From Candidatus Latescibacterota bacterium (GTDB lineage Bacteria; Krumholzibacteriota; Krumholzibacteriia; WVZY01; JAKEHA01), in assembly GCA_963707635.1 (NCBI GenBank), contig OY970173.1, positions 1,472,001 through 1,536,000 on the forward strand: 64,000 bases of DNA. Direction: 5' to 3'. This document shows, in pieces, positions 1 through 64,000 of this stretch. Under the pieces are notes generated by a model. It did not search any database. It was given only the letters and a program-made list of their open reading frames with translations, and was not told where the DNA came from. Numbering within the stretch: position 1 is the stretch's first letter; each line of letters opens with the position of its first letter. Both the position numbers and the translations under genes were made by a program.

Positions 1-204
1 CGCCTTTCTGGCCCCGTTTGTCTCGCGCGACGCCGTGGCGGAGATGTGCGCGCGCCAGCGCGCGGGGCGACCCGTCTCGCTCGAGCTGCTCTCGCTGCTC
101 GTGCTCGAGCTGTGGGGAAGGATCTTCCTGCGGGGCGAGGCGCCCGAGCAACTCGCCGACACGCTCACCCGCACGAGCGCGGGCGCGCGCCGCGCGTCCT
201 GACG

Positions 205-1404
205 ATGTCGCTGTTCCGCGAGCTTCGCTCCATGCCCCGGCTGGTGTGGGTGCTCTTTGCCGGCACCCTCGTGAACCGGTTCGGCAGTTTCGTCTTCGTC
301 TTTCTCGCGCTCTATCTGAAGGGCAAGGGGTACGCGGCGCCGCAGATCGGGCTGGCCATGGGCGCCTACGGCGTCGGCGCCATCGGCGCGTCGCTGGTCG
401 GCGGCTGGCTCGCGGACCGTTTCGGCCGGCGCAACAGCATCGTGCTCTCGATGGTGCTGTCCGCCACCGCGATGCTCGGGTTGTCGCAGGCGGAGGGGTA
501 CGGCATGCTCCTCTTTCTCACCGGGCTGGCCGGATTCTGCGCCGAAATGTATCGCCCGGCGGCGACCGCGCTCATCGCCGACGTGACGACGCCCGCCCAG
601 CGCGTCACCGCGTTCTCGGTCTATCGACTGGCCATCAATCTGGGGTTCGCAGCGGGGCCCGCGGTCGGGGGATTGCTCGCGCACCGGTCCTTCTTTCTCC
701 TCTTCGTCGGCGACGCGATCACCTCGTTGGTCTACGCGGGCATCGCACTGGCCATGATCCCGAACCGGGTGGTCGAACACCACTCGCAGGGCGAGCGCAC
801 GAGCGCGCTGCGCGCCATCGGCCACGACAGCAGCTTTCTCGCCTACCTGGGTGCTACCCTCATGGCGTCGATGGTCTTCATGCAGCACGTCTCCAGCTAC
901 CCGCTCCAGATGAACGCCTACGGCTACTCGAGCCGCGTGTACGGGCTCTTGATATCGCTCAACGGACTCTTGATCTGCCTGGTCGAGTTGCCGCTCACCA
1001 CCTTCACCCGGCGCCGAAGCGCGCGCGTGATCATGATGACCGGCATGATCGTCTTCGGGGCGGCATTCGTGGCGACGGGCTTCGTGAGCACGATTCCCCT
1101 GCTGGCCGCGGCGGTGGTGGTCTGGACCATCGGCGAGATGTTCTATTTTCCGGTGGCGGCGGCGCACATCGCGGCCGTGTCCCCGCCCCACATGCGCGGG
1201 CGCTACCAGGGAGCGTGGGGAATCGCGTGGGGGCTGGGCGCGGTCGTGGGCCCGGTGGTGGGGACGACGGTCTTCGCGTGGAATCCGCGCGCGCTGTGGC
1301 TTGGGTGCGGAGTGTGCGCGATACTCGGGGCACTGCTCCTTGTTCCGGGAACTCGACCTCGCGGCGCAGACGCCGGTGCCGGGAGCCGCGCGGCGGCCGG
1401 CTAA
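205..1404 (+). CDS. Major facilitator superfamily transporter (MdtH/YitG-like)
   Basis: About 12 hydrophobic segments; MFS motif A GWLADRFGRR; start moved to ATG 205 (MSLFRELR) within ORF 46..1404. Confidence 0.9.
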   Translation: MSLFRELRSMPRLVWVLFAGTLVNRFGSFVFVFLALYLKGKGYAAPQIGLAMGAYGVGAIGASLVGGWLADRFGRRNSIVLSMVLSATAMLGLSQAEGYGMLLFLTGLAGFCAEMYRPAATALIADVTTPAQRVTAFSVYRLAINLGFAAGPAVGGLLAHRSFFLLFVGDAITSLVYAGIALAMIPNRVVEHHSQGERTSALRAIGHDSSFLAYLGATLMASMVFMQHVSSYPLQMNAYGYSSRVYGLLISLNGLLICLVELPLTTFTRRRSARVIMMTGMIVFGAAFVATGFVSTIPLLAAAVVVWTIGEMFYFPVAAAHIAAVSPPHMRGRYQGAWGIAWGLGAVVGPVVGTTVFAWNPRALWLGCGVCAILGALLLVPGTRPRGADAGAGSRAAAG

Positions 1405-1829
1405 TCCGCTTCACCCGCGATGGTCGCGACCACGCGGCGCGCCCCGCCGCGATCGCGGTGCTCGCACAGATAGATTCCCTGCCAGGTACCCAGGTTCAAG
1501 CGGCCGTTGGTGATGGGTACGCTGACGCTGGTTCCGATCAGCGCGGCCTTGATGTGCGCGGGCATGTCGTCGGCGCCCTCGGCAGTGTGATCGTAGCGGG
1601 AGCCACCCTCGGGAACGAGGGCGTTGAAGCTCGTCTCCAGATCCGAGCGAACACTCGGGTCCGCGTTTTCGTTGATGCACAACGACGCCGAGGTGTGTTG
1701 GACGAAGAAATGCGCGACCCCGACCTTGATGCGGGCGAGGTCCGGGAGCGCGCGCAGCAACTCGTCGGTCACCAGGTGAAAGCCGCGCGACCTGGGAGTG
1801 AGCGCGATCTGCTTCTGAACCCACACCAT
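1401..1829 (-). CDS. yjbQ: YjbQ/UPF0047 family protein (secondary thiamine-phosphate synthase-like)
   Basis: HTSASLCINENADPSV, DDMPAHIK and LGTWQGIYLCEHR motifs typical of UPF0047. Confidence 0.92.
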   Translation of the reverse strand: MVWVQKQIALTPRSRGFHLVTDELLRALPDLARIKVGVAHFFVQHTSASLCINENADPSVRSDLETSFNALVPEGGSRYDHTAEGADDMPAHIKAALIGTSVSVPITNGRLNLGTWQGIYLCEHRDRGGARRVVATIAGEAD

Positions 1830-1869
1830 CGCGGGGGAATCGTATCACGCGGGTCGGCGCGGATCGCAA

Positions 1870-1878
1870 TGCTATAAT
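1870..1878 (+). promoter_or_regulatory. Extended -10 promoter (TGcTATAAT), probably leaderless transcript
   Basis: TATAAT at 1873-1878 preceded by TG; ATG 1885 follows after 6 nt with no Shine-Dalgarno. Confidence 0.6.
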
Positions 1879-1884
1879 GACGCC

Positions 1885-2934
1885 ATGGCGGAGATCGACG
1901 CGCGCGACCATCGTTTCATCGCCCACCGGCGCGACGAATGGTATCCGGTGTGCCGGGGTGAGCGCCTGCGCGCGCGGCCGCTTGCCGCCATGCTCTTCGG
2001 CACACCCCTGGTCGTGTTTCGCGCGTCCGACGGGGCGCCGGCGGCGCTGCTCGACCGCTGCCCGCATCGCAATGTCCCGCTCTCACTCGGGCGCGTGCAC
2101 GGGGATCGCCTCAAGTGCGTCTACCACGGCTGGGAATTCGACCGCGAGGGACGCTGCCGGCTCGTTCCGGGGCTGGCGGGCGAAGCGCGTGAGCACGAAC
2201 GCGGGGTGACCGTGTTTCCCGCGCGCGAGTCGCAGGGGTTCGTCTGGGTGTACGCCGAAGCGGACTCCGCGCCCGCGCGTGAACCATTTCGCTTTCCGTG
2301 CGTCGACGAGCCCGGCTACACCAGCGCGCGCGAGGAGCTCGAGGTGCGCGCGTCGCTGCACGCGACCGCGGAGAACGCGCTCGACGTGCCGCATACGGCG
2401 TTTCTCCACGGCGGTTGGTTTCGATCCGAGTCCCGGGCGCGCCGAGAGGTCGAGGTGATCGTGCGCCGTTTCGCCGACCGGGTCGAAGCCGAGTACGTGG
2501 GCGAGTCCCGGCCGCCCGGCGTGGTCGCGAAGCTGCTCGCGCCGCGCGGCGGCGCCGTCGTCCACGTCGACCGGTTCATCCTGCCGTCGATCGCGCAGGT
2601 CGAGTACCGGCTGGGCGATTCCCACCTCTGCGTCAGCGCGGCGTTGACACCCGTCGAGGACTATCGCACCCGCCTGTTCGTGACCTTCAGCTTCCGGCTG
2701 CCGTTCCCGGGCTGGGCGGTGAAACCGCTCCTGCGACCGTTCGCGCTGCGGGTGTTCCACCAGGACGCGTGGATGCTCGCGCGCCAGACCGAGACGATCG
2801 AGCGCTTCGGAGAAGAGCGCTACAAGTTCACCGAGATCGACGTGCTCGGCGCGGAGATCTTCGACCTGCTGCGCCGCGGGCGGGCGATAGACGGGGCGCC
2901 GCCCGTCGAACGCCGCCTGACCATGGCGGTATGA
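1885..2934 (+). CDS. Rieske non-heme iron oxygenase alpha subunit (VanA/KshA-like)
   Basis: Rieske motif CPH...CVYHGW; mononuclear Fe motif ENALDVPHTAFLH. Confidence 0.9.
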   Translation: MAEIDARDHRFIAHRRDEWYPVCRGERLRARPLAAMLFGTPLVVFRASDGAPAALLDRCPHRNVPLSLGRVHGDRLKCVYHGWEFDREGRCRLVPGLAGEAREHERGVTVFPARESQGFVWVYAEADSAPAREPFRFPCVDEPGYTSAREELEVRASLHATAENALDVPHTAFLHGGWFRSESRARREVEVIVRRFADRVEAEYVGESRPPGVVAKLLAPRGGAVVHVDRFILPSIAQVEYRLGDSHLCVSAALTPVEDYRTRLFVTFSFRLPFPGWAVKPLLRPFALRVFHQDAWMLARQTETIERFGEERYKFTEIDVLGAEIFDLLRRGRAIDGAPPVERRLTMAV

Positions 2935-2965
2935 ACGGTGCCGGCGCTCGCGGTCATTTCCGGCC

Positions 2966-2995
2966 TTGACCGGCCCGAGTTGGATAGAGTAGATT
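2966..2995 (+). promoter_or_regulatory. sigma70-type promoter of the carAB leader
   Basis: TTGACC (2966-2971), 18 bp, TAGATT (2990-2995). Confidence 0.6.
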
Positions 2996-3008
2996 CACCG
3001 AAACCATG

Positions 3009-3043
3009 TCCTTTTAACCGGGCCCTGTGAGGCCCCGAAAGGA
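3009..3043 (+). ncRNA. PyrR-binding-site-like stem-loop (anti-antiterminator) in the carA leader
   Basis: TCCTTT(3009-14) pairs with AAAGGA(3038-43); CCTTTTAA element; inner stem GGGCC/GGCCC closing the hexaloop CUGUGA (matches CNGNGA of PyrR sites); lies upstream of carbamoyl-phosphate synthase. Confidence 0.75.
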
Positions 3044-3101
3044 TCGCTCGATGAATGCCGCGATATCCCCGCGTGCGCGCGGGGCCACGATGGAGCCAGG
3101 T

Positions 3102-3137
3102 CGCCTTCCCGGAATGAACGCGGGGAGGCGTTTTTTT
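3102..3137 (+). terminator. Intrinsic terminator (attenuator) in the carA leader
   Basis: CGCCTTCCC...GGGGAGGCG stem followed by T7, ending 25 nt before the carA start. Confidence 0.8.
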
Positions 3138-3162
3138 GTGCGCCTTCCAGGCGGATGTGCCG

Positions 3163-4308
3163 ATGAGTGAACGACCCCGGGGCAAGATGATCCTCGCCGA
3201 CGGTACCCGGTTCGAAGGCCGGCTCACCGGCGCCGCCGCGGCCAACGGCTTTGCCCCCGTCTGGGGAGAGGTCGTGTTCAATACTTCGATGACTGGCTAC
3301 CAGGAGGTCATCACCGATCCATCGTACGCAGGACAGATCGTGGTCATGACCTACCCGCAGATCGGCAACTACGGGGTGACACAGAATGACAACGAGAAGT
3401 CCCAATGCGCCGCGCGCGCACTGGTCGTGCGCGACCTCCAGGAGTTCTTCTCGCCGGGCCCGGGGCGCACGAGTCTCGAGGGTTTCATGGTGGAACAGAA
3501 CCTCCCCGGGCTGACCGGTATCGACACGCGCGCGGTGACGAAGCACATTCGCGACAAGGGCTCCATCATCGCGGCGATCGGGGGCGACGGCGCGTCCGAC
3601 GCCGACCTGCTCGCGATGGCGCGCTCGCACCGACTCGACCGCGAGGAGCGACTGGTGGAACGCGTCTCCGGAACGCTCAACGCGGTGCACGCGGGCGCGA
3701 ACGGCCGCGCGGCCGTGATCGATCTGGGGGCGAAGAAGAGCATCATCGACAACGTGCGCCGCCTCGGCCTCACCACCCAGGTGTTCGACGCGGGCTTCGC
3801 CGCCGACGAGATCCTGCGCGGCGCCTTCGACTTCGTGGTCGTCTCGAACGGACCCGGCGATCCCGCCGACATTCCCGGGGTGGTCGAGCAGGTGAAAAAG
3901 CTGGTGGGCCGCGTCCCGCTGCTCGGCATCTGCCTCGGTCACCAGCTCATCGCGCTGGCACTCGGCGCCGCGACCTTCAAGCTCAAGTTCGGCCACCACG
4001 GCGCGAACCAACCCGTCGTCGACCAGCGCACCAACCGGACCTTCATCACCAGCCAGAATCACAACTACGCGGTGGGCGACGACATCGCGGATCGTGCGGG
4101 CGTCATGATCACCTACACCAACGCCGCCGACGGCACGGTGGAGGGTTTTGTCGACGACATCCGCCGGATCGAGTGCGTCCAGTTCCACCCCGAGGCATCG
4201 CCGGGGCCGCACGACTGCCGCTTCATCTTCGATCAGTTTCACGCGCGCGTGCAGGAATGGAATTCGGGCCCGACGCGGGGGAGGGGTGAGTCGCATGCCG
4301 CGGCGTGA
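3163..4308 (+). CDS. carA: Carbamoyl-phosphate synthase small subunit
   Basis: [29 protein letters not shown] and QFHPE (class I glutaminase triad); start ATG 3163. Confidence 0.97.
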
Positions 4309-7300
4309 CGACTTTCACTCGGTGATGGTGATCGGAAGCGGCCCGATCGTCATCGGCCAGGGATGCGAGTTCGACTACTCGGGGACGCAGGCCATTCGCG
4401 CCCTCAAGGAAGAGGGGTTGCGCGTCGTCCTCGTCAACAGCAACCCCGCGACGATCATGACCGACCCCGAGATGGCCGACGCGACCTACATCGAGCCGCT
4501 CACCTTCGACGCGTGCCGGGCGATCATCGAGAAGGAACGCCCGGACGTGCTGTTGCCGACGCTCGGGGGCCAGACGGCGCTGAACCTGGCGATGGAGCTC
4601 TCCGACTCCGGCGTGCTGGAAGAATTCGGCGTCGGCCTGATCGGCGTGGACTTGAATGCGATCCGCCGCGCCGAGGATCGCAGCGGGTTCAAGGCGCTGT
4701 GCGAGGAAGCCGGTTTCGACACCCCGCGCAGCGCGGTCGTGAACACGCTCGAAGAGGCGCTGCGTGCGGTCGAGTCCCTCGGGCTGCCCGCCATCATACG
4801 CCCCTCGTTCACTCTGGGGGGCAGCGGCAGCGGGATGGCCCGCTCCCATGACGAATTCGTCCGCATCGTCAAGCACGGCCTCCAGAAATCCCCGGTGCGC
4901 GAGGTGTTGATCGAGGAATCGATCGAGGGCTGGAAGGAATTCGAGCTCGAAGTGATGCGCGACCGCGACGGCAACCACGTGGTGGTGTGCTCGATCGAGA
5001 ACCTGGACCCGATGGGGGTCCACACCGGCGACAGTATCACGGTCGCGCCAGTGCAGACGCTGCGTGACCGCGAGTACCAATCGATGCGCGACGCGGCGTT
5101 CAAGATCATGGACCTGGTCGGCATCTGGGGCGGGGCGAACGTCCAGTTCGCAATCGAGCCCGCGACCGGGCGCATGGTCGTGATCGAAATGAACCCGCGG
5201 GTGTCGCGCTCGTCGGCGCTGGCCAGCAAGGCGACCGGCTACCCGATCGCCAAGGTGGCGGCGCGGCTGGCGCTCGGGTACACGCTGCACGAACTGCCCA
5301 ACGACGTGGTCGGCACCATCCCGGCCGCGTTCGAGCCGTCGCTCGACTACGTGGTGGTGAAGATCCCGCGCTGGAATTTCGAGAAGTTTCACGGCGTCGA
5401 GGACGTGCTCGGCTCGCAGATGCAGTCGGTCGGAGAGGCGATGGCGCTCGGCCGCACCTTCAACGAGGCGCTCCAGAAGGCGCTGCGGTCGCTGGAGAGC
5501 GACTGGGCGGGGTTGGACAGCCTCGAGTTCGACGCGGACGATCTCGAGACGCTGCTGCGCGTCCCCAACTCGATGCGCGTGTTCGCAGTCAAGGCGGCGT
5601 ACGCGGCGGGCTGGACCACCGCGCGCATCCACGGCCTGTCGAAGATCGATCCGTGGTTTCTCGAGAACTTCAGGATGATCGTCGACTTCGAGGCGCGCGT
5701 GGCCGTGTCGCCCTTTCCGCCCGACGTGGAGTTCATGCGCGAGGCGAAGCGATTCGGCTTCAGCGACCGCCAGCTGGCCACGCTGTGGGGGGTCGACGAG
5801 GACGAGGTGGTGCGGGTGCGCGAAGGACTGGGCATCCACCCGGTCGTCAAGATGGTCGACACCTGCGCCGGCGAGTTCGAAGCACGCACTCCCTACTACT
5901 ACGTCGTGTACGACGACGAATGCGACGTGGAGAGCGACCCGCGCCGCTCGCGCGGCGGCCGCCAGAAGGTGGTCATCCTGGGCAGCGGCCCCAATCGCAT
6001 CGGCCAGGGGATCGAATTCGACTACTGCTGCGTGCACGCCGCGATGGCGCTGCGCGACATGGGCTACGAGACCATCATGGTCAACTGCAACCCGGAGACG
6101 GTGAGCACGGACTTCGATATCTCGGACCGGCTCTATTTCGAGCCGGTGGCGTACGAGCACGTGATGGCGATCGTGCGCAAGGAGCGGCCGGTCGGCGTCA
6201 TCTTCCAGTTCGGCGGCCAGACCCCGTTGAAGCTGCTCCACCGCCTGGCGGAGGCCGGCGTGCCGGTGCTCGGCACCGGCGTGGAGGCCGTCGACCGCGC
6301 CGAGGATCGCGAGCGTTGCCACGACCTGATGAAGGGCCTCGGGATCATGCACCCGCCGTGCGCGTTCGCGTCCACCCGCGAGGCCACGATTCGCGAGGCG
6401 GGCAAGCTCGGGTACCCGGTGTTGCTGCGGCCGCCCTACGTGCTGGGCGGCCGCTCCATGGAGCTGGTGCGGGGCGAGGATGAGATCTTGAGCTGCGTGG
6501 ATTCCGCCCTCCGCTCGAGCGGCTCTCGCTCCCTCATGATCGACAAGTTCATCGAGGGCGCGGTGGAAGTGGACGTCGACTGCGTGAGCGACGGCGAGAA
6601 CGTGGTGATCGCCGGCATCATGGAGCACATGGAAGAGGCCGGCATTCACTCCGGCGATTCGAGCTGCGTGCTCCCGCCGCTGGCGCTGGAGGACGAGATC
6701 GTGGAAGAGATCAAACGCTACACCGTGCGGATCGCGAAGGCGCTGCGCCTGGTCGGCATGATGAACGCGCAGTACGCGATCAAGGACAACCGCATCTACT
6801 GCTTCGAGATCAATCCGCGCGCGTCGCGCACCGTGCCGTACGTAAGCAAGGCGACCGGCGTGCAGTGGGTGAAGGTGGCGACCCGCGCGATCATGGGCGA
6901 GAAGCTCGACATGGAACGCCTGGGCGCGATCCCGGTGCCCGACTACATGTCGGTCAAGGCGCCCGTGTTTCCGTTCGACAAGTTCCCGGGCGTGGACTCG
7001 ATCCTGGGCCCCGAGATGCGGTCGACCGGCGAGGTGATGGGTATCGGGGAGACGTTCGACGAGGCGTTCATCAAGGCGCAGCTCGCCGCGGGTTATCGCC
7101 TCCCGAAGGGGTGCCACGTCTTCATTTCGGTGGCGAACCGGTACAAGCGCAAGGTCATCTTCCCGGCCAAGGCGCTGCGCGACCTGGGCTACATGCTTGT
7201 CGCCACCCCGGGCATGGCGAAGGTGCTGCGCTCGCACGGCCTCCCGGTCCGAACCGTGCACAAGATCAGCGAAGGCGACTACGGCATCCTCGACATGATC

Positions 7301-7573
7301 GAGGATGGAACCATCCAGCTGGTCGTGAACATGGCGTGGAGCAAGAAGTCGATCGAGGACGACAAGTTCATCCGTCTCGCCGCCAACAAGATGAAGGTGC
7401 CCTGCATCACCACCATGGCGGGATTTCACGCGCTGGTGCTCGGGCTGCAAACCATGACCGACGGGAAAGTCCACGTGGAATCGATCCAGAGCTACAACGC
7501 GCGCGTGAAGTCGCCGGCCACCGAGGGTGAAGCCGTCCCCGACGCGGCGCCCGTGGCCGGCGGAGCCGCATGA
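4295..7573 (+). CDS. carB: Carbamoyl-phosphate synthase large subunit
   Basis: [18 protein letters not shown] and [16 protein letters not shown] duplicated ATP-grasp halves; C-terminal MGS domain; start ATG 4295 overlaps the carA end. Confidence 0.98.
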
Positions 7574-8400
7574 GCGCAACCCGACCGGACCTTTCCGGCC
7601 CGAAGACGCCGCTTACCGCGATTGTGATCGCGCAAGACTCGGCCGCACACATCGCGCGGTGTGTGGGATCGCTCGCGTTCGCCGAAGAGGTGCTGGTGGT
7701 CGACGGCGGCAGCACCGACGCCACGGCGGAGCTGGCGGAAATGCACGGTGCCCGCGTGATCGTCAATCCGTGGCCCGGATTCGCCGCGCAGCGACGCTTT
7801 GCTCTGGCCCAGGCGTCGCGCGAGTGGATCTTCGTGTGCGATTCCGACGAAGAGACCACCCCCGGACTCGCACGCGAAATCATAAGCACGGTCGCCGACG
7901 CGAATCGTCGCAGTCCCGGCGCCCCGGCAGGATTTCGCGTGCGGCGCCGCAACCAGTTTCTGGGCGGCTGGATGGACGTCGGGCCGTGGAGTCGCGATTG
8001 GCAGCTGCGGCTGATGCGCCGGGGCGCCGCGCGGGTGACCGACACGTCGGTCCACGAGGGCTACGCCGTGGACGGACCGGTCGGCCAGCTCTCGACCCCG
8101 CTGAATCACTATGCCCACCCGACCGTGTCCGGAAGCGTCCAGCGGCTGAATCGGTACACGAGCCTGGAGGCGGCGGATCGCGCAGAGCGGCGGCGCGTCG
8201 GGGTGCTCGATGCGCTCGCGCTTCCGGCGGGGGTGTTCTTCAATTATTATGTGTTGAAGGGCTGCTGGCGGGCGGGTGTGCGGGGCTTCCTGCTGGCGTC
8301 GACCACCGCCATGTACAAGTCGATCCTCTACGTGAAAATCCGTTTGTTGCAGCTCGAAGCCGCGCGCGGGCACGGGAAGGAAACGCGTGTGCGCGCGTAG
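7570..8400 (+). CDS. Glycosyltransferase family 2 (WaaE/KdtX-like beta-glucosyltransferase)
   Basis: [12 protein letters not shown] and VHE motifs; ATGA overlap with the carB stop. Confidence 0.88.
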
Positions 8401-9994
8401 CCGGTGGGGGGCCGGGATCGCCGCGCTGTCGATCGTCTGCGCGGCGTCGGTGTGCGCTCACGCAGGTCCCGGCACCCCTGCGCTGGACGCCCGGACGCTA
8501 GTCGTCGGAACGCGCGTCGACCCCAAAACGCTCAACCCACTCGCGATCACCGCCTCCGAAGGCCATCAGATCGCAGGGCTCATTTTTCTCAAGCTCCTCG
8601 AAGAACAGGACGACTTCATGTCGTTCAAGCCCAGGCTCGCCCGGGCGTGGACTCCCAGCGCGGACGGGCTCGACGTGACGTTTGAGCTGCGCGACGACGT
8701 GCGCTGGACGGATGGCGTGCCTGTCACAGCCGACGACGTGCGCTTCACCTGGGAACTGCAGGTCGACACGACGGTGGCATGGCCCATCGCCAACATCAAG
8801 TCGAAGATTCGCGACGTCGAAGTGAAAGACGAGCGCACGGTGGTGTTCCACTTTCGCGAACCGTATCTGTATCAGGTGATGGACGCCAACGACGGGGTGA
8901 TCCTGCCCAAGCATTTGCTGGCGTCGATCCCGCGCCGGGATCTGAAGACGTCGCCGTTCGGCCGCGCTCCGGTGGGGAACGGACCGTACCGCCTCGCGCG
9001 GTGGGAGTCGGGGCAGTACCTCGAGCTCGTGGCCAACGAGACCTACTTCGGACGCAAGCCACGCGTCGAGCGGGTGGTCTTCAAGATCGTCCCTGACGCG
9101 GTGACGCTGGTGCTGCAGTTGAAGGCGGGGGAGATCGACCTCCTCGAATCCGTACAGACCGGCGACCTCGTCTCGATTCGCGAGGCGCGGCCGGACGTCG
9201 TCATCCACACCGTCCCGTCGCGCCGGTTGAGCTTCATCGCCTGGAACCTCGCCCGTCAGCCGTTCGCGGACCGAACGGTGCGCCGGGCGCTGACCGCGGC
9301 CATCGATCGCGCCGAGGTGGTCCGGACGGTGTGGGGCGAGTATGCGCGCGAGTGCACCAGCCCGATTGTGCCCCTGCTGTGGGCGTATGACCCCGGTATT
9401 CCGCCGATTCGCTTCGATCCGGCGGCGGCCCGTGCGGGGCTGGCCGCCGTCGGGTTCGAGGACCGCGACGGTGACGGGATACTCGACCGGGATGGACGTC
9501 CGCTCGAGTTCGAGTTGCTCGTCAACGACGCGCAGAATCGAATCGACGTCGTCACCATCGTGCAGGCGCAGCTGAAGCAGATCGGCATCAAGGTAAACCT
9601 GCGGGTGATGGAGTACAGTGCCTACATCAATCGTGTTCTCGCGACCGACTACGACGCCGCGTTCGTGGAGTGGAAGTCGGTCACCAAGGTCGATCTGACC
9701 GGCCTATTTCACACCCGGTCGTTTCGTCCGAAAGGCTACAACTTCTTCTCCTACTCGAACCCGGAGGTCGATCGCCTGATCGACGAGGCGCTCGCGAAGG
9801 CGGACCGGGCCGAGGCGAAGGCGATCTGGGACCGGGTGCAGCGACTCGTGTACGACGACCAGCCCTGCACGTTCCTGGCGGTCCCGCAGGAGTTGACGGC
9901 GGTCGACGACCGGTTTTGCAACGTGAAGCCGAGCGCGATTAGCTTCTTCGCGCGACTGGCCGAGTGGGGCGTGTCGCCCGATTGCTCTCCGTGA
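8387..9994 (+). CDS. ABC transporter family 5 (peptide/nickel) substrate-binding protein
   Basis: Signal peptide; LRDDVRWTDGVPVTADDV, PVGNGPYRL and YSNPEVDRLI motifs. Confidence 0.9.
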   Translation: MCARSRWGAGIAALSIVCAASVCAHAGPGTPALDARTLVVGTRVDPKTLNPLAITASEGHQIAGLIFLKLLEEQDDFMSFKPRLARAWTPSADGLDVTFELRDDVRWTDGVPVTADDVRFTWELQVDTTVAWPIANIKSKIRDVEVKDERTVVFHFREPYLYQVMDANDGVILPKHLLASIPRRDLKTSPFGRAPVGNGPYRLARWESGQYLELVANETYFGRKPRVERVVFKIVPDAVTLVLQLKAGEIDLLESVQTGDLVSIREARPDVVIHTVPSRRLSFIAWNLARQPFADRTVRRALTAAIDRAEVVRTVWGEYARECTSPIVPLLWAYDPGIPPIRFDPAAARAGLAAVGFEDRDGDGILDRDGRPLEFELLVNDAQNRIDVVTIVQAQLKQIGIKVNLRVMEYSAYINRVLATDYDAAFVEWKSVTKVDLTGLFHTRSFRPKGYNFFSYSNPEVDRLIDEALAKADRAEAKAIWDRVQRLVYDDQPCTFLAVPQELTAVDDRFCNVKPSAISFFARLAEWGVSPDCSP

Positions 9995-10304
9995 ACGAGC
10001 GCCGCCGGGCAACGAAGACGTCCCCGTCCTTTTCCAATATCACCAGATCGTAGCCGTGCCCGCGGATACTCCCGTCTACGCGGCACAGGGTCCGGGCCCG
10101 CCCGCAATGCGTGACCGCGATCCCCAGGACGAACGGATCTCCGCGGGGAGTCACCCGCACCGTGGTATCGAGGGTGAGGGTCGCCACCGGCAGGATCCAC
10201 CGGTGACGCAGCGGACCACCGCACTGCGGGCAGGTGTCCTGCGCGTGCAGATAGACGTGTCCGCGTGCGCAGGCGAAGGCGGCGAGCCGGGCGGGGCGCG
10301 TCAA
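9939..10304 (-). CDS. DUF35-type Zn-ribbon/OB-fold protein (thiolase partner)
   Basis: CARGH...CPQC Zn ribbon followed by an OB-fold-like region; TTG start at 10304 overlaps the thiolase stop (TTGA); 56-bp convergent overlap with the SBP gene. Confidence 0.7.
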   Translation of the reverse strand: MTRPARLAAFACARGHVYLHAQDTCPQCGGPLRHRWILPVATLTLDTTVRVTPRGDPFVLGIAVTHCGRARTLCRVDGSIRGHGYDLVILEKDGDVFVARRRSFTESNRATRPTRPVARRS

Positions 10305-11428
10305 TTCGCCTCCAGCACGAAAGCGTAGTTGTCGCGCGCTACGCCGCCGGCGCTTTGCACCAGCGCCACGCGCGCGTTCGGATGCTGGCGCTCGCCCGCG
10401 GCCCCGGTCAACTGGGCGTGCACTTCGGCCAGGGAAGTGAGCCCGCACACGCCGATTGGATGCCCGCGCGCCTTCATCCCGCCGGACGGATTCACCGCGT
10501 GCGTCCCGCCGATTCCGAGCTCGCCGCGGGCGAGCGCCCGCCACGCGTCGCCGTAGGGAAAGAATCCCATGGCCTCGAGATTCATGAGCTCGAAGGGCGC
10601 GAACGCGTCGTGGATCTCCACCACGTCGACCTCACGCGGTCCGCGTCGCGCCATCGCGAACGCCTCCCGCGCGGCGGTCGTCGCCGCCCGGAACATCCCC
10701 GGGTGGGCGCGCTCGTGAAAGCGCGGCGCGTCCAAACCGGAGCCCCACCCGCGAATCGTCACCTCGCCCGAGTCGCGCGAGAGCACGCAGGCGGCGGCGC
10801 CGTCCGACATTGGGGCGCAGTGGTGGCGGCGCAGCGGGTCGCAAACCCGCGGGCTCGTGCGCACCTCGTCGAGGGTCACGGCGCGGCGAAAGTGGGCGAG
10901 GGGATTGGCGACGGCGTGGGCGTGGTTCTTGATCGCGACCTCGTCGAAGGCGCGCATCGGAACCGCGAAGCGCGACGCGTACGCGCGCGTCGCCAGCGCG
11001 GCGAGGGCCGGCAGCGTCGCGCCGTGATGCTGCTCGATCGCGTCGGACACGCGCGGCGCCAGCAGGCCGGCGGCGGTGCCGGCGTCGACGTGGGTCATCT
11101 TCTCGCACCCGAGGACCAGTACGTCCCCGTCGACGGTGTCGAGCCTCCGCAGGGCGGCGAGCAGCGCTTCGCCCCCGGTTCGAAGCGGTCCCTCGACCGG
11201 GATCGAGCCGCAGCCGGCGAGCGCCAGCCCCTCGCGGACCAGCGCCGCGGCATCCTCCACGCCGCACAACTCGCGCGGCGCAAAGGACGCCAGACAGACG
11301 GCGGCGATGCGGTCGGCGTCGATTCCGCCTATCGCGCGGGCGACACTCTCGCGCAGCAGCGCCTCATAATCGGCGTCGTGGCGACCGATGCGCGTCATCC
11401 ACGCCGATTTCACCTTGATTTCGCCCAC
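10301..11428 (-). CDS. Thiolase-fold protein (SCP2/archaeal-type) lacking the canonical cysteines
   Basis: GCEKM, APMSDGAAA, EIHDAF, NPSGG and GHPIG motifs; start taken as GTG 11428, 6 nt after a -10 box. Confidence 0.88.
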   Translation of the reverse strand: MGEIKVKSAWMTRIGRHDADYEALLRESVARAIGGIDADRIAAVCLASFAPRELCGVEDAAALVREGLALAGCGSIPVEGPLRTGGEALLAALRRLDTVDGDVLVLGCEKMTHVDAGTAAGLLAPRVSDAIEQHHGATLPALAALATRAYASRFAVPMRAFDEVAIKNHAHAVANPLAHFRRAVTLDEVRTSPRVCDPLRRHHCAPMSDGAAACVLSRDSGEVTIRGWGSGLDAPRFHERAHPGMFRAATTAAREAFAMARRGPREVDVVEIHDAFAPFELMNLEAMGFFPYGDAWRALARGELGIGGTHAVNPSGGMKARGHPIGVCGLTSLAEVHAQLTGAAGERQHPNARVALVQSAGGVARDNYAFVLEAN

Positions 11429-11434
11429 GGTTTG

Positions 11435-11464
11435 AGCATAAATAAGCCGCGATTTTGCTGTCAA
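11435..11464 (-). promoter_or_regulatory. sigma70 promoter for thiolase/DUF35, probably leaderless
   Basis: TTGACA (11464-11459), 18 bp, TATGCT (11440-11435); GTG start 6 nt downstream. Confidence 0.65.
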
Positions 11465-11486
11465 CGAACCAGACCACTCCCGAAGC

Positions 11487-11912
11487 ATGATTCATCCTGT
11501 CGCTGTTGCCGCGTTGCTCGCGGGCCTGTGCGCCCAGCTCCTCAAGGTGCTGATCGAAACCGTGCGTACGCGCCGCTCGAGCGTGCTGCGCTTCTTCGAC
11601 AACGGCGGTATGCCGTCGTCCCATACCGCGCTCGTGACCGTTCTGACCATCGGTGTAGCCCGTGACGTGGGCGTACAATCGCCCCTGTTCGCCGTGACCC
11701 TGCTCTTCAGCCTGTACTTCGTCTTCGAGGCGGCGGGGCTTCGCCAGGAAGTCGGCAACCAGGCTCGACTCTTGAACGATCTCGTGGACGAACTGCGGCA
11801 TACGCACCACGTCGACCGGCGGCGGCTCAAGGAACTGGTCGGCCACACCTGGGGCGAGGTGGTCGGGGGATTCGTCTGCGGTCTGGCGGTGGCGGCGATC
11901 GCCTACCGATAG
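11487..11912 (+). CDS. Divergent PAP2 family membrane protein (DUF212)
   Basis: GGMPSSH, EAAGLRQEVG and LKELVGHT motifs. Confidence 0.9.
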   Translation: MIHPVAVAALLAGLCAQLLKVLIETVRTRRSSVLRFFDNGGMPSSHTALVTVLTIGVARDVGVQSPLFAVTLLFSLYFVFEAAGLRQEVGNQARLLNDLVDELRHTHHVDRRRLKELVGHTWGEVVGGFVCGLAVAAIAYR

Positions 11913-12023
11913 CCTCCCGGGCGCCGTGCCCCGGCCGGTGCCTCTGCGCCCTTGTTGCCCCTTGTTCCCGAGCGTATATTGAAGGGGACGGGCAGCCCAA
12001 CCCCACGGTTCGTCGATATCCAT

Positions 12024-13809
12024 ATGAGACCGTCCGTGCGAGTGTATTTCGTGGTCGCCATGGCGGCCGTTGCGGGCCTGTGCGCGTGCGGCGCGGACGA
12101 TCCCTCGCTCGTGGGACGTCCCCCCATCGTCTCCTCGTACGCCCCCGCGATTCGCGATCTGACCGCCTTCGTCGGTGACACCCTCTCGTTCCGGTTGGAC
12201 GCATTCGACCCCGACCACGATCGCCTCGCCACTTCATTTACGGTCGACGGCGGCGTGGCGGCGAGCGCCACGCGCTGGGACTACGCCGGTGGTGGATACG
12301 GGTCGGGTGACCATCCGCGGGTCGGTCACCGACGGGGAGCATGCGTCGTTCATCGAGTGGGCGGTTTCGCGCGTGCAACCGATCAACCTGGCGCCGGTCA
12401 TCGATGCCATTCTGCCGCTGGAGGCCAACCCGGTGATGGTGATCGGAAACCGGATGGATTTCGCCATTCGCGCCACCGATCCCGAGTCGATGCCGTTGAG
12501 CTACTCCTTTGCGGTCGACGATTCGGTGGTCGCGGAGGAGCGACAGTTCAACTACCAGGCGTCGTCGGTGGGTTGGAAGCAGGTGCGCGCCATCGTCAGC
12601 GATGGCGTGAGGTCGGCTGCGCGCGCGTGGTCCCTGCACGTCACGGAGATCCCGGACACGATTGCCCCCGCTCGGGTGAACGTCACGCGGGCGGTACCGG
12701 GGGAGTTCCCCGGCGAGATCGTGATCGACTGGGTTGCCGTGGGCCGCGACGGCAACGTCGGGCTTGCGTCTTCGTATCAGGTCCGCACGGCGCCCGATAC
12801 GATCCTCAACGAGACCGACTGGGGCCGGGGGAGCCAGCGACCGGGTGTCCCGGCGCCGCTCGCGCCGGGCCAGACCATGACCATGGTCGTGGGAGGTCTC
12901 TTGCCCGCGCAAGTCACCTACGTCGCGGTTCGCGCTGTCGATGATTTTGGAAATTACTCCCCGCTCGGCAATGCCCCGAGCGTGCTGATCCGCGGTATGA
13001 GTTTCTCCGGGCGGGTGGTGGACGCGCTTTCGGGCGCGGGTATCGCCGGCGCCAGCCTGGTGCTCGGCCTGGCCGAGACCTGCACGGATTCCGTCGGCTC
13101 CTACCGGTTCCGGGAGCTGGGTCACATGACGAGTCTCATGAACGTGCGTGACGACAGTGTCTCCGGGATCGGCGGGTATTTCGACTATCACACCAGTTAC
13201 ACGGTCGTGCACAATGACGTCGTGCCCTATTACCTCGTGCCGAACCTCGACCTCGATACCGCGCTGTATTCGGATTTTCTGCAGTTCTTCCGGTTGATGA
13301 CCGACGTGCCGGGCAACCCGTACGGCGCCCAGCAACGGCGCTGGGAGCTTCCCATCAACCTGTACATTCGTCCCTTCGTGCGCAACGGCCTGGACTACGG
13401 GGCCACCGTTGCGCGGGTAGCGCGTGAATTCGACAGCCTGCTGGGGGTGCAGGTCTTCAACCTCGTTTCCGCCCGGCCCTCCGGGGGCGTGGAGACCGTG
13501 TACCGCGACGGCCTCGCCCAGGACCACTACCTGATATCCGAGTTCACCAGCGATTGGTACCCACGCCAGGGCGTCATCGAGTTCCGTACTGTGTACTCGA
13601 CCGCCACGGAGGATGTGCTGGCGCGGACCGCCCGCCATGAGCTCGGGCACGCGCTGGGATTGAACCACAGTCTCGACGCATCGCACCTCATGTTGGGCGG
13701 GTCGCAGGCGCCGACGGCCGACGATTTCAGCCGGGACGAACGGGCCGTCATTCGATGCCTGTACACGCTGCCCCGGGGCTGGGACAACCGCTTTTTCGAT
13801 CGCGAATAA
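12024..13809 (+). pseudogene. Lipoprotein with Ig/FN3-like domains and a C-terminal matrixin (metzincin) metalloprotease domain; apparent frameshift near 12285
   Basis: Lipoprotein signal (AGLCAC) in the frame of ORF 11952; the repeat-like Ig domain continues in the frame of ORF 12175 after ...WDY; HELGHALGLNH plus Met-turn. May be an intact gene with a sequencing indel. Confidence 0.7.
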
Positions 13810-13920
13810 TACTGCCAGCTATCTGACAGGCTGGCATGTCTTCTCGTGACCGCGCGGGAACGAGGACGCGGCATGTTACATATCTTACTGTTATAAAACA
13901 CATTATAGGTTCGATCTCGA

Positions 13921-13937
13921 CTGGCATCGAACGTGCC
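13921..13937 (+). promoter_or_regulatory. Candidate sigma54 (-24/-12) promoter of clpB
   Basis: CTGGCAT-CGAAC-GTGCC (GG-N10-GC); AT-rich tract 13874-13908 upstream; inverted repeat TGCCAGC-N10-GCTGGCA at 13813-13836. Confidence 0.55.
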
Positions 13938-13978
13938 TTGTGTTATGGGCCCCTTGGCCTAGAAAGGTCGATGTTCGC

Positions 13979-16560
<2,582 letters not shown>

Positions 16561-16564
<4 letters not shown>

Positions 16565-16590
16565 CGCGGCGCATGGCGTTGAGGTATAAT
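16561..16590 (+). promoter_or_regulatory. sigma70 promoter of C25 protease gene 1
   Basis: TTGACG, 18 bp, TATAAT; about 200-nt leader to GTG 16800. Confidence 0.75.
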
Positions 16591-16799
16591 CTTTTCCAGT
16601 ATTCGGCGTGGGCATGGCCCCGCCGGTGCTCTGGCCGGGTCGAGACAGGCCCCCCCGGTTCGGCCCGAACAGTGTCGACAACATCGTTCCACCATCACCG
16701 CTGACTCGATCCCGTCCCACCGACTGGCGACATTGCCGCAGCCGCGTGGTTCAGGGACAGAGCGCACTAGGTCGCATCTGCAGCGTCGTCGGAGGGTCC

Positions 16800-19700
16800 G
16801 TGCGCATCACCACGTGTCGCCTGCGCCTCGCCTGTTCTGTGCTCGCATTGTCCGCCTTGTTCTTGCCCCGCGGCGCGCGCGGCGGGGAGATGTCCTACGT
16901 CCTCGAGACGCCGGCCGCGTCGATCCAGCTCGAGCGTGACGCCGTCGCCGATCGCGCGGTGGCGAGCGACCCGCAGTTCTATTACGTGGCCGAGGCCGGG
17001 TTGCCGGCGCTCCCGTACCGCGTGATCAGCCTGCTGCTCCCGCCGGGCGAAGCCGTCGACCGGTTCGAGATCGTCTCCGGTCCGCCGACGGTGATCGCGT
17101 CGTCGGTGCGACTGGCCGTCGCGCCGCCCGCGGAGGGTCCGGACGGCTTGCCCGCGAGTACCTCGACGGCCGCGGTTTGGAACGAGACGGCGTATCCCTC
17201 GGAGGGCGCGGTCTACCTGGGTACGGGATATCTGCACGGTTGCGCGATCGCGAGTTTTGCGGTGTACCCGGTTTCGATCGCGGCGGGAACGCTGACGGTC
17301 AACGAGCGGGTGGAATTGCGCGTCACCACGCGCGGCGACGACCCGACCCGCCGCGTCGCCCGGCGCTTGCGTTATCGCGAAGGATTCGAGGAGACGCTGC
17401 ACCGGCGCCTCGAGGGGCTGGTGGTCAACACCGACGAAATGTCGGCGTACGCGGCGACGGCCACGCGCGTCCCGGAAGCTTCCGGTGGATTCAACCCGAC
17501 GTCACTTCCGGCCCTCGAAGGCAGCGGCGTCGACTACGTGATCATCACCAACGATTCCCTCGCGGCCGCGTTCCAGATCCTGGCGGACTGGAAGACGGCG
17601 AAGGGCGTTCGCACCGTCGTTCGCACCACCGAATGGATCCAGGCCAACTACCGCAACGGGGTCGACCCGGCCGAGACCATCCGCACCTTCATTCTCGACG
17701 CGTATCAGAAGTGGGGGATCACGTACGCGCTGCTGGGCGGCGACGCGGAGCAGGTACCGGTGCGGCTCGGCGCGTCGAAGTATCTGGGCACGAAGGATCT
17801 TCCCGCCGACATGTACTTCGGGTGTCTGGACGGCGACTGGAACGCCGACCACGACAAGCTCTTCGGTGAGGGCGGTCCCACCGACCAGGCCGACCTCTAC
17901 CAGGAGGTGTACACCGGGCGCCTGCCGGCGGTGAGCGTGGCCACCGCGAGTATCATGATCAACAAGATCATGAGCTACGAAACGCCGGCCGACCCGTCCT
18001 ACACCGGAACCGCGCTGCTGCTCGCCGAGGTGCTGTTTCCGACCGATTGGGACGGAAGCGCGCCCATTACCCAGGACGGAGCCGCCATCGCGGAGTTTGC
18101 GTACGCCCTGGCCCTGGACGATCCGGCGCTCACGGTCTCGCGCATGTACGAGAACAATATGCCGTACAACGTCGCGCCGGAGACGAGGGCCTCCACGCTT
18201 GCCGCCCTCAACGCCGGCGTCGACCAGGTCAATCACATCGGCCACGGTTTTCGGTTCAACATGTCGGTCGGCGACGGCAGCGTGGTGAACGCCGACGCCG
18301 ATGTGCTCACCAACACCGACCGCTATTCCAACATGTATCTGCTCAACTGCACCGTCGTCGCCTACACCTACTTCTGCCTGGGCGAGCATTTTCTGCTCAG
18401 CCCCGCCGGCGGAGCCGTGTCCGTCATCGGCGCCAACGAGAGCGCGTACCCGCTGATATCGCAGCCGTACATGAACGAGTACTACGACCTCCTGATCAAC
18501 GACGATGTCGTGCACATCGGCGAGGCGTTCGCGCGCTCGCGCGAGCCCCGCACACCGATTGCCTCAAACGGGGACAATGCCGACCTGTGGACGCATTACA
18601 TCTACACCATCCTGGCGGACCCGGAGATGCCGCTGTGGACCGCGCCGGTGCAGCCGCTGGTCGTGTCGCACCCAACGCTCATGCAACGGGGCACCACCAA
18701 CGTGACCGTCCACGTGAACGACGCAGGCGGTCCGGTCGCGGGTGCAACGGTGTGTTTGTCGAAGGGAAGCGAGAGCTACGGGGTAGGCACCACCGACGCG
18801 AACGGCAACGTGGCCCTCAAGACGACGGCGGAATCCGCAGGCAGTGTTCGCGTCGTCGCGACCGCTCTCAACCGCTCGCGGTATGAAGGGTCGATTTATG
18901 TGCTGCCTTCGATTCCCGCGTACGTGTCCTACGTCGGCCTGGACGCGGACGATGATGCAGTCGGCGCGACCAGCGGCAACGGCGACGGCGTGATCGATGC
19001 CGGCGAAGTGATCGAGTTCATCACAGAGGTCGGCAACACCGGGAACGCCGACGCGTCCGGCGTGACGCTCACGCTGCGTTCGAGCACGAGCGGCGTTCTG
19101 GTCGAAGACAGCACCGCCCTGGCGGGGACCGTGGCGGCGGGCGACACCTCGAGCGCGCTCGATTCGTTCCGTGTCCGCTTTGCGCCCGGGATCGCAGATG
19201 AGACGCCCGCCGCCTTCACCCTGGTGGTTAACGCGGACGACGTGCCGGGGTGGACAGGCTCCTTCAAGAAACTGGTGCACGCGCCCGCGATCGAGTTCGA
19301 CGTGCTGCGCATCGACGACGCTACGACCGGAAACGGCGACGGCCTCGTCCAGGCGGGCGAGAATGTGCGCGTCTACTACACGATTCGCAACTTCGGCACC
19401 GGGGCCGCGTACGGACTTGCCGCGACCCTCACGGATCTCGAGGGCGCGTTCACGATCACGAACGGCGCGTCCGGGTACGCGAGCATGACGACGGCGGGAG
19501 CGGCGGAAAATGCGACCGGGTTCGCCCTGAGCGAGAGCAGCGTGGCGACGGAGCACGATCTGCGCCTGGCAGTGACGGACGCCCACGGCAATGCCTGGGA
19601 GAAGGTATTCGAGTTGCGTCCGCCGCCGGCGCCGGTGAACCTGACGTTCAACCCGAGTGTCGGGCCGACCCGGCTGCAGCTGGCCTGGGACGCTCCGCCG

Positions 19701-21758
19701 GGCTCGACCGACGTGAATCGGTATCGCGCCTACCGGTCGCTGACGGCGGGGGGACCCTACACGGTGGCGACGGTGGACCCGGTACGGCACACGACCTTCC
19801 TCGACACCGGCCTGCAGCCCACGACCCGCTACTACTACCGCGTCAGCGCGGTGGACGTGTCGGGCAACGAGAGCGCGCTGTCCGCCGAGTACAGCGGCAG
19901 CACCAACCCGGCGCAGGTCGTGGGGTGGCCGATCAAGATGAGCGTGGAGACGGTGAGTTCGCCGGTGATGGGGGATATCGACGGCGACCACGACTTCGAG
20001 CTCATCCAGGGCGACGGCAAGCTGTACGCGTGGCACCACAACGGAGTGGAGCTGCGCGACGCCGACGCGAACGCGCAGACCTGGGGACTCTTCAGCACGC
20101 TCGGGAATTCGTTCGTCTCGCACCCCGCGCTGGCCGAGATCGACGCCGTCAACGGTCTCGACATCCTGGCGGCGTCGCGCGACACCAGGGAGGTGTTCGC
20201 GTTCAACTATACCGGCAACGTGATCGCCGGGTGGCCGCGGCCGGTTGAGAACGCCATCCGTGCGGGCCTGGTGGCGGGTGACATCAACGGGGACGGTCAG
20301 AAGGAAGTAATCGCCATCGACGAGAAGGGCGTGCTCTACGTGTGGAGGGCCAACGGCGCCGAGTATCGCAACGGCGACAACAACGCCGCCACCCAGGGGA
20401 TATTCCGCAAGTTCGGCGGGTGTGTCTACCAGTACACGTGTCCCGCCATCGGGAACTTCGACGCCGACGGCCTCAACGAGATCGTCGTGGGCACGCAAGG
20501 CGATTCCGTGTTCGTTCTCAACGAAAACGGCACCCTCGTGCCGGGGTGGCCGAAGGCGTTCAGCTCCGACATCTCCGGCAGCATCGCGCTGGGCGACATC
20601 GACGGCAACGGCGACCTCGAAATGGTGGTGTGCGAATACGGCGGCAACGTGTGGGCGCTCAATCACGACGGGACCACAATGTGGATGCAGTGGTTTCCGA
20701 ATCAGCTCACCTTCGGACCGTCCCCGGCGCTGGGGGACCTCGATGGCGACGGAAAACTCGAGGTGGTCGTTCCGAGCAAGAACCGCAACCTTTACGCGAT
20801 CCGGTACAATGGCGGCTATCTCCCCGGGTGGCCGGTCGTGTATACGAGCCAGCTCTGGACGGAGTCGTCGCCGGTGATCGCGGATATCAACAACGACGGT
20901 TCGCTCGACGTCGTGCTCGGCGACGAGACCCGTTTCATCAACGGCTGGGACGCCGCCGGCCAACCGCTGGCCGGATTCCCGCTCGCGACTGGCGACGCGG
21001 TGCGCGCCACGCCGATGATCGCGGACCTCGACAAAGACGGCGACGTCGAAGTGATCGCCGCCGGGTGGGACAAGACCGTCTATGTCTGGGATTTCCCGGC
21101 GATGTTCAACCCGCTGATGGCGCCGTGGTCGAAGTTCCACGCCAATCTCTACAACGATGGTAACATTCACACGCCGGTGCCGACGCCGGTGCGCGCGGTC
21201 TCGTTCAATTTCACGCGGCGGGATGCGGGAATGGAACTGGTGTGGGCGGTGCCCGCAGAGGCGGGCGGGGAGTTCACGGTGAGGCGGGCGGAAGTGGTGG
21301 GCGGAGAGACGGGGGGATTCGCGCTGGTGGCGGCGGGGGTGGGGACCGGTGTGGACGGGATGGTGCGGGTGGTGGACCGGGGCGTGGAGATGGGGTCGCG
21401 CTACGTGTATCACCTGGAGAACACGGGGGGGACGTTGATCCACGAGACGGCGGGGTTGTACGTGCCGGTGACGCGGGCGGTGCTGGGTCAGAACTACCCG
21501 AACCCGTTCAACCCGGTGACAAAGATCGAGTACTGGGTGCCGGAGGGATCGGGCAAGACGCCGGTGAGCCTGGTGATCTACGATGTGCGGGGGGCGCGGG
21601 TGCGGACGGTGGTGAACGAGGGGCAGGCGGCGGGCCGGTACGTGGTGGAGTGGGACGGGCGGACGGAGGGCGGCGCGCCGGCCGGATCGGGCGTATACTT
21701 CTACAAGCTTCAGACGCCCGGTTTTTCGGATGCCCGCAAGATGGTGCTCCTGAAGTGA
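16800..21758 (+). CDS. Secreted C25 (gingipain-family) cysteine peptidase with propeptide, Ig-like, FN3, FG-GAP repeats and FlgD/T9SS-like C-terminal domain (copy 1)
   Basis: GGAGG plus GTG 16800; signal peptide; GLPALPY propeptide; YALLGGD, DMYFGCLDG and GRLP; catalytic HIGHG and LNC; many DxDGDG repeats; tail QNYPNPFNP...WDGR...SGVYFY...KMVLLK. Confidence 0.88.
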   Translation: MRITTCRLRLACSVLALSALFLPRGARGGEMSYVLETPAASIQLERDAVADRAVASDPQFYYVAEAGLPALPYRVISLLLPPGEAVDRFEIVSGPPTVIASSVRLAVAPPAEGPDGLPASTSTAAVWNETAYPSEGAVYLGTGYLHGCAIASFAVYPVSIAAGTLTVNERVELRVTTRGDDPTRRVARRLRYREGFEETLHRRLEGLVVNTDEMSAYAATATRVPEASGGFNPTSLPALEGSGVDYVIITNDSLAAAFQILADWKTAKGVRTVVRTTEWIQANYRNGVDPAETIRTFILDAYQKWGITYALLGGDAEQVPVRLGASKYLGTKDLPADMYFGCLDGDWNADHDKLFGEGGPTDQADLYQEVYTGRLPAVSVATASIMINKIMSYETPADPSYTGTALLLAEVLFPTDWDGSAPITQDGAAIAEFAYALALDDPALTVSRMYENNMPYNVAPETRASTLAALNAGVDQVNHIGHGFRFNMSVGDGSVVNADADVLTNTDRYSNMYLLNCTVVAYTYFCLGEHFLLSPAGGAVSVIGANESAYPLISQPYMNEYYDLLINDDVVHIGEAFARSREPRTPIASNGDNADLWTHYIYTILADPEMPLWTAPVQPLVVSHPTLMQRGTTNVTVHVNDAGGPVAGATVCLSKGSESYGVGTTDANGNVALKTTAESAGSVRVVATALNRSRYEGSIYVLPSIPAYVSYVGLDADDDAVGATSGNGDGVIDAGEVIEFITEVGNTGNADASGVTLTLRSSTSGVLVEDSTALAGTVAAGDTSSALDSFRVRFAPGIADETPAAFTLVVNADDVPGWTGSFKKLVHAPAIEFDVLRIDDATTGNGDGLVQAGENVRVYYTIRNFGTGAAYGLAATLTDLEGAFTITNGASGYASMTTAGAAENATGFALSESSVATEHDLRLAVTDAHGNAWEKVFELRPPPAPVNLTFNPSVGPTRLQLAWDAPPGSTDVNRYRAYRSLTAGGPYTVATVDPVRHTTFLDTGLQPTTRYYYRVSAVDVSGNESALSAEYSGSTNPAQVVGWPIKMSVETVSSPVMGDIDGDHDFELIQGDGKLYAWHHNGVELRDADANAQTWGLFSTLGNSFVSHPALAEIDAVNGLDILAASRDTREVFAFNYTGNVIAGWPRPVENAIRAGLVAGDINGDGQKEVIAIDEKGVLYVWRANGAEYRNGDNNAATQGIFRKFGGCVYQYTCPAIGNFDADGLNEIVVGTQGDSVFVLNENGTLVPGWPKAFSSDISGSIALGDIDGNGDLEMVVCEYGGNVWALNHDGTTMWMQWFPNQLTFGPSPALGDLDGDGKLEVVVPSKNRNLYAIRYNGGYLPGWPVVYTSQLWTESSPVIADINNDGSLDVVLGDETRFINGWDAAGQPLAGFPLATGDAVRATPMIADLDKDGDVEVIAAGWDKTVYVWDFPAMFNPLMAPWSKFHANLYNDGNIHTPVPTPVRAVSFNFTRRDAGMELVWAVPAEAGGEFTVRRAEVVGGETGGFALVAAGVGTGVDGMVRVVDRGVEMGSRYVYHLENTGGTLIHETAGLYVPVTRAVLGQNYPNPFNPVTKIEYWVPEGSGKTPVSLVIYDVRGARVRTVVNEGQAAGRYVVEWDGRTEGGAPAGSGVYFYKLQTPGFSDARKMVLLK
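21198..21662 (+). repeat. C-terminal cassette repeat, copy A
   Basis: Aligns without gaps to 26190..26654 (offset 4992), about 16 mismatches counted by eye. Confidence 0.92.
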
Positions 21759-21791
21759 CACGCCCCTGTATACAAACAGAGGAGACGAAGT

Positions 21792-24700
21792 ATGTGGCTG
21801 GGTCGGGATAATAGCGTTCGGGTGCTGGTGCCGGTGTTCTTGGCGGCGATCGTTTCCTCGGGGGGTGCGGCGACGCTGTCGCACACCGTCATCCTCTCGA
21901 GCGAACGCGTTCGACTGTCGCCCGGCCCGGGTGGACTGAGCGTGTCGGTCGACGACCGTGCGTACACGACGCTTGCGGATCCAGGACTGCCGGCGCTCCC
22001 GTTTCGCGTGGTGAGCTTCGTGCTGCCTCAGGGGGAAGACGTCGGCGGCTTTCGGGCCGTCGAGTCCGGCCGGCGCGTGATCTCCGCCGGGGCGGAGCTG
22101 GCCGTGGCCGGCCCGGCGCGCAGCGAGGACGGCGGCGAAGGCGTCGGCGCCGCCATGGCGTCGCGAGCCGGCGGGCTGTATCCGTCGGAGCGCGCTCGCC
22201 TGCTCGGGGTGGGCCGGCTGCACGGCTACACCATCGCGAGCTTCGCGGTATTCCCACTCCAGGTCGAAGATACGGAACTGACGGCGTCGGATCGGATCAC
22301 GCTCGAAGTGGAGACGGTGCCGTCGACCCGCCCGGCGGTCACGTTGCAGCGCGCCCGCGCCGCGGTCCGCCAGCGCGCGCGCGCCGAACTGGCGAGTCTG
22401 GTAGTCAATCCCGCCGACGCGGATGCCTACCTGTTCGCGGAACCCGTCGTGCCGAAGCCGCAAGGCGGGTTCAGCCCGACGTCGTTTCCGTCGCTGGAGG
22501 GGAGCGCGGTGGACTACGTGATCGTCACGCCGGACTCACTCGCCGCGGCGTACCAGGCCCTCGCGGACTTCAAGACCCGCAAGGGCGTGCCCACCGTCGT
22601 TCGCACGGTTGAATGGATCCAGGCCAACTACCGCAACGGTTCCGACCTGCAGGAGACGATCCGCAACTTCGTGATCGACGCCTACCAGAAGTGGGGCATC
22701 ACCTACCTTCTCCTCGGCGGCGACACGAGCGAGGTTCCGGTTCGGTTCGCGTACAGCGGCTTTTACGACGGCGGTCGTTTTCTGCCCGTCGACATGTACT
22801 TCGGCTGCCTCGACGGTGACTGGAACGACGACCACGACGAGGTCTTCGGTGAGGCGGCACCTTACGACAACCCCGACCTCTACGCGGAGGTCTACGTCGG
22901 CCGGATGCCGAGTTCGTCGGTTGCCGAAGTGAACATGCTGATCGGAAAAGTGATCGCTTACGAGACGCCCCTCGACATGACCCTCGGCCAGAAGGTCCTG
23001 CTGCTCGGTGAGATCCTCTTTCCGACGAACTGGACGCCTCCCCAGGTGATCACGCTCAACGGGCCCGATCTCATCGAACCCATTTACAACAATGAAATGC
23101 TCCCGGTGGCCGGACTGAACGCGCTGCGCATGTACGAGACCGAAGAGTTGTACCCGGGCGCGGTGGACGAGAACCGCGCGGCGGTGATCGCCCAGCTCAA
23201 TGCCGGCTACAACCACGTGGTTCACATCGGCCACGGGTACCGCTTCAACATGTCGGTGGGCGACGTGAGCATCGTCAACGCCGACGCGGACGCGCTCACC
23301 AACGGAAACCGCCTCTCGTGCCTGTATTTCCTGAATTGTACGGGTGCCGCCTACAACTACTACTGCCTGGCCGAGCACTACCTGCGCAACCCGAACGGCG
23401 GCGCCGTTTCGGTGGTCGGGGCCAACGAAAGCGCGTTTCCGAACGCGTCCACCGCCTACATGAACGAGTACTACCACCGTGTGTTCACCAGCGGGGTGAA
23501 GCACATCGGGGAAGCGTTTGCGCGCTCGAGGCTGCCGCGGACGGTGCTGGCGGAACTCGGCGACAACGTCGACCTGTGGACGCACTACATCTACACCCTG
23601 CTCAGCGACCCCGAACTTTCCCTGTGGACCGGCCCCGTGACCACGCTGAGCGTGAACCACCCGGCGAGCGTGTCGAAGGGGACCCATTCGATTCTGGTGA
23701 CCGTGACGAGCGGCGGGAACCCGGTCGATTCCGCGACGGTGTGCCTGTCGAAGGCGGACGAGGACTACGAGGTGGGGGTCACGAACGGGGCGGGCCAGGT
23801 GACGCTGTCGTTCCGCGCGGAAACGACGGGCAACATCGACGTCGTGGTCACCGGGCCCAACCACGCCCGCCACGAAAGCACGATCAGCGTGGGCGGGACG
23901 GGCGCCTATGTGGCCATCAGCTCGATGACCATCGACGACGACGGCGCGGGAGGGACGAGCGGGAACGGCAACGGGGTGATCGATGCGGGAGAGACGGTGG
24001 ACCTCGCGATCACGCTCAAGAATACCGGGACCGCGGCGACCAACAACGTGACCGCGACCCTGCGCAGCACCGACGCCGGGGTGACGCTCGTCGACAGCAC
24101 GGCGGGGGTGGGCGTCATCGCCGCGGCCGGGACCGCGCTGGCCACGGGTGGGGTGCGCGTGACGTTCTCGTCCTCGCTCGGGGACGCCCACGCCGTGCCC
24201 TTCACGCTCGTGATCAAGAACGACGGCACCCCGACCTGGACCGACGAGTTCAAGAAAGAGGCTCACCGTCCCGTGCTGGACCTGGTGAAGCTGCGGGTGG
24301 ACGACACTGGGACCGGCAACGGCAACGGCATCGTGGAGAACGGCGAGCAATTCAAGCTATTCTACAAGGTGAAGAACTTCGGGACGGGGGCGTACCCGGG
24401 AGGGAACGGCACCGTCAGCGACCTCGACACGGCGTTCACGCTGGTGGACCCGACCGACCCCTACCCCGTCATCGCGGCGCACGGGCAGGCGGAGAACACG
24501 GGCGGGTTCGTGCTGGTGGAAGCGGACGCGTCGGTGGAGCACCGGTTGCGGATATCGATCGTCGACCTGTACGGGCGGGCGTACGTGGACACGGTGGAGC
24601 TGCGGGTGCCGACGGCGCCGAGCGCGCTCGTGATCGACCCCAGCCTGGGACCGGACCGGTTGAAAGTGACGTGGACGGCGAGTCCGAGCCCGGACGTGGC

Positions 24701-26750
24701 ACACTACAATATTTACCGTTCGTTGAACGCGGGCGGTCCGTTCGTGCTCGCCAACGCGGACCCGGTTGCGCACGCCATTTTCGTCAACGTCGGCCTGGCG
24801 CCGAACACCGCCTACTATTTCAAGGCCAGCGCCCTCGACGAGGACGGCAACGAGAGCGGGATGTCCGCCGCCGCTTCCGGGAGCACCAACCCGAAACAGA
24901 TGTCCGGCTGGCCGATCGCGATGAAGGCGGAGACCAGCTCGTCACCGGCGGTGGGCGACATCGACGGCGACGGCGACAACGAGATCGTCGTGGGCGCCGA
25001 CCGCGTCTACGCGTGGCACGCGAATGGAATCGAAATGGTCGACGGCGACAACGATGCCCAGAGCTGGGGCGTGATTTCCCCGCTCGGCAGCTCGTTCGTG
25101 TCGAGCGTGGCGCTGGCCCGCATCGACCATGAGCCCGGGCTCGACATCGTGGCGGCGTCGCGCGACTCGCGCGAGGTCTTCGTATTCAACTACCAGGGTG
25201 ATGTGCTGACGGGGTGGCCCCAGGAGGTGGAGAACACGCTGCGCGCGGGAATGGTGGTCGCCGACCTGGATGGAAACGGGCTCTTCGAAATCGTCGCGGT
25301 CGACGAGAAAGGTGTCATCTACGCCTGGAAGGCGGACGGCACCGAGTTCATCGACGGCGACGCGAACCCGGCGACGCCGGGCGTCTTCTATCGCATGCCC
25401 AACTGCACGTTCAACTACTCGACACCGGCGGCGGCCGACATCGACAACGACGGCAAGGACGAACTGATCGTGGGGTCGCAGGGTGATCTCGTTTACGTAT
25501 TCAACGAGAACGCGAGCATGTCCCCCGGCTGGCCGTTCGCGCTGGTTAGCGACATCGCGGGCAGCCCGGTGGTGGGCGACGTCGACGCGAACGGCGATCT
25601 CGAGATCGCTTTCAATGAGGCGGGCGGGTCGCTGTGGGTCCTCAACCACGACGCCACCACGCTGATGTATCAGTACTTCACCAACAACCCGGCGAACAAT
25701 TTCTTTTCGACCTCGCCGGCGCTCGGCAATATCACCGGCGACGCGAAGCTCGAGATCGTGGTGGCGAGGGCGAGCGGGAAGATCTACGCGATGTCCAGCA
25801 CCGGCGTGGTGCTGCCCGGCTGGCCGGTGAATTACTCGGTGACGACCTACAGCGAATCGTCGCCGATTATCGCCGACCTGGACGGCAACGGATCTCCGGA
25901 CATCGTTATGGGTGACGAAACCCAGTTCATCGATGCGTTCAATGTGAGCGGCCAGTCGATTGCGGGTTTTCCGTTGGCGACCAGCGATGCGATGCGCGGG
26001 GTTCCGACCGCGGCGGATGTGGACCAGGACGGGAGCGTGGATCTGGTGGCGGCGGGCTGGGACAAGAATGTCTACGCGTGGGACTTCACGGGGACATGGA
26101 ATCCGGCGAATGCGCCGTGGCCGCGCTTCCACGCCAACCTGCACAACAACGGACGCATGGGATTCGTGGTGCCCACGCCGGTGCACGGAGTCTCGTTCAA
26201 CGTCACGCGGCGGGATGCGGGAATGGAACTGGTGTGGGCGGTACCCACGGAAGCGGGCGGCGAGTTCACGGTGAGGCGGGCGGAAGTGGTGGGCGGAGAG
26301 ACGGGGGGATTCGCGCTGGTGACGGCGGGGGTGGGGATCGGTGTGGACGGGATGGTGCGGGTGGTGGACCGGGGTGTGGAGATGGGGTCGCGCTACGTGT
26401 ATCACCTGGAGAACACGGGGGGGACGTTGATCCACGAGACGGCGGGGTTGTACGTGCCGGTGACACGCGCGGTGCTGGGCCAGAACTACCCGAATCCGTT
26501 CAACCCGGTGACAAAGATCGAGTACTGGGTGCCGGAGGGATCGGGCAAGACGCCGGTGAGCCTGGTGATCTACGACGTGCGGGGGGCGCGGGTGCGGACG
26601 GTGGTGAACGAGGGGCAGGCGGCGGGCCGGTATGTGGTGGAGTGGGACGGGCGGGACGACCGGGGGACGCGGGCCGCCTCGGGGGTCTACTTCTACCGTA
26701 TGACGGCGTCCGGTTTCGCGGACGTCCGCAAGATGGTGTTGATGAAGTAG
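21792..26750 (+). CDS. C25 gingipain-family peptidase with FN3, FG-GAP and FlgD/T9SS-like CTD (copy 2)
   Basis: Same architecture as copy 1; HIGHG and FLNC; RBS GAGGAG. Confidence 0.88.
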   Translation: MWLGRDNSVRVLVPVFLAAIVSSGGAATLSHTVILSSERVRLSPGPGGLSVSVDDRAYTTLADPGLPALPFRVVSFVLPQGEDVGGFRAVESGRRVISAGAELAVAGPARSEDGGEGVGAAMASRAGGLYPSERARLLGVGRLHGYTIASFAVFPLQVEDTELTASDRITLEVETVPSTRPAVTLQRARAAVRQRARAELASLVVNPADADAYLFAEPVVPKPQGGFSPTSFPSLEGSAVDYVIVTPDSLAAAYQALADFKTRKGVPTVVRTVEWIQANYRNGSDLQETIRNFVIDAYQKWGITYLLLGGDTSEVPVRFAYSGFYDGGRFLPVDMYFGCLDGDWNDDHDEVFGEAAPYDNPDLYAEVYVGRMPSSSVAEVNMLIGKVIAYETPLDMTLGQKVLLLGEILFPTNWTPPQVITLNGPDLIEPIYNNEMLPVAGLNALRMYETEELYPGAVDENRAAVIAQLNAGYNHVVHIGHGYRFNMSVGDVSIVNADADALTNGNRLSCLYFLNCTGAAYNYYCLAEHYLRNPNGGAVSVVGANESAFPNASTAYMNEYYHRVFTSGVKHIGEAFARSRLPRTVLAELGDNVDLWTHYIYTLLSDPELSLWTGPVTTLSVNHPASVSKGTHSILVTVTSGGNPVDSATVCLSKADEDYEVGVTNGAGQVTLSFRAETTGNIDVVVTGPNHARHESTISVGGTGAYVAISSMTIDDDGAGGTSGNGNGVIDAGETVDLAITLKNTGTAATNNVTATLRSTDAGVTLVDSTAGVGVIAAAGTALATGGVRVTFSSSLGDAHAVPFTLVIKNDGTPTWTDEFKKEAHRPVLDLVKLRVDDTGTGNGNGIVENGEQFKLFYKVKNFGTGAYPGGNGTVSDLDTAFTLVDPTDPYPVIAAHGQAENTGGFVLVEADASVEHRLRISIVDLYGRAYVDTVELRVPTAPSALVIDPSLGPDRLKVTWTASPSPDVAHYNIYRSLNAGGPFVLANADPVAHAIFVNVGLAPNTAYYFKASALDEDGNESGMSAAASGSTNPKQMSGWPIAMKAETSSSPAVGDIDGDGDNEIVVGADRVYAWHANGIEMVDGDNDAQSWGVISPLGSSFVSSVALARIDHEPGLDIVAASRDSREVFVFNYQGDVLTGWPQEVENTLRAGMVVADLDGNGLFEIVAVDEKGVIYAWKADGTEFIDGDANPATPGVFYRMPNCTFNYSTPAAADIDNDGKDELIVGSQGDLVYVFNENASMSPGWPFALVSDIAGSPVVGDVDANGDLEIAFNEAGGSLWVLNHDATTLMYQYFTNNPANNFFSTSPALGNITGDAKLEIVVARASGKIYAMSSTGVVLPGWPVNYSVTTYSESSPIIADLDGNGSPDIVMGDETQFIDAFNVSGQSIAGFPLATSDAMRGVPTAADVDQDGSVDLVAAGWDKNVYAWDFTGTWNPANAPWPRFHANLHNNGRMGFVVPTPVHGVSFNVTRRDAGMELVWAVPTEAGGEFTVRRAEVVGGETGGFALVTAGVGIGVDGMVRVVDRGVEMGSRYVYHLENTGGTLIHETAGLYVPVTRAVLGQNYPNPFNPVTKIEYWVPEGSGKTPVSLVIYDVRGARVRTVVNEGQAAGRYVVEWDGRDDRGTRAASGVYFYRMTASGFADVRKMVLMK
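26190..26738 (+). repeat. C-terminal cassette repeat, copy B
   Basis: Matches copy A over 26190..26654 and copy C over 26248..26738. Confidence 0.92.
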
Positions 26751-26777
26751 TGGTTTGTGATGCGCGGGCGTCGGAGG

Positions 26778-26807
26778 TTGACTCCGCCGCACCGCGCGGG
26801 GTATACT
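26778..26807 (+). promoter_or_regulatory. sigma70 promoter of C25 protease gene 3
   Basis: TTGACT, 18 bp, TATACT; about 210-nt leader to ATG 27021. Confidence 0.7.
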
Positions 26808-27020
26808 CAATCCTCCTCGAATCGCAGGCACGACAACCGCGGGGGCTATAAGGCACATCGCGAACTGCTACCAACGACCGTTGTTTTTCTCTCCATAATC
26901 AGGCCAACGAAGACCTTGTCCGAGCGCCGGAGCGGCGTGCGCCGCCGGCACGGACCCGAACCATCGAGCGTTGATCGCCCGGCGCTTGCGCCGGCCGCAC
27001 GGGTTGCTACGGGAGGACTC

Positions 27021-30000
27021 ATGATCTCGCGACACACAGCCTGCTCTTTCATCCTCGGCGCGTCCCTGCTGGCCCTCGGCCTGTGTCCCGCGCCCGCGAG
27101 GGCCGCGAGTCTTTCGATCCGGGTATCGGTTCCGCGCGACCCGGTCAGCGTAAAAGCGTTACCCCAGGGCGACGTCATCCACGTTCCGGGGGCGGGCTGG
27201 GAGTCGCTGCAGGACCCGGGGCAGCCGGAGATCCCGTACCGCCTCGTGCGCGTGCTCCTTCCCCAGGGAGAAACGGTGGAGAGTTTCGCGGTGGCGTCGG
27301 CCGAGCCGCGACTGGTTCGTACCTACGTCCGCCCCGTGCTCGCGGGCCCGATTGAGGCGGACGACGGCGGCGCCGTCACGACACCGTCGTTGCTGGCGGG
27401 CGTGGCGGGGTCATCGTTCCCGCGGGAACGCGCCGTTCTCCTGGGTTCCGGGATCCGCCATGGCTACACGGTGGCGACCTTTGCCGTGTTTCCGCTCGAG
27501 ATTCGGGACAGTGCCCTCTACGCGTTCGACGAGCTCGAGTTGTCGATTCAAACCCGCGCGTCCACGATTGCACCCGCTGTGCGCCAGCGGTTTCGCGAGG
27601 GATTCCGCGCGCACGAGCGCGCGCGCGTCGCCGCCGAAGTCCTCAACCCCGAAATGCTGAACGCCTACACGTTCTCCGAGACGGTGGTGGCGAAGGCCCC
27701 CGGCGGGTTCAACGTGTCGGTGTTCCCTTCGCTCGAGGGCAGCGCGGTGGACTACGTGATCATCACGCCCGACGCGTTCGCCGCCACCATGCAGGCGCTG
27801 GCCGATTGGAAGACGCTGAAGGGTGTGCCGACGGTGGTCAGAACGACGGAGTGGATCGCCGCGAATTACCGCAACGGATCCGACCTCGCCGAGACCATCC
27901 GGAACTTCGTGATCCAGGCCTACGCGAAGTGGGGGACTACCTACGTGCTGCTCGCGGGAGACGTCGAGCAGGTGCCCGCGCGGCTCGCGTGGAGCGCCTA
28001 CTACGACGACGGTCGCTTATTCCCGGTCGACATGTACTACGGCTGCCTCGACGGTGATTGGAACGCGGACCACGACGCCGTCTTCGGCGAGTTCGGCACC
28101 GACGACGCGGACCTGATTGCGGAAGTGTACGTCGGCCGACTCCCGATGCGAACGACGACCGAAGCGAGCGTCATGATCGACAAGGTGATGGATTACGAGC
28201 GACCGGACTACGCGACCTACGCGAACAAGGTCCAGGTGCTGGCCGAGGTCCTGTTCCCGTCGAACTGGGAACCCAACGACGAGATCTCGCTCAACGGTGC
28301 CGACATCGCCGAATTCGTTCGCACTCAGTGGCTGAATGACCCTGCGCTGAAGGTGACGCGCATGTACCAGACCGACAGCCTGTTCCCGGGCTCACTCCCG
28401 GAGACGCGGCAAGCCGCCCTCGATTCGATGGCCACGGGGTACAACCACGTGATCCACGTTGGGCACGGCTTCCGCTTCAATATGTCGGTGGGAGACGCGA
28501 GCATCGTCAACGCCGATGCCGACGCGCTGGCCAACACCGGGCGGCTCAGCAACCTGAACCTGCTCAACTGCACCGCCGTCGCCTACACCTACGAATGTCT
28601 GGCGGAGCATTTCCTGCGCAACCCCACGGGAGGGGCGGTGTCGGTCGTCGGCTCCAACGACAGCGCGTTTCCGACCGTGGCCGCGGACTACATGTACGAG
28701 TACTACCGGCTGCTCTTCAACCAGAACATCACCCACCTGGGCGAGACCTTCGCGCTCTCCCGCGAATCGCGCACCTCATTCGCGCTCGGCGGCGACAACA
28801 TCGACCGCTGGACGCACTTCGCCTACACCCTGCTCGGGGACCCCGAGATGCCGTTGTGGACGCGATCCGTGGCACCCCTCGCCGTTGCCAAGCCCGCCAG
28901 CGTCGGCAAGGGAAAGACCGCGATTCTGCTGACCGTGACCAGCGGAGGCAACCCGGTCGATTCGGCGCGGGTGTGCCTCTCGAAGGGGGACGAGGACTAC
29001 GGCGTTGGCACGACCAACGCCTCCGGCCAGGTCACTCTCAACTTTCGCGCCGAGACCACGGGCCTCATCGACGTGGTGGCGACCGGGTTGAATTACAAGC
29101 GCTACCAGGGGACGATCACCGTGGCTGGCACCGGCTCGTACCTGAGCATGCATTCGATGACCATCGACGACGACAACGTGTCCGGGACGAGCGGCAACGG
29201 CAACGGCGTGATCGAAGCGGGCGAGACCGTGGACTTTGCGATCAGGGTCAGAAACACGGGCACGGCGACGTCGCCCGGCACACTCAACATCCGCCTGCGC
29301 TGCCCTGCCGGCGGTGTCACCATTTCGGACAGCACCGCGAGCATTTCGGGCACCATCCCGGCCGGAGGCAATTCGCTGGCTACGGGCGGCGTGCGTGTCG
29401 TGTTCCCCTCCTCGCTGGCCGACGAGCAGGCAATTCGCTTCCTGTTGATCATACGGTCCAACACGACGGAGGTCTCACGGGATGATTTCAAGAAAGAGGT
29501 GCACCGGCCGAAGCTTGACCTGGTGAAGCTGCGAGTAGACGACACCGGAACGGGCAACGGCAACGGCATCGTGGAGGACGGCGAGCAGTTCAAGCTGTTC
29601 TACAAGGTGAAGAACTTCGGGACGGGAACCTACCCGGGCGGGAACGCCACCCTCACCGACCTGGACGCCGGGTTCACGCTGGTGGATCCCACCGATCCGT
29701 ACCCCACCATCCTGCCTCACCTGCAGGCGGAAAACACGACCGGGTTCGTGCTGGTGGAGCCGAACACGTCCACGGAGCACCGACTGCGGCTGTCGATCAT
29801 CGACACATACGGGCGCGCGTACGTGGACACGCTGGAGCTGCGGGCACCAGTGCCGCCCGCCGACCTGACGGTCGACCCGAGCCTCGGGCCGGACCGCCTG
29901 AAGCTGACCTGGCCGGTGAGCGCCAGCCCCGACGTCGCGCACTACAATATCTACCGTTCGCTCAACGCGGGCGGGCCGTTTGCGCTCGTCAACGGGGACC

Positions 30001-31980
30001 CGGTGGCGCACACTCTTTTCATCAACACGGGCTTGAGCTCCACCACCAAGTACTATTACAAGACGAGCACGCTCGACGCGTCGGGCAACGAGAGCGCTCT
30101 CTCCGCGCTTTACTCCGGAAGCACGAACCCGGCCCAGCTGGCCGGGTGGCCGATCAACATGCTCATGGAAACGACGTCGTCGCCGGCAGTGGGCGACATC
30201 GACGGCGATGGCGACAACGAGATCGTGGTCGGGGACAAGTACGTCTACGCCTGGCACGCCAACGGCATCGAGATGCAGGACGGAGACAACGACGCCCTGA
30301 CCTGGGGACCCATCAACAAGGACGGCGATTCGTTCATCTCGCACGTGACGTTGGCGCAAATCGATCAACTGCCCGGTCTCGACATCGTGGCCGCCTCGCG
30401 CAACACCCGACAGGTGTTCGTATTCGACCATACCGGCGCGGCGCTGCCCGGCTGGCCGCAGCCGGTCGAGAACATGATCCGTGCCGGCGTGGCGGTCGGC
30501 GACCTCGAAGGTGACGCGATCCCCGAGATCGTCGCGATCGATGAGCTGGGGGTCATCTACGTCTGGAGGCCCAACGGCACCGAACTCATCGACGGCGACT
30601 TCAACCCGGCGACCCAGGGCGTCTTCAAGCGTCTCACGGGCGCGACGTTCCACTATTCCACGCCCGCGCTTGCCGACATCGACAACGACGGCAGGGATGA
30701 GATCATCGTGGGCACGCAGGCGGACCAGCTGTACGCGTTCAACAAAGATGGAAGCAGCGTGCCCGGGTTCCCGGTCGCGCTCGGCTCGGACATCGCCGGC
30801 AGCGCTGCTGTGGGCGATGTTGACGGCGATGGTGATCTCGAGATCGTCGTCAACACGGCGGGCGGAACGGTGAAGGCGCTTCACCACACCGGTGCCACTC
30901 TGTGGAGCCGCAACTTCGTGAACGGGCTGTTCTTCGGCCCCTCTCCCGCGCTGGCGGACGTCGACGCCGACGGTAAGCTGGAGACGTTCATCCCGTCCGC
31001 CGACGGCAAGCTCTACGCGATCGACTTCACCGGCGCCGACCGGGCCGGTTTCCCGGTGACGTACTCGGCCGCGACCTACACCGAGTCATCGCCGATCGTC
31101 GCGGACATCGACGGCGACGGGCTGCACGACGTCGTGCTGGGCTCCGAGGAAAAGAACGTGTGGGCGTGGAATCGGAGCGGTGTGGCGCTTGACGGTTTCC
31201 CGCTGACAACCAGCGACGCGATGCGCGGGGTTCCGACGGCGGCGGACGTGGACCAGGACGGGAAGCGTGGACCTGGTGGGGGCGGGGTGGGACAAGAACG
31301 TCTATATTTGGGACTTTACGGGGACGTGGAATCCGGCGAACGCACCGTGGCCGCGCTTCCACGCCAACCTGCACAACAACGGGCGGCTCGGGTTCCTGAT
31401 GCCAGTGCCCGTGCAGGGAGCGTCGTTCGTCTTCGCGATTCACGATGAGGGGATGGAGCTGGCGTGGAAGGTTCCCGCGGAAGCGGGCGGGGAGTTCACG
31501 GTGAGGCGGGCGGAAGTGGTGGGCGGGGAGACGGGCGGATTCGCGCTGGTGACGGCGGGGGTGGGGATCGGCGTGGACGGGATGGTGCGGGTGGTGGACC
31601 GGGGCGTGGAGATGGGGTCGCGCTACGTGTACCACCTGGAGAACACGGGGGGGACGTTGATCCACGAGACGGCGGGGTTGTACGTGCCGGTGACACGCGC
31701 GGTGCTGGGCCAGAACTACCCGAATCCGTTCAACCCGGTGACAAAGATCGAGTACTGGGTGCCGGAGGGATCGGGCAAGACGCCGGTGAGCCTGGTGATC
31801 TACGACGTGCGGGGGGCGCGGGTGCGCACGGTGGTGAACGAGGGGCAGGCGGCGGGCCGCTACGTGGTGGAGTGGGACGGGCGGGACGACCGGGGGACGC
31901 GGGCCGCCTCGGGGGTCTATTTCTATCGCATGACGGCGTCCGGCTTCTCGGACGTCCGCAAGATGGTGCTCGTCAAGTAG
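27021..31980 (+). pseudogene. C25 gingipain-family peptidase (copy 3) with a +1 frameshift at 31263-31264
   Basis: GGAGG plus ATG 27021; HVGHG and LNC; GACGGGAAGCGTG versus GACGGGAGCGTG in copy 2, with the copy2-copy3 offset changing from 5229 to 5230; the C-terminus continues in ORF 31267..31980. Confidence 0.85.
31478..31968 (+). repeat. C-terminal cassette repeat, copy C
   Basis: Aligns without gaps to 26248..26738 (offset 5230); a further shared block at 25981..26150 and 31210..31380. Confidence 0.92.
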
Positions 31981-32044
31981 GCGCCACACGCCGGTTTGCG
32001 CCGGCCCTCGCGGGGCCGGCGACGTCGAACCGACAATTCCAGCG

Positions 32045-32073
32045 TTGACACCGCCGGGGCCGTGGGGTAGGTT
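32045..32073 (+). promoter_or_regulatory. sigma70 promoter of acyl-CoA dehydrogenase-etfBA
   Basis: TTGACA, 17 bp, TAGGTT. Confidence 0.6.
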
Positions 32074-32188
32074 CGGGCTCGGCCAACCGCCGTCCTGGTG
32101 CCTCGCTTCATCTCGGTCACATTTCGAGTTTACGCCGCATGAGCCGCCGACTTCACGGCGAAGCCCAAACCACCTCAAAGAGGGTATC

Positions 32189-33337
32189 GTGCAGTTCATT
32201 CTGACCGAAGAGCAACGCCTGATCCAGCAGACGGCCCGGGAGTTCGCCGACAACGAGGTGGCCCCCGTCGCCGACCGGCACGACCGCGAGGGGAGGTTCC
32301 CGCTCGAGCTCGTCAAGAAGCTGGGGAAGATGGGATTCCTCGGCATGCTGATACCGGAAGCCTACGGCGGGACGGCGGCCGGGAATCTCTGCCTGGTCCT
32401 CGCGCTGGAGGAATTGAACCGGGTGTGCGCGTCGACCGGCGTGACCGTGTCGGTGCACAACTCGCTGGTGAGCGCCCCGATCGTCCATTGGGGCAGCGAA
32501 GAGATCAAGCGCAAGTATCTGCCCAGGCTCGCCACCGGCGAGCTGCTCAGCGCGTACGCGTTGAGCGAACCCGGTTCGGGCAGCGATGCCGCGGGCCTGG
32601 TCACCAGCGCGGTTCGTGACGGCAACGACTACGTCCTCAACGGGACGAAGAACTTCATTACCACCGGCGCGGAGGCCGACGTGGCCATCGTCATGGCCCG
32701 CACCGACCCCTCCCACAAGACGCGCGGGATCACCGCCTTCGTGCTCGAGCGCGACATGAAGGGGTACGTAATCGGAAAGAAGGAAGACAAGCTCGGACTG
32801 CGGGCGTCGAGCACGGTGCAGCTCGTATTCGAGGACTTGCGCGTGCCGGCGAGCCAGATCCTTGGCGGGGAGGGCGTGGGGTTCAAGATCGCCATGCACA
32901 CGCTCGACGGGGGCCGCATCGGCATCGCGGCCCAGGCGGTGGGAATTGCGCAGGCCTGCCTCAACGCGTCGATCAAGTACGCCGAGGAGCGCGAGGCCTT
33001 CGAACAACCGATCGGCAAGTTCCAGGCGATCCAGTGGAAGCTCGCCAACATGGCGACGCGGATCGAGGCGGCTCGTTTTCTGGTGTACAACGCCGCCCGC
33101 CTCAAGGACGCGGGTCAGCCCCACGGCAAGGAGGCCGCGATGGCCAAGCTGTTCGCGTCCGAAACCGCCAACGACGCGGCGCGCGACGCGGTGCAGATCC
33201 ACGGGGGTGCGGGGTATCTGGAGGACTTTCCGGTGGAACGGCACTTCCGCGACGCGCGCATCACCGAGATCTACGAAGGCACGAGCGAGATCCAGCGGCT
33301 GGTGATCGCGCGACACTTGCTCAAGAACTTGAGCTGA
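32189..33337 (+). CDS. Acyl-CoA dehydrogenase (short/branched-chain, Bcd-like)
   Basis: ALSEPGSGSDA, NGTKNFIT, QIHGGAGY and IYEGTSEIQR; GTG start 32189. Confidence 0.95.
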   Translation: MQFILTEEQRLIQQTAREFADNEVAPVADRHDREGRFPLELVKKLGKMGFLGMLIPEAYGGTAAGNLCLVLALEELNRVCASTGVTVSVHNSLVSAPIVHWGSEEIKRKYLPRLATGELLSAYALSEPGSGSDAAGLVTSAVRDGNDYVLNGTKNFITTGAEADVAIVMARTDPSHKTRGITAFVLERDMKGYVIGKKEDKLGLRASSTVQLVFEDLRVPASQILGGEGVGFKIAMHTLDGGRIGIAAQAVGIAQACLNASIKYAEEREAFEQPIGKFQAIQWKLANMATRIEAARFLVYNAARLKDAGQPHGKEAAMAKLFASETANDAARDAVQIHGGAGYLEDFPVERHFRDARITEIYEGTSEIQRLVIARHLLKNLS

Positions 33338-33387
33338 CGGCCCCGGCCGTCCCTCAACCTGGAGACCGGTTTGCGAGGAGGTCTGGA

Positions 33388-34185
33388 TTGAAGATCGTGG
33401 TGCTGGTGAAGAGCGTTCCCGACACCGAGTCGAAGATCAAGATTGCGGCGGACGGGATGTCGATCGACGGGCAGGGGCTCAAGTACATCATGAACCCCTA
33501 CGACGAGTTCGCGGTCGAGGAGGCGCTGCGCATCAAGGAGCGCCTGAAGGACGACACCACCGTGCTGGTGGTCGGGATGGGGCCCGATCGCGTGGTCGAC
33601 GTGCTGCGCACCGCGCTGGCGATGGGCGCGGACGACGCCATCCACGTCGGCGACCCCGCGTTCGAGGGCGGGGACGCGCAGACCAACGCGCGCGTGCTGG
33701 CCGAAGTCGTGCGGCCGCTGGGAGCGGACCTGGTGCTGGGCGGAAAGCAGGGCATCGACACCGACTCCGCGCAGACCGGCGCGGCGCTGGCGGAATACCT
33801 GGACATGCCGCAGGCGCTCATCGTCAACGAGCTCACGCTGGCCGATGACCGCAAGAGTGTCACCGCCCGGCGCCGGGTGGAAGGCGGCGACGAAATCGTC
33901 GCCATGACACTCCCCGCCCTGGTCACAGCCGAAAAGGGCCTCAACGAGCCCCGCTACGCGTCGCTCCCTGGCATCATGAAAGCCAAGAAGAAGGAAATCC
34001 GCAAGGTGACGCTCGCCGATCTACCGCTCAAGCCCGAGCAAGTAGGGGCGGCCGGGTCGAAGAGCAAGGTGATCCGCTACCACAACCTCCCCGAACGTCC
34101 GGCGGTCAAGATGATCGCGGGCGACGCCGGCCAGCAGGCGAAAGAGCTGGCGCGGTTGCTGCGCGAAGAGGCCAAGGTCATCTAG
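33388..34185 (+). CDS. etfB: Electron transfer flavoprotein beta subunit
   Basis: KSVPD, NPYDEFAVEEAL, GKQGID and NEPRYASLPGIMKAKKK; TTG start after GAGGAGG. Confidence 0.95.
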   Translation: MKIVVLVKSVPDTESKIKIAADGMSIDGQGLKYIMNPYDEFAVEEALRIKERLKDDTTVLVVGMGPDRVVDVLRTALAMGADDAIHVGDPAFEGGDAQTNARVLAEVVRPLGADLVLGGKQGIDTDSAQTGAALAEYLDMPQALIVNELTLADDRKSVTARRRVEGGDEIVAMTLPALVTAEKGLNEPRYASLPGIMKAKKKEIRKVTLADLPLKPEQVGAAGSKSKVIRYHNLPERPAVKMIAGDAGQQAKELARLLREEAKVI

Positions 34186-34220
34186 GTCGCGAACCAAAAC
34201 GGAAGGGACACACGGCACCG

Positions 34221-35207
34221 ATGGCAAACGGAATTCTGGTAGTCGGCGAGGTGCGCGGTGGCGCGCTCAAGGGCATTACGAAGGAAATCGTCACGGCGGC
34301 GAACGCGCTCTCCCAGGCCGGGGGCGGTCCGGTCAGCCTTGCGCTCCTGGGTGACGAGGCGGCCGCGGCGGCGAATCAGGCCCGCGCGCTCCCCGTCGCC
34401 CGGGTGTTCGTGGCGAAGCACGCCGCGCTCGTCCAGTATTCATCGCAGGCCGCCGCCGTTGCACTCCAGGCGGTGCTGGTGGCAAGCGGTGCGAAGCTCG
34501 TCCTCTTCGGTGCCACCGCGATGGGCCGCGATCTCTCCGCCCGCGCGGCGGCGCGCTGCGATGCGTCGCTGTTCACCGACTGCACCGAGATCAGTCTCAC
34601 GGGAGGGAATCTGCGCGCGAGGCGGCCCGTGTACTCCGGCAAGGTATACGTCGAGCTCGAATCCACCGCCGCGATTCAGATGGCGTCGATTCGCCCCAAC
34701 GTGTTCCCCCCCGCGACCGGGTCCGGCTCCGCCGAGATGGTGGAGGTGCAGGCCACGATCGACGCCGCGAGCGTGCGCGGGCGGGTGAAGGAAGTGGTCC
34801 AGACCGCGGGCGGCTCCAAGGACCTCACCGAGTCGGAGATCATCGTGTCGGGAGGCCGCTCGCTCAAGAGCGCGGACAACTTCGCGATCCTCAAGGCGCT
34901 GGCCGATGTACTGGGCGCCACCGTGGGCGCGTCGCGCGCGGCGGTGGACGCTGGGTACGCCCCGCATTCGATGCAGGTCGGCCAGACCGGAAAAGTCGTC
35001 AACCCGAAGTTGTACATCGCGGTCGGGATCTCGGGCGCGATCCAGCACCTGGTGGGCATGCGGACATCGAAAGTGATCGTGGCGATCAACAAGGACGCCA
35101 ACGCGCCGATCTTTCAGAAGGCCGACTACGGCATCGCCGGCGATCTGTTCGAGATCGTTCCGAAGCTGACCGAAGAGTTCCGCGCGCTGCTCGGCACGCA
35201 CGCTTGA
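34221..35207 (+). CDS. etfA: Electron transfer flavoprotein alpha subunit
   Basis: GASRAAVDAG, QVGQTGK and GISGAIQHLVGM. Confidence 0.96.
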   Translation: MANGILVVGEVRGGALKGITKEIVTAANALSQAGGGPVSLALLGDEAAAAANQARALPVARVFVAKHAALVQYSSQAAAVALQAVLVASGAKLVLFGATAMGRDLSARAAARCDASLFTDCTEISLTGGNLRARRPVYSGKVYVELESTAAIQMASIRPNVFPPATGSGSAEMVEVQATIDAASVRGRVKEVVQTAGGSKDLTESEIIVSGGRSLKSADNFAILKALADVLGATVGASRAAVDAGYAPHSMQVGQTGKVVNPKLYIAVGISGAIQHLVGMRTSKVIVAINKDANAPIFQKADYGIAGDLFEIVPKLTEEFRALLGTHA

Positions 35208-35210
35208 CCG

Positions 35211-36516
35211 TCAGAACGAGCATGTCACCGACAGCGACGCGACGGTCGCGGTCGCGTCGTCGCCGGCGCGGTCGTGGTCCTCGGGTTGATAGTCGGCGTA
35301 GGCGTTGAGCCAGACCGAGCCGTGCAGGCGCACGGTCGCGAATACGTCGACGCGGTGGTACCCGTAGTCGGAGAAGATGGCGTCCGGATCGGGTATCTCC
35401 CCTCTTTCGGGTGAGCTGTCGTAGAGCCGGTAGTCGCGCCAGCCGGGCTCGTACGACGCCGACACCCACGCCCCCGTCCCTCCCACCCATTCGAAGGCGA
35501 TCTTCGCCCCCAGCTCCTGGTATTCGTCCTGCGGCGATTCGTGGTTCTCGAGCCAGCCGAACGCGGGCCCCGCACCGACCTGCGCGCCGCCCCGGTTGAA
35601 GTTCAGCAGCACCTCGATGAGGTTGCGCAGGTAGGTCGCGTAGGCGCCGGATTGCTGGTCGTAGATGTAGTGTTCGAGCTCGTCGTTGAGCTCGAAGCTC
35701 CACTGCGGCGACAACGCCCATTCGAAGAAGCCCGAACCGAGCAATGCCCAAAAGGAGCTGCGGGTGGCGTCCGCGTCGTAGAGCCGGCGCTCGCAGCCCA
35801 TCGCCACCTGGACGCGCCGGTGGGCGTCGAGGTAGCTTCGGTATTCGACCAGCGGCGTCAGCGCCTGATAGTCGATCTGCGAGCTGTCCGGCACCGTCAT
35901 GGTGGTCAGGCGCAGCCCGACCGTGACCGTGTGGATCAGGCCGCCGGCGACGTCGGCCGACGCGGTCACCGCATTGCGCGTGAAGTCGTAGTCGAACTCG
36001 GTGCGCTCGTCGTAGTCCACGCGTTCGACCCGGTCGTCGAGCTTGAGGGTGATCCCGTCGCTCGCGCGCCAGCGAAGGGTGCCGCGCGCGACCGCGCGCA
36101 GATAGCCGTTGGGGAAGTCGTACTGGGAGCCCGCGCGGTACCCCCGGCGTCCGGCTTCCGCGTCGAGGTGGATCGCGTGCCGGCCGGCGGCGCCGAAGCG
36201 GCGCGTCGCGACGGCGTGCCCGCCCGCCTCGTAGCTCGATTCACCCAGCAGCCCCTTCGCCTCGAGCAGGGCGTAGTTGCGCCCGAGCACTCCGGCTGCG
36301 TATCCCATGCGCAGTCGCGCGCAGAACTCGGCGACGCTGCTCAAGGTGTCGTCGTCCGCCACCGTGTAGCGCTCCATGTACGAGTCGAACCCGATTTCGG
36401 CGGCGCCGACCCAGCGGTGCGTCCGCGGCGCGTTCGGCGGACGCGGCCAGCAGCGCGAGCACCGGCAGGACGATGTGTAGGACCGGGCGGAGGTCGCGAC
36501 CCGCGCGCCCCGTCAC
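35211..36516 (-). pseudogene. Probable outer-membrane beta-barrel protein; signal peptide out of frame (frameshift about 36415-36445)
   Basis: Tyr/Trp-rich alternating strands ending in ...SLSVTCSF; GTG 36516 overlaps the upstream stop (GTGA) and encodes a signal peptide in a different frame from RWVGAAEIGFDSYMERY. Confidence 0.65.
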
Positions 36517-36848
36517 GGCGCGCGCTCCAGAACGGAGATCGCGCGCGCGATCAGGTCGAACGCCAGCTCGTATTCCGACTCCGCCATGAGGTCGAGGGCC
36601 TCGCGGCGCAGGCTGCGCGCCTCGGCGAGGTCCGCAATGGATGCGGCCGGGTCGGAATCCCGTGCGGCTAGGAGTGAATCGAGCTGCTGAAGCGCCACGT
36701 CGCACGCGGCCGCCCACGAGGCGCTCGTGGAATCGGAAACGGCGGCTGCGTCGGGAGGCGGGCTTCCCGGAAAGTCGTTCGCCGCGCACGCGAGAGCGCA
36801 CGCGGCGAAGAGCGTGAGGGCGACAGCGGTGCGGCTAGAAGGCGGCAT
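36513..36848 (-). CDS. Small helical lipoprotein
   Basis: Hydrophobic signal with LAC lipobox; overlaps both neighbours. Confidence 0.65.
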   Translation of the reverse strand: MPPSSRTAVALTLFAACALACAANDFPGSPPPDAAAVSDSTSASWAAACDVALQQLDSLLAARDSDPAASIADLAEARSLRREALDLMAESEYELAFDLIARAISVLERAP

Positions 36849-38127
36849 CGCCCAGTAGCCGCAGCCCTTCTCGGGCCAGGTTGTTGGCGACCTTGGTCAG
36901 GGCCAGCGCGCGGCGGGCATCGCCGTCGGCGAACGCGTGCCGGGCCTCTTCCTGACGGCTCCGCGCACGGCGCAGCACGTCGCGCGCCTCGGCGTCGTCG
37001 TGAGACTCGACGGCGTGCTGCAGGCGGTCGAGCAATTCGTCGGTGCGCGCCAGCGCGGTCTCGACCGCGCCTGCATCGACGGACCCGCCGGAACTACCGA
37101 GCGCCTCCCGGACGATCGCGCGGGCACGCATGGTTTGGCGGAGCGCCGCCTCGAATTCCGACTGCTGCAAGGAATGCCTGGCTGCTTCCTGTGCGCGCGA
37201 CGCTTCCGCCATCCGCTCGACCACGTTGCGTTCTCCGCGCTCCTGCGTCACCTCGCGCGCCCGTTCCAGGATGTCGTCCGTGGTCGCCACCGCGCGCTCG
37301 ACGTTCTCGGCGCTGGCCTCGCCCCCGGAGGCGGCGCGAAGCGCGCGCAGCCCGAGGCTTCGGGCCGCGAGCGTGCGCTCGCGCGCGATGGCATCGTCGC
37401 CCGCGACCGCACCCGCGCGCGCCTGGGTCTGCAGCTCGACCGCCCGGTCGGCCAGATTCGCCAGCGCCGGCGGCAGGGTCGGCCGAAGGTCGGCGAGGCG
37501 CTCGAGCACCCGGTCGGTGCGCTCGATTTCGTTCTCGACGTCGTCGACGTCGACCAGGTCGCGGCGCAGCAGGCGCAGCGCGCGCAGCGAGAGCGAGGCC
37601 GACGACTCGGCGAGGTTGAGCGAGACTTCGAACGTGTGCTGCTGGAGCTGCTCGCGCGCGCGCCGGAGGTTGTCGTTCGCCTCCATGATCAGACGCCGGG
37701 CGGCGGCGGCGCGGGACCCCGCGTCCTCGAACGCGGTACGCGCCTGTTCCAGGCGGATGGCGGCGCGCTCGATCGCTTTGAGCGCCTGTTCCTCGAGGCG
37801 GGCTTCGCGCTTCGCGATCGCGATTGTCTGCTGAATGACCTCACGCGTGCGCAGCGCCGCCCGCGCCGCCATACCGGGGCGATTCTCTTCGAGCAACTTG
37901 ACGGATTGCGCCTGCAACGCGCGCGCGGTCTCGAGCGAGCCGCGCGCCTTGGTGCTGTTGGTCTCCTGCACCAGCGTTGCCGCCACGTCGAGCAGCTCGG
38001 CGTTGCGTTCGATGAACTCGCGCACATTGGCGGCGTCGACGGTTTGCGCCTGCGCGGACATCGGGGCGAGCGCAACCACCAGCGTGGCGAGTGTCACGAG
38101 TATCAAGCAACGGCAGAGTCGGATCAT
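36835..38127 (-). CDS. Secreted all-helical repeat protein (about five ~75-aa repeats)
   Basis: Signal peptide ending AQA; repeats begin IERNAELLD, IERAAIRLE, IERTDRVLE, VATTDDILE and LARTDELLD. Confidence 0.75.
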   Translation of the reverse strand: MIRLCRCLILVTLATLVVALAPMSAQAQTVDAANVREFIERNAELLDVAATLVQETNSTKARGSLETARALQAQSVKLLEENRPGMAARAALRTREVIQQTIAIAKREARLEEQALKAIERAAIRLEQARTAFEDAGSRAAAARRLIMEANDNLRRAREQLQQHTFEVSLNLAESSASLSLRALRLLRRDLVDVDDVENEIERTDRVLERLADLRPTLPPALANLADRAVELQTQARAGAVAGDDAIARERTLAARSLGLRALRAASGGEASAENVERAVATTDDILERAREVTQERGERNVVERMAEASRAQEAARHSLQQSEFEAALRQTMRARAIVREALGSSGGSVDAGAVETALARTDELLDRLQHAVESHDDAEARDVLRRARSRQEEARHAFADGDARRALALTKVANNLAREGLRLLGDAAF

Positions 38128-38173
38128 GGTCGCGGTACCCGCAAGACGTGCGGGTGCTCCTTTCCTCGCTAAA

Positions 38174-38190
38174 CGCAAGCGAGGTGCCAG
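38174..38190 (-). promoter_or_regulatory. sigma54 -24/-12 promoter
   Basis: CTGGCAC-CTCGC-TTGCG, a near-perfect consensus, 47 nt before ATG 38127; AT-rich IHF-like tract at 38216-38243; adjacent to a bEBP gene. Confidence 0.85.
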
Positions 38191-38314
38191 CCGGTCGGAG
38201 CGCCGCCAGACGGAGCAACTAATTGCAAATAAATCACATACATGATCGCTGGCGTTTCGATGCCACCGTCGCGGCTGAACGCCCCGGTACAGCCCTGCCC
38301 GGCGTGGTGCACGC

Positions 38315-39643
38315 CTACTCCAGGTGGTAGCGTTCCAGCCGGCCGTAGAGCGCGCGCCGGGTGATGCCGAGCAGGCGGGCGGCCTCACTCTTGTTGCCGC
38401 CGGTCGCCTCGAGCGCGCGCGCGATCAGATGCTTCTCGGATTCCTCGAGGTTGAGCGTCTCGCCGGCTGCGGACACCGACGCACCCGCTGCCGCGAGTGG
38501 CGCCAGCAGGACGTCTTCGGTGAGGATGCGTCCCCGCGGCCGCAGAATGACGGCGCGCTCGAGCACGTTGCGAAGCTCACGGACGTTGCCCGGCCAGTCG
38601 TAGGCGGCCAGCCGCGCCATCACCTCGTCGCCGAGGTCCGCGCCCGGGCGTCCCCATTCCGCCAGGAATCGGCGCGCGAGGTCGACGATGTCCTCGCGCC
38701 GCTCGCGCAGCGGCGAGAGCACGATCGGAAAGACGTTCAGGCGGTAGAAGAGGTCCTGGCGAAAGCTCCCGCGCGCGATTTCCTGCTCCAGGGGCCGGTG
38801 TGTCGCCGAGACGAGACGGACGTCGACGTGGACGTCCTTGACCCCGCCCAGCGGGGTGAAGGTCTGGGTCTCGAGGACGCGGAGGAGCTTGGCCTGGAGC
38901 GAAAGCGGGAGATCGCCGATCTCGTCCAAGAAGAGCGTGCCGCGATCCGCCAGCAGGAACTGGCCGGCTTTGCTGCGGCCCGCGCCCGTGAACGCTCCTT
39001 TTTCGTACCCGAAGAGCTCGCTCTCGAGCAGTGTCTCGGGAATCGCGGCGCAATTGACGGCGATCAACGGTCCCGACGCGCGTCGCGACGCACGATGCAC
39101 GGCGCGCGCGACCACCTCCTTGCCGGTCCCGCTCTCGCCCCGGATCAGGACGGGCGCGTCGGAATGCGCGAGCCCCTCGATCAGACGGCGGACCTCGCCG
39201 AGGGCCGCGCTCGACCCGATCAATTCGTCGCCCGCGCCCCGCGACAGCGCCTCCCGGAGGCCGCGGTTCTCGACCTGGAGGCGGCGTTTCTCCTCCACCC
39301 GGGCGAGCAGCAGGAGGACCTCGTCGGTGCGAAACGGCTTGATGATGTAATCGTAGGCGCCCTCGCGCATGGTCGCGATCGCGGTTTCGATCGACGCGTA
39401 CGCGGTCATGATCACCACGTCCACCGACGGGTGACGACGCCGGATCTCCTTCAGGAGCGAGAGACCGTCCATCCCCTCCATGCGCAGATCCGTGATGACG
39501 ACGTCGGGCTCGTGGTCCGCCAGCATCGCGAGGGCCTCGCGCGCGCTGGTGGTGGAACGCACCGCATGGCCGGCGTCGGTCAACTCGTCGGCGAGCAGGC
39601 GGCCAATTCGTGGTTCGTCGTCGACGATCAGAATCGCTGCCAT
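38315..39643 (-). CDS. sigma54-dependent response regulator (NtrC/AtoC/ZraR family)
   Basis: Receiver ILIVDDE and TDLRM; GESGTGKE; ESELFG...GAFTGA; WPGNVREL; Fis-type HTH. Confidence 0.95.
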   Translation of the reverse strand: MAAILIVDDEPRIGRLLADELTDAGHAVRSTTSAREALAMLADHEPDVVITDLRMEGMDGLSLLKEIRRRHPSVDVVIMTAYASIETAIATMREGAYDYIIKPFRTDEVLLLLARVEEKRRLQVENRGLREALSRGAGDELIGSSAALGEVRRLIEGLAHSDAPVLIRGESGTGKEVVARAVHRASRRASGPLIAVNCAAIPETLLESELFGYEKGAFTGAGRSKAGQFLLADRGTLFLDEIGDLPLSLQAKLLRVLETQTFTPLGGVKDVHVDVRLVSATHRPLEQEIARGSFRQDLFYRLNVFPIVLSPLRERREDIVDLARRFLAEWGRPGADLGDEVMARLAAYDWPGNVRELRNVLERAVILRPRGRILTEDVLLAPLAAAGASVSAAGETLNLEESEKHLIARALEATGGNKSEAARLLGITRRALYGRLERYHLE

Positions 39644-39647
39644 GCGT

Positions 39648-40952
39648 TCACGCCTCCGGTTCGCGCGCGAGCGGCAGCGTGAGGACGACGCGCGCGCCCC
39701 GATCGTTGGATACGATGGTGAGGGTGCCGCGGTGCTCATCGATCACCGACTGCGCCACCGTGAGCCCGAGACCGCTGCCGTTGGTCCTGGTGGTGACGAA
39801 AGGACGGGTGGCGTCCTTGAGGATGGTCGCGTCGAACCCCGGCCCGTCGTCCAGGATCTCGATCCGCGCGGCATCGCCCTCGCTCGCGATGGTGACGTCG
39901 ACGCGGGCGCGGGCGGACTGCACCGCGTTCAACAGGACATTGAGCACCGCCTGCCGAATCTTGCGCTCGTCGCCGAGCAGGGTCGCGTCGTTCGCGGGCG
40001 TCACCACCACCACGCCCCGCGAGCGCGCTTCGTCCTCCAGCGCGGCCACCGAGCGCTGGACGGCCTTGAGCGCCGACACCGGGCCGAATTGCGACGGCCG
40101 CGCCTGCGCGAATTCGAGGTAGCCGGTCAGGATGCGATCGAGCTCATCCACCTCGTCGGCGATATAGGCCAGCGCCTCGTCGTGGATGCCGTGCTTGCGT
40201 TCGATCCGTTCCGCCGAAGCGCGAATGATGCTCAGCGGATTTCGAATCTCGTGGGCGATCGTCGCCACCAGGCGCCCCAGGCTCGCGAGGTTCTCCTGCT
40301 GCAAGAGCCGCTCCTGGGCACGGTCCAGCGAGCGGCTCTGGCGGTAGAACAGAAGCCCGAGGGCGAGCACCACCGAGGCATTGCCCACCGAAATGAAAGC
40401 GATGAGACTGGCCAGTTCGCGCAGCTGCGCAAAGTACGACGCCCCGGCCTCGACTCCCACCATGCCGATCACCGTGCCGGCTTTCGACACGATCGGCGCG
40501 TACGCGCTCTTCATGTAGATCTCGCCGGTCCGATACAGGCTGGTCGTCGACGAGATACCCGCGCGCGCGAGACTCACCGCGCCGACGTCGAGGGCGATGA
40601 ACGGGTTCGATTCGCCGGGCGAAGAGTAGCCGGCGAGATCGGCCACCGTGCGCCCCTCCGGGGTGATCACCACCACATTGGAAAGACCGTTCTCTTCCCG
40701 GGTCAGCACGAGCGGCTCGTACCAGGACGCGTCCACCGCGCCGATGGAAAGGGAATCGGGAGTTGTACCTTCCACCGTGTGCGCCAGCGCCATCGCGATC
40801 GAGCGGAGGCGCTCCCCCATCTGCGCGTCCAGGTGCGACCGCGCGCGCCGGTAGAGCGCGTAGTTGGTCACAACCAGCAGGGTCGAGAACGCGGTCAGGA
40901 AACCGGCGAACAGGAGGAGTCGCTTGTGGGCGGATGTGGCGGTGATGGCCAT
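39648..40952 (-). CDS. Membrane sensor histidine kinase
   Basis: Two TM segments flanking a periplasmic domain; AHEIRNPL H-box; NAVQ, DDGPG and GSGLGL boxes. Confidence 0.93.
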   Translation of the reverse strand: MAITATSAHKRLLLFAGFLTAFSTLLVVTNYALYRRARSHLDAQMGERLRSIAMALAHTVEGTTPDSLSIGAVDASWYEPLVLTREENGLSNVVVITPEGRTVADLAGYSSPGESNPFIALDVGAVSLARAGISSTTSLYRTGEIYMKSAYAPIVSKAGTVIGMVGVEAGASYFAQLRELASLIAFISVGNASVVLALGLLFYRQSRSLDRAQERLLQQENLASLGRLVATIAHEIRNPLSIIRASAERIERKHGIHDEALAYIADEVDELDRILTGYLEFAQARPSQFGPVSALKAVQRSVAALEDEARSRGVVVVTPANDATLLGDERKIRQAVLNVLLNAVQSARARVDVTIASEGDAARIEILDDGPGFDATILKDATRPFVTTRTNGSGLGLTVAQSVIDEHRGTLTIVSNDRGARVVLTLPLAREPEA

Positions 40953-41027
40953 GGCTCACGAAGGGCGCCCCGAACGGGTTTCGCGCGCCCCGGGGGATTG
41001 TAGGTCCGCCTGCGCGGAAGGCGCACG

Positions 41028-41061
41028 AAAAAAAAGGCGCGAGCCATAGAGGCCCGCGCCT
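41028..41061 (-). terminator. Intrinsic terminator after the 41090..43561 gene
   Basis: AGGCGCGGGCC-loop-GGCTCGCGCCT stem with a T-run on the minus strand. Confidence 0.8.
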
Positions 41062-41089
41062 GTTCCGGTGCGCCGCGTGAATGCCGGCG

Positions 41090-43561
41090 CTAGCGGATAA
41101 CCACGAACTTGCCGATCTTGCGCGTGTAGGCGTCGTTCGTGTCGGTCTCGACCGCGAAGATGTAGACCCCGCTGGTCACGTCCTGACCGTTGCGGCTGAC
41201 GAGATCCCACTTCATGGTGCCGTTACCGGCGGTTCCGTCGAAGGGGAGCTCCTCGACCAGATCGCCCGCCAGGGTGAAGATTCGGATGGTACCGCGATCC
41301 GCCGGGAGGTTGCGGAACTCCACCTTGATACCGGTCGGGTCGTCGTTGTTGGGAGAGAGTGTCCACGGCGCCATCGACTCGGTCGTGGCCGGGTTCGGAA
41401 CCACGTAAACCGCGTCCTCGTTGTACGAGTAGTCCGGCTGTGACACGGTGTTGGGCTCCACATACAGGAAATTGGACTGCGGGTCGCCGATCTTGCCTTC
41501 GGAGAACGCCTTGGTCGTGCCGTCGATGGCGTGGTCGCCCGCGGCGACTGCGTAGAAATATGGGCGACCGCGGTGAATCGTCGTATCGACATACCGGTAG
41601 TACTGCCGACCGCCCTCCACGCCCAGCTCCCACGCCGCCAGCGCGGTCAGCGTGTCGCAGACCTCCTGGGTGACGCCCTGAGGACACGGCGGCGTCGTAC
41701 CGGGAAACTCCAGCATCTGCTGCTTGAGTGAGTTGATCATGTCCCGCTTCACCGCCGGCGAGAGCAGGTGCGTGAGCGGCTCGTACCGGTACCGGCTCAA
41801 GCCGGTGTCCTCACCGAAATTGTTTACGATGTCCGCCTGAAAGAGCAGTTTCCACAGGTTGGCGGGAGGCCCGTTGCTCGCGGACGTGCCGATGGGACGG
41901 GTCCAGTTGTCGGCCCGGAATATCCGGTAGCCTTCGAAGTCCTGCTCCTGCGTCTTCACGTCGGGCACGGTCTCGCTGAAGTTGTCCCAGTAGAGGACGA
42001 TGCCGTCCTTGCCCGCGTCGTCGATGCGGATCTTGGGCGGCGGGGGTGCTGTGCCGACGATCCAGAACAACTGTGTCTCGTTGCCGGCGACGCCGGTCCG
42101 GAATTTGGCGCTGTCCGCCTCCGAGTATCCACACAACAGCTTGAACTGGCGTTCTTCACCGCAATCGTTGTTGATCCAGAGGGTCTTGCCGGCCCCGACG
42201 GTGACGTTGGAGGCGCCCTCGTACAGGCAGGAGTCGATGATGACGCCTTGCGCCGGCCCGCGGACCCTGGTCTCGCGCCCAGCGATTCCGGTGCTCTTGG
42301 TGAAATCGAGGTCGAACCAGGCGCCCTCGAAGGTGAACTGGGCGTTAGCGGCGTTCGTGACCATGCCGTCGAGGCCCTTCCCGATGGCGAACGCGGTCTG
42401 AAACACAAGGGTGCTTCCCGGAAGCAGCTCCGCGAACGGGCCCGCCGCCATCATCATGCGATAGTCGCGCGGAAACGCCTGGTCACGATCACGGACCTCC
42501 GAGGACAGGAGTTCATAACGCTCGAAGTCGTTGGTCGGGTCGCCGCCAGCCTCGAACGACGCGGAGCCGGAGAAGTTCGCGTATGTGGCCACGCCCACCT
42601 TCATGGGGGCGGACTCGCCGGTCGGGTCCGTTGTGTGTCCGAGGAACAACACGCCCAGATACCCGGGGGTGGCGCCCTCGTCGCCGTCGATGTCGTACAC
42701 GTAGGCGATGTCCATCAGCACGGGGCCAAGGTCGGTGCAGCGAAGCTGGGCGCCCAGGAATCCCGTTCCGTCATCCTCCCAGTAGTTTTCCCTTGTGCGC
42801 GGACCCGCGTCGCCGTCGGCGAAGAAGCCGATAAACATGTCCTCGAGTGGGTCCTTACCGACGTTGGTGATCCAGAATTGCGCACCCACGAAGTCGTCGA
42901 ACCGGTCCTCCTCCCACTGATAGCTCTCCTGGCGAACGTGGAGGTTGAGCGGGTTGTGCTGCGGGTAGATCTGCACGGACGAGGGACCGTAGTCAATATA
43001 CTGGCAGGAAAACATCTGCTTGGAGACGGCGGCAAAGTCTTCGTCGGTCTCGCCGTCGCCGTCGTCGTCAAATCCGTTGAGCCAGTCCTCGTCGACCAGC
43101 CCGTCTCTGTCGTCGTCGGCCGTCGTCGACGGCTTGCGGTTGCCGCCCCGCACTCCCTCCGCCGCCCGGTAGATAATGTCGTGCGGATCCTGCGAGGGTC
43201 GGAACTCCGCCGCGTATGTCGACGTGGTCACCGCCGGAATGCCGGCCTTGATCGCTCCGACCCACAGTCCCGCCGCGAAGAGATACTCGACGCCGCTGCC
43301 GGCCGGCCACTGGGCGGATGGTGATCCGGCAAAAGGCTGAGTGGAACCCGGCCACGAGCCGAACAATCCCCAGTTACCAACGTGCATCTGCAGCTCGCCG
43401 ACGTTGTGCACGTTCGAACCGTTGAGGACCAGAACTCGGTTGGGTCCACCGGGGCCCTTCTGGATTCCTTCGGCGGGTTGATCGATGTGGGCCACGAGCA
43501 CGGATGGCGCCACGGCTGCCCAAAGAAATACCGCGACGCACAAGAGATTACGCTTCTTCAT
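41090..43561 (-). CDS. Secreted protein of unknown function with Ca-binding DxDxDG motifs, an FN3-like region and an FCB-type C-terminal sorting domain
   Basis: Signal peptide MKKRNLL...; DDDRDGLVDED and DDDGDGETDEDF; tail VYVVPNP...IRIFTLAGDLV...WDL...SGVYIF...GKFVVIR. Confidence 0.8.
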   Translation of the reverse strand: MKKRNLLCVAVFLWAAVAPSVLVAHIDQPAEGIQKGPGGPNRVLVLNGSNVHNVGELQMHVGNWGLFGSWPGSTQPFAGSPSAQWPAGSGVEYLFAAGLWVGAIKAGIPAVTTSTYAAEFRPSQDPHDIIYRAAEGVRGGNRKPSTTADDDRDGLVDEDWLNGFDDDGDGETDEDFAAVSKQMFSCQYIDYGPSSVQIYPQHNPLNLHVRQESYQWEEDRFDDFVGAQFWITNVGKDPLEDMFIGFFADGDAGPRTRENYWEDDGTGFLGAQLRCTDLGPVLMDIAYVYDIDGDEGATPGYLGVLFLGHTTDPTGESAPMKVGVATYANFSGSASFEAGGDPTNDFERYELLSSEVRDRDQAFPRDYRMMMAAGPFAELLPGSTLVFQTAFAIGKGLDGMVTNAANAQFTFEGAWFDLDFTKSTGIAGRETRVRGPAQGVIIDSCLYEGASNVTVGAGKTLWINNDCGEERQFKLLCGYSEADSAKFRTGVAGNETQLFWIVGTAPPPPKIRIDDAGKDGIVLYWDNFSETVPDVKTQEQDFEGYRIFRADNWTRPIGTSASNGPPANLWKLLFQADIVNNFGEDTGLSRYRYEPLTHLLSPAVKRDMINSLKQQMLEFPGTTPPCPQGVTQEVCDTLTALAAWELGVEGGRQYYRYVDTTIHRGRPYFYAVAAGDHAIDGTTKAFSEGKIGDPQSNFLYVEPNTVSQPDYSYNEDAVYVVPNPATTESMAPWTLSPNNDDPTGIKVEFRNLPADRGTIRIFTLAGDLVEELPFDGTAGNGTMKWDLVSRNGQDVTSGVYIFAVETDTNDAYTRKIGKFVVIR

Positions 43562-43817
43562 TCCGGCGTCCTTCCTTCTACGGAAGACCGTGCATTTCAT
43601 GTTGGAAACCGGGCTGCCGGCCAGGCTCGTCAGTTCTGATGGAACGAGTGGTGGGATCACCCTAAAGAAACCACGGGGTGTGGCTGCCTGTCAAGCGATT
43701 TCACGGGGCTAACTGGTCCGAAGAGTTCGGGTTCCGGCGGCGGGCAGCGCCCGCGCCTTTCCGGCCCTGGCACTGGTGGGGTGGCACCTAAATGCGCTCC
43801 TCGTGTACCATTGCCTC

Positions 43818-45233
43818 ATGCGGCGTGAGCATTCGTTCGTTCACCTGACCGGGTTCACGAGGCGCGGACGGCCGGGATCGCGTGTGGGACCCCTCGCGCT
43901 GGCCGTCGGCTGCCTGGCGGCCGCGCTCGGCGGGTGCTCATCGAAGGGGGAAGGGCCGCGCAGCCTCACCATCGCGTTTTCCAACGACCTCCACGGGGAG
44001 GTACGGTCGTGCGGTTGCGCCGTCCAGGATTACGGCGGGCTCGGCCGTCGGGCGACGTTTCTCACCACCCTCCGTGACACCACCGGCGACATGCTGCTCG
44101 TCGACGGCGGCGACATTTTCGCCTCGGGGATGAACTACGGGCGCGAGAAGGCCGACCTGACTCTCAAGTCGATGGCGCGGATGCGGTATGACGCCGTGGT
44201 CGCGGGCGAGAAGGATTTTGGATTCGGAACGGACTACATCGTGAAGCGCCCGCGGGAGGTCGGGTTGCCGATCATCGCCGCGAACCTCTTCGACGCGACC
44301 GCCGACACGCTCCTGTTTCCGGCGACGCGCGAGGTGACGCTGCCGTCCGGGCTACGGGTGGGACTGGTCGGCGTGATCACGCGCACGCTCAAGTTTCCTC
44401 CGCAGGTGCACCCGGGCAGCCTGGTGATTCGCGACCCCGTAACCACGATCCGGCCGATCGTCGACTCGCTGCGCACCCGCGTCGACCTGGTGGTGGTCGT
44501 CGCGCACATGGGACGCAATGAGGCCCGGCGCCTCGCGACGATGCCGGGTGTAGACGTGCTCGTGCACGGGCATGAGGGCGCGGCGATGCGGCGTGCCCGC
44601 CGCGAAGGCAGCGCTTACGTGCTCCAGGTGGCCGACCGGGGCCGGTACATGGGGGTGGCGTACACCACCCTGGGGAAGGACGCGCGCATCGCCTCGCTCA
44701 GTCTGGCTGCGGTGCCGCTGGACAAGAGCTTTGCGGACGACGAAGCCATCGCGAAGCTCTTCCAGGTCTACGACATCGCCATCGCCGCCCACGAAAAGGC
44801 GGCGTCGACGGACGAGGAGCCCGCGCCGGCGAAAGATCGGTTCGTCGGTGCGAACACCTGCCGGCCGTGCCACGGCGCATTCTACGACCAGTGGTCGCAG
44901 ACGAAACACGCGCACGCGTTCGAGACGCTGGCGACGCGCGGCCGCGAGTTCGACCGCGACTGCACCCCGTGCCATTCGACCGGGTTTTATCACGCCGGCG
45001 GCTTCGTCTCGGCGGCGGCGACACCCGAATTGACGGCAGTCCAGTGCGAGTCGTGCCACGGAAACGGCGCGGCGCACGCGCGGGACCCGCGGGTCAAGAC
45101 CGCGATGGACGCCCGCGCCGAGTGCCGTCAGTGCCACACCGTGGACCAGACCCCCGACTTCGCATTCGAGCCGTTCTGGGCGAAGCTTTCGAACTGCAGT
45201 CGCGCGGCCGCGGCCTCGCCCGGCGGCCGCTGA
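43818..45233 (+). CDS. Lipoprotein: UshA/5'-nucleotidase-like metallophosphoesterase fold fused to a tetraheme cytochrome c (c554-like)
   Basis: Lipobox LGGC; NDLHG and DGGD; SCGC; four CxxCH (CRPCH, CTPCH, CESCH, CRQCH). Confidence 0.85.
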   Translation: MRREHSFVHLTGFTRRGRPGSRVGPLALAVGCLAAALGGCSSKGEGPRSLTIAFSNDLHGEVRSCGCAVQDYGGLGRRATFLTTLRDTTGDMLLVDGGDIFASGMNYGREKADLTLKSMARMRYDAVVAGEKDFGFGTDYIVKRPREVGLPIIAANLFDATADTLLFPATREVTLPSGLRVGLVGVITRTLKFPPQVHPGSLVIRDPVTTIRPIVDSLRTRVDLVVVVAHMGRNEARRLATMPGVDVLVHGHEGAAMRRARREGSAYVLQVADRGRYMGVAYTTLGKDARIASLSLAAVPLDKSFADDEAIAKLFQVYDIAIAAHEKAASTDEEPAPAKDRFVGANTCRPCHGAFYDQWSQTKHAHAFETLATRGREFDRDCTPCHSTGFYHAGGFVSAAATPELTAVQCESCHGNGAAHARDPRVKTAMDARAECRQCHTVDQTPDFAFEPFWAKLSNCSRAAAASPGGR

Positions 45234-45287
45234 ATTGGGTTTTCCTCGCTTGACCGCGTTTTTCCGCCTGGAGTAGCGTCGCCGCTT

Positions 45288-46454
45288 GTGAAACGCCTTC
45301 CCACCTGGCTCGAGATCGACCTGGACCGCTTCGACAACAACCTCGAGCGCATCCAGGCGTGGGTGGGTCCCGGGGTCGGGATGCTGCTCACCGTCAAGGC
45401 CGACGCCTACGGACACGGCGCGGTCCAGATCGCCCGCGCCGCCACGCGACGGGTGCGCATGTTCGGCGTGGCGACCGTCGACGAGGCGCTCGAGCTGCGG
45501 GAAGCGGGAATACCCAACGACATCCTCATCCTGAGCCCCATTCTCGAGACCGAGATCGCCTCGGTTGCGCGGCACGGATTCGCAATCACGATTTCGTCGT
45601 CAGACTTCGCCGGCGCGGTGTCGGCGCACGCGGGCGGAGCCGTCATCGACGCGCACGTCGAAATCGACACCGGCATGGGGCGGACCGGGGTGGCGGAGGA
45701 AGAGGCGTTCGACGAAGTGGGCCGGATCGCCGCCGCCCCCGGCGTGCGCCTGCGCGGGCTCTATACCCATTTCCCCGTGTCCGACACGGATCCGGCGTAC
45801 ACGCGCGCCCAGGTGGCGCGATTTCTCGACCTGGTGGCGCGCGTGCGCGCAAGCGGGATCGAGGTCCCGCTCGTCCACAGCGCGAACAGCGCGGCGGTGG
45901 ATGGCGTGCGCGAGTCGCACATGAATCTGGTGCGCCCGGGGCTGCTCGCGTACGGGCTGCACCCTTCCGGCGGGGTTCCCGGCGTCGACGTGGCGCCGAT
46001 CATGAGCTGGAAGACGCGGATCGTGCGCGTGCGACGCGTGCCGGCGGGGAAGTCGATCAGCTACGCGCGCTCCTACACCACCACGCGCGCGTCGGTGATC
46101 GGGGTCGTGCCGGTGGGCTACGGGCACGGATACCCGTTGCGGCTTTCGCAGCGCGGATCGATGCTGGTGACGGGGCGGCGGGTTCCGATCGTGGGGCGTG
46201 TCACCATGGACATGACCATGGTCGACCTCACCGACCTACCCGAGGTGCCGAAACCGGGCGCCGAAGTGGTGCTGGTGGGCACCCAGGAGGTCGAGACGCT
46301 CACGTTTCACGACCTGGCCGGCTGGGGCGACACCATCTGCTACGAAGTCATGTGCGGCATCTCGAAGCGGGTTCCGCGCACCTACTTCCGCTTCGGCAAG
46401 GTAGAGACGTTCAAGTCGCTGCTCGGTGTGCTTCCGAATCGCGTCACCGTGTAG
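45288..46454 (+). CDS. alr: Alanine racemase
   Basis: VKADAYGHG PLP lysine; DTGMGR; GRVTMD; promoter TTGACC-18-TAGCGT at 45250-45279. Confidence 0.96.
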   Translation: MKRLPTWLEIDLDRFDNNLERIQAWVGPGVGMLLTVKADAYGHGAVQIARAATRRVRMFGVATVDEALELREAGIPNDILILSPILETEIASVARHGFAITISSSDFAGAVSAHAGGAVIDAHVEIDTGMGRTGVAEEEAFDEVGRIAAAPGVRLRGLYTHFPVSDTDPAYTRAQVARFLDLVARVRASGIEVPLVHSANSAAVDGVRESHMNLVRPGLLAYGLHPSGGVPGVDVAPIMSWKTRIVRVRRVPAGKSISYARSYTTTRASVIGVVPVGYGHGYPLRLSQRGSMLVTGRRVPIVGRVTMDMTMVDLTDLPEVPKPGAEVVLVGTQEVETLTFHDLAGWGDTICYEVMCGISKRVPRTYFRFGKVETFKSLLGVLPNRVTV

Positions 46455-46512
46455 TCGGCGAACCGGCGCGCAGAAGGCGCCTCCGGCGGCCCGATCACGC
46501 GCGGAATGAATC

Positions 46513-47676
46513 GTGAACTCGTTCTCCCGCGTAATTCTGATCGTTCTCGACGGTGTGGGCGCCGGCGCCGCGCCCGACGCAGCCGCGTACGGTGACGCGG
46601 GGAGCCACACCCTCGCCAACACCGCGCGCGCCGTCGGCGGCCTCCACCTTCCCAACCTTGCCCGCCTCGGACTCGGTCGCATCGGCGAGATCGCCGGTGT
46701 GCCGGCAGTCGCCGCGCCGGAGGCGCACGTCGGAACCATGCAGCCCGCCGCCGCGGGCAAGGACAGCACCAGCGGTCACTGGGAAATGATGGGGTACACG
46801 CTCACCCGCGCGTTTCCGACCTACCCGGACGGTTTCCCCGATACCGTCATCGCCGCATTCGAGCGCGCGATCGGCCGGCGTGTGCTCGGCAACCGGGTTG
46901 CCAGCGGCACGGCCATCCTGGACGAGCTCGGTCCCAGCCACCTCGAGACCGGGGAGCCGATCGTGTACACCTCGGCCGACAGCGTGTTCCAGATCGCCGC
47001 GCACGAGGAGCGCGTGCCGGTGTCCGAGCTCTACGGGTGGTGCCAGACGGCGCGCGCGCTGCTGGTGCCGCCGCATGGCGTCGCGCGCGTCATCGCGCGG
47101 CCGTTTCTCGGCGGTCCCGGTGGATTCCGCCGGACCTCGGGCCGACGCGACTTCTCACTCCCGCCTCCAGGCGAGACGGTGCTCGACGCACTGGCCGCGG
47201 CGGGCAAGCGTGTGCTGACCATCGGCAAGATCGACCAGCTGTTCGCGGGTCGCGGCGTTACGCGGGCGATCCACACGCGCGACAATCGCGACGGCATGGC
47301 GCGAACCCTGGAAGCAGTCGCCGGACGCGACGCCGAGCTCGTGTTCGTCAACCTGGTGGACTTCGACACGATGTGGGGGCACCGCAATGACACGCGCGCG
47401 TTTGCGCTCGGGCTCGAGGAGTTCGACGCGTTCCTTCCGGAGCTCCGGCGCGCCCTGCGCGACAACGACCTGCTGATCGTCACGGCCGACCACGGCAACG
47501 ACCCCACGACGCCGGGCACGGACCACAGCCGGGAATGCGTGCCGCTGCTGGTCTGGCACCGCGCGCTGGCGCAAGGCCGCGACCTGGGGGTGCGGGCGAC
47601 CTTCGCCGACGTGGGCGCCACGGTGGCGCGCGTGCTGGGAGTGGGGGTGGTGGCGGGGAGTCCGGTCGAGACGTGA
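46513..47676 (+). CDS. deoB: Phosphopentomutase
   Basis: [36 protein letters not shown] and TADHGNDP. Confidence 0.96.
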
Positions 47677-47677
47677 G

Positions 47678-49864
47678 CTAGTTCTCGTCGAGGATGCGCT
47701 GATCGAGGTCGCCCAGGCTCTCCATGTCGTGGATCGGTCGCGCGTTCGCGGAGCCGTGCCGATCGCAGGCGCGGGTCGGTTCGGTGCCCTCGATGAACAC
47801 CTCGCGGCGGATCTTCGGACACGCCTCGGTCGCGAGCAGCCCCGTCTTCTCGCATACGACGCGGTGCTGGATTCCCTCGGGCTCATCGAAGGCGTGCGCG
47901 TGATGGTCCCGGTAGGCGGCCTTCATGACCGCGGTCCAGGTCGGCAGCGACACGAACGACCCGGTCATCTTCTTGCCCATGGTCTTCTTTTCGTCGAAGC
48001 CGGACCACACGCCGACCACGAGCTCCGGGGTGAAGCCGATGAACCACGCGTCCGTGCACAGGTCGGTGGTCCCGGTCTTGCCGGCCGCCGGCTCCGTGAA
48101 ACCGAACACGCGCGCGTTGCGGCCGAACCCCTCGTTCATCACGCTCTGCATGAGGTCGGTGATCATGAAGTTCACCTTCGGGTCCAGCACCTCCTCGCGA
48201 AACTCCGTGTCCTCCTCCAGCACGCGACCCTCCCGGTCGACGACCTTGCTGAGAAGGAGGGGCTCGCCGCGCATCCCGCCGGCGGCGATGGTCGCGTAGG
48301 CGTTGGTGATTTCGAGCAGCGTCACCTCGGACACGCCGAGGGCGAGCGAGTACACGTTCTCCAGGTCGCTCTTGATCCCCAGGCGGTGGGCGACGTTGAT
48401 GGCCTCCACCGGACCCATCGCCATCAGCAGGCGAATGGCGGCGATGTTAATCGACGCGTTGAGCGCGTGGCGCAGGGTCACTTCTCCTTCGAAGGTCTCG
48501 GAGTAGTTCTGCGGCTTCCACACGTCGCCGTTGGGGAGGTCGAGAACGATCGGCGCGTCGAGCAGGATGTCGGCCGGGGTGTAGCCGTTTTCGAGCGCGG
48601 CGGTGAAGATGAAGGGCTTGAACGCGCTGCCCGGTTGGCGCTTGGCCTGCATGGCGCGGTCGAACTTGCTGTGCTTGAAGCTGCGGCCCCCGACCAGCGC
48701 CCGCACCAGGCCGGTCTTCACATCGATCGCGACCACCGCGCCCTGGACATACTCCGGCAACCCGGCGTCCCCCTCTCCCGCGAGTGCTTTCTCGTAGCGC
48801 GCGCGGGTGTCGACGTTGCCGCGCGCCGTCTCGATCCGGCGCAGGTGCATCTCCATGCTGTCTTCCGCGACACGCTGCAGGTACGGGTCGAGTCCCGTGT
48901 ACACCTTCAAGCCGTCGCGGTAGATGCGGTCGGCGCCGTACTTGTCCTCGAGGTATTGCCGGATTTCCTCGAGGAAGTAGGCCGCGAACTCGCTGCGGCC
49001 GGCCTTGCCCGGGCGCACCATCACCGGCGACGCGTCGATCGAATCCGCCTCCTCGCGCGTGAGCTTGTGCGTATCCACCATCGCCTCCAGCACCACCGAA
49101 CGGCGCTTGAGCGCCCGGTCCAGGTGGTTGATGGGCGAGTAGTCGCGCGGGTTCTTGGGCAGCCCGGCCAAGAGCGTCGCCTCGCCGATGTCCAGCTCCT
49201 GGGCTTTCTTTCCGAAGAACACCTGCGCCGCCGCCTCGACCCCGTGCGCGCCGCCGCCGAAATAGATCTGGTTCAAATACATCTCCAGAATTTCGTCCTT
49301 GGAGTACGCGCGCTCGATGCGGGTGGCGAGGAGCGCCTCCTTGATCTTGCGCGTGAGCGTATTCTCGAACATGTCGAAGAGGTTGCGGCCCAGCTGCTGG
49401 GTGATGGTGCTGCCGCCCTGCACCGTGCTGCCGTGGCGCAGGTTGATCAAGACGGCGCGGGCGATGCCGAAGAGGTCGACACCCCAGTGCGAGTAGAACT
49501 TGCGGTCCTCGACGGCGACGAACGCGTCGGGCAGATAGGGAGGGAGGTCCTCGATGGAAACCAGCGCGCGGTCCTCGACAAAGAACTCGCCCACCACGCT
49601 CGAGTCCGCGCCGAACACCTGCGTCTTGAGCGTGGGTTCGATCATCTCCAGCCGCGAGGTGCTGGGGAGATCGCGTGCGAAGTAGCGGTACGCGGAAAGG
49701 ACCGTACCCGCGGCCAGCACGACCAGACCGACGATCACGTGCCGCAGGCGGATGCGGCGCGGAGGACGTCCACCCCCGCCGGGTTCGGCACCCCCATCTG
49801 GCGGGATGACCGGCGGATTTGTGGCGCCGTGGACGGCGGGTCGTTGGCGGTCGTCGCTCGACAT
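47678..49864 (-). CDS. Class A penicillin-binding protein (PBP1A family)
   Basis: EDRKF and QGGSTITQQL transglycosylase motifs; SAFK, SIN and KTG transpeptidase motifs; start ATG 49864. Confidence 0.95.
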   Translation of the reverse strand: MSSDDRQRPAVHGATNPPVIPPDGGAEPGGGGRPPRRIRLRHVIVGLVVLAAGTVLSAYRYFARDLPSTSRLEMIEPTLKTQVFGADSSVVGEFFVEDRALVSIEDLPPYLPDAFVAVEDRKFYSHWGVDLFGIARAVLINLRHGSTVQGGSTITQQLGRNLFDMFENTLTRKIKEALLATRIERAYSKDEILEMYLNQIYFGGGAHGVEAAAQVFFGKKAQELDIGEATLLAGLPKNPRDYSPINHLDRALKRRSVVLEAMVDTHKLTREEADSIDASPVMVRPGKAGRSEFAAYFLEEIRQYLEDKYGADRIYRDGLKVYTGLDPYLQRVAEDSMEMHLRRIETARGNVDTRARYEKALAGEGDAGLPEYVQGAVVAIDVKTGLVRALVGGRSFKHSKFDRAMQAKRQPGSAFKPFIFTAALENGYTPADILLDAPIVLDLPNGDVWKPQNYSETFEGEVTLRHALNASINIAAIRLLMAMGPVEAINVAHRLGIKSDLENVYSLALGVSEVTLLEITNAYATIAAGGMRGEPLLLSKVVDREGRVLEEDTEFREEVLDPKVNFMITDLMQSVMNEGFGRNARVFGFTEPAAGKTGTTDLCTDAWFIGFTPELVVGVWSGFDEKKTMGKKMTGSFVSLPTWTAVMKAAYRDHHAHAFDEPEGIQHRVVCEKTGLLATEACPKIRREVFIEGTEPTRACDRHGSANARPIHDMESLGDLDQRILDEN

Positions 49865-50008
49865 GCGGCATTCCCTTCGGCGCGTCACGGCGCCGGTTCC
49901 CGGCACCATAGCACGGTTGCTCGCGGCGGAGCCACGCTTTACGCGACCCGACCCACGCTGATATGATGCGGGCTTGGCGTCGGGCCGACGCCGGAACCCG
50001 GAGTACCC

Positions 50009-51250
50009 ATGACCCGCAAGCACGACCTCCCGGCGCGCAGCGTCGAGGAACAGATCGCCATCATCCGCCGGGGGGCCGTCGAGATCATCCCGGAGGAGGA
50101 CCTGCGGCGCAAGCTCGAGCGATCGCTGCAGACCGGAGTGCCGCTGGTGATTAAACAAGGCTTCGACCCGACCGCGCCCGACATTCATCTCGGGCACACG
50201 GTGGGGCTGCGCAAGCTGCGGCAGTTTCAGGACCTCGGCCACACGGTGGTGTTCCTGATCGGGGATTTCACGGGCATGATCGGGGACCCCAGCGGCCGCA
50301 GCGAGACCCGCAAGCGGCTCGACCACGACGAACTGGTCGAGAACGCCAAGACCTACACCGAGCAGGCGTTCAAGATCCTGGATCCGAAACGTACCGTGGT
50401 GGACTACAACAGCCGCTGGCTCGCCAAGCTGGAATTCGCGGATGTGCTGCGGCTCACCGCCACCCAGACGGTGGCCCAGATGCTCGAGCGTGACGATTTC
50501 GAGAAGCGCTACGCGGCCGGCCGCCCGATCAGTCTGCTCGAATTCGTGTACCCGCTCGCACAGGGTTATGACTCCGTGGCGCTCAATGCGGACGTCGAGA
50601 TCGGCGCCACCGAACAGAAGTTCAACCTGCTCATGGCGCGCGAGATTCAGCGCCACTACGGCCAGGAGCCGGAGGTCATCCTCACCCTTCCGATCCTCGA
50701 GGGCATCGACGGGGTGGAGAAGATGAGCAAGTCGCTGGGCAACTACATCGGCATCACGGAACCCGCCGAGGAGATTTTTGGCAAGACCATGCGGATTCCG
50801 GACACCCTGATGCTCAAGTACTTCGAACTGGTGAGCACCCGCACACCGGCGCAACTCGACGAGATTCGCGCGCGCCTTAAGGCTCCGGGAACCAATCCCT
50901 CCCACCTCAAGCGCGAACTCGCGCGCGACCTGGTGGAACAGTTCCACGATGCGGAGGCCGCGCAGGCGGCGGAGAGTCACTTCAACCGCCTGTTCGTGCA
51001 GCACGAGCGCCCCGAGGCGACCGACCGCGTCGAGCTGGCCGCGGGGGACGAGGGCCTGTGGATCGTGAAGGCGCTGACCCAGGCCGGGCTGTGCGAAAGC
51101 TCGTCGCAGGCGCGGCGGATGATCCAGCAGGGCGCGGTCAAGCTCGACGGGGCGAAACTCTCCGACGTGGACGTGAAGCTGGCCGCCCGCAAGCAACCCT
51201 ACGCGGTGCAGGTGGGCAAGCGCGGTTTCGCCGACATCGTCGTGAAGTAG
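50009..51250 (+). CDS. tyrS: Tyrosine--tRNA ligase
   Basis: [18 protein letters not shown] and C-terminal S4 domain; promoter TTTACG-18-TATGAT at 49938-49967. Confidence 0.97.
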
Positions 51251-51296
51251 CGACGCGCTGTCGCGCGGCTGCCCGGAAGTGCCCGGTCGGGCGCGC

Positions 51297-51326
51297 TTGA
51301 CGATGCGTCGGCCGCGTGCATATAAT
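51297..51326 (+). promoter_or_regulatory. sigma70 promoter of the STAS gene
   Basis: TTGACG, 18 bp, TATAAT. Confidence 0.75.
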
Positions 51327-51424
51327 GCGCACTCGCCTGATTGCTCTCGGGGCGTTCCGCGTGGATTCGCCCTGCGACGGCGTCAGACACCACCCGCTCG
51401 CGTTGCGGAAGAAGGAGAAGGCCC

Positions 51425-51772
51425 ATGCTGTATGAACACACCACGGTTGGCGACGTGCACGTGCTTGCGCCCAAGAAGAATCTCGTCGGCAAGGATGAGA
51501 CGCAGGGGCTTCTGGCCGCCATCGATGAGCTGGCGGAGAAGGGCACGCCCAAGATCGTCGTGGACCTCGGGAAGATCTCCTACATCAACAGCACCGGGCT
51601 GGGCGCGCTGGTACGGGCGAGAATGACCTGTCAGCGGCACGAAGGCTGGCTGCGGCTGGCGCGCGTCGGCGACCGAATTGGCGCCATCTTCATGGTCACG
51701 AAGCTCGTGCTCGTGTTCGACACCTTCGAGACGATCGACGAGGCCGTGGCGGCGCCGGAGAAAAAAGAATAG
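51425..51772 (+). CDS. STAS-domain anti-sigma-factor antagonist
   Basis: DLGKISYINSTGLG phosphoserine motif; RBS AAGGAG. Confidence 0.88.
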   Translation: MLYEHTTVGDVHVLAPKKNLVGKDETQGLLAAIDELAEKGTPKIVVDLGKISYINSTGLGALVRARMTCQRHEGWLRLARVGDRIGAIFMVTKLVLVFDTFETIDEAVAAPEKKE

Positions 51773-51796
51773 AGCCGGCCCGATCGGGGCCGGCTC
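51761..51796 (-). terminator. Terminator hairpin between the convergent STAS and hppA genes
   Basis: GAGCCGGCCC/GGGCCGGCTC 10-bp stem, followed on the minus strand by TATTCTTTTTT. Confidence 0.6.
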
Positions 51797-51834
51797 CACT
51801 CGCCTGGATTTTACCGCTCGAGCGCGGCGCGCCG

Positions 51835-54270
<2,436 letters not shown>

Positions 54271-54460
54271 GGATATCTCCTTGAGTGGGGTTCGGGCACC
54301 CGGGTCGCACCGGGGTGTTTCGATGATTGGCCAACGTCGATCCGGCGTCCCGGATCCGACCGACGAACGAGGTGCAGCATAGTAGCCAACCACCCGTGCG
54401 ATCGTCAAGCCGTGGCGTGCTAGTTTCTAAGGGGCGCGCGTCCGTGGCGCGCGGAGATGG

Positions 54461-55180
54461 CTAGTGCAGGGAGAAGGTGATGGGAACGACGACCCACACC
54501 TCGACGGGGGTGGTTCCCTGGATGGCGGGCTTGAAGATGCCTGTCCGGGCGCACTTGATGGCGGCGGCGTGAAGGACCTCCGGCCCTTCGACCGCTACCG
54601 CCTTCTTGACCTTGCCGTCCTTACCGACCAGCACCTGGACGTTCACGGTGCCGTCGATACCGGCGTCGCGCACGATCGCGGGGTATTCCGGCTTCTCGAT
54701 GCTCAAAAGCACCGGGTATTCGTCGAACGCGACGAATTCCTCCCGGCCCGGGGAGCGGTCGATGTCAACCACCAGCGAATCCCCGCTCCCGAAGTCGTCC
54801 GCCGTGACGGGGGTCAGGAAGTCCGACATCTGGCTCTGGCTCGCGATGGTGGACTCGGTGGCCTGCTCGTCCGGCACCGGCTCCGGGACGCCGATCGACG
54901 GCGGTGCCACCGCCTCGGCGATGTTGACTTGCGGGGCAGTCGGCTCTTTGATCGAGGGGGGAACGCCCAGGTCCGTCAGCTTGACGATCGTGACACCCGC
55001 CGGGACCTCGTCCACGTGCTTGGCGTGGGACCAGACGTACCAGCTTGCGAAAATCGCGATGCCCACCGCGAGGACGAAAACGTTTGCGGAGGTAAGCCAG
55101 CGGGTTGCTTCCCGGCGCAGGGGGTGGAGGTCCCCCGTGAGCGGAAGGTGTCCGTCACCGGCTAGCGAGAACGCTTTCAA
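54461..55180 (-). CDS. tonB: Energy transducer TonB
   Basis: Single TM, Pro-rich linker, C-terminal PEYP...AGIDGTV...VPITF. Confidence 0.88.
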   Translation of the reverse strand: MKAFSLAGDGHLPLTGDLHPLRREATRWLTSANVFVLAVGIAIFASWYVWSHAKHVDEVPAGVTIVKLTDLGVPPSIKEPTAPQVNIAEAVAPPSIGVPEPVPDEQATESTIASQSQMSDFLTPVTADDFGSGDSLVVDIDRSPGREEFVAFDEYPVLLSIEKPEYPAIVRDAGIDGTVNVQVLVGKDGKVKKAVAVEGPEVLHAAAIKCARTGIFKPAIQGTTPVEVWVVVPITFSLH

Positions 55181-55674
55181 AAGCCGTCGCCCCCGATGAT
55201 CTTCTTATCGTCGTCCGTCATGGGCACGATGCTGAAACGCGTCATCTGCGCCTCGTCCAGCGTATCCAGCATGTCGACCATGGCCTCGTAGCGCGCCTTT
55301 CGATCCACCTTGACCAGGACGATCAGGTCGGGGTTGTAATCCGATTCCAGCACCAGCGTCTCGCGAAGCTCGTCCCAGGTAAGGGAATTGAGCCCCTGCC
55401 GGCCCACGTCGTAGACCATCGACCCGTCTTCGCTGACATAAATGGTCATGACGTTGCTCTCCGGAACCTCGACGGTGGCGCCCGGCTCCGGGACGTTGAT
55501 TTCCATCGCCAGGGGGCGGCGGAACACGGTCGTCACCATGAAAAATATAAGCAACAGAAAGGCAACGTCAACCATGGGCGTCATGTCGACGCGCACGCCG
55601 ACGCGCTTGCGCTTGCGAAGCCCCAGCGCGGTTTTGGCCTTTGACTTGCCTTCTGCCTGCTGTACGCCAGCCAC
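55177..55674 (-). CDS. exbD: Biopolymer transporter ExbD
   Basis: DMTPMVDVAFLLLIFFMVTT; D...YEAMVDMLD. Confidence 0.92.
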   Translation of the reverse strand: MAGVQQAEGKSKAKTALGLRKRKRVGVRVDMTPMVDVAFLLLIFFMVTTVFRRPLAMEINVPEPGATVEVPESNVMTIYVSEDGSMVYDVGRQGLNSLTWDELRETLVLESDYNPDLIVLVKVDRKARYEAMVDMLDTLDEAQMTRFSIVPMTDDDKKIIGGDGF

Positions 55675-56127
55675 TTAGTGACCCTCTTTGCCTTGTCCGG
55701 ATTTCTTCTTCTTGACCTGTTTCAAGTCCGTCATCAGGTTGAAGCGAAGCGTCTTCGACTCGGCGAGCGCGTCCATGACGTCCGCCACGCCGCCGTAGTC
55801 CACGTCTTTGTCGCCCTTGACGACCACCACCGCCGCCGGGTTCTTCGCCCGCCAGGTCAGGATGGCCTTGACGAGGTCCGCCTTGTCGACCTGCATGGTC
55901 TGGGACAGATTCTCGTCGGAAATGAAGACCTCGCCCGCGCTGTTGACCGTCAGCACGATCGTGTTCGTTTCCGGCACGTGGATCTCCGACTTGGAGCCGG
56001 GGAGGGTGACGCCCACGCGCTCGGGCGGTTTGAACGAGGTCGTGGTCATGAAGAAAATAAGGAGGAGGAACGCCACGTCGACCATGGGCGTCATGTCGAT
56101 GGTGATTCCAATCCGCCGCTTGGCCAC
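55675..56127 (-). CDS. exbD: Biopolymer transporter ExbD (second copy)
   Basis: DMTPMVDVAFLLLIFFMTTT; KGDKDVDYG. Confidence 0.92.
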   Translation of the reverse strand: MAKRRIGITIDMTPMVDVAFLLLIFFMTTTSFKPPERVGVTLPGSKSEIHVPETNTIVLTVNSAGEVFISDENLSQTMQVDKADLVKAILTWRAKNPAAVVVVKGDKDVDYGGVADVMDALAESKTLRFNLMTDLKQVKKKKSGQGKEGH

Positions 56128-56130
56128 GGT

Positions 56131-56847
56131 CTACGACACCTTCGAATGCCGGAGCAGATCCAGTACCTCGAAGCTGGTCTCTTCGATCGCGCTCTGGAAA
56201 TTGTCCACACGGGTGGCGAAGTAGTTGTAGAGCAGGATCCCGATGATGGCGGTGGTGAGGCCGAGCGCGGTGTTCACCAGCGCTTCCGAGATACCAACGG
56301 CCAGCTGGACCGCGTCCGGGGCGCCCGCGTGTGACATGGCTCGGAAGGAGCGAATCATGCCCACCGTCGTTCCCAGGAGGCCCAGCATGGTGGCGATCGA
56401 CGCGATGGTGGAGAGCGCGCTCAAATTGCGCTCGAGGATCGGGCTCTCCAGCGCGGTGGCTTCCTGGATGGCGCGCCGAGTCTCTTCGAGCAGCTCTTTT
56501 TCGCTGGGCTCGCTCGCGCGGGCCAGGTCGTAGCGCTCGAGCCCCGCGCCGACCACGTTGCCCAGGCACCCGCCCTGTTTGCGGCAGGCCTCGATCGCCT
56601 TGGTCAGGTCGCCTTCCTGGACGGCGGCCTTGATGTTGCGGACGAACACCGACACGCCGCCGCGCCCGCCCGCGCGCCAGAGCACGAGGGCCCGTTCGAC
56701 CGTGAACGTGAATACCAGGAACAGACACGTCAGGCCGATCACGAGCAGCGGTCCACCCTGCTTCAAGTATTCCGGCGAGTTGTCCCAGATGACGTATGAG
56801 ACACCCACCGAAACAAAGAATATCAGGATGAAAAGGAACTTTTTCAT
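56131..56847 (-). CDS. exbB: MotA/TolQ/ExbB proton channel
   Basis: LGLLGTTVGMI and GISEALVNTALGL. Confidence 0.93.
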   Translation of the reverse strand: MKKFLFILIFFVSVGVSYVIWDNSPEYLKQGGPLLVIGLTCLFLVFTFTVERALVLWRAGGRGGVSVFVRNIKAAVQEGDLTKAIEACRKQGGCLGNVVGAGLERYDLARASEPSEKELLEETRRAIQEATALESPILERNLSALSTIASIATMLGLLGTTVGMIRSFRAMSHAGAPDAVQLAVGISEALVNTALGLTTAIIGILLYNYFATRVDNFQSAIEETSFEVLDLLRHSKVS

Positions 56848-56946
56848 TTCTCTCCTTCGCTTTCCTTCCGATGTCTGGCGCGGGTGGAGTCCGCGGGCGT
56901 TTCCGCGTTCGATGCCGCGTCGGATGCTCCCCTTCGGGGAGGAGTG

Positions 56947-56976
56947 AGTTTACTCAGGCCTACGTACACAGGTCAA
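56947..56976 (-). promoter_or_regulatory. Internal sigma70 promoter upstream of exbB
   Basis: TTGACC (56976-71), 18 bp, TAAACT (56952-47). Confidence 0.6.
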
Positions 56977-56996
56977 ACGAAAAGCGGCCGATGCGA

Positions 56997-58850
56997 TCAT
57001 CCCCCGGCCGACTGTCTGGCTCGGTTCAACAACTCCCGGCCGCTCTTGAGCGACGCGTTGTTCGGATCGATGGTCTGGGCCTTGCGAAACGCGCTCTCGG
57101 CGGCATCCCAGTTGCGCAGTCCCAGGTACGCCTGGCCCAGCCCCGCCCACCCGTCGGCATTCTGCGGGTCCGATTCGGTCGCGGACTGGTAGGCCTCGGC
57201 GGCCTCCTCGAAGGAAGACGCTTTCAGGAAACAGAAACCTAGACCCCGGAACGCCCGCGCGTTTTTCGGGTCGATGCTGAGCGCGGTGCGGAACTCGGAG
57301 CGCGCGGCGCCCAGCGAGTCGACCGCCAGGTAGGCCTGACCGAGCAGCGTGTGCCCGATGACCATCTTCGGGTCGAGTGCGAGCGCAGCGCGAAACGTCG
57401 GGATGCACAGGTCCATGCGCTTGGTCTGAAACTGCGCCACCCCCAGGTTCAGGTGGTACAACGGTACCTTCGGGTCGAGACGAATGGCGTGGCTGAAATA
57501 GCCCGCCGCCGAATCCGGGTTGTTGGTCTTGAAGGCGAGCAGCCCGAGCTGGTAGTACGCGTCGGCGTAGGTCGAATCGCCCGCGATCGCCGCGCCCAAG
57601 TTGCGCCGCGCCTCGTCGAGCTTCTTGGTCTCGATCTGATAGCCCGCCAGCAGCGTGTGATCCTTCGGGCTCAACACCAGGCTGTCGGGCAGGGAAGCGT
57701 ACACCGCGGCCGCCCGCGACTGGGTCGCCCGGTCGCGGCTCTTGATCGCCGCGCGCGCGTACGCGATGCGGACGTCCGCCCGCGTGCTGTCGATCTGCAT
57801 GGCCTTGTTGGCCGAGCTCAGCGCCTGGCTCGCGCGCCCCGCCTCGCTGAGCGAATTGACCAGGCCGACCATGGCGTCGAGGTCGTTGGGCTCCTGTTCG
57901 AGATACTTCAGATAGACCTTCGACGACTTGTCGTACTGCTTGGCCATCGCGAACAGGCCCGCGAGATCCTTGAGCACCGGCGCGTAGGTCGAGTCGATCT
58001 GCATCGCCTGGAGATACTTGTCGCGCGCTTCGTTGTAGCGCTCCGCCTTCTGATACAGCGTCCCGGTGAAGTGGACGAACGACGCCGTGGGCGTGACGCT
58101 GGGGTTGTGCAGAACCTCCTCGCACGCGGCAATGGCCAGCGCGGGCACGTTACGCTTCTCGTACACCTGGGCGACGAGCGTCCCGTTGCGCGGGTCCACG
58201 GGGTTGAGATGGAACGCGGTCAGGGCTTCCTTCTCCGCCGACGTGAGGTCGCCTGTCCCCAGGTAGAGGAACGCCATCCCGCGGTGATACAGGTCCTCGC
58301 CCTGGGCGACGCCCTTGCGCGCCGCGCCCCATTCGAGGAAGGTCTTGGCCTTGTCCCACTTGCGGTCCCGCAGCTGGAGCCGCCCCTCGCCGTAGATCGC
58401 CGGCCAGTAACCCGAATTGAGTTTGTAGGCCGCGTGGATCTGTTCCGCGCCTTCCTCCCAGCGCTCGGAGTCGATGAGCAGCAGGCCGAGCCCGGCGTGC
58501 GCCTCGGCGAAGCCCTTGCTGTTCTCCCGCTTCTGTGCGCTCAGCGCTTCGCGGAACAGACTCTCCGCGTTCTCGAAGCGCCCCTCGCGGACCATGACCT
58601 CCGCGAGGCCCCAGTTCGCCTTGGGCAGCTCGTAGTTGTTCGCGATGGCTTCTTCGAACGCGGTCCTGGCCGCGGCGATGTCGTTCTTCTCGAGCGCCTT
58701 GATGCCGACGCGGATGGGATCTCCCTCGTAGCTGTAGTTCTTCTGCGCCACACTCGGCGAAAAGACAAGGCACTGCATCACCAGCGCGGCCGCGCCCGCG
58801 CGGGCAACGTGGTGGAGACAACGGGGAAGTTTCGGGAATTGACAACGCAC
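56997..58850 (-). CDS. Exported tetratricopeptide-repeat protein
   Basis: Signal-like N-terminus; many TPR units (e.g. AYYQLG...A..YF..AI.LDP). Confidence 0.9.
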   Translation of the reverse strand: MRCQFPKLPRCLHHVARAGAAALVMQCLVFSPSVAQKNYSYEGDPIRVGIKALEKNDIAAARTAFEEAIANNYELPKANWGLAEVMVREGRFENAESLFREALSAQKRENSKGFAEAHAGLGLLLIDSERWEEGAEQIHAAYKLNSGYWPAIYGEGRLQLRDRKWDKAKTFLEWGAARKGVAQGEDLYHRGMAFLYLGTGDLTSAEKEALTAFHLNPVDPRNGTLVAQVYEKRNVPALAIAACEEVLHNPSVTPTASFVHFTGTLYQKAERYNEARDKYLQAMQIDSTYAPVLKDLAGLFAMAKQYDKSSKVYLKYLEQEPNDLDAMVGLVNSLSEAGRASQALSSANKAMQIDSTRADVRIAYARAAIKSRDRATQSRAAAVYASLPDSLVLSPKDHTLLAGYQIETKKLDEARRNLGAAIAGDSTYADAYYQLGLLAFKTNNPDSAAGYFSHAIRLDPKVPLYHLNLGVAQFQTKRMDLCIPTFRAALALDPKMVIGHTLLGQAYLAVDSLGAARSEFRTALSIDPKNARAFRGLGFCFLKASSFEEAAEAYQSATESDPQNADGWAGLGQAYLGLRNWDAAESAFRKAQTIDPNNASLKSGRELLNRARQSAGG

Positions 58851-58866
58851 AGCGATCGGCCCTCCG

Positions 58867-59814
58867 TCAGTTGGAACTGCCCAGCGGGTGACGCGTCAGA
58901 CTGATCGGCCGCCAGGTCTGCCGGGCAGGTAGAAAACCCGCGCGTTCGACCTGGCGCTGTCCGCGGTCACCGGTTAGAAACGTCACGAACATCGCCCCCC
59001 GCACACTCCCATCCTTGAGGCACCCCACATAGAGATAATGATAGAGCGGATACTCGCCGTAGCCGACCTGCTCGTAGCCGGGTCGCACCGCCACCGCGGC
59101 GGTATCCGGCCGCACGGCCAGGACGCGGATTCCCACGCTGTCGGGGAGCGTGAGCGTGCTCCCGATGCCGATGCCGCGCGGGTCGGCGGCCACCGCCTGC
59201 AGCACGGCCGCCTCGTCGACCAGGAACGTGGCGCCCTCGGGCGCCGGCTCATCCGGCGCCACGCCGAGCCCGGCGCGAAACGCGTCCCACAGCCCCTGGT
59301 TCGGGTCGGGCGCGTACAAGCGGTCGAAACGCGCGTCGCGCTCGCCGCGCACGAATCGGCGCAGGTCGTCCATCGCCAGCGCGTCGAGGCCCGACGACGG
59401 GTTGCCGAGCAGCGCGATCCCGCCCAGCGCGATCGGATAGTATACCACGGTGTCGTTAACGGCTGACTTGACGATCGCCTGCTCCGCCCGCGTCGGCGGG
59501 CGGTACAGGAGCCCTACCGCCGCGTCCCGGTTGGCCAGCGCTTCGAGCGCCCGGACCGTCCCTCCGTCCCGGGTCAGGACGTGCAAGTCCGGGAACTCTC
59601 GATGGTACCCTTGAACCAGCGGCGGAATCAATCCCGGAGCCAACTCTAGCCCGACCAGGGTAATGGTCTTGACCGTGTCGCTTTCGGTGGGGAATCGAAA
59701 GCCGAGGCCGCGCTGCGCGGACTGACCACGTATCAAGAATACGACGGCGACCACCGCCGCATAGAACGCGACGCGCACGAACAGACGGGGTGGTCGGCGG
59801 CGAGATGGCTCCAT
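58867..59814 (-). CDS. PstS-like (PBP2 fold) membrane-anchored substrate-binding protein
   Basis: N-terminal TM; GGTVRALEAL, IALGGIA, YPLYHYLY and F..FLTG.RGQR pattern of PBP_like_2 proteins. Confidence 0.75.
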   Translation of the reverse strand: MEPSRRRPPRLFVRVAFYAAVVAVVFLIRGQSAQRGLGFRFPTESDTVKTITLVGLELAPGLIPPLVQGYHREFPDLHVLTRDGGTVRALEALANRDAAVGLLYRPPTRAEQAIVKSAVNDTVVYYPIALGGIALLGNPSSGLDALAMDDLRRFVRGERDARFDRLYAPDPNQGLWDAFRAGLGVAPDEPAPEGATFLVDEAAVLQAVAADPRGIGIGSTLTLPDSVGIRVLAVRPDTAAVAVRPGYEQVGYGEYPLYHYLYVGCLKDGSVRGAMFVTFLTGDRGQRQVERAGFLPARQTWRPISLTRHPLGSSN

Positions 59815-59894
59815 AAGGACGTATCGTCGGGCTCCAGCCCGGCAAACCAGCGCGCTGTGAACGGTACGGCGAAGGAGCGATCGCCCGCTGCTGG

Positions 59895-59972
59895 AATCTA
59901 GTCGACGCTCGCGGGCGTGTCAATGCTCGGCGCCAGATGTCAATTGACATCCCCGGGGACGCCTGCTAAGGT
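59895..59972. promoter_or_regulatory. Divergent sigma70 promoters and a perfect 16-bp palindrome
   Basis: Minus: TTGACA(59923-18)-17-TAGATT; plus: TTGACA(59944-49)-17-TAAGGT with extended TG; palindrome GATGTCAATTGACATC at 59936-59951. Confidence 0.65.
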
Positions 59973-60082
59973 TCCGCGCTACCAATCGCCTGTTCCGACC
60001 CACCGGGACACCGATTCGCGCGTCAACCCGCGGGCGCACGACCCGGGAAGGCAGTCCTTATCAGGCTAGGAGCGGTTCACCG

Positions 60083-60880
60083 ATGATTCGAGAGTTGGTT
60101 GCTTGGTGTGCGGTGGGCACGGTCGGCTTGGCTCTCGCCGGCTGCCACAAGAAAGAGGCGCCGGTCGACCCCTACATGACCGCCACCCTCCGCGAGGCCG
60201 TGTACGGTGAGGTTGTCAGCCCCGACTTCAAGTACAAGCTCGTCAACCCGCAGATCGTCGACGGACTCGGCGAGTTCGTCGTGATTCAGCAGAGCAAGCA
60301 GACCGAGTTCCTGGTGGCGAATGGCCTCGCCGCCAAGGTCGACTCGCTGCCGGACAAGTCGGCACTGACGTTCAACGTGATCAAGCAGTTCCAGCCGATG
60401 GTCCATTTCCTGTGCGTGGACATCATTTCGCCGACGGATTCGATCTCCGTGGCCAGCGACAAGCCGATCGCATTCCCGCGCACCGCGGACGCCGCCGGCT
60501 TCGACCCGCCCACCGACTACGTCCGCACCGAGATGACGCAGTTCCGCTGGAACGACACCGAAGGGTTGCGAAAACTGATCGAGACCAAGCACGACATCCA
60601 CGCCGCGCTCCACCGCGTGGACGAGGACAGCGTTTCCTACTGGGTGCTCGACGGGGACTCGTCGCGGGCCGTGTGGGGCCAGATCCCGCGCCTGCGCGTG
60701 AAGACACCGCGGCCCAGCCTCGAGATCGTGCTGCGGATGCTGGCGCGCACCAACCAGGATTTCGTCGGCGGCATCACCTACGCCGATATCGAGCCGTGGG
60801 ACTTCCGCAAGCAGAACCACATCTGCGGAACGGTCGAGATCGGTTACGTGCGTTTTCTCGACAAGGTGTTCTCGCGCTAG
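60083..60880 (+). CDS. Hypothetical lipoprotein
   Basis: Lipobox LAGC; RBS AGGAG; strong coding-type codon usage; no family recognised. Confidence 0.8.
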   Translation: MIRELVAWCAVGTVGLALAGCHKKEAPVDPYMTATLREAVYGEVVSPDFKYKLVNPQIVDGLGEFVVIQQSKQTEFLVANGLAAKVDSLPDKSALTFNVIKQFQPMVHFLCVDIISPTDSISVASDKPIAFPRTADAAGFDPPTDYVRTEMTQFRWNDTEGLRKLIETKHDIHAALHRVDEDSVSYWVLDGDSSRAVWGQIPRLRVKTPRPSLEIVLRMLARTNQDFVGGITYADIEPWDFRKQNHICGTVEIGYVRFLDKVFSR

Positions 60881-60959
60881 CCCGGCGTCGATCGCGCGCG
60901 AGAGGAGTGAGAGGGGCGCTGCGCGGCGGCGCCCCTCGTCGTTGGTGGGGGAGCGTTGC

Positions 60960-62066
60960 ATGCTGCGAGCCGTGTGGATGTCCCTGTTCTCGCTGGCGGT
61001 GGCGTTTTGCGCCGTCGAGCTGACCCTCCGCCTCACCCACGCCTTTGGCGCCCGCCTGGCCTGGACCGAGCCCGACCCCGAGATCGGCTACCGCTTCACC
61101 CCGGGGCGCGAGTACTGGTTCCGCGGCGAGAACGACCACCCCATCACGGGCCGGATCAACGCGCTGGGATGGCGCGATCGCGACCGCACGCGCGCGAAGC
61201 CGGATGGCGTGTTCCGCGTGGCGGTGGTGGGCGACAGCTACGTGGAAGCGTTTCAGGTGGAGCTGGACTCGACCTTCGGGGCCATCGCGGAGCGCGAACT
61301 GAACGCGCGCGGATTGAATCGTGTCGAGGTGATGAATTTCGGCCGCTCCGGCATGACCACCACCGAAGAGCTGCTGGTGCTCGATCGTGACATTGTCCCC
61401 TCTCGCCCCGATGTGGTCGTGCTCGTGTTTACGCCGCAGAACGACATCGCCGATGTCGACCCCGCGACGGCGGACACGCGCCTGCGCCCATTCTACCGGG
61501 TCGGCGCCGACGGGTCGTTGCAACTCGACACATCTTTTCGCGGCAGCGGCGCGTACCGGAACCGCGCGCGCATCAACCCGCTCAAGCAACATTCCGCGCT
61601 GGTCTCGCTGGTGGCCGAGCGCACCAACGCGTGGCGACTCGCGCGCGCGCCCGCCACGGGCGGAACGCACCGCCTCACACGCGAGCAGTCGCTGTGCACG
61701 GCGTCCCCCGACCCGCAGTTCCGGTCCAATTTCGGACTGACCCAACGCTTGCTGGCCGAGTTCGTCCGGCGTTGCGCGGCGCACGGGGTGGTGTGTGTGC
61801 TCATGGCGGTTCCGCTGGCGTACGAGCACGACCAGGTGCGCGCGTGCCGCGCGCTGGATCCGACCTTCGACCCGCAGTTTTTCGACCGCCAGCTCGGCGC
61901 ACTCGCGGACACGACCGGGGCCGCGGCGATCGCGCTCACTGAACGGTTCGCGCGCCGGGACGAGACGGGAGGCCCGCGCCTGCGGTGGGCGCACTGGAGC
62001 TACGCCGGGCACCGGGAAGTGGCGGCCGCGCTAGTCGAAGCGATCCGCGGGTGGGAATCAAGATAA
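60960..62066 (+). CDS. SGNH/GDSL hydrolase family membrane-anchored protein
   Basis: GDSY block I, NFGRSG, QND and HWSYAGH. Confidence 0.85.
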   Translation: MLRAVWMSLFSLAVAFCAVELTLRLTHAFGARLAWTEPDPEIGYRFTPGREYWFRGENDHPITGRINALGWRDRDRTRAKPDGVFRVAVVGDSYVEAFQVELDSTFGAIAERELNARGLNRVEVMNFGRSGMTTTEELLVLDRDIVPSRPDVVVLVFTPQNDIADVDPATADTRLRPFYRVGADGSLQLDTSFRGSGAYRNRARINPLKQHSALVSLVAERTNAWRLARAPATGGTHRLTREQSLCTASPDPQFRSNFGLTQRLLAEFVRRCAAHGVVCVLMAVPLAYEHDQVRACRALDPTFDPQFFDRQLGALADTTGAAAIALTERFARRDETGGPRLRWAHWSYAGHREVAAALVEAIRGWESR

Positions 62067-62154
62067 GGGTCACCAATTAAACGACTTGCACTGGCCTGGC
62101 GCGGGTCGACCGCGCCTGCCCCCGGCGAATCTCCACACTCGGGGAAAATACCCG

Positions 62155-62184
62155 TTGACGCTCTCGCGCAACCCCGGGTATATT
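62155..62184 (+). promoter_or_regulatory. rRNA operon promoter
   Basis: TTGACG, 18 bp, TATATT, then a GC-rich discriminator. Confidence 0.75.
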
Positions 62185-62266
62185 CAGCGGCACCTCAGCG
62201 AATTCGTCCCGATTTCAATTCGGATAGAATTCCTCTCGAACAACGGCCGCATGGCCCTGTTCGCAC

Positions 62267-62278
62267 GATCTTTGAAAA
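62267..62278 (+). promoter_or_regulatory. rrn antitermination boxA
   Basis: GATCTTTGAAAA in the 16S leader. Confidence 0.7.
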
Positions 62279-62491
62279 TTCGGATAGTGTGCGTGAGCTC
62301 AAGTTGATTTCGATTTGAGACCGCAGGCACGTGTCGCCGCTTCCGCGGTGACATCGGCGCTTGTGGTCTTTAAAGAAAAAAGTCATCGAGCCGGCTCTGC
62401 GGACGCACGCGGTAAACGGATGCTCGCAAGAGTGTCCGCGTTATGTGTGTTTCGTCGAGTCGTGTTCTGGTGCAATGGATGAAAATCTTCT

Positions 62492-64000
<1,509 letters not shown>

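Follow-up and report, generated by a model that had tools for sequence, protein, structure and literature searches.

Old tandem copies of a gingipain-fold protease zymogen with a gene-converted export tail in a Krumholzibacteriota genome

Three adjacent genes in a stretch of 64,000 nucleotides (the window) of a Candidatus Latescibacterota genome (Krumholzibacteriota) encode large proteins of MEROPS peptidase family C25 (clan CD). At a probability of roughly 0.55, they were interpreted as old tandem copies of a near-phylum-wide gingipain-fold protease zymogen, likely exported by SprA and PorV and likely digesting protein outside the cell, with a predicted cleavage preference other than Arg or Lys. 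The triplet is no local oddity, the gene being common to nearly the whole phylum. It is itself an ordinary tandem duplication with gene conversion of the tail, and its main use is that it reveals which domain is interchangeable (the tail) and which are not (enzyme and propeller). A host of non-Bacteroidota FCB type was supported, its relatives carrying the name Ca. Krumholzibacteria.

The C25 zymogen genes g1 (orthogroup 1; 16800..21758, GTG start), g2 (orthogroup 2; 21792..26750), and g3 (orthogroup 3; 27021..31980) all lie on the forward strand, and each encodes 1652 aa, in g3 if one +1 frameshift is read through. A Shine-Dalgarno-like GGAGG precedes the start of each gene, and the pairwise identity of the three is 55 to 64%. 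The sequence-only reading had described three colinear paralogs of about 1650 aa, which holds for the order and strand of all three, but g3 is not an intact open reading frame in the assembly. Its frame (27021-31448) terminates out of frame and the tail continues in a different frame to 31980; comparison with g2 places the extra base within 31261..31266 of the forward strand, at about 31266. The base was missing from a 159-nt run X1 contig over 31143-31302 (one mismatch, depth 4.2, single contig), and g3 was unbroken in six of six other complete triplets, so that the frameshift at 31266 is probably an assembly indel and a true pseudogene is unlikely. Sigma70-like promoter matches were located on the forward strand upstream of g1 (16561..16590, 11/12) and between g2 and g3 (26778..26807, 10/12); these are consensus matches only, with three observed versus 1.5 ± 1.2 in shuffled sequence. 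A fourth paralog, overlooked earlier, is encoded elsewhere in the same genome.

The domain order was mapped in detail on g2 (forward strand throughout). A putative Sec-type signal peptide (21792..21869, aa 1-26) was assigned by eye, as was the basic-hydrophobic-AxA pattern of the N termini of the triplet proteins, and Sec export would be accompanied by its cleavage. The gingipain-type prodomain (21870..22496, aa 27 to about 235) matched the Kgp prodomain 5mun in profile (E 4.9e-9) and structure (Z 11.7), with 4ief_E and 5mun among the Foldseek matches. The propeptide proposed from the sequence thus stands on profile and structure comparison, but not on Pfam, where Propeptide_C25 (PF08126) gave no match at E ≤ 0.01 in the triplet proteins. 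By analogy with RgpB, the His/Cys site would stay latent for as long as the prodomain is in place. The Peptidase_C25 catalytic domain (22515..23624, aa 242-611, PF01364 199 bits) is present in all three proteins (186-199 bits, cut-off 23, profile positions 1-374 covered). It is followed by a gingipain IgSF domain similar to Peptidase_C25_C (23628..23900, aa 613-703), which had been overlooked; PF03785 scored below its cut-off there, and the region lies inside the RgpB/Kgp structural alignments.

Two CARDB-like Ig domains opening with a DD..GNGNG loop (23901..24605, aa 704-938) were modeled as all-beta, and CARDB occurred in 12-56% of the members of their Atlas neighbors, which is a lead only. 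The fibronectin type III domain (24606..24890, aa 939-1033, PF00041 and own profile) was recovered in all three proteins by our own profile, but Pfam fn3 exceeded its cut-off in g1 only (33.5 bits; g2 20.2, below; g3 not listed). An eight-bladed FG-GAP/VCBS beta-propeller follows (24891..26156, aa 1034-1455, PF13517/PF01839, Atlas), its top Foldseek match being Cake8, a designed propeller (rmsd 2.6; TM by target 0.91). Among the Foldseek matches the fold is shared with the eight-bladed propellers of the rhamnogalacturonan lyases YesW/YesX (PL11), of BamB, and of YxaL at 13-20% identity, with no link of function implied. FG-GAP_3/FG-GAP scored over the cut-off in all three proteins and no cleaved-adhesin Pfam match was obtained at E ≤ 0.01, in agreement with the suggestion that the propeller occupies the place of the RgpA/Kgp adhesin domains. 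The Ig-Ig-FN3 arm would support the propeller, which, like those adhesin domains, may capture polymeric substrate; the proteins would both bind and degrade protein substrates.

A pre-tail beta-sandwich of about 100 aa (26175..26471, aa 1462-1560), also overlooked, has no Pfam match and is missing in the fourth paralog. The proteins end in a T9SS type A-like C-terminal domain (26475..26747 in g2, ending KMVLMK), as had been read from the sequence, whose quoted motifs were all found. TIGR04183 scored 30.8, 31.9 (g2), and 33.4 bits across the triplet (cut-off 23) and FlgD_ig 37-46 bits (g2 43), with PF18962 below its cut-off. The terminal Lys (K86) was conserved in at least 90% of 61 rows, much as the last Lys is near-invariant in type A C-terminal domains according to the cited part of PMC10994853. 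The Ig, propeller, and tail combination was retained in 109/113 and 64/69 full-length relatives in two sets.

The C25 tree resolved three orthogroups with supports of 100/100, 100/99, and 100/100. Seven complete triplets were found, six in the gene order 1-2-3 and one, in genome G002, in the order 1-3-2. A recent or strain-specific expansion is ruled out by these old orthogroups, and the triplication of a single ancestor, situated between clpB and acad-etfBA, predates the diversification of the genus. The tails have a different history. Tracts on the forward strand in g1 (21252..21659, aa about 1485-1620, 97% DNA identity to g2 and g3), g2 (26244..26651), and g3 (31474..31881) were overwritten repeatedly by gene conversion, which homogenized about 135 residues of the C-terminal region within genomes, while the catalytic and propeller domains remained distinct among the paralogs. 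The tail DNA tree clustered by genome and not by paralog. The AU test rejected tail clades of paralog 1 (P = 1e-65) and paralog 2 (P = 5e-71), but did not reject that of paralog 3 (P = 0.07) despite a drop of 968 lnL. Homogenization recurred in G002, G012, G013, and G016, whose tail sequences differ, which rules out a polishing artifact as the source of the identical tails; in G011 it was less pronounced and confined to copies 2 and 3, and G003 and G014 showed little or none. Selection alone is ruled out by the agreement at 4-fold sites, 64/68 in the tail versus 35/78 in the catalytic domain (0.52 between genomes), where the G-rich tail lifts chance agreement to an estimated 0.7 or so. The tail would accordingly be functionally interchangeable, and the distinct catalytic and propeller domains suggest differing subsite or ligand preferences. 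Recombination between surface protease and adhesin genes is shared with Porphyromonas gingivalis, whose surface-protein genes undergo domain rearrangement and gene conversion according to the cited part of PMC5266723; there it diversifies strains, whereas here it homogenizes the export tail within each genome and leaves enzyme and propeller distinct.

A close C25 domain was detected in 146/151 genomes of the phylum and 121/125 of the high-quality ones, often as a single-copy gene of about 1650-1680 aa, and relatives also occur in Eisenbacteria and WOR-3. Copy number is expanded to 3-5 in some genomes and to 9 in G089. The earlier caveat that the architecture might prove widespread and already characterized was borne out in its first half only: a search of mostly open-access literature returned no description of the C25-Ig-FN3-propeller-tail architecture and no account of a T9SS in Krumholzibacteriota. 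The conserved neighbors in the window are clpB upstream (13940..16564, forward strand, TIGR03346 over cut-off) and the acyl-CoA dehydrogenase, etfB, and etfA genes downstream (32189..35207, forward strand). Each side recurs, with clpB adjoining the C25 gene in 17/42 loci and acyl-CoA dehydrogenase near it in 17/42, and the neighborhood is common to families f1, f2, f5, and f8. Among the clusters examined, none of the conserved neighbors was a peptide transporter.

A gene kept at one locus by nearly all genomes, and often in single copy, fits a housekeeping function at least as well as feeding. The proteins could accordingly be core surface-maturation proteases, trimming or activating the cell's own exported proteins or remodeling the envelope instead of serving nutrition, and we regard this as the best-surviving alternative, if a rather unlikely one. 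The neighborhood shared across families would agree with it, as would the strongly conserved surroundings of the active site (E407 in 243/259, P550, G424) and the roughly 100 tail-bearing proteins per genome that are possible clients. One other tail-bearing family used as a control was patchy (5/61 genomes), which would also favor it, but a second (41090-43660 of the window) was equally universal (60/61), so universality does not single out the C25 protein and is not decisive for a housekeeping role. Against maturation, the C25 gene is not linked to T9SS genes, the genome encodes PorU and a PorU2-like protein separately, and copy numbers as high as those in the expanded genomes would be typical of feeding enzymes. 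A more elaborate form appears unlikely to us. In it, the proteins would stand for a deep, separate branch of C25 that serves Krumholzibacteriota as a core enzyme of the cell surface and is found also in Eisenbacteria and WOR-3. Their S1 pocket, with Gly as its floor and Pro as its lid, would be non-basic, the propeller would act as an exosite, and they would mature the approximately 100 tail-bearing proteins of the cell after export by a motor-less T9SS (no GldLM), with the clients split among three copies. If this were true, some sediment "gingipain" genes would be neither Arg-specific nor nutritional.

The closest known proteins are the Arg-gingipain RgpB (1cvr, 4ief) and the Lys-gingipain Kgp (4rbm, 6i9a, prodomain 5mun) of P. 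gingivalis. Shared with these are the prodomain, caspase-like catalytic domain, and IgSF, the register of the dyad, and the type A C-terminal domain. The triplet proteins are only about 20% identical to them, come from a free-living non-Bacteroidota host, and have two CARDB-like Ig domains, FN3, and the propeller in place of the cleaved-adhesin domains of RgpA/Kgp. The predicted catalytic and IgSF model (pLDDT 95.7) gave Z scores of 41 to RgpB, 38 to Kgp, and 18.4 to PorU (6za2); the alignment of g2 with RgpB 1cvr (Z 41.2, rmsd 2.5 Å) comprised 405 residues including IgSF. In a profile alignment to 1cvr, the dyad aligned with RgpB H211/C244, corroborating the intact His and Cys read from the sequence (forward-strand codons His482 at 18243 and Cys517 at 18348 in g1, His481 at 23232 and Cys516 at 23337 in g2, and His482 at 28464 and Cys517 at 28569 in g3). 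The His was kept in 252/257 and the Cys in 248/256 aligned relatives, which suggests that activity is under selection.

The S1 pocket was mapped by sequence profile and helix register and not by superposed coordinates. In this register the gingipain residues RgpB D163, Q282, and W284 and Kgp W513 and D516 are not conserved. W284, the Trp lid over S1, aligns to Pro550 (221/254 relatives) and Q282 to Ala548; D163 falls on Gly424 (238/257) by helix register or on position 426, Asp in just 126/257; and Kgp D516 falls, ungapped, on Ser/Ala553 (201/254). A P1 preference other than Arg or Lys is therefore likely. One residue from the D163 candidate, position 423 is Asp in 134/257 and Asn in 96/257 and could be the S1 acid. 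Cleavage after Arg or Lys in a true gingipain mode, with Asp423 or Asp426 replacing Asp163, is nevertheless improbable. RgpB and Kgp are the closest solved structures, Asp423 is common across the phylum, Asp426 is present in 14/16 members of groups 2 and 3, and some members of group 2 carry Arg immediately ahead of "SED" in the prodomain loop; but the Trp lid is replaced by Pro and neither Asp is invariant, g1 having Ala at 426 and groups 2 and 3 mostly Asn at 423. The Arg/Lys auto-processing sites of the gingipains are also lacking: the junction equivalent to RgpB R229 lies in a conserved linker (GGFxPxxxPSLEGS) where 35 rows show no conserved Arg/Lys, and none is conserved at the prodomain loop tip (R126 equivalent).

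The residues after the catalytic Cys, proposed as markers of divergent specificity, were largely rejected as such and are mostly not paralog-specific. At position 518, group 1 had five G, two V, and two A, group 2 eight G and one A, and group 3 six A and one S; position 522 was T in 22/25. The lid loop 544-553 separated the paralogs more consistently; enrichment of diagnostic sites in it reached P = 0.0005 if the window counts as pre-chosen and P = 0.05 if it counts as the best among all. Fixed differences between paralogs can be neutral history.

C25 enzymology is based on RgpB, Kgp, and PorU of P. gingivalis. The present clade, conserved and with its dyad intact but with a different predicted pocket, offers a direct test of the Arg-specific reading of sediment C25 genes and may add a new P1 class to clan CD. 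According to the cited part of PMC6752024, no exported peptidase genes are commoner in estuarine sediment metagenomes than those of C25, and Arg is assumed at P1. Environmental "gingipain-like" C25 genes in the cited parts of PMC6752024 and PMC8359207 are, as here, exported, from uncultured heterotrophs, and interpreted as protein-degrading; these parts count annotations and do not describe the triplet architecture.

Export of the triplet likely proceeds through a SprA/PorV pore. The T9SS genes proposed for a genome search were found in part: SprA (492 bits; over cut-off in 36/41 relatives), PorU (529.5 bits, cut-off 420) immediately before PorV, and seven PorV/PorQ-family genes are present, and porKLMN was not found, so the host system is at most a motor-less T9SS. 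In comparison to Bacteroidota T9SS (TIGR04183, TIGR04189, NF033709), with which the host shares the tail, SprA, PorU, and PorV/PorQ, GldM was found in 0/41 and 0/61 genomes, GldN in 0/41, and GldL in 0/1, searches in which no control genome scored over the cut-off and divergent homologs could escape. GldK gave an FGE-sulfatase-type match only (97 bits, cut-off 350), PorZ was likewise below cut-off, and PorP/SprF was not found in the host genome. Neither the C25 locus nor sprA was seen to have T9SS or motor genes beside it. In Flavobacterium johnsoniae, the motor is required for extraction of cargo from SprA (PMC10994853, in the part cited). By analogy with Bacteroidota, the PorV barrel in SprA would bind the type A-like tail, and PorU would free the protein or anchor it at the surface. 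That the triplet proteins are themselves PorU-like transpeptidases or mainly adhesins with secondary proteolysis is very improbable: PorU is likewise a C25 enzyme with a T9SS tail, and most of each triplet protein consists of propeller and Ig stalk, but the matches to the PorU sortase model NF033707 (74-95 bits) are far under its cut-off, the real PorU of the genome lies beside porV, the structure is much nearer RgpB/Kgp, and the prodomain is of Rgp/Kgp type; PorU identity itself is ruled out. The triplet proteins thus provide a well-defined cargo for study of the SprA-PorV-PorU system in a phylum with no detectable Gld motor. The same tail was carried by 110 open reading frames of the host genome, in 103 of them at the terminus, and sprA was flanked by lptF/lptG and an M28 peptidase gene.

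Three long open reading frames (ORFs) lie in tandem on the plus strand of the window, in agreement with the paralog triplet proposed in the sequence-only reading. The genes g1 (16800-21758) and g2 (21792-26750), each with the start placed behind a GGAGG motif, and g3 (start 27021) encode 1652 aa each, g3 if read through with X, as its own frame stops at 31448 while a different one, closing at 31980, carries the tail. Pairwise protein identities were 55%, 55%, and 64%. Relative to g2, one extra base at ~31266 breaks the g3 frame. The frameshift is likely an assembly indel, because a 159-nt contig of sequencing run X1 spanning 31143-31302 matched with one mismatch and without the extra base (depth 4.2, one contig), g3 was open in 6/6 other complete triplets retrieved, and the assembly contains other split genes, namely, a PorU-like gene and 11 of 110 tail-bearing ORFs, which are ≤260 aa.

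All three paralogs matched Peptidase_C25 across the full profile (186-199 bits) with an intact, conserved catalytic dyad, matched FG-GAP_3, FG-GAP, and FlgD_ig, and exceeded the TIGR04183 cut-off for a T9SS type A-like tail, in keeping with these proposed domains. The proposed propeptide had no Pfam Propeptide_C25 match in g1, g2, or g3, but resemblance to the Kgp prodomain was recovered both by structure and in a PDB search with a 68-row profile (RgpB, E 1e-29; Kgp, 6e-23; Kgp prodomain, 5e-9; PorU, 9e-9). The predicted structure of g2 residues 27-703, comprising prodomain, C25, and IgSF (pLDDT 95.7), places the fold far nearer to RgpB (Z 41.2, rmsd 2.5 Å, 405 residues) and Kgp (Z 38) than to PorU (Z 18.4), with the Kgp prodomain at Z 11.7. 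In the model of residues 701-1652 (pLDDT 87.1, pTM 0.64), two Ig-like domains, FN3, and a propeller are followed by a low-confidence linker, another beta-sandwich, and the tail. The whole protein would run from a putative signal peptide through prodomain, C25, IgSF, two Ig-like domains, FN3, propeller, and pre-tail sandwich to the type A-like tail. Eight propeller repeats were counted from the sequence; the closest structural match was the designed Cake8 (TM 0.91 by target), then PL11 lyases, BamB, and YxaL, all of which we take to be eight-bladed. The prodomain may impose zymogen latency, and the propeller could capture substrate.

The source genome, a single 3.2-Mb contig (96% complete) whose closest named relatives are Ca. 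Krumholzibacteria, has six C25 genes. Besides the triplet, these are a fourth paralog, a true PorU gene (529.5 bits) that immediately precedes one of the PorV family, and a PorU-like gene that is split. The last (L003:8495-12590, minus strand) is spread over two frames that overlap, the first with Propeptide_C25 and the second with the catalytic part, probably through another assembly frameshift. Of the T9SS genes whose search had been proposed, sprA (above cut-off in 36/41 relatives), porV (seven PorV/PorQ-family genes over cut-off), and porU were present, and our own tail profile matched 110 ORFs, 103 of them terminally. GldM (0/41 and 0/61 genomes), GldN (0/41), and, in the source genome, GldL and PorP/SprF were not found, rather than absent, as no control genome exceeded the cut-off; GldK and PorZ gave sub-cut-off matches only, again with no control genome above it. 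Export would proceed via these T9SS parts; in Flavobacterium johnsoniae, the excerpt of PMC10994853 describes PorV loops inside SprA binding type A tails and a motor pulling cargo out. The sprA gene (2087 aa; L107:8967-19001) is divergent from lptF/lptG, with an M28 peptidase gene following it and no motor-like genes seen adjoining it in this locus. The porU-porV pair heads a minus-strand group (L001:3594-14626) that continues with genes for an NHL-repeat protein and for a product of 1130 aa; the latter has no Pfam/NCBIfam match at the thresholds used and weakly matches part of SprA, and comparable ORFs of ~1140 aa occur in relatives. In the window, one cluster of TonB, two ExbD-like, ExbB/TolQ-like, TPR, and substrate-binding genes (54461-60880) is a possible energiser module, adjoined by a sodium-translocating pyrophosphatase (51835-54408).

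The paralogs would be secreted endopeptidases for outside protein with a non-basic P1, a function to which we assign a probability of about 0.55. A core maturation protease acting on the cell's own surface proteins is a less probable but serious alternative. The g2 catalytic domain was matched (E ≤ 1e-60) in 146/151 phylum genomes and 121/125 high-quality ones, often in one copy and at most nine. Such near-universality is notable, not unique, since one of two control tail-bearing families occurs in 60/61 genomes (the other in 5/61). The Ig pair, propeller, and tail were found together in 109/113 relatives of at least 1450 aa in the first set and in 64/69 among 50%-identity representatives; in the clusters of 30 representatives that were checked, Eisenbacteria were named twice and WOR-3 twice, the others carrying no taxon.

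Gingipain-like Arg/Lys specificity is unlikely, despite the RgpB-like fold. In RgpB, P1 Arg is held by D163, G210, G212, and Q282 under a W284 lid, and processing takes place at R126 and R229 (excerpt of PMC4357240); the Kgp pocket residues are D516 and W513 (excerpt of PMC6426963). By profile alignment, the Trp lid and Gln appear replaced by Pro550 (221/254 relatives) and Ala548, and Kgp D516 falls within an insertion, an ungapped reading landing on Ser/Ala553. N-cap and hydrophobic-period register places Gly424 (238/257), where a helix begins in the g2 model, at D163; the profile alignment is gapped there and permits Asp426 (126/257; Ala in g1), with Asp/Asn423 adjacent. In contrast to the RgpB processing sites, no conserved Arg/Lys was present at the prodomain/catalytic junction or prodomain loop tip of aligned relatives. 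Because of these predicted pocket differences and the lack of a conserved basic residue, a non-basic P1 preference of the putative endopeptidases is likely, and their pocket probably differs from the known gingipain pocket. Proteolytic activity is predicted, and a transpeptidase or adhesin is very improbable. Residues after the catalytic Cys, previously taken as a possible sign of divergent specificity, varied within orthogroups and are weak markers of it. The paralogs may have diverged in function. Loop 544-553 has 5 diagnostic sites in 10 (AYPL, AFPN, and AFPT at 548-551; p 0.0005 if a pre-chosen window, 0.05 as the best window).

The triplication is old. A C25 tree of 35 proteins resolved three orthogroups (9/9/7 rows; supports 100/100, 100/99, and 100/100), a quick propeller tree was concordant, and in the protein body orthologues between genomes were closer than paralogues within them. 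The triplet arose by expansion of an ancestral gene at its original locus, because its neighbours clpB and an acyl-CoA dehydrogenase gene (each in 17/42 loci) recur around single-copy genes from other families. From residue ~1470 the order flips (within-genome 0.75-0.84, between-genome 0.44-0.66); residues 1490-1620 of the window paralogs are 98-100% identical, and four-fold sites agree at 64/68 in the tail versus 35/78 in the catalytic domain. Paralog-diagnostic columns numbered 29/377 in the catalytic domain, 37/422 in the propeller, and 0/190 in the tail. Tail DNA clustered by genome in the source and four relatives (G002, G012, G013, and G016), united copies 2 and 3 in G011, and showed little such signal in G003 and G014; AU tests rejected paralog clades 1 and 2 but did not reject clade 3 (p 0.07). 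As read from these comparisons, the homogenisation is gene conversion. The converted tails (21252-21659, 26244-26651, and 31474-31881) have G at 0.83-0.84 of four-fold sites on the coding strand, those of G002, G012, G013, and G016 0.59-0.73, the little-converted tails of G003 and G014 0.43-0.50, and protein bodies ~0.45. Amplified GC skew was also seen in some other near-identical repeats of the source genome. Gene order in G002 (L031) is 1-3-2 rather than 1-2-3, as expected from unequal exchange via shared tails. The fourth paralog (G000:C1:2610582-2615438) shares the architecture of the triplet except for the pre-tail domain, which it lacks, and is unconverted; most genus members have four copies. 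At G000:C1:692000-704300, some five paralogs with the tail stand in tandem, their bodies without a Pfam domain; three of the tails are 93-98% identical, which likewise suggests conversion, and this family is patchy (5/61 genomes).

Triplet and common tail are in themselves ordinary, and recombination between surface-protein genes is already known in P. gingivalis (excerpt of PMC5266723). From uncultured heterotrophs, C25 peptidases have been reported as annotations (excerpts of PMC6752024 and PMC8359207), and several relatives already carry the NCBI name 'C25 family cysteine peptidase'. The subfamily is real and undescribed, with a new domain combination; no description of architecture or clade was found in the part of the literature searched, including passages of papers related to Krumholzibacteria.

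Elsewhere in the window, an 856-aa protein (41090-43660, minus strand) with a weak T9SS-type tail match and no Pfam match has close relatives in 60/61 phylum genomes (38-72% identity, often multicopy) and may be another exported protein belonging to the phylum's core set, likewise uncharacterised. A 544-aa ORF (12175-13809, plus strand) with a C-terminal Peptidase_M10-like zinc motif, a second peptidase nearby, accompanies the C25 locus in 16/42 loci. At 62001-64000, GC falls to 0.57 and long ORFs are few.

Follow-up and report, generated by a model that had tools for sequence, protein, structure and literature searches.

In the genome of an uncultured Ca. Krumholzibacteriia bacterium, three tandem genes for C25 (gingipain-family) peptidases, A, B and C, end in nearly identical tails. 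These tails are likely kept alike by repeated gene conversion, with a local excess of G over C as a likely footprint of this process, perhaps left by MutS passing C:C mismatches. The paralogs are old, and their shared tract codes for a linker followed by an Ig-like domain and the greater part of a T9SS-type sorting tail (Table 1). All positions refer to the window, the entire 64,000-nucleotide stretch of contig OY970173.1 that was analysed.

Table 1 Features of the peptidase array, in window coordinates
Feature	Position	Strand	Description
Gene A	16608..21758	+	Peptidase_C25, Ig/fn3, FG-GAP propeller, Ig-like domain and T9SS-type C-terminal domain; ORF counted from the first GTG
Homogenised tract in A	21176..21662	+	From the PTPV linker to the WDGR motif; 96% to B; GC skew about +0.4
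Gene B	21792..26750	+	Architecture as gene A; 1652 aa
LDLVKLRVDD block in B	24258..24545	+	Apparently older or partial B/C tract; 84% to C
Homogenised tract in B	25980..26738	+	Shared with A: 26168-26654; shared with C: 25980-26150 and 26248-26738
VPTPV linker in B	26169..26183	+	Modelled as a coil with low confidence; tracts involving A recurrently have their left edge here
Ig/fn3-like beta-sandwich (B coordinates)	26193..26438	+	Weakly conserved; within the tract
T9SS type A sorting domain of B	26487..26738	+	TIGR04183 over cut-off
Gene C	26757..31980	+	Architecture as gene A; two reading frames owing to a +1 frameshift
Internal-block copy in C	29478..29780	+	Counterpart of the LDLVKLRVDD block of B
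Homogenised tract in C	31210..31968	+	Last-blade block 31210-31380 and core 31478-31968
+1 frameshift site in gene C	31264..31266	+	One-base offset versus gene B within the B/C block

Three tandem peptidases with a homogenised tail

All three proteins match PF01364 (Peptidase family C25) at 186-199 bits, against a cut-off of 23, and contain H-x-G-H-G and L-N-C motifs, recognised by motif reading, which may represent the His-Cys catalytic dyad of this family. The C-termini of A, B and C match the T9SS type A sorting domain (TIGR04183; 30.7, 31.9 and 33.4 bits, cut-off 23), and the proteins are predicted T9SS type A cargo. The genome encodes homologues of SprA (TIGR04189, in a 2098-aa frame) and PorV. 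PF14349 had no match in the genome, nor in any control. An identity of A, B and C with PorU was ruled out, given 91, 95 and 74 bits, respectively, with the sortase profile NF033707, under its cut-off of 420. In a Foldseek search, the model of the tail matched nothing beyond generic tandem Ig/fn3 folds (TM 0.24-0.37), among which PorU ranked 9th. The VPTPV linker of B is a possible candidate for the sorting-signal cleavage region. A GGAGG site and a signal-like stretch suggest that the true start of A likely lies near 16800. The true start of C is likely the ATG at 27021. The gene calls in our scripts are crude ORF picks that include some false frames.

Along the paralogs, near-identity is confined to a bounded tract. 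The gene bodies are 62, 63 and 71% identical at the nucleotide level (AB, AC and BC, respectively), versus 97, 96 and 98% in the tract, in agreement with the diverged catalytic and propeller regions noted in a preliminary description of this DNA. The ungapped 465-nt stretch between A (21198-21662) and B (26190-26654), in which about 16 mismatches had been counted by eye, contains exactly 16; B 26248-26738 and C 31478-31968 differ at 14 of 491 positions, and A 21256-21662 differs from C at 15 of 407. The edges are staggered, as reported: the segment 26190-26247 of B is common to A and absent from the part shared with C, and the full B span shows 33/549 mismatches to C. An additional block (25981-26150 and 31210-31380) is shared by B and C only, with 15 mismatches in 170 nt and a one-base offset near 31264-31266. 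The claim that synonymous sites are homogenised too also holds: four-fold sites of the tract are 92-94% identical between copies (in the permutation analysis, 78/85 versus 208/396 in the body), and for each of the three pairs, the observed segment score was reached in none of 2000 shuffles. The internal block around LDLVKLRVDD, likewise described as shared between B and C, is indeed shared (83.5% identity, 45/273 mismatches), but only 25 of its 39 four-fold sites are identical, compared to the same 208/396 across the body. Going by its sequence, it is an older or weaker tract, and its raised B/C identity is seen in this genome alone among the seven compared. The permutation test, the trees described below and the TIGR04183 match all support the original proposal of patchwise gene conversion of a secretion or sorting module.

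The longest exact matches among the three pairs are just 89, 80 and 194 nt, so the tails do not stem from a single collapsed consensus. An assembly artefact, be it collapsed repeats or bleeding of the consensus from copy to copy, is nevertheless an explanation to be weighed: indel-type errors are present, with independent contigs disagreeing at 31266 and in several places in 16533-16857, and no read or contig among the public-run data (short contigs from related strains, with a share of words of 0.30 at best) spans a whole copy. In particular, one base at 31266 is missing from an independent contig of run X1 (159 nt, 31143-31302, depth 4.2, 1 mismatch), and the reading frame of gene C is open in all six relatives with a complete array; by these sequences, the +1 frameshift is probably an assembly error. 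In the same contig, however, sequence specific to C runs on into the B/C block. The 14-16 sites at which the copies differ show gene-specific patterns, nine further genomes repeat the homogenisation with sequences of their own, and assembly error could not produce a G skew at silent sites. We consider an artefact extremely improbable.

It had also been suggested that the tail is a mobile C-terminal cassette grafted onto many secreted proteins genome-wide. A related tail does end 106 ORFs of the genome, and in one lagging/leading gene pair 544 kb apart, a tail of 85-88% identity, G-rich on the coding strand of both genes, is joined to bodies of about 55%. However, the genome BLASTN that was to count the carriers gave long matches above 80% only for the three array copies, and the closest tail outside the trio is 64-68% identical. 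Every species has its own version of the tail, and other local gene clusters homogenise their own, different tails; homogenised tails sit in local clusters save for the one distant pair. For the array tail, a mobile cassette is thus largely refuted, with a negligible residual probability. The G-over-C skew, the genus-wide conservation and the frameshift in gene C were overlooked in the preliminary description.

Concerted evolution across the genus

Of the 13 genomes of the genus in which at least two copies cover the tract, 10 show conversion, a count over kin that are not independent of one another. Each of these 10 homogenises the same tract with its own sequence, mostly with the same staggered edges. 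Among the rows shown, tract identity is 87-100% within genomes versus 54-75% between genomes; in the gene bodies, this relationship is reversed, with orthologs (66-76%) above paralogs (58-71%), and in IQ-TREE trees the tract groups by genome and the body by gene. These sequence comparisons indicate that the array tails undergo concerted evolution by gene conversion; tail conversion among paralogs is in itself ordinary. No homogenised tract was found in the tandem pairs of G020, G045, G047, G050 and G055. Of 25 gene copies with a truncated 3' side, three are cut inside the tract by the bounds of the fetched sequence, and 15 of the other 22 stop within residues 1397-1621 of B, in a sample biased by the N-terminal query.

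Of the 11 converted pairs that involve A, 9 have the left edge of the tract at the linker; of the 8 converted B-C pairs, 6 have it in the last propeller blade. It seems very likely that the conserved sorting domain would provide the homology for recombination between copies 5-10 kb apart, that tracts would spread upstream through the weakly constrained Ig-like domain, and that they would halt where paralog-specific propeller sequence starts, be it through loss of homology or through selection. Selection for a common sorting or partner-binding surface, with conversion merely the means of holding the tails identical, would fit the recognised sorting domain and the recurrence of the same region and edges in 10 of the 13 genomes, but appears unlikely, given that G003, G014 and G006 retain the array with tails only 58-73% alike, that conservation is lowest in the Ig-like part (46% at the amino-acid level among unconverted A orthologs, versus 75% for C25), that the sorting domain often varies from copy to copy in its last 30 residues, and that silent sites are homogenised as well.

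G skew accompanies conversion

Four-fold GC skew ranges from +0.42 to +0.90 in 24 converted copies and from -0.07 to +0.15 in 10 of the 11 unconverted ones, the exception being the C copy of G015 at +0.40 (26 sites); distant D paralogs span -0.24 to +0.35. The two states coexist within single genomes, namely, G005 (A -0.01 versus B/C +0.48) and G011 (A +0.12 versus B +0.53 and C +0.44). A rank test of 8 converted copies (one per genome) versus 10 unconverted copies gave p 0.0004, with G015_C, G008, G009, G020 and the D paralogs omitted and kin that are not independent, so that we rely on the listed values instead. G occupies 63-69% of third codon positions in tracts versus 37-40% in bodies, and third-position skew is +0.38/+0.33 in converted versus -0.11/-0.05 in unconverted copies, with little change at first and second positions. 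In the B/C-only block of this genome, the G:C counts are 21:7 in B, 25:5 in C and 14:13 in A. The same pattern is found in G012 and, more weakly, in G013; the skew tracks the conversion edges of this block in 3 of 5 genomes, and in G005 and G009 the block is converted yet unskewed.

Genome-wide, the ten 400-nt windows with the strongest skew fall in near-identical repeats, which were located by k-mer and diagonal scans. We compared leading and coding strands in this genome, in targeted clusters of relatives and in 1.75 of the about 3.3 Mb of G013. For leading-strand repeats of at least 95% identity, the G share is 0.83 versus 0.51 expected from amino-acid content in this genome, and 0.755 versus 0.525 in the scanned part of G013. 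Of 20 leading clusters examined in G000 and G013, eight lack the skew, some repeats are recently homogenised yet unskewed, and in G012 one leading-strand repeat gene of 306 bp is rich in C and T. Among the 11 lagging clusters, the G share never reaches 0.75 and drops below 0.35 only in a doubtful ORF; one cluster is moderately G-rich (0.60-0.70). Strongly skewed repeats have four-fold A:T counts of 80:51 and 44:16, versus a ratio of about 0.93, with copies counted separately. A predicted C-to-T gain at two-fold sites is seen in this genome (0.238 versus 0.196) but reversed in G013 (0.143 versus 0.240). The 2:1 allele spectrum of four three-copy genomes, from which sites with the more diverged G012_B as the odd copy were omitted, shows majority G at 10 sites and majority C at 5, which is not significant (p 0.30).

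The skew extends to tufA/tufB, at +0.70 versus -0.16 and -0.10 in the neighbouring fusA and rpoC, and tuf skew is above that of the flanking genes in all 27 class loci with flanks. The lone unskewed tuf (L090 of G008) is 74% identical to the tuf of this genome and is probably a contaminant; another tuf copy in G008 reaches 90% identity, with G112:C30. As a cause of the skew, translational selection for G-ending codons was rejected, with single-copy translation genes near tuf at -0.23 to +0.39 versus 0.70 for tuf itself.

Origin of the skew

It is probable that the skew arises from conversion and fades once conversion lapses. The opposite order, in which local biased mutation first yields a G-rich tail and low-complexity G-rich DNA or G-quadruplexes then promote conversion, was proposed by the GRINS authors (PMC8256042). 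The comparative data are correlational, and each of the three tracts here contains relaxed G4-like motifs. Such motifs are, however, absent from the converted tracts of G002, G013, G005 B/C and G015 B, and present in the unconverted A copies of G005, G006 and G014. Furthermore, tuf pairs convert across bacteria whatever their composition (PMC6053082) and are skewed here when their single-copy neighbours are not. Together with the skew tracking the B/C-block edges and the existence of recently homogenised but unskewed repeats, this makes a skew that precedes conversion rather improbable. A G-quadruplex-driven hotspot was rejected as a separate candidate, as motif presence does not track conversion.

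For a skew that follows from conversion, we tentatively propose a strand-polar heteroduplex combined with a MutS mismatch filter. The heteroduplex would retain the leading or coding-sense strand of the recipient and obtain the opposite strand of the donor, as in lagging-strand gap repair. A C-to-G change would then present C:C, which MutS would repair poorly, and a G-to-C change G:G, which would be repaired well, with the net effect that G would ratchet up on the retained strand. In E. coli, mismatch repair handles C:C poorly and G:G best (PMC3167615). Mismatch repair also filters tuf conversion by mismatch type, with T/T less well repaired than A/A (PMC5485169). MutS is present in 56 of 61 genomes and NucS scores over its cut-off in none of the 61; MutL and RecO were found in this genome. 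The slight four-fold excess of A over T in strongly skewed repeats is predicted from the mismatch-repair ranking. The leading-strand model would also predict C-rich coding strands in lagging repeats, which among the 11 lagging clusters only a doubtful ORF shows; the tail of the lagging/leading pair 544 kb apart, G-rich on both coding strands, likewise speaks against it.

Comparison with known systems

The array tract resembles the GRINS of Streptomyces PKS genes (PMC8256042), that is, duplicated coding stretches of >500 bp and >80% identity tied to gene conversion, near-identical within but not between genomes, with a strong third-position GC skew and mild Gly/Val enrichment. Scanned in 150-nt windows with a step of 30, an ungapped version of the published windowing, the duplications here measure 570, 660 and 600 bp. 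Mean absolute GC skew is 0.37, 0.34 and 0.31 (GRINS, >0.15) and is strongest at third positions, and the tracts are, likewise, alike within the genome and unlike between homologous clusters. In contrast to GRINS, TA skew is all but missing: its mean absolute values (0.082, 0.081 and 0.085; GRINS, >0.15) lie below those of non-duplicated windows (0.124), and among relatives, converted tracts reach 0.20 in G016 only. The bias here is G over C with a slight four-fold excess of A over T, compared to G+T or C+A in GRINS, and has one sign on the coding/leading strand, without a switch (PMC8256042). It affects secreted protease tails and tuf in a MutS-bearing, NucS-lacking lineage.

Concerted evolution of tufA/tufB similarly involves homogenisation by conversion, tracts near 500 nt and a MutS filter by mismatch type, and the accessible text of these accounts mentions no compositional skew (PMC5485169, PMC6053082). 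The tuf pair of this genome has the same skew as the array tails. Unlike in tufA/tufB, in the array only a domain-bounded part of otherwise saturated paralogs converts, among three copies, and in some species conversion has lapsed.

The rgpA, kgp and hagA genes of Porphyromonas gingivalis are presumably unlinked. They, too, combine C25 peptidases with a T9SS C-terminal domain and carry C-terminal repeats that are identical from gene to gene, to an extent that breaks assemblies, although it is adhesin domains that are common there (PMC5266723), as opposed to the sorting tail of three tandem genes here. The array also differs from the gingipains of that species in its FG-GAP propeller and in belonging to an environmental Krumholzibacteriia lineage.

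Implications

Possibly, GRINS-type skews are footprints of strand-polar gene conversion rather than genetic elements, with the mismatch-repair enzyme setting the letters. If so, MutS lineages, in which pyrimidine-pyrimidine mismatches escape, would drift to G (and slightly to A) on the retained strand, and NucS lineages would drift to G+T; NucS cuts G/T, G/G and T/T only (PMC11109965). The three-gene array would then be the MutS-side natural experiment, in which conversion and skew come and go jointly from species to species and even from one copy to its neighbour. In the GRINS paper, the cause of the skews is stated as unknown and skew is proposed to drive conversion, and the words mismatch, MutS, NucS and tuf are absent from its main text (PMC8256042); a literature search, with most subscription papers outside its coverage, found no paper linking GRINS-type skew to mismatch repair. 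Within a single genus, the array provides orthologous tracts in matched converted and unconverted states, and its pattern favours conversion before skew, the reverse of the order proposed by the GRINS authors. The G-only form slips past the published two-skew filter, and counts of such repeats in MutS-bearing bacteria may therefore be too low. From one genome alone, local GC skew serves as a marker of long-running conversion, and it distorts codon-bias and tuf-based analyses.

Tandem C25 peptidase genes and their tails

The tandem genes A, B and C are flanked by clpB and an acyl-CoA dehydrogenase gene; the genome is a single contig of 3.2 Mb, of which the window covers bases 1472001-1536000. 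Each encodes a Peptidase_C25 domain (186-199 bits), Ig-like domains, an FG-GAP propeller and an FlgD-like, T9SS type A tail, with an fn3 match in A and B. The genome encodes SprA and PorV homologues; identification of A, B or C as PorU was ruled out (74-95 bits versus 420). The +1 frameshift in gene C is likely an assembly error because one independent contig is a base shorter at this site and all six relatives in which the array is complete have an open C frame. Near the beginning of gene A, several single-base indels separate the assembly from independent contigs, which makes the long N-terminal extension of this ORF doubtful.

Coordinates of the genes, repeats and sites discussed
Feature	Sequence	Position
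Gene A	window	16608-21758
Gene B	window	21792-26750
Gene C	window	26757-31980
Gene A start, indels	window	16533-16857
Gene C frameshift (near)	window	31264-31266
Gene B body	window	22450-25900
tufA, tufB (L070)	G000:C1	272437-273621, 288535-289719
Tandem pair L133	G000:C1	2930600-2935104
Repeat protein L135	G000:C1	3068291-3073033
ORF copies L134	G000:C1	779803-792543
Exact repeat L132	G000:C1	1623754-1624529, 1626144-1626919
Paralogs L136, L137	G000:C1	1991788-1994928, 2535995-2539156
Paralog D (L060)	G000:C1	2610897-2613854
About-190-bp repeat	G000:C1	326814-327003, 393874-394071, 570822-571020, 1014142-1014339, 1219268-1219467
About-190-bp repeat, further copies	G000:C1	1235251-1235453, 1303007-1303197, 1308234-1308433, 2626607-2626810, 3170576-3170738
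A-C-B array L023	G002:C77	114300-132500
Gene with C/T-rich repeats	L156 (G012:C2)	8676-11621

The near-identical tract extends over the linker, the first beta-sandwich and roughly the first two thirds of the sorting domain. In an AlphaFold model of the last 215 residues of B (44-sequence alignment, pLDDT 87), a low-confidence PTPV linker precedes two beta-sandwiches, with generic Ig/fn3 fold matches only. By likeness to Prevotella T9SS tails, cleaved within such a linker according to excerpts of PMC11969387, the PTPV linker is a candidate cleavage site.

Concerted evolution of the tail

Genes A and B differ at 16 of 465 nt, the number counted in the preliminary description, B and C at 14 of 491, and A and C at 15 of 407; the staggered edges are also as described there. 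Tract identity is 96-98% versus 62-71% in the gene bodies. Homogenisation extends to silent sites, as described: four-fold sites are 92-94% identical, and the observed score was reached in 0 of 2000 silent-site permutations for each of the three pairs. The internal LDLVKLRVDD block is indeed shared by B and C (84% identity), albeit more weakly than the tail, with only 25 of 39 four-fold sites identical, and its identity is raised in this genome only, among seven compared. In the gene B body, four-fold skew is +0.16, versus +0.03 for A and for C; the difference may be a remnant of earlier conversion between B and C.

The array is conserved within the genus, and the tract is homogenised in 10 of the 13 genomes in which at least two copies cover it; it is not homogenised in the other three (G003, G006, G014), and in G005 and G011 it is limited to B and C. 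In trees, gene bodies cluster by gene, whereas converted copies of the tract cluster by genome, in agreement with the suggested gene conversion, which is recurrent across the genus. The left edge lies at the linker in 9 of 11 converted pairs that include A and at the last propeller blade in 6 of 8 B-C pairs. Constraint is lowest in the Ig-like part, with 46% amino acid identity among unconverted A orthologs versus 75% for C25. This is domain-bounded concerted evolution: the common tail is real and repeatedly converted, and, as conversion, ordinary. Similarly, gingipains, in the consulted part of PMC5266723, are C25 genes with identical C-terminal repeats in common. The A-C-B order in the relative G002 suggests rearrangement inside the array.

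It had also been suggested that the tail might be grafted onto many secreted proteins genome-wide, but it is not spread in this way: BLASTN of the genome recovered only three long copies above 80%, and apart from short motif hits the remaining matches of 70 nt or more do not exceed about 77%. Related tails terminate 106 ORFs; within the trio the tails are 87-95% alike, and none is more than 68% like a tail outside it. Elsewhere, a few local clusters have homogenised tails, each of its own type. The paralogs L136 and L137, 544 kb apart, are about 55% alike in the body but 85-88% over the final 100 codons; both tails are G-rich on the coding strand, although one gene is lagging-strand, and the two could be a former tandem pair or products of long-range conversion. 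A fourth, unlinked paralog on the lagging strand, D, found also in G002, G012 and G013, has an unconverted tail that lacks most of the Ig-like part.

G skew of converted sequences

GC skew of the tract is +0.34 to +0.41 versus about 0 in the bodies (genome SD 0.07), driven by third codon positions. At four-fold sites the skew ranges from +0.42 to +0.90 across all 24 converted copies, four of which offer only 13-23 such sites. Of 11 unconverted copies, 10 lie between -0.07 and +0.15, the exception being G015_C (+0.40 on 26 sites); distant D paralogs span -0.24 to +0.35, and G020 has +0.13/+0.19. The last-blade block common to B and C only is far more skewed in these two genes than in A in three genomes (this one, G000, plus G012 and G013); in G005 and G009 it is likewise converted but lacks the skew. 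The presence of G4-like motifs does not follow conversion status.

The ten most skewed windows genome-wide are near-identical repeats. In leading-strand repeats at least 95% identical, the G share is 0.83 versus 0.51 expected, and 0.755 versus 0.525 in the relative G013 (1.75 of about 3.3 Mb). Skew is strong in 8, moderate in 4 and absent in 8 of 20 leading-strand clusters, and strong in neither direction in 11 lagging-strand clusters. The tufA/tufB genes, 98% identical and 16 kb apart, have four-fold G169:C30 (skew +0.70); the adjoining fusA and rpoC are unskewed. Across the class, tuf skew is positive at 29 of 30 loci, the single non-positive one probably being a contaminant, and exceeds that of flanking genes at 27 of 27. 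G skew is a general trait of tuf in this class.

Other repeats vary. The tandem genes of L133, with about 1.9 kb near-exact in common, show the strongest skew of the genome (four-fold G share 0.94); L135, encoding 1581 aa and combining internal repeats of 672 bp with a sorting-type tail, reaches 0.92. The four dispersed, G-skewed copies of a roughly 160-aa ORF (L134), which presumably resembles the C-terminal portion of a ComM/Mg-chelatase-like ATPase, may be integration scars. At L132, two lagging-strand paralogs that are 77% alike overall have an exact repeat of 776 bp in common, which is unskewed. In a leading-strand gene of G012, the third positions of internal 306-bp repeats are rich in C and T, opposite to the usual skew. 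A dispersed, unskewed repeat of roughly 190 bp, whose ten copies lie in both orientations and are 81-93% alike, may represent a non-coding RNA or a small mobile element.

Possible origin of the skew

We infer that the G skew stems from MutS-filtered, strand-polar conversion. The recipient would retain the leading, coding-sense strand and pair it with the donor's opposite strand, so that a C-to-G change would produce C:C and a G-to-C change G:G. The consulted portions of the cited papers report that mismatch repair in E. coli is most efficient on G:G and very inefficient on C:C (PMC3167615), and that the type of mismatch determines how MutS filters tuf conversion (PMC5485169). MutS was found in 56 of 61 lineage genomes, NucS above the cut-off in 0 of 61, and MutL and RecO in this genome. 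A is in excess over T at four-fold sites, and G over A at two-fold ones; both fit this mechanism, while the two-fold C/T shift is inconsistent from genome to genome. The lack of strong skew in lagging-strand clusters counts against the mechanism, so that either replication or transcription could set the strand, and the 2:1 allele spectrum (majority G versus majority C) is not significant.

The closest known class is GRINS. By the definition in the consulted text of PMC8256042, the tracts lie above the thresholds for length, identity and GC skew but below that for TA skew (0.08 versus 0.15), and therefore work like GRINS without being members. In that text, the GRINS authors describe the cause of skew as unknown and suggest that a skewed composition favours conversion. 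We favour conversion as the cause because skew tracks conversion status, occurs in tuf, pairs of which convert across bacteria (PMC6053082, in part), and is absent from some freshly identical repeats. With NucS, which cleaves G/T, G/G and T/T (PMC11109965, relevant excerpt), the same filter logic predicts G+T GRINS. The A/B/C tails are a G-only GRINS-like variant, of moderate interest, whose built-in controls make the cause of skew testable.
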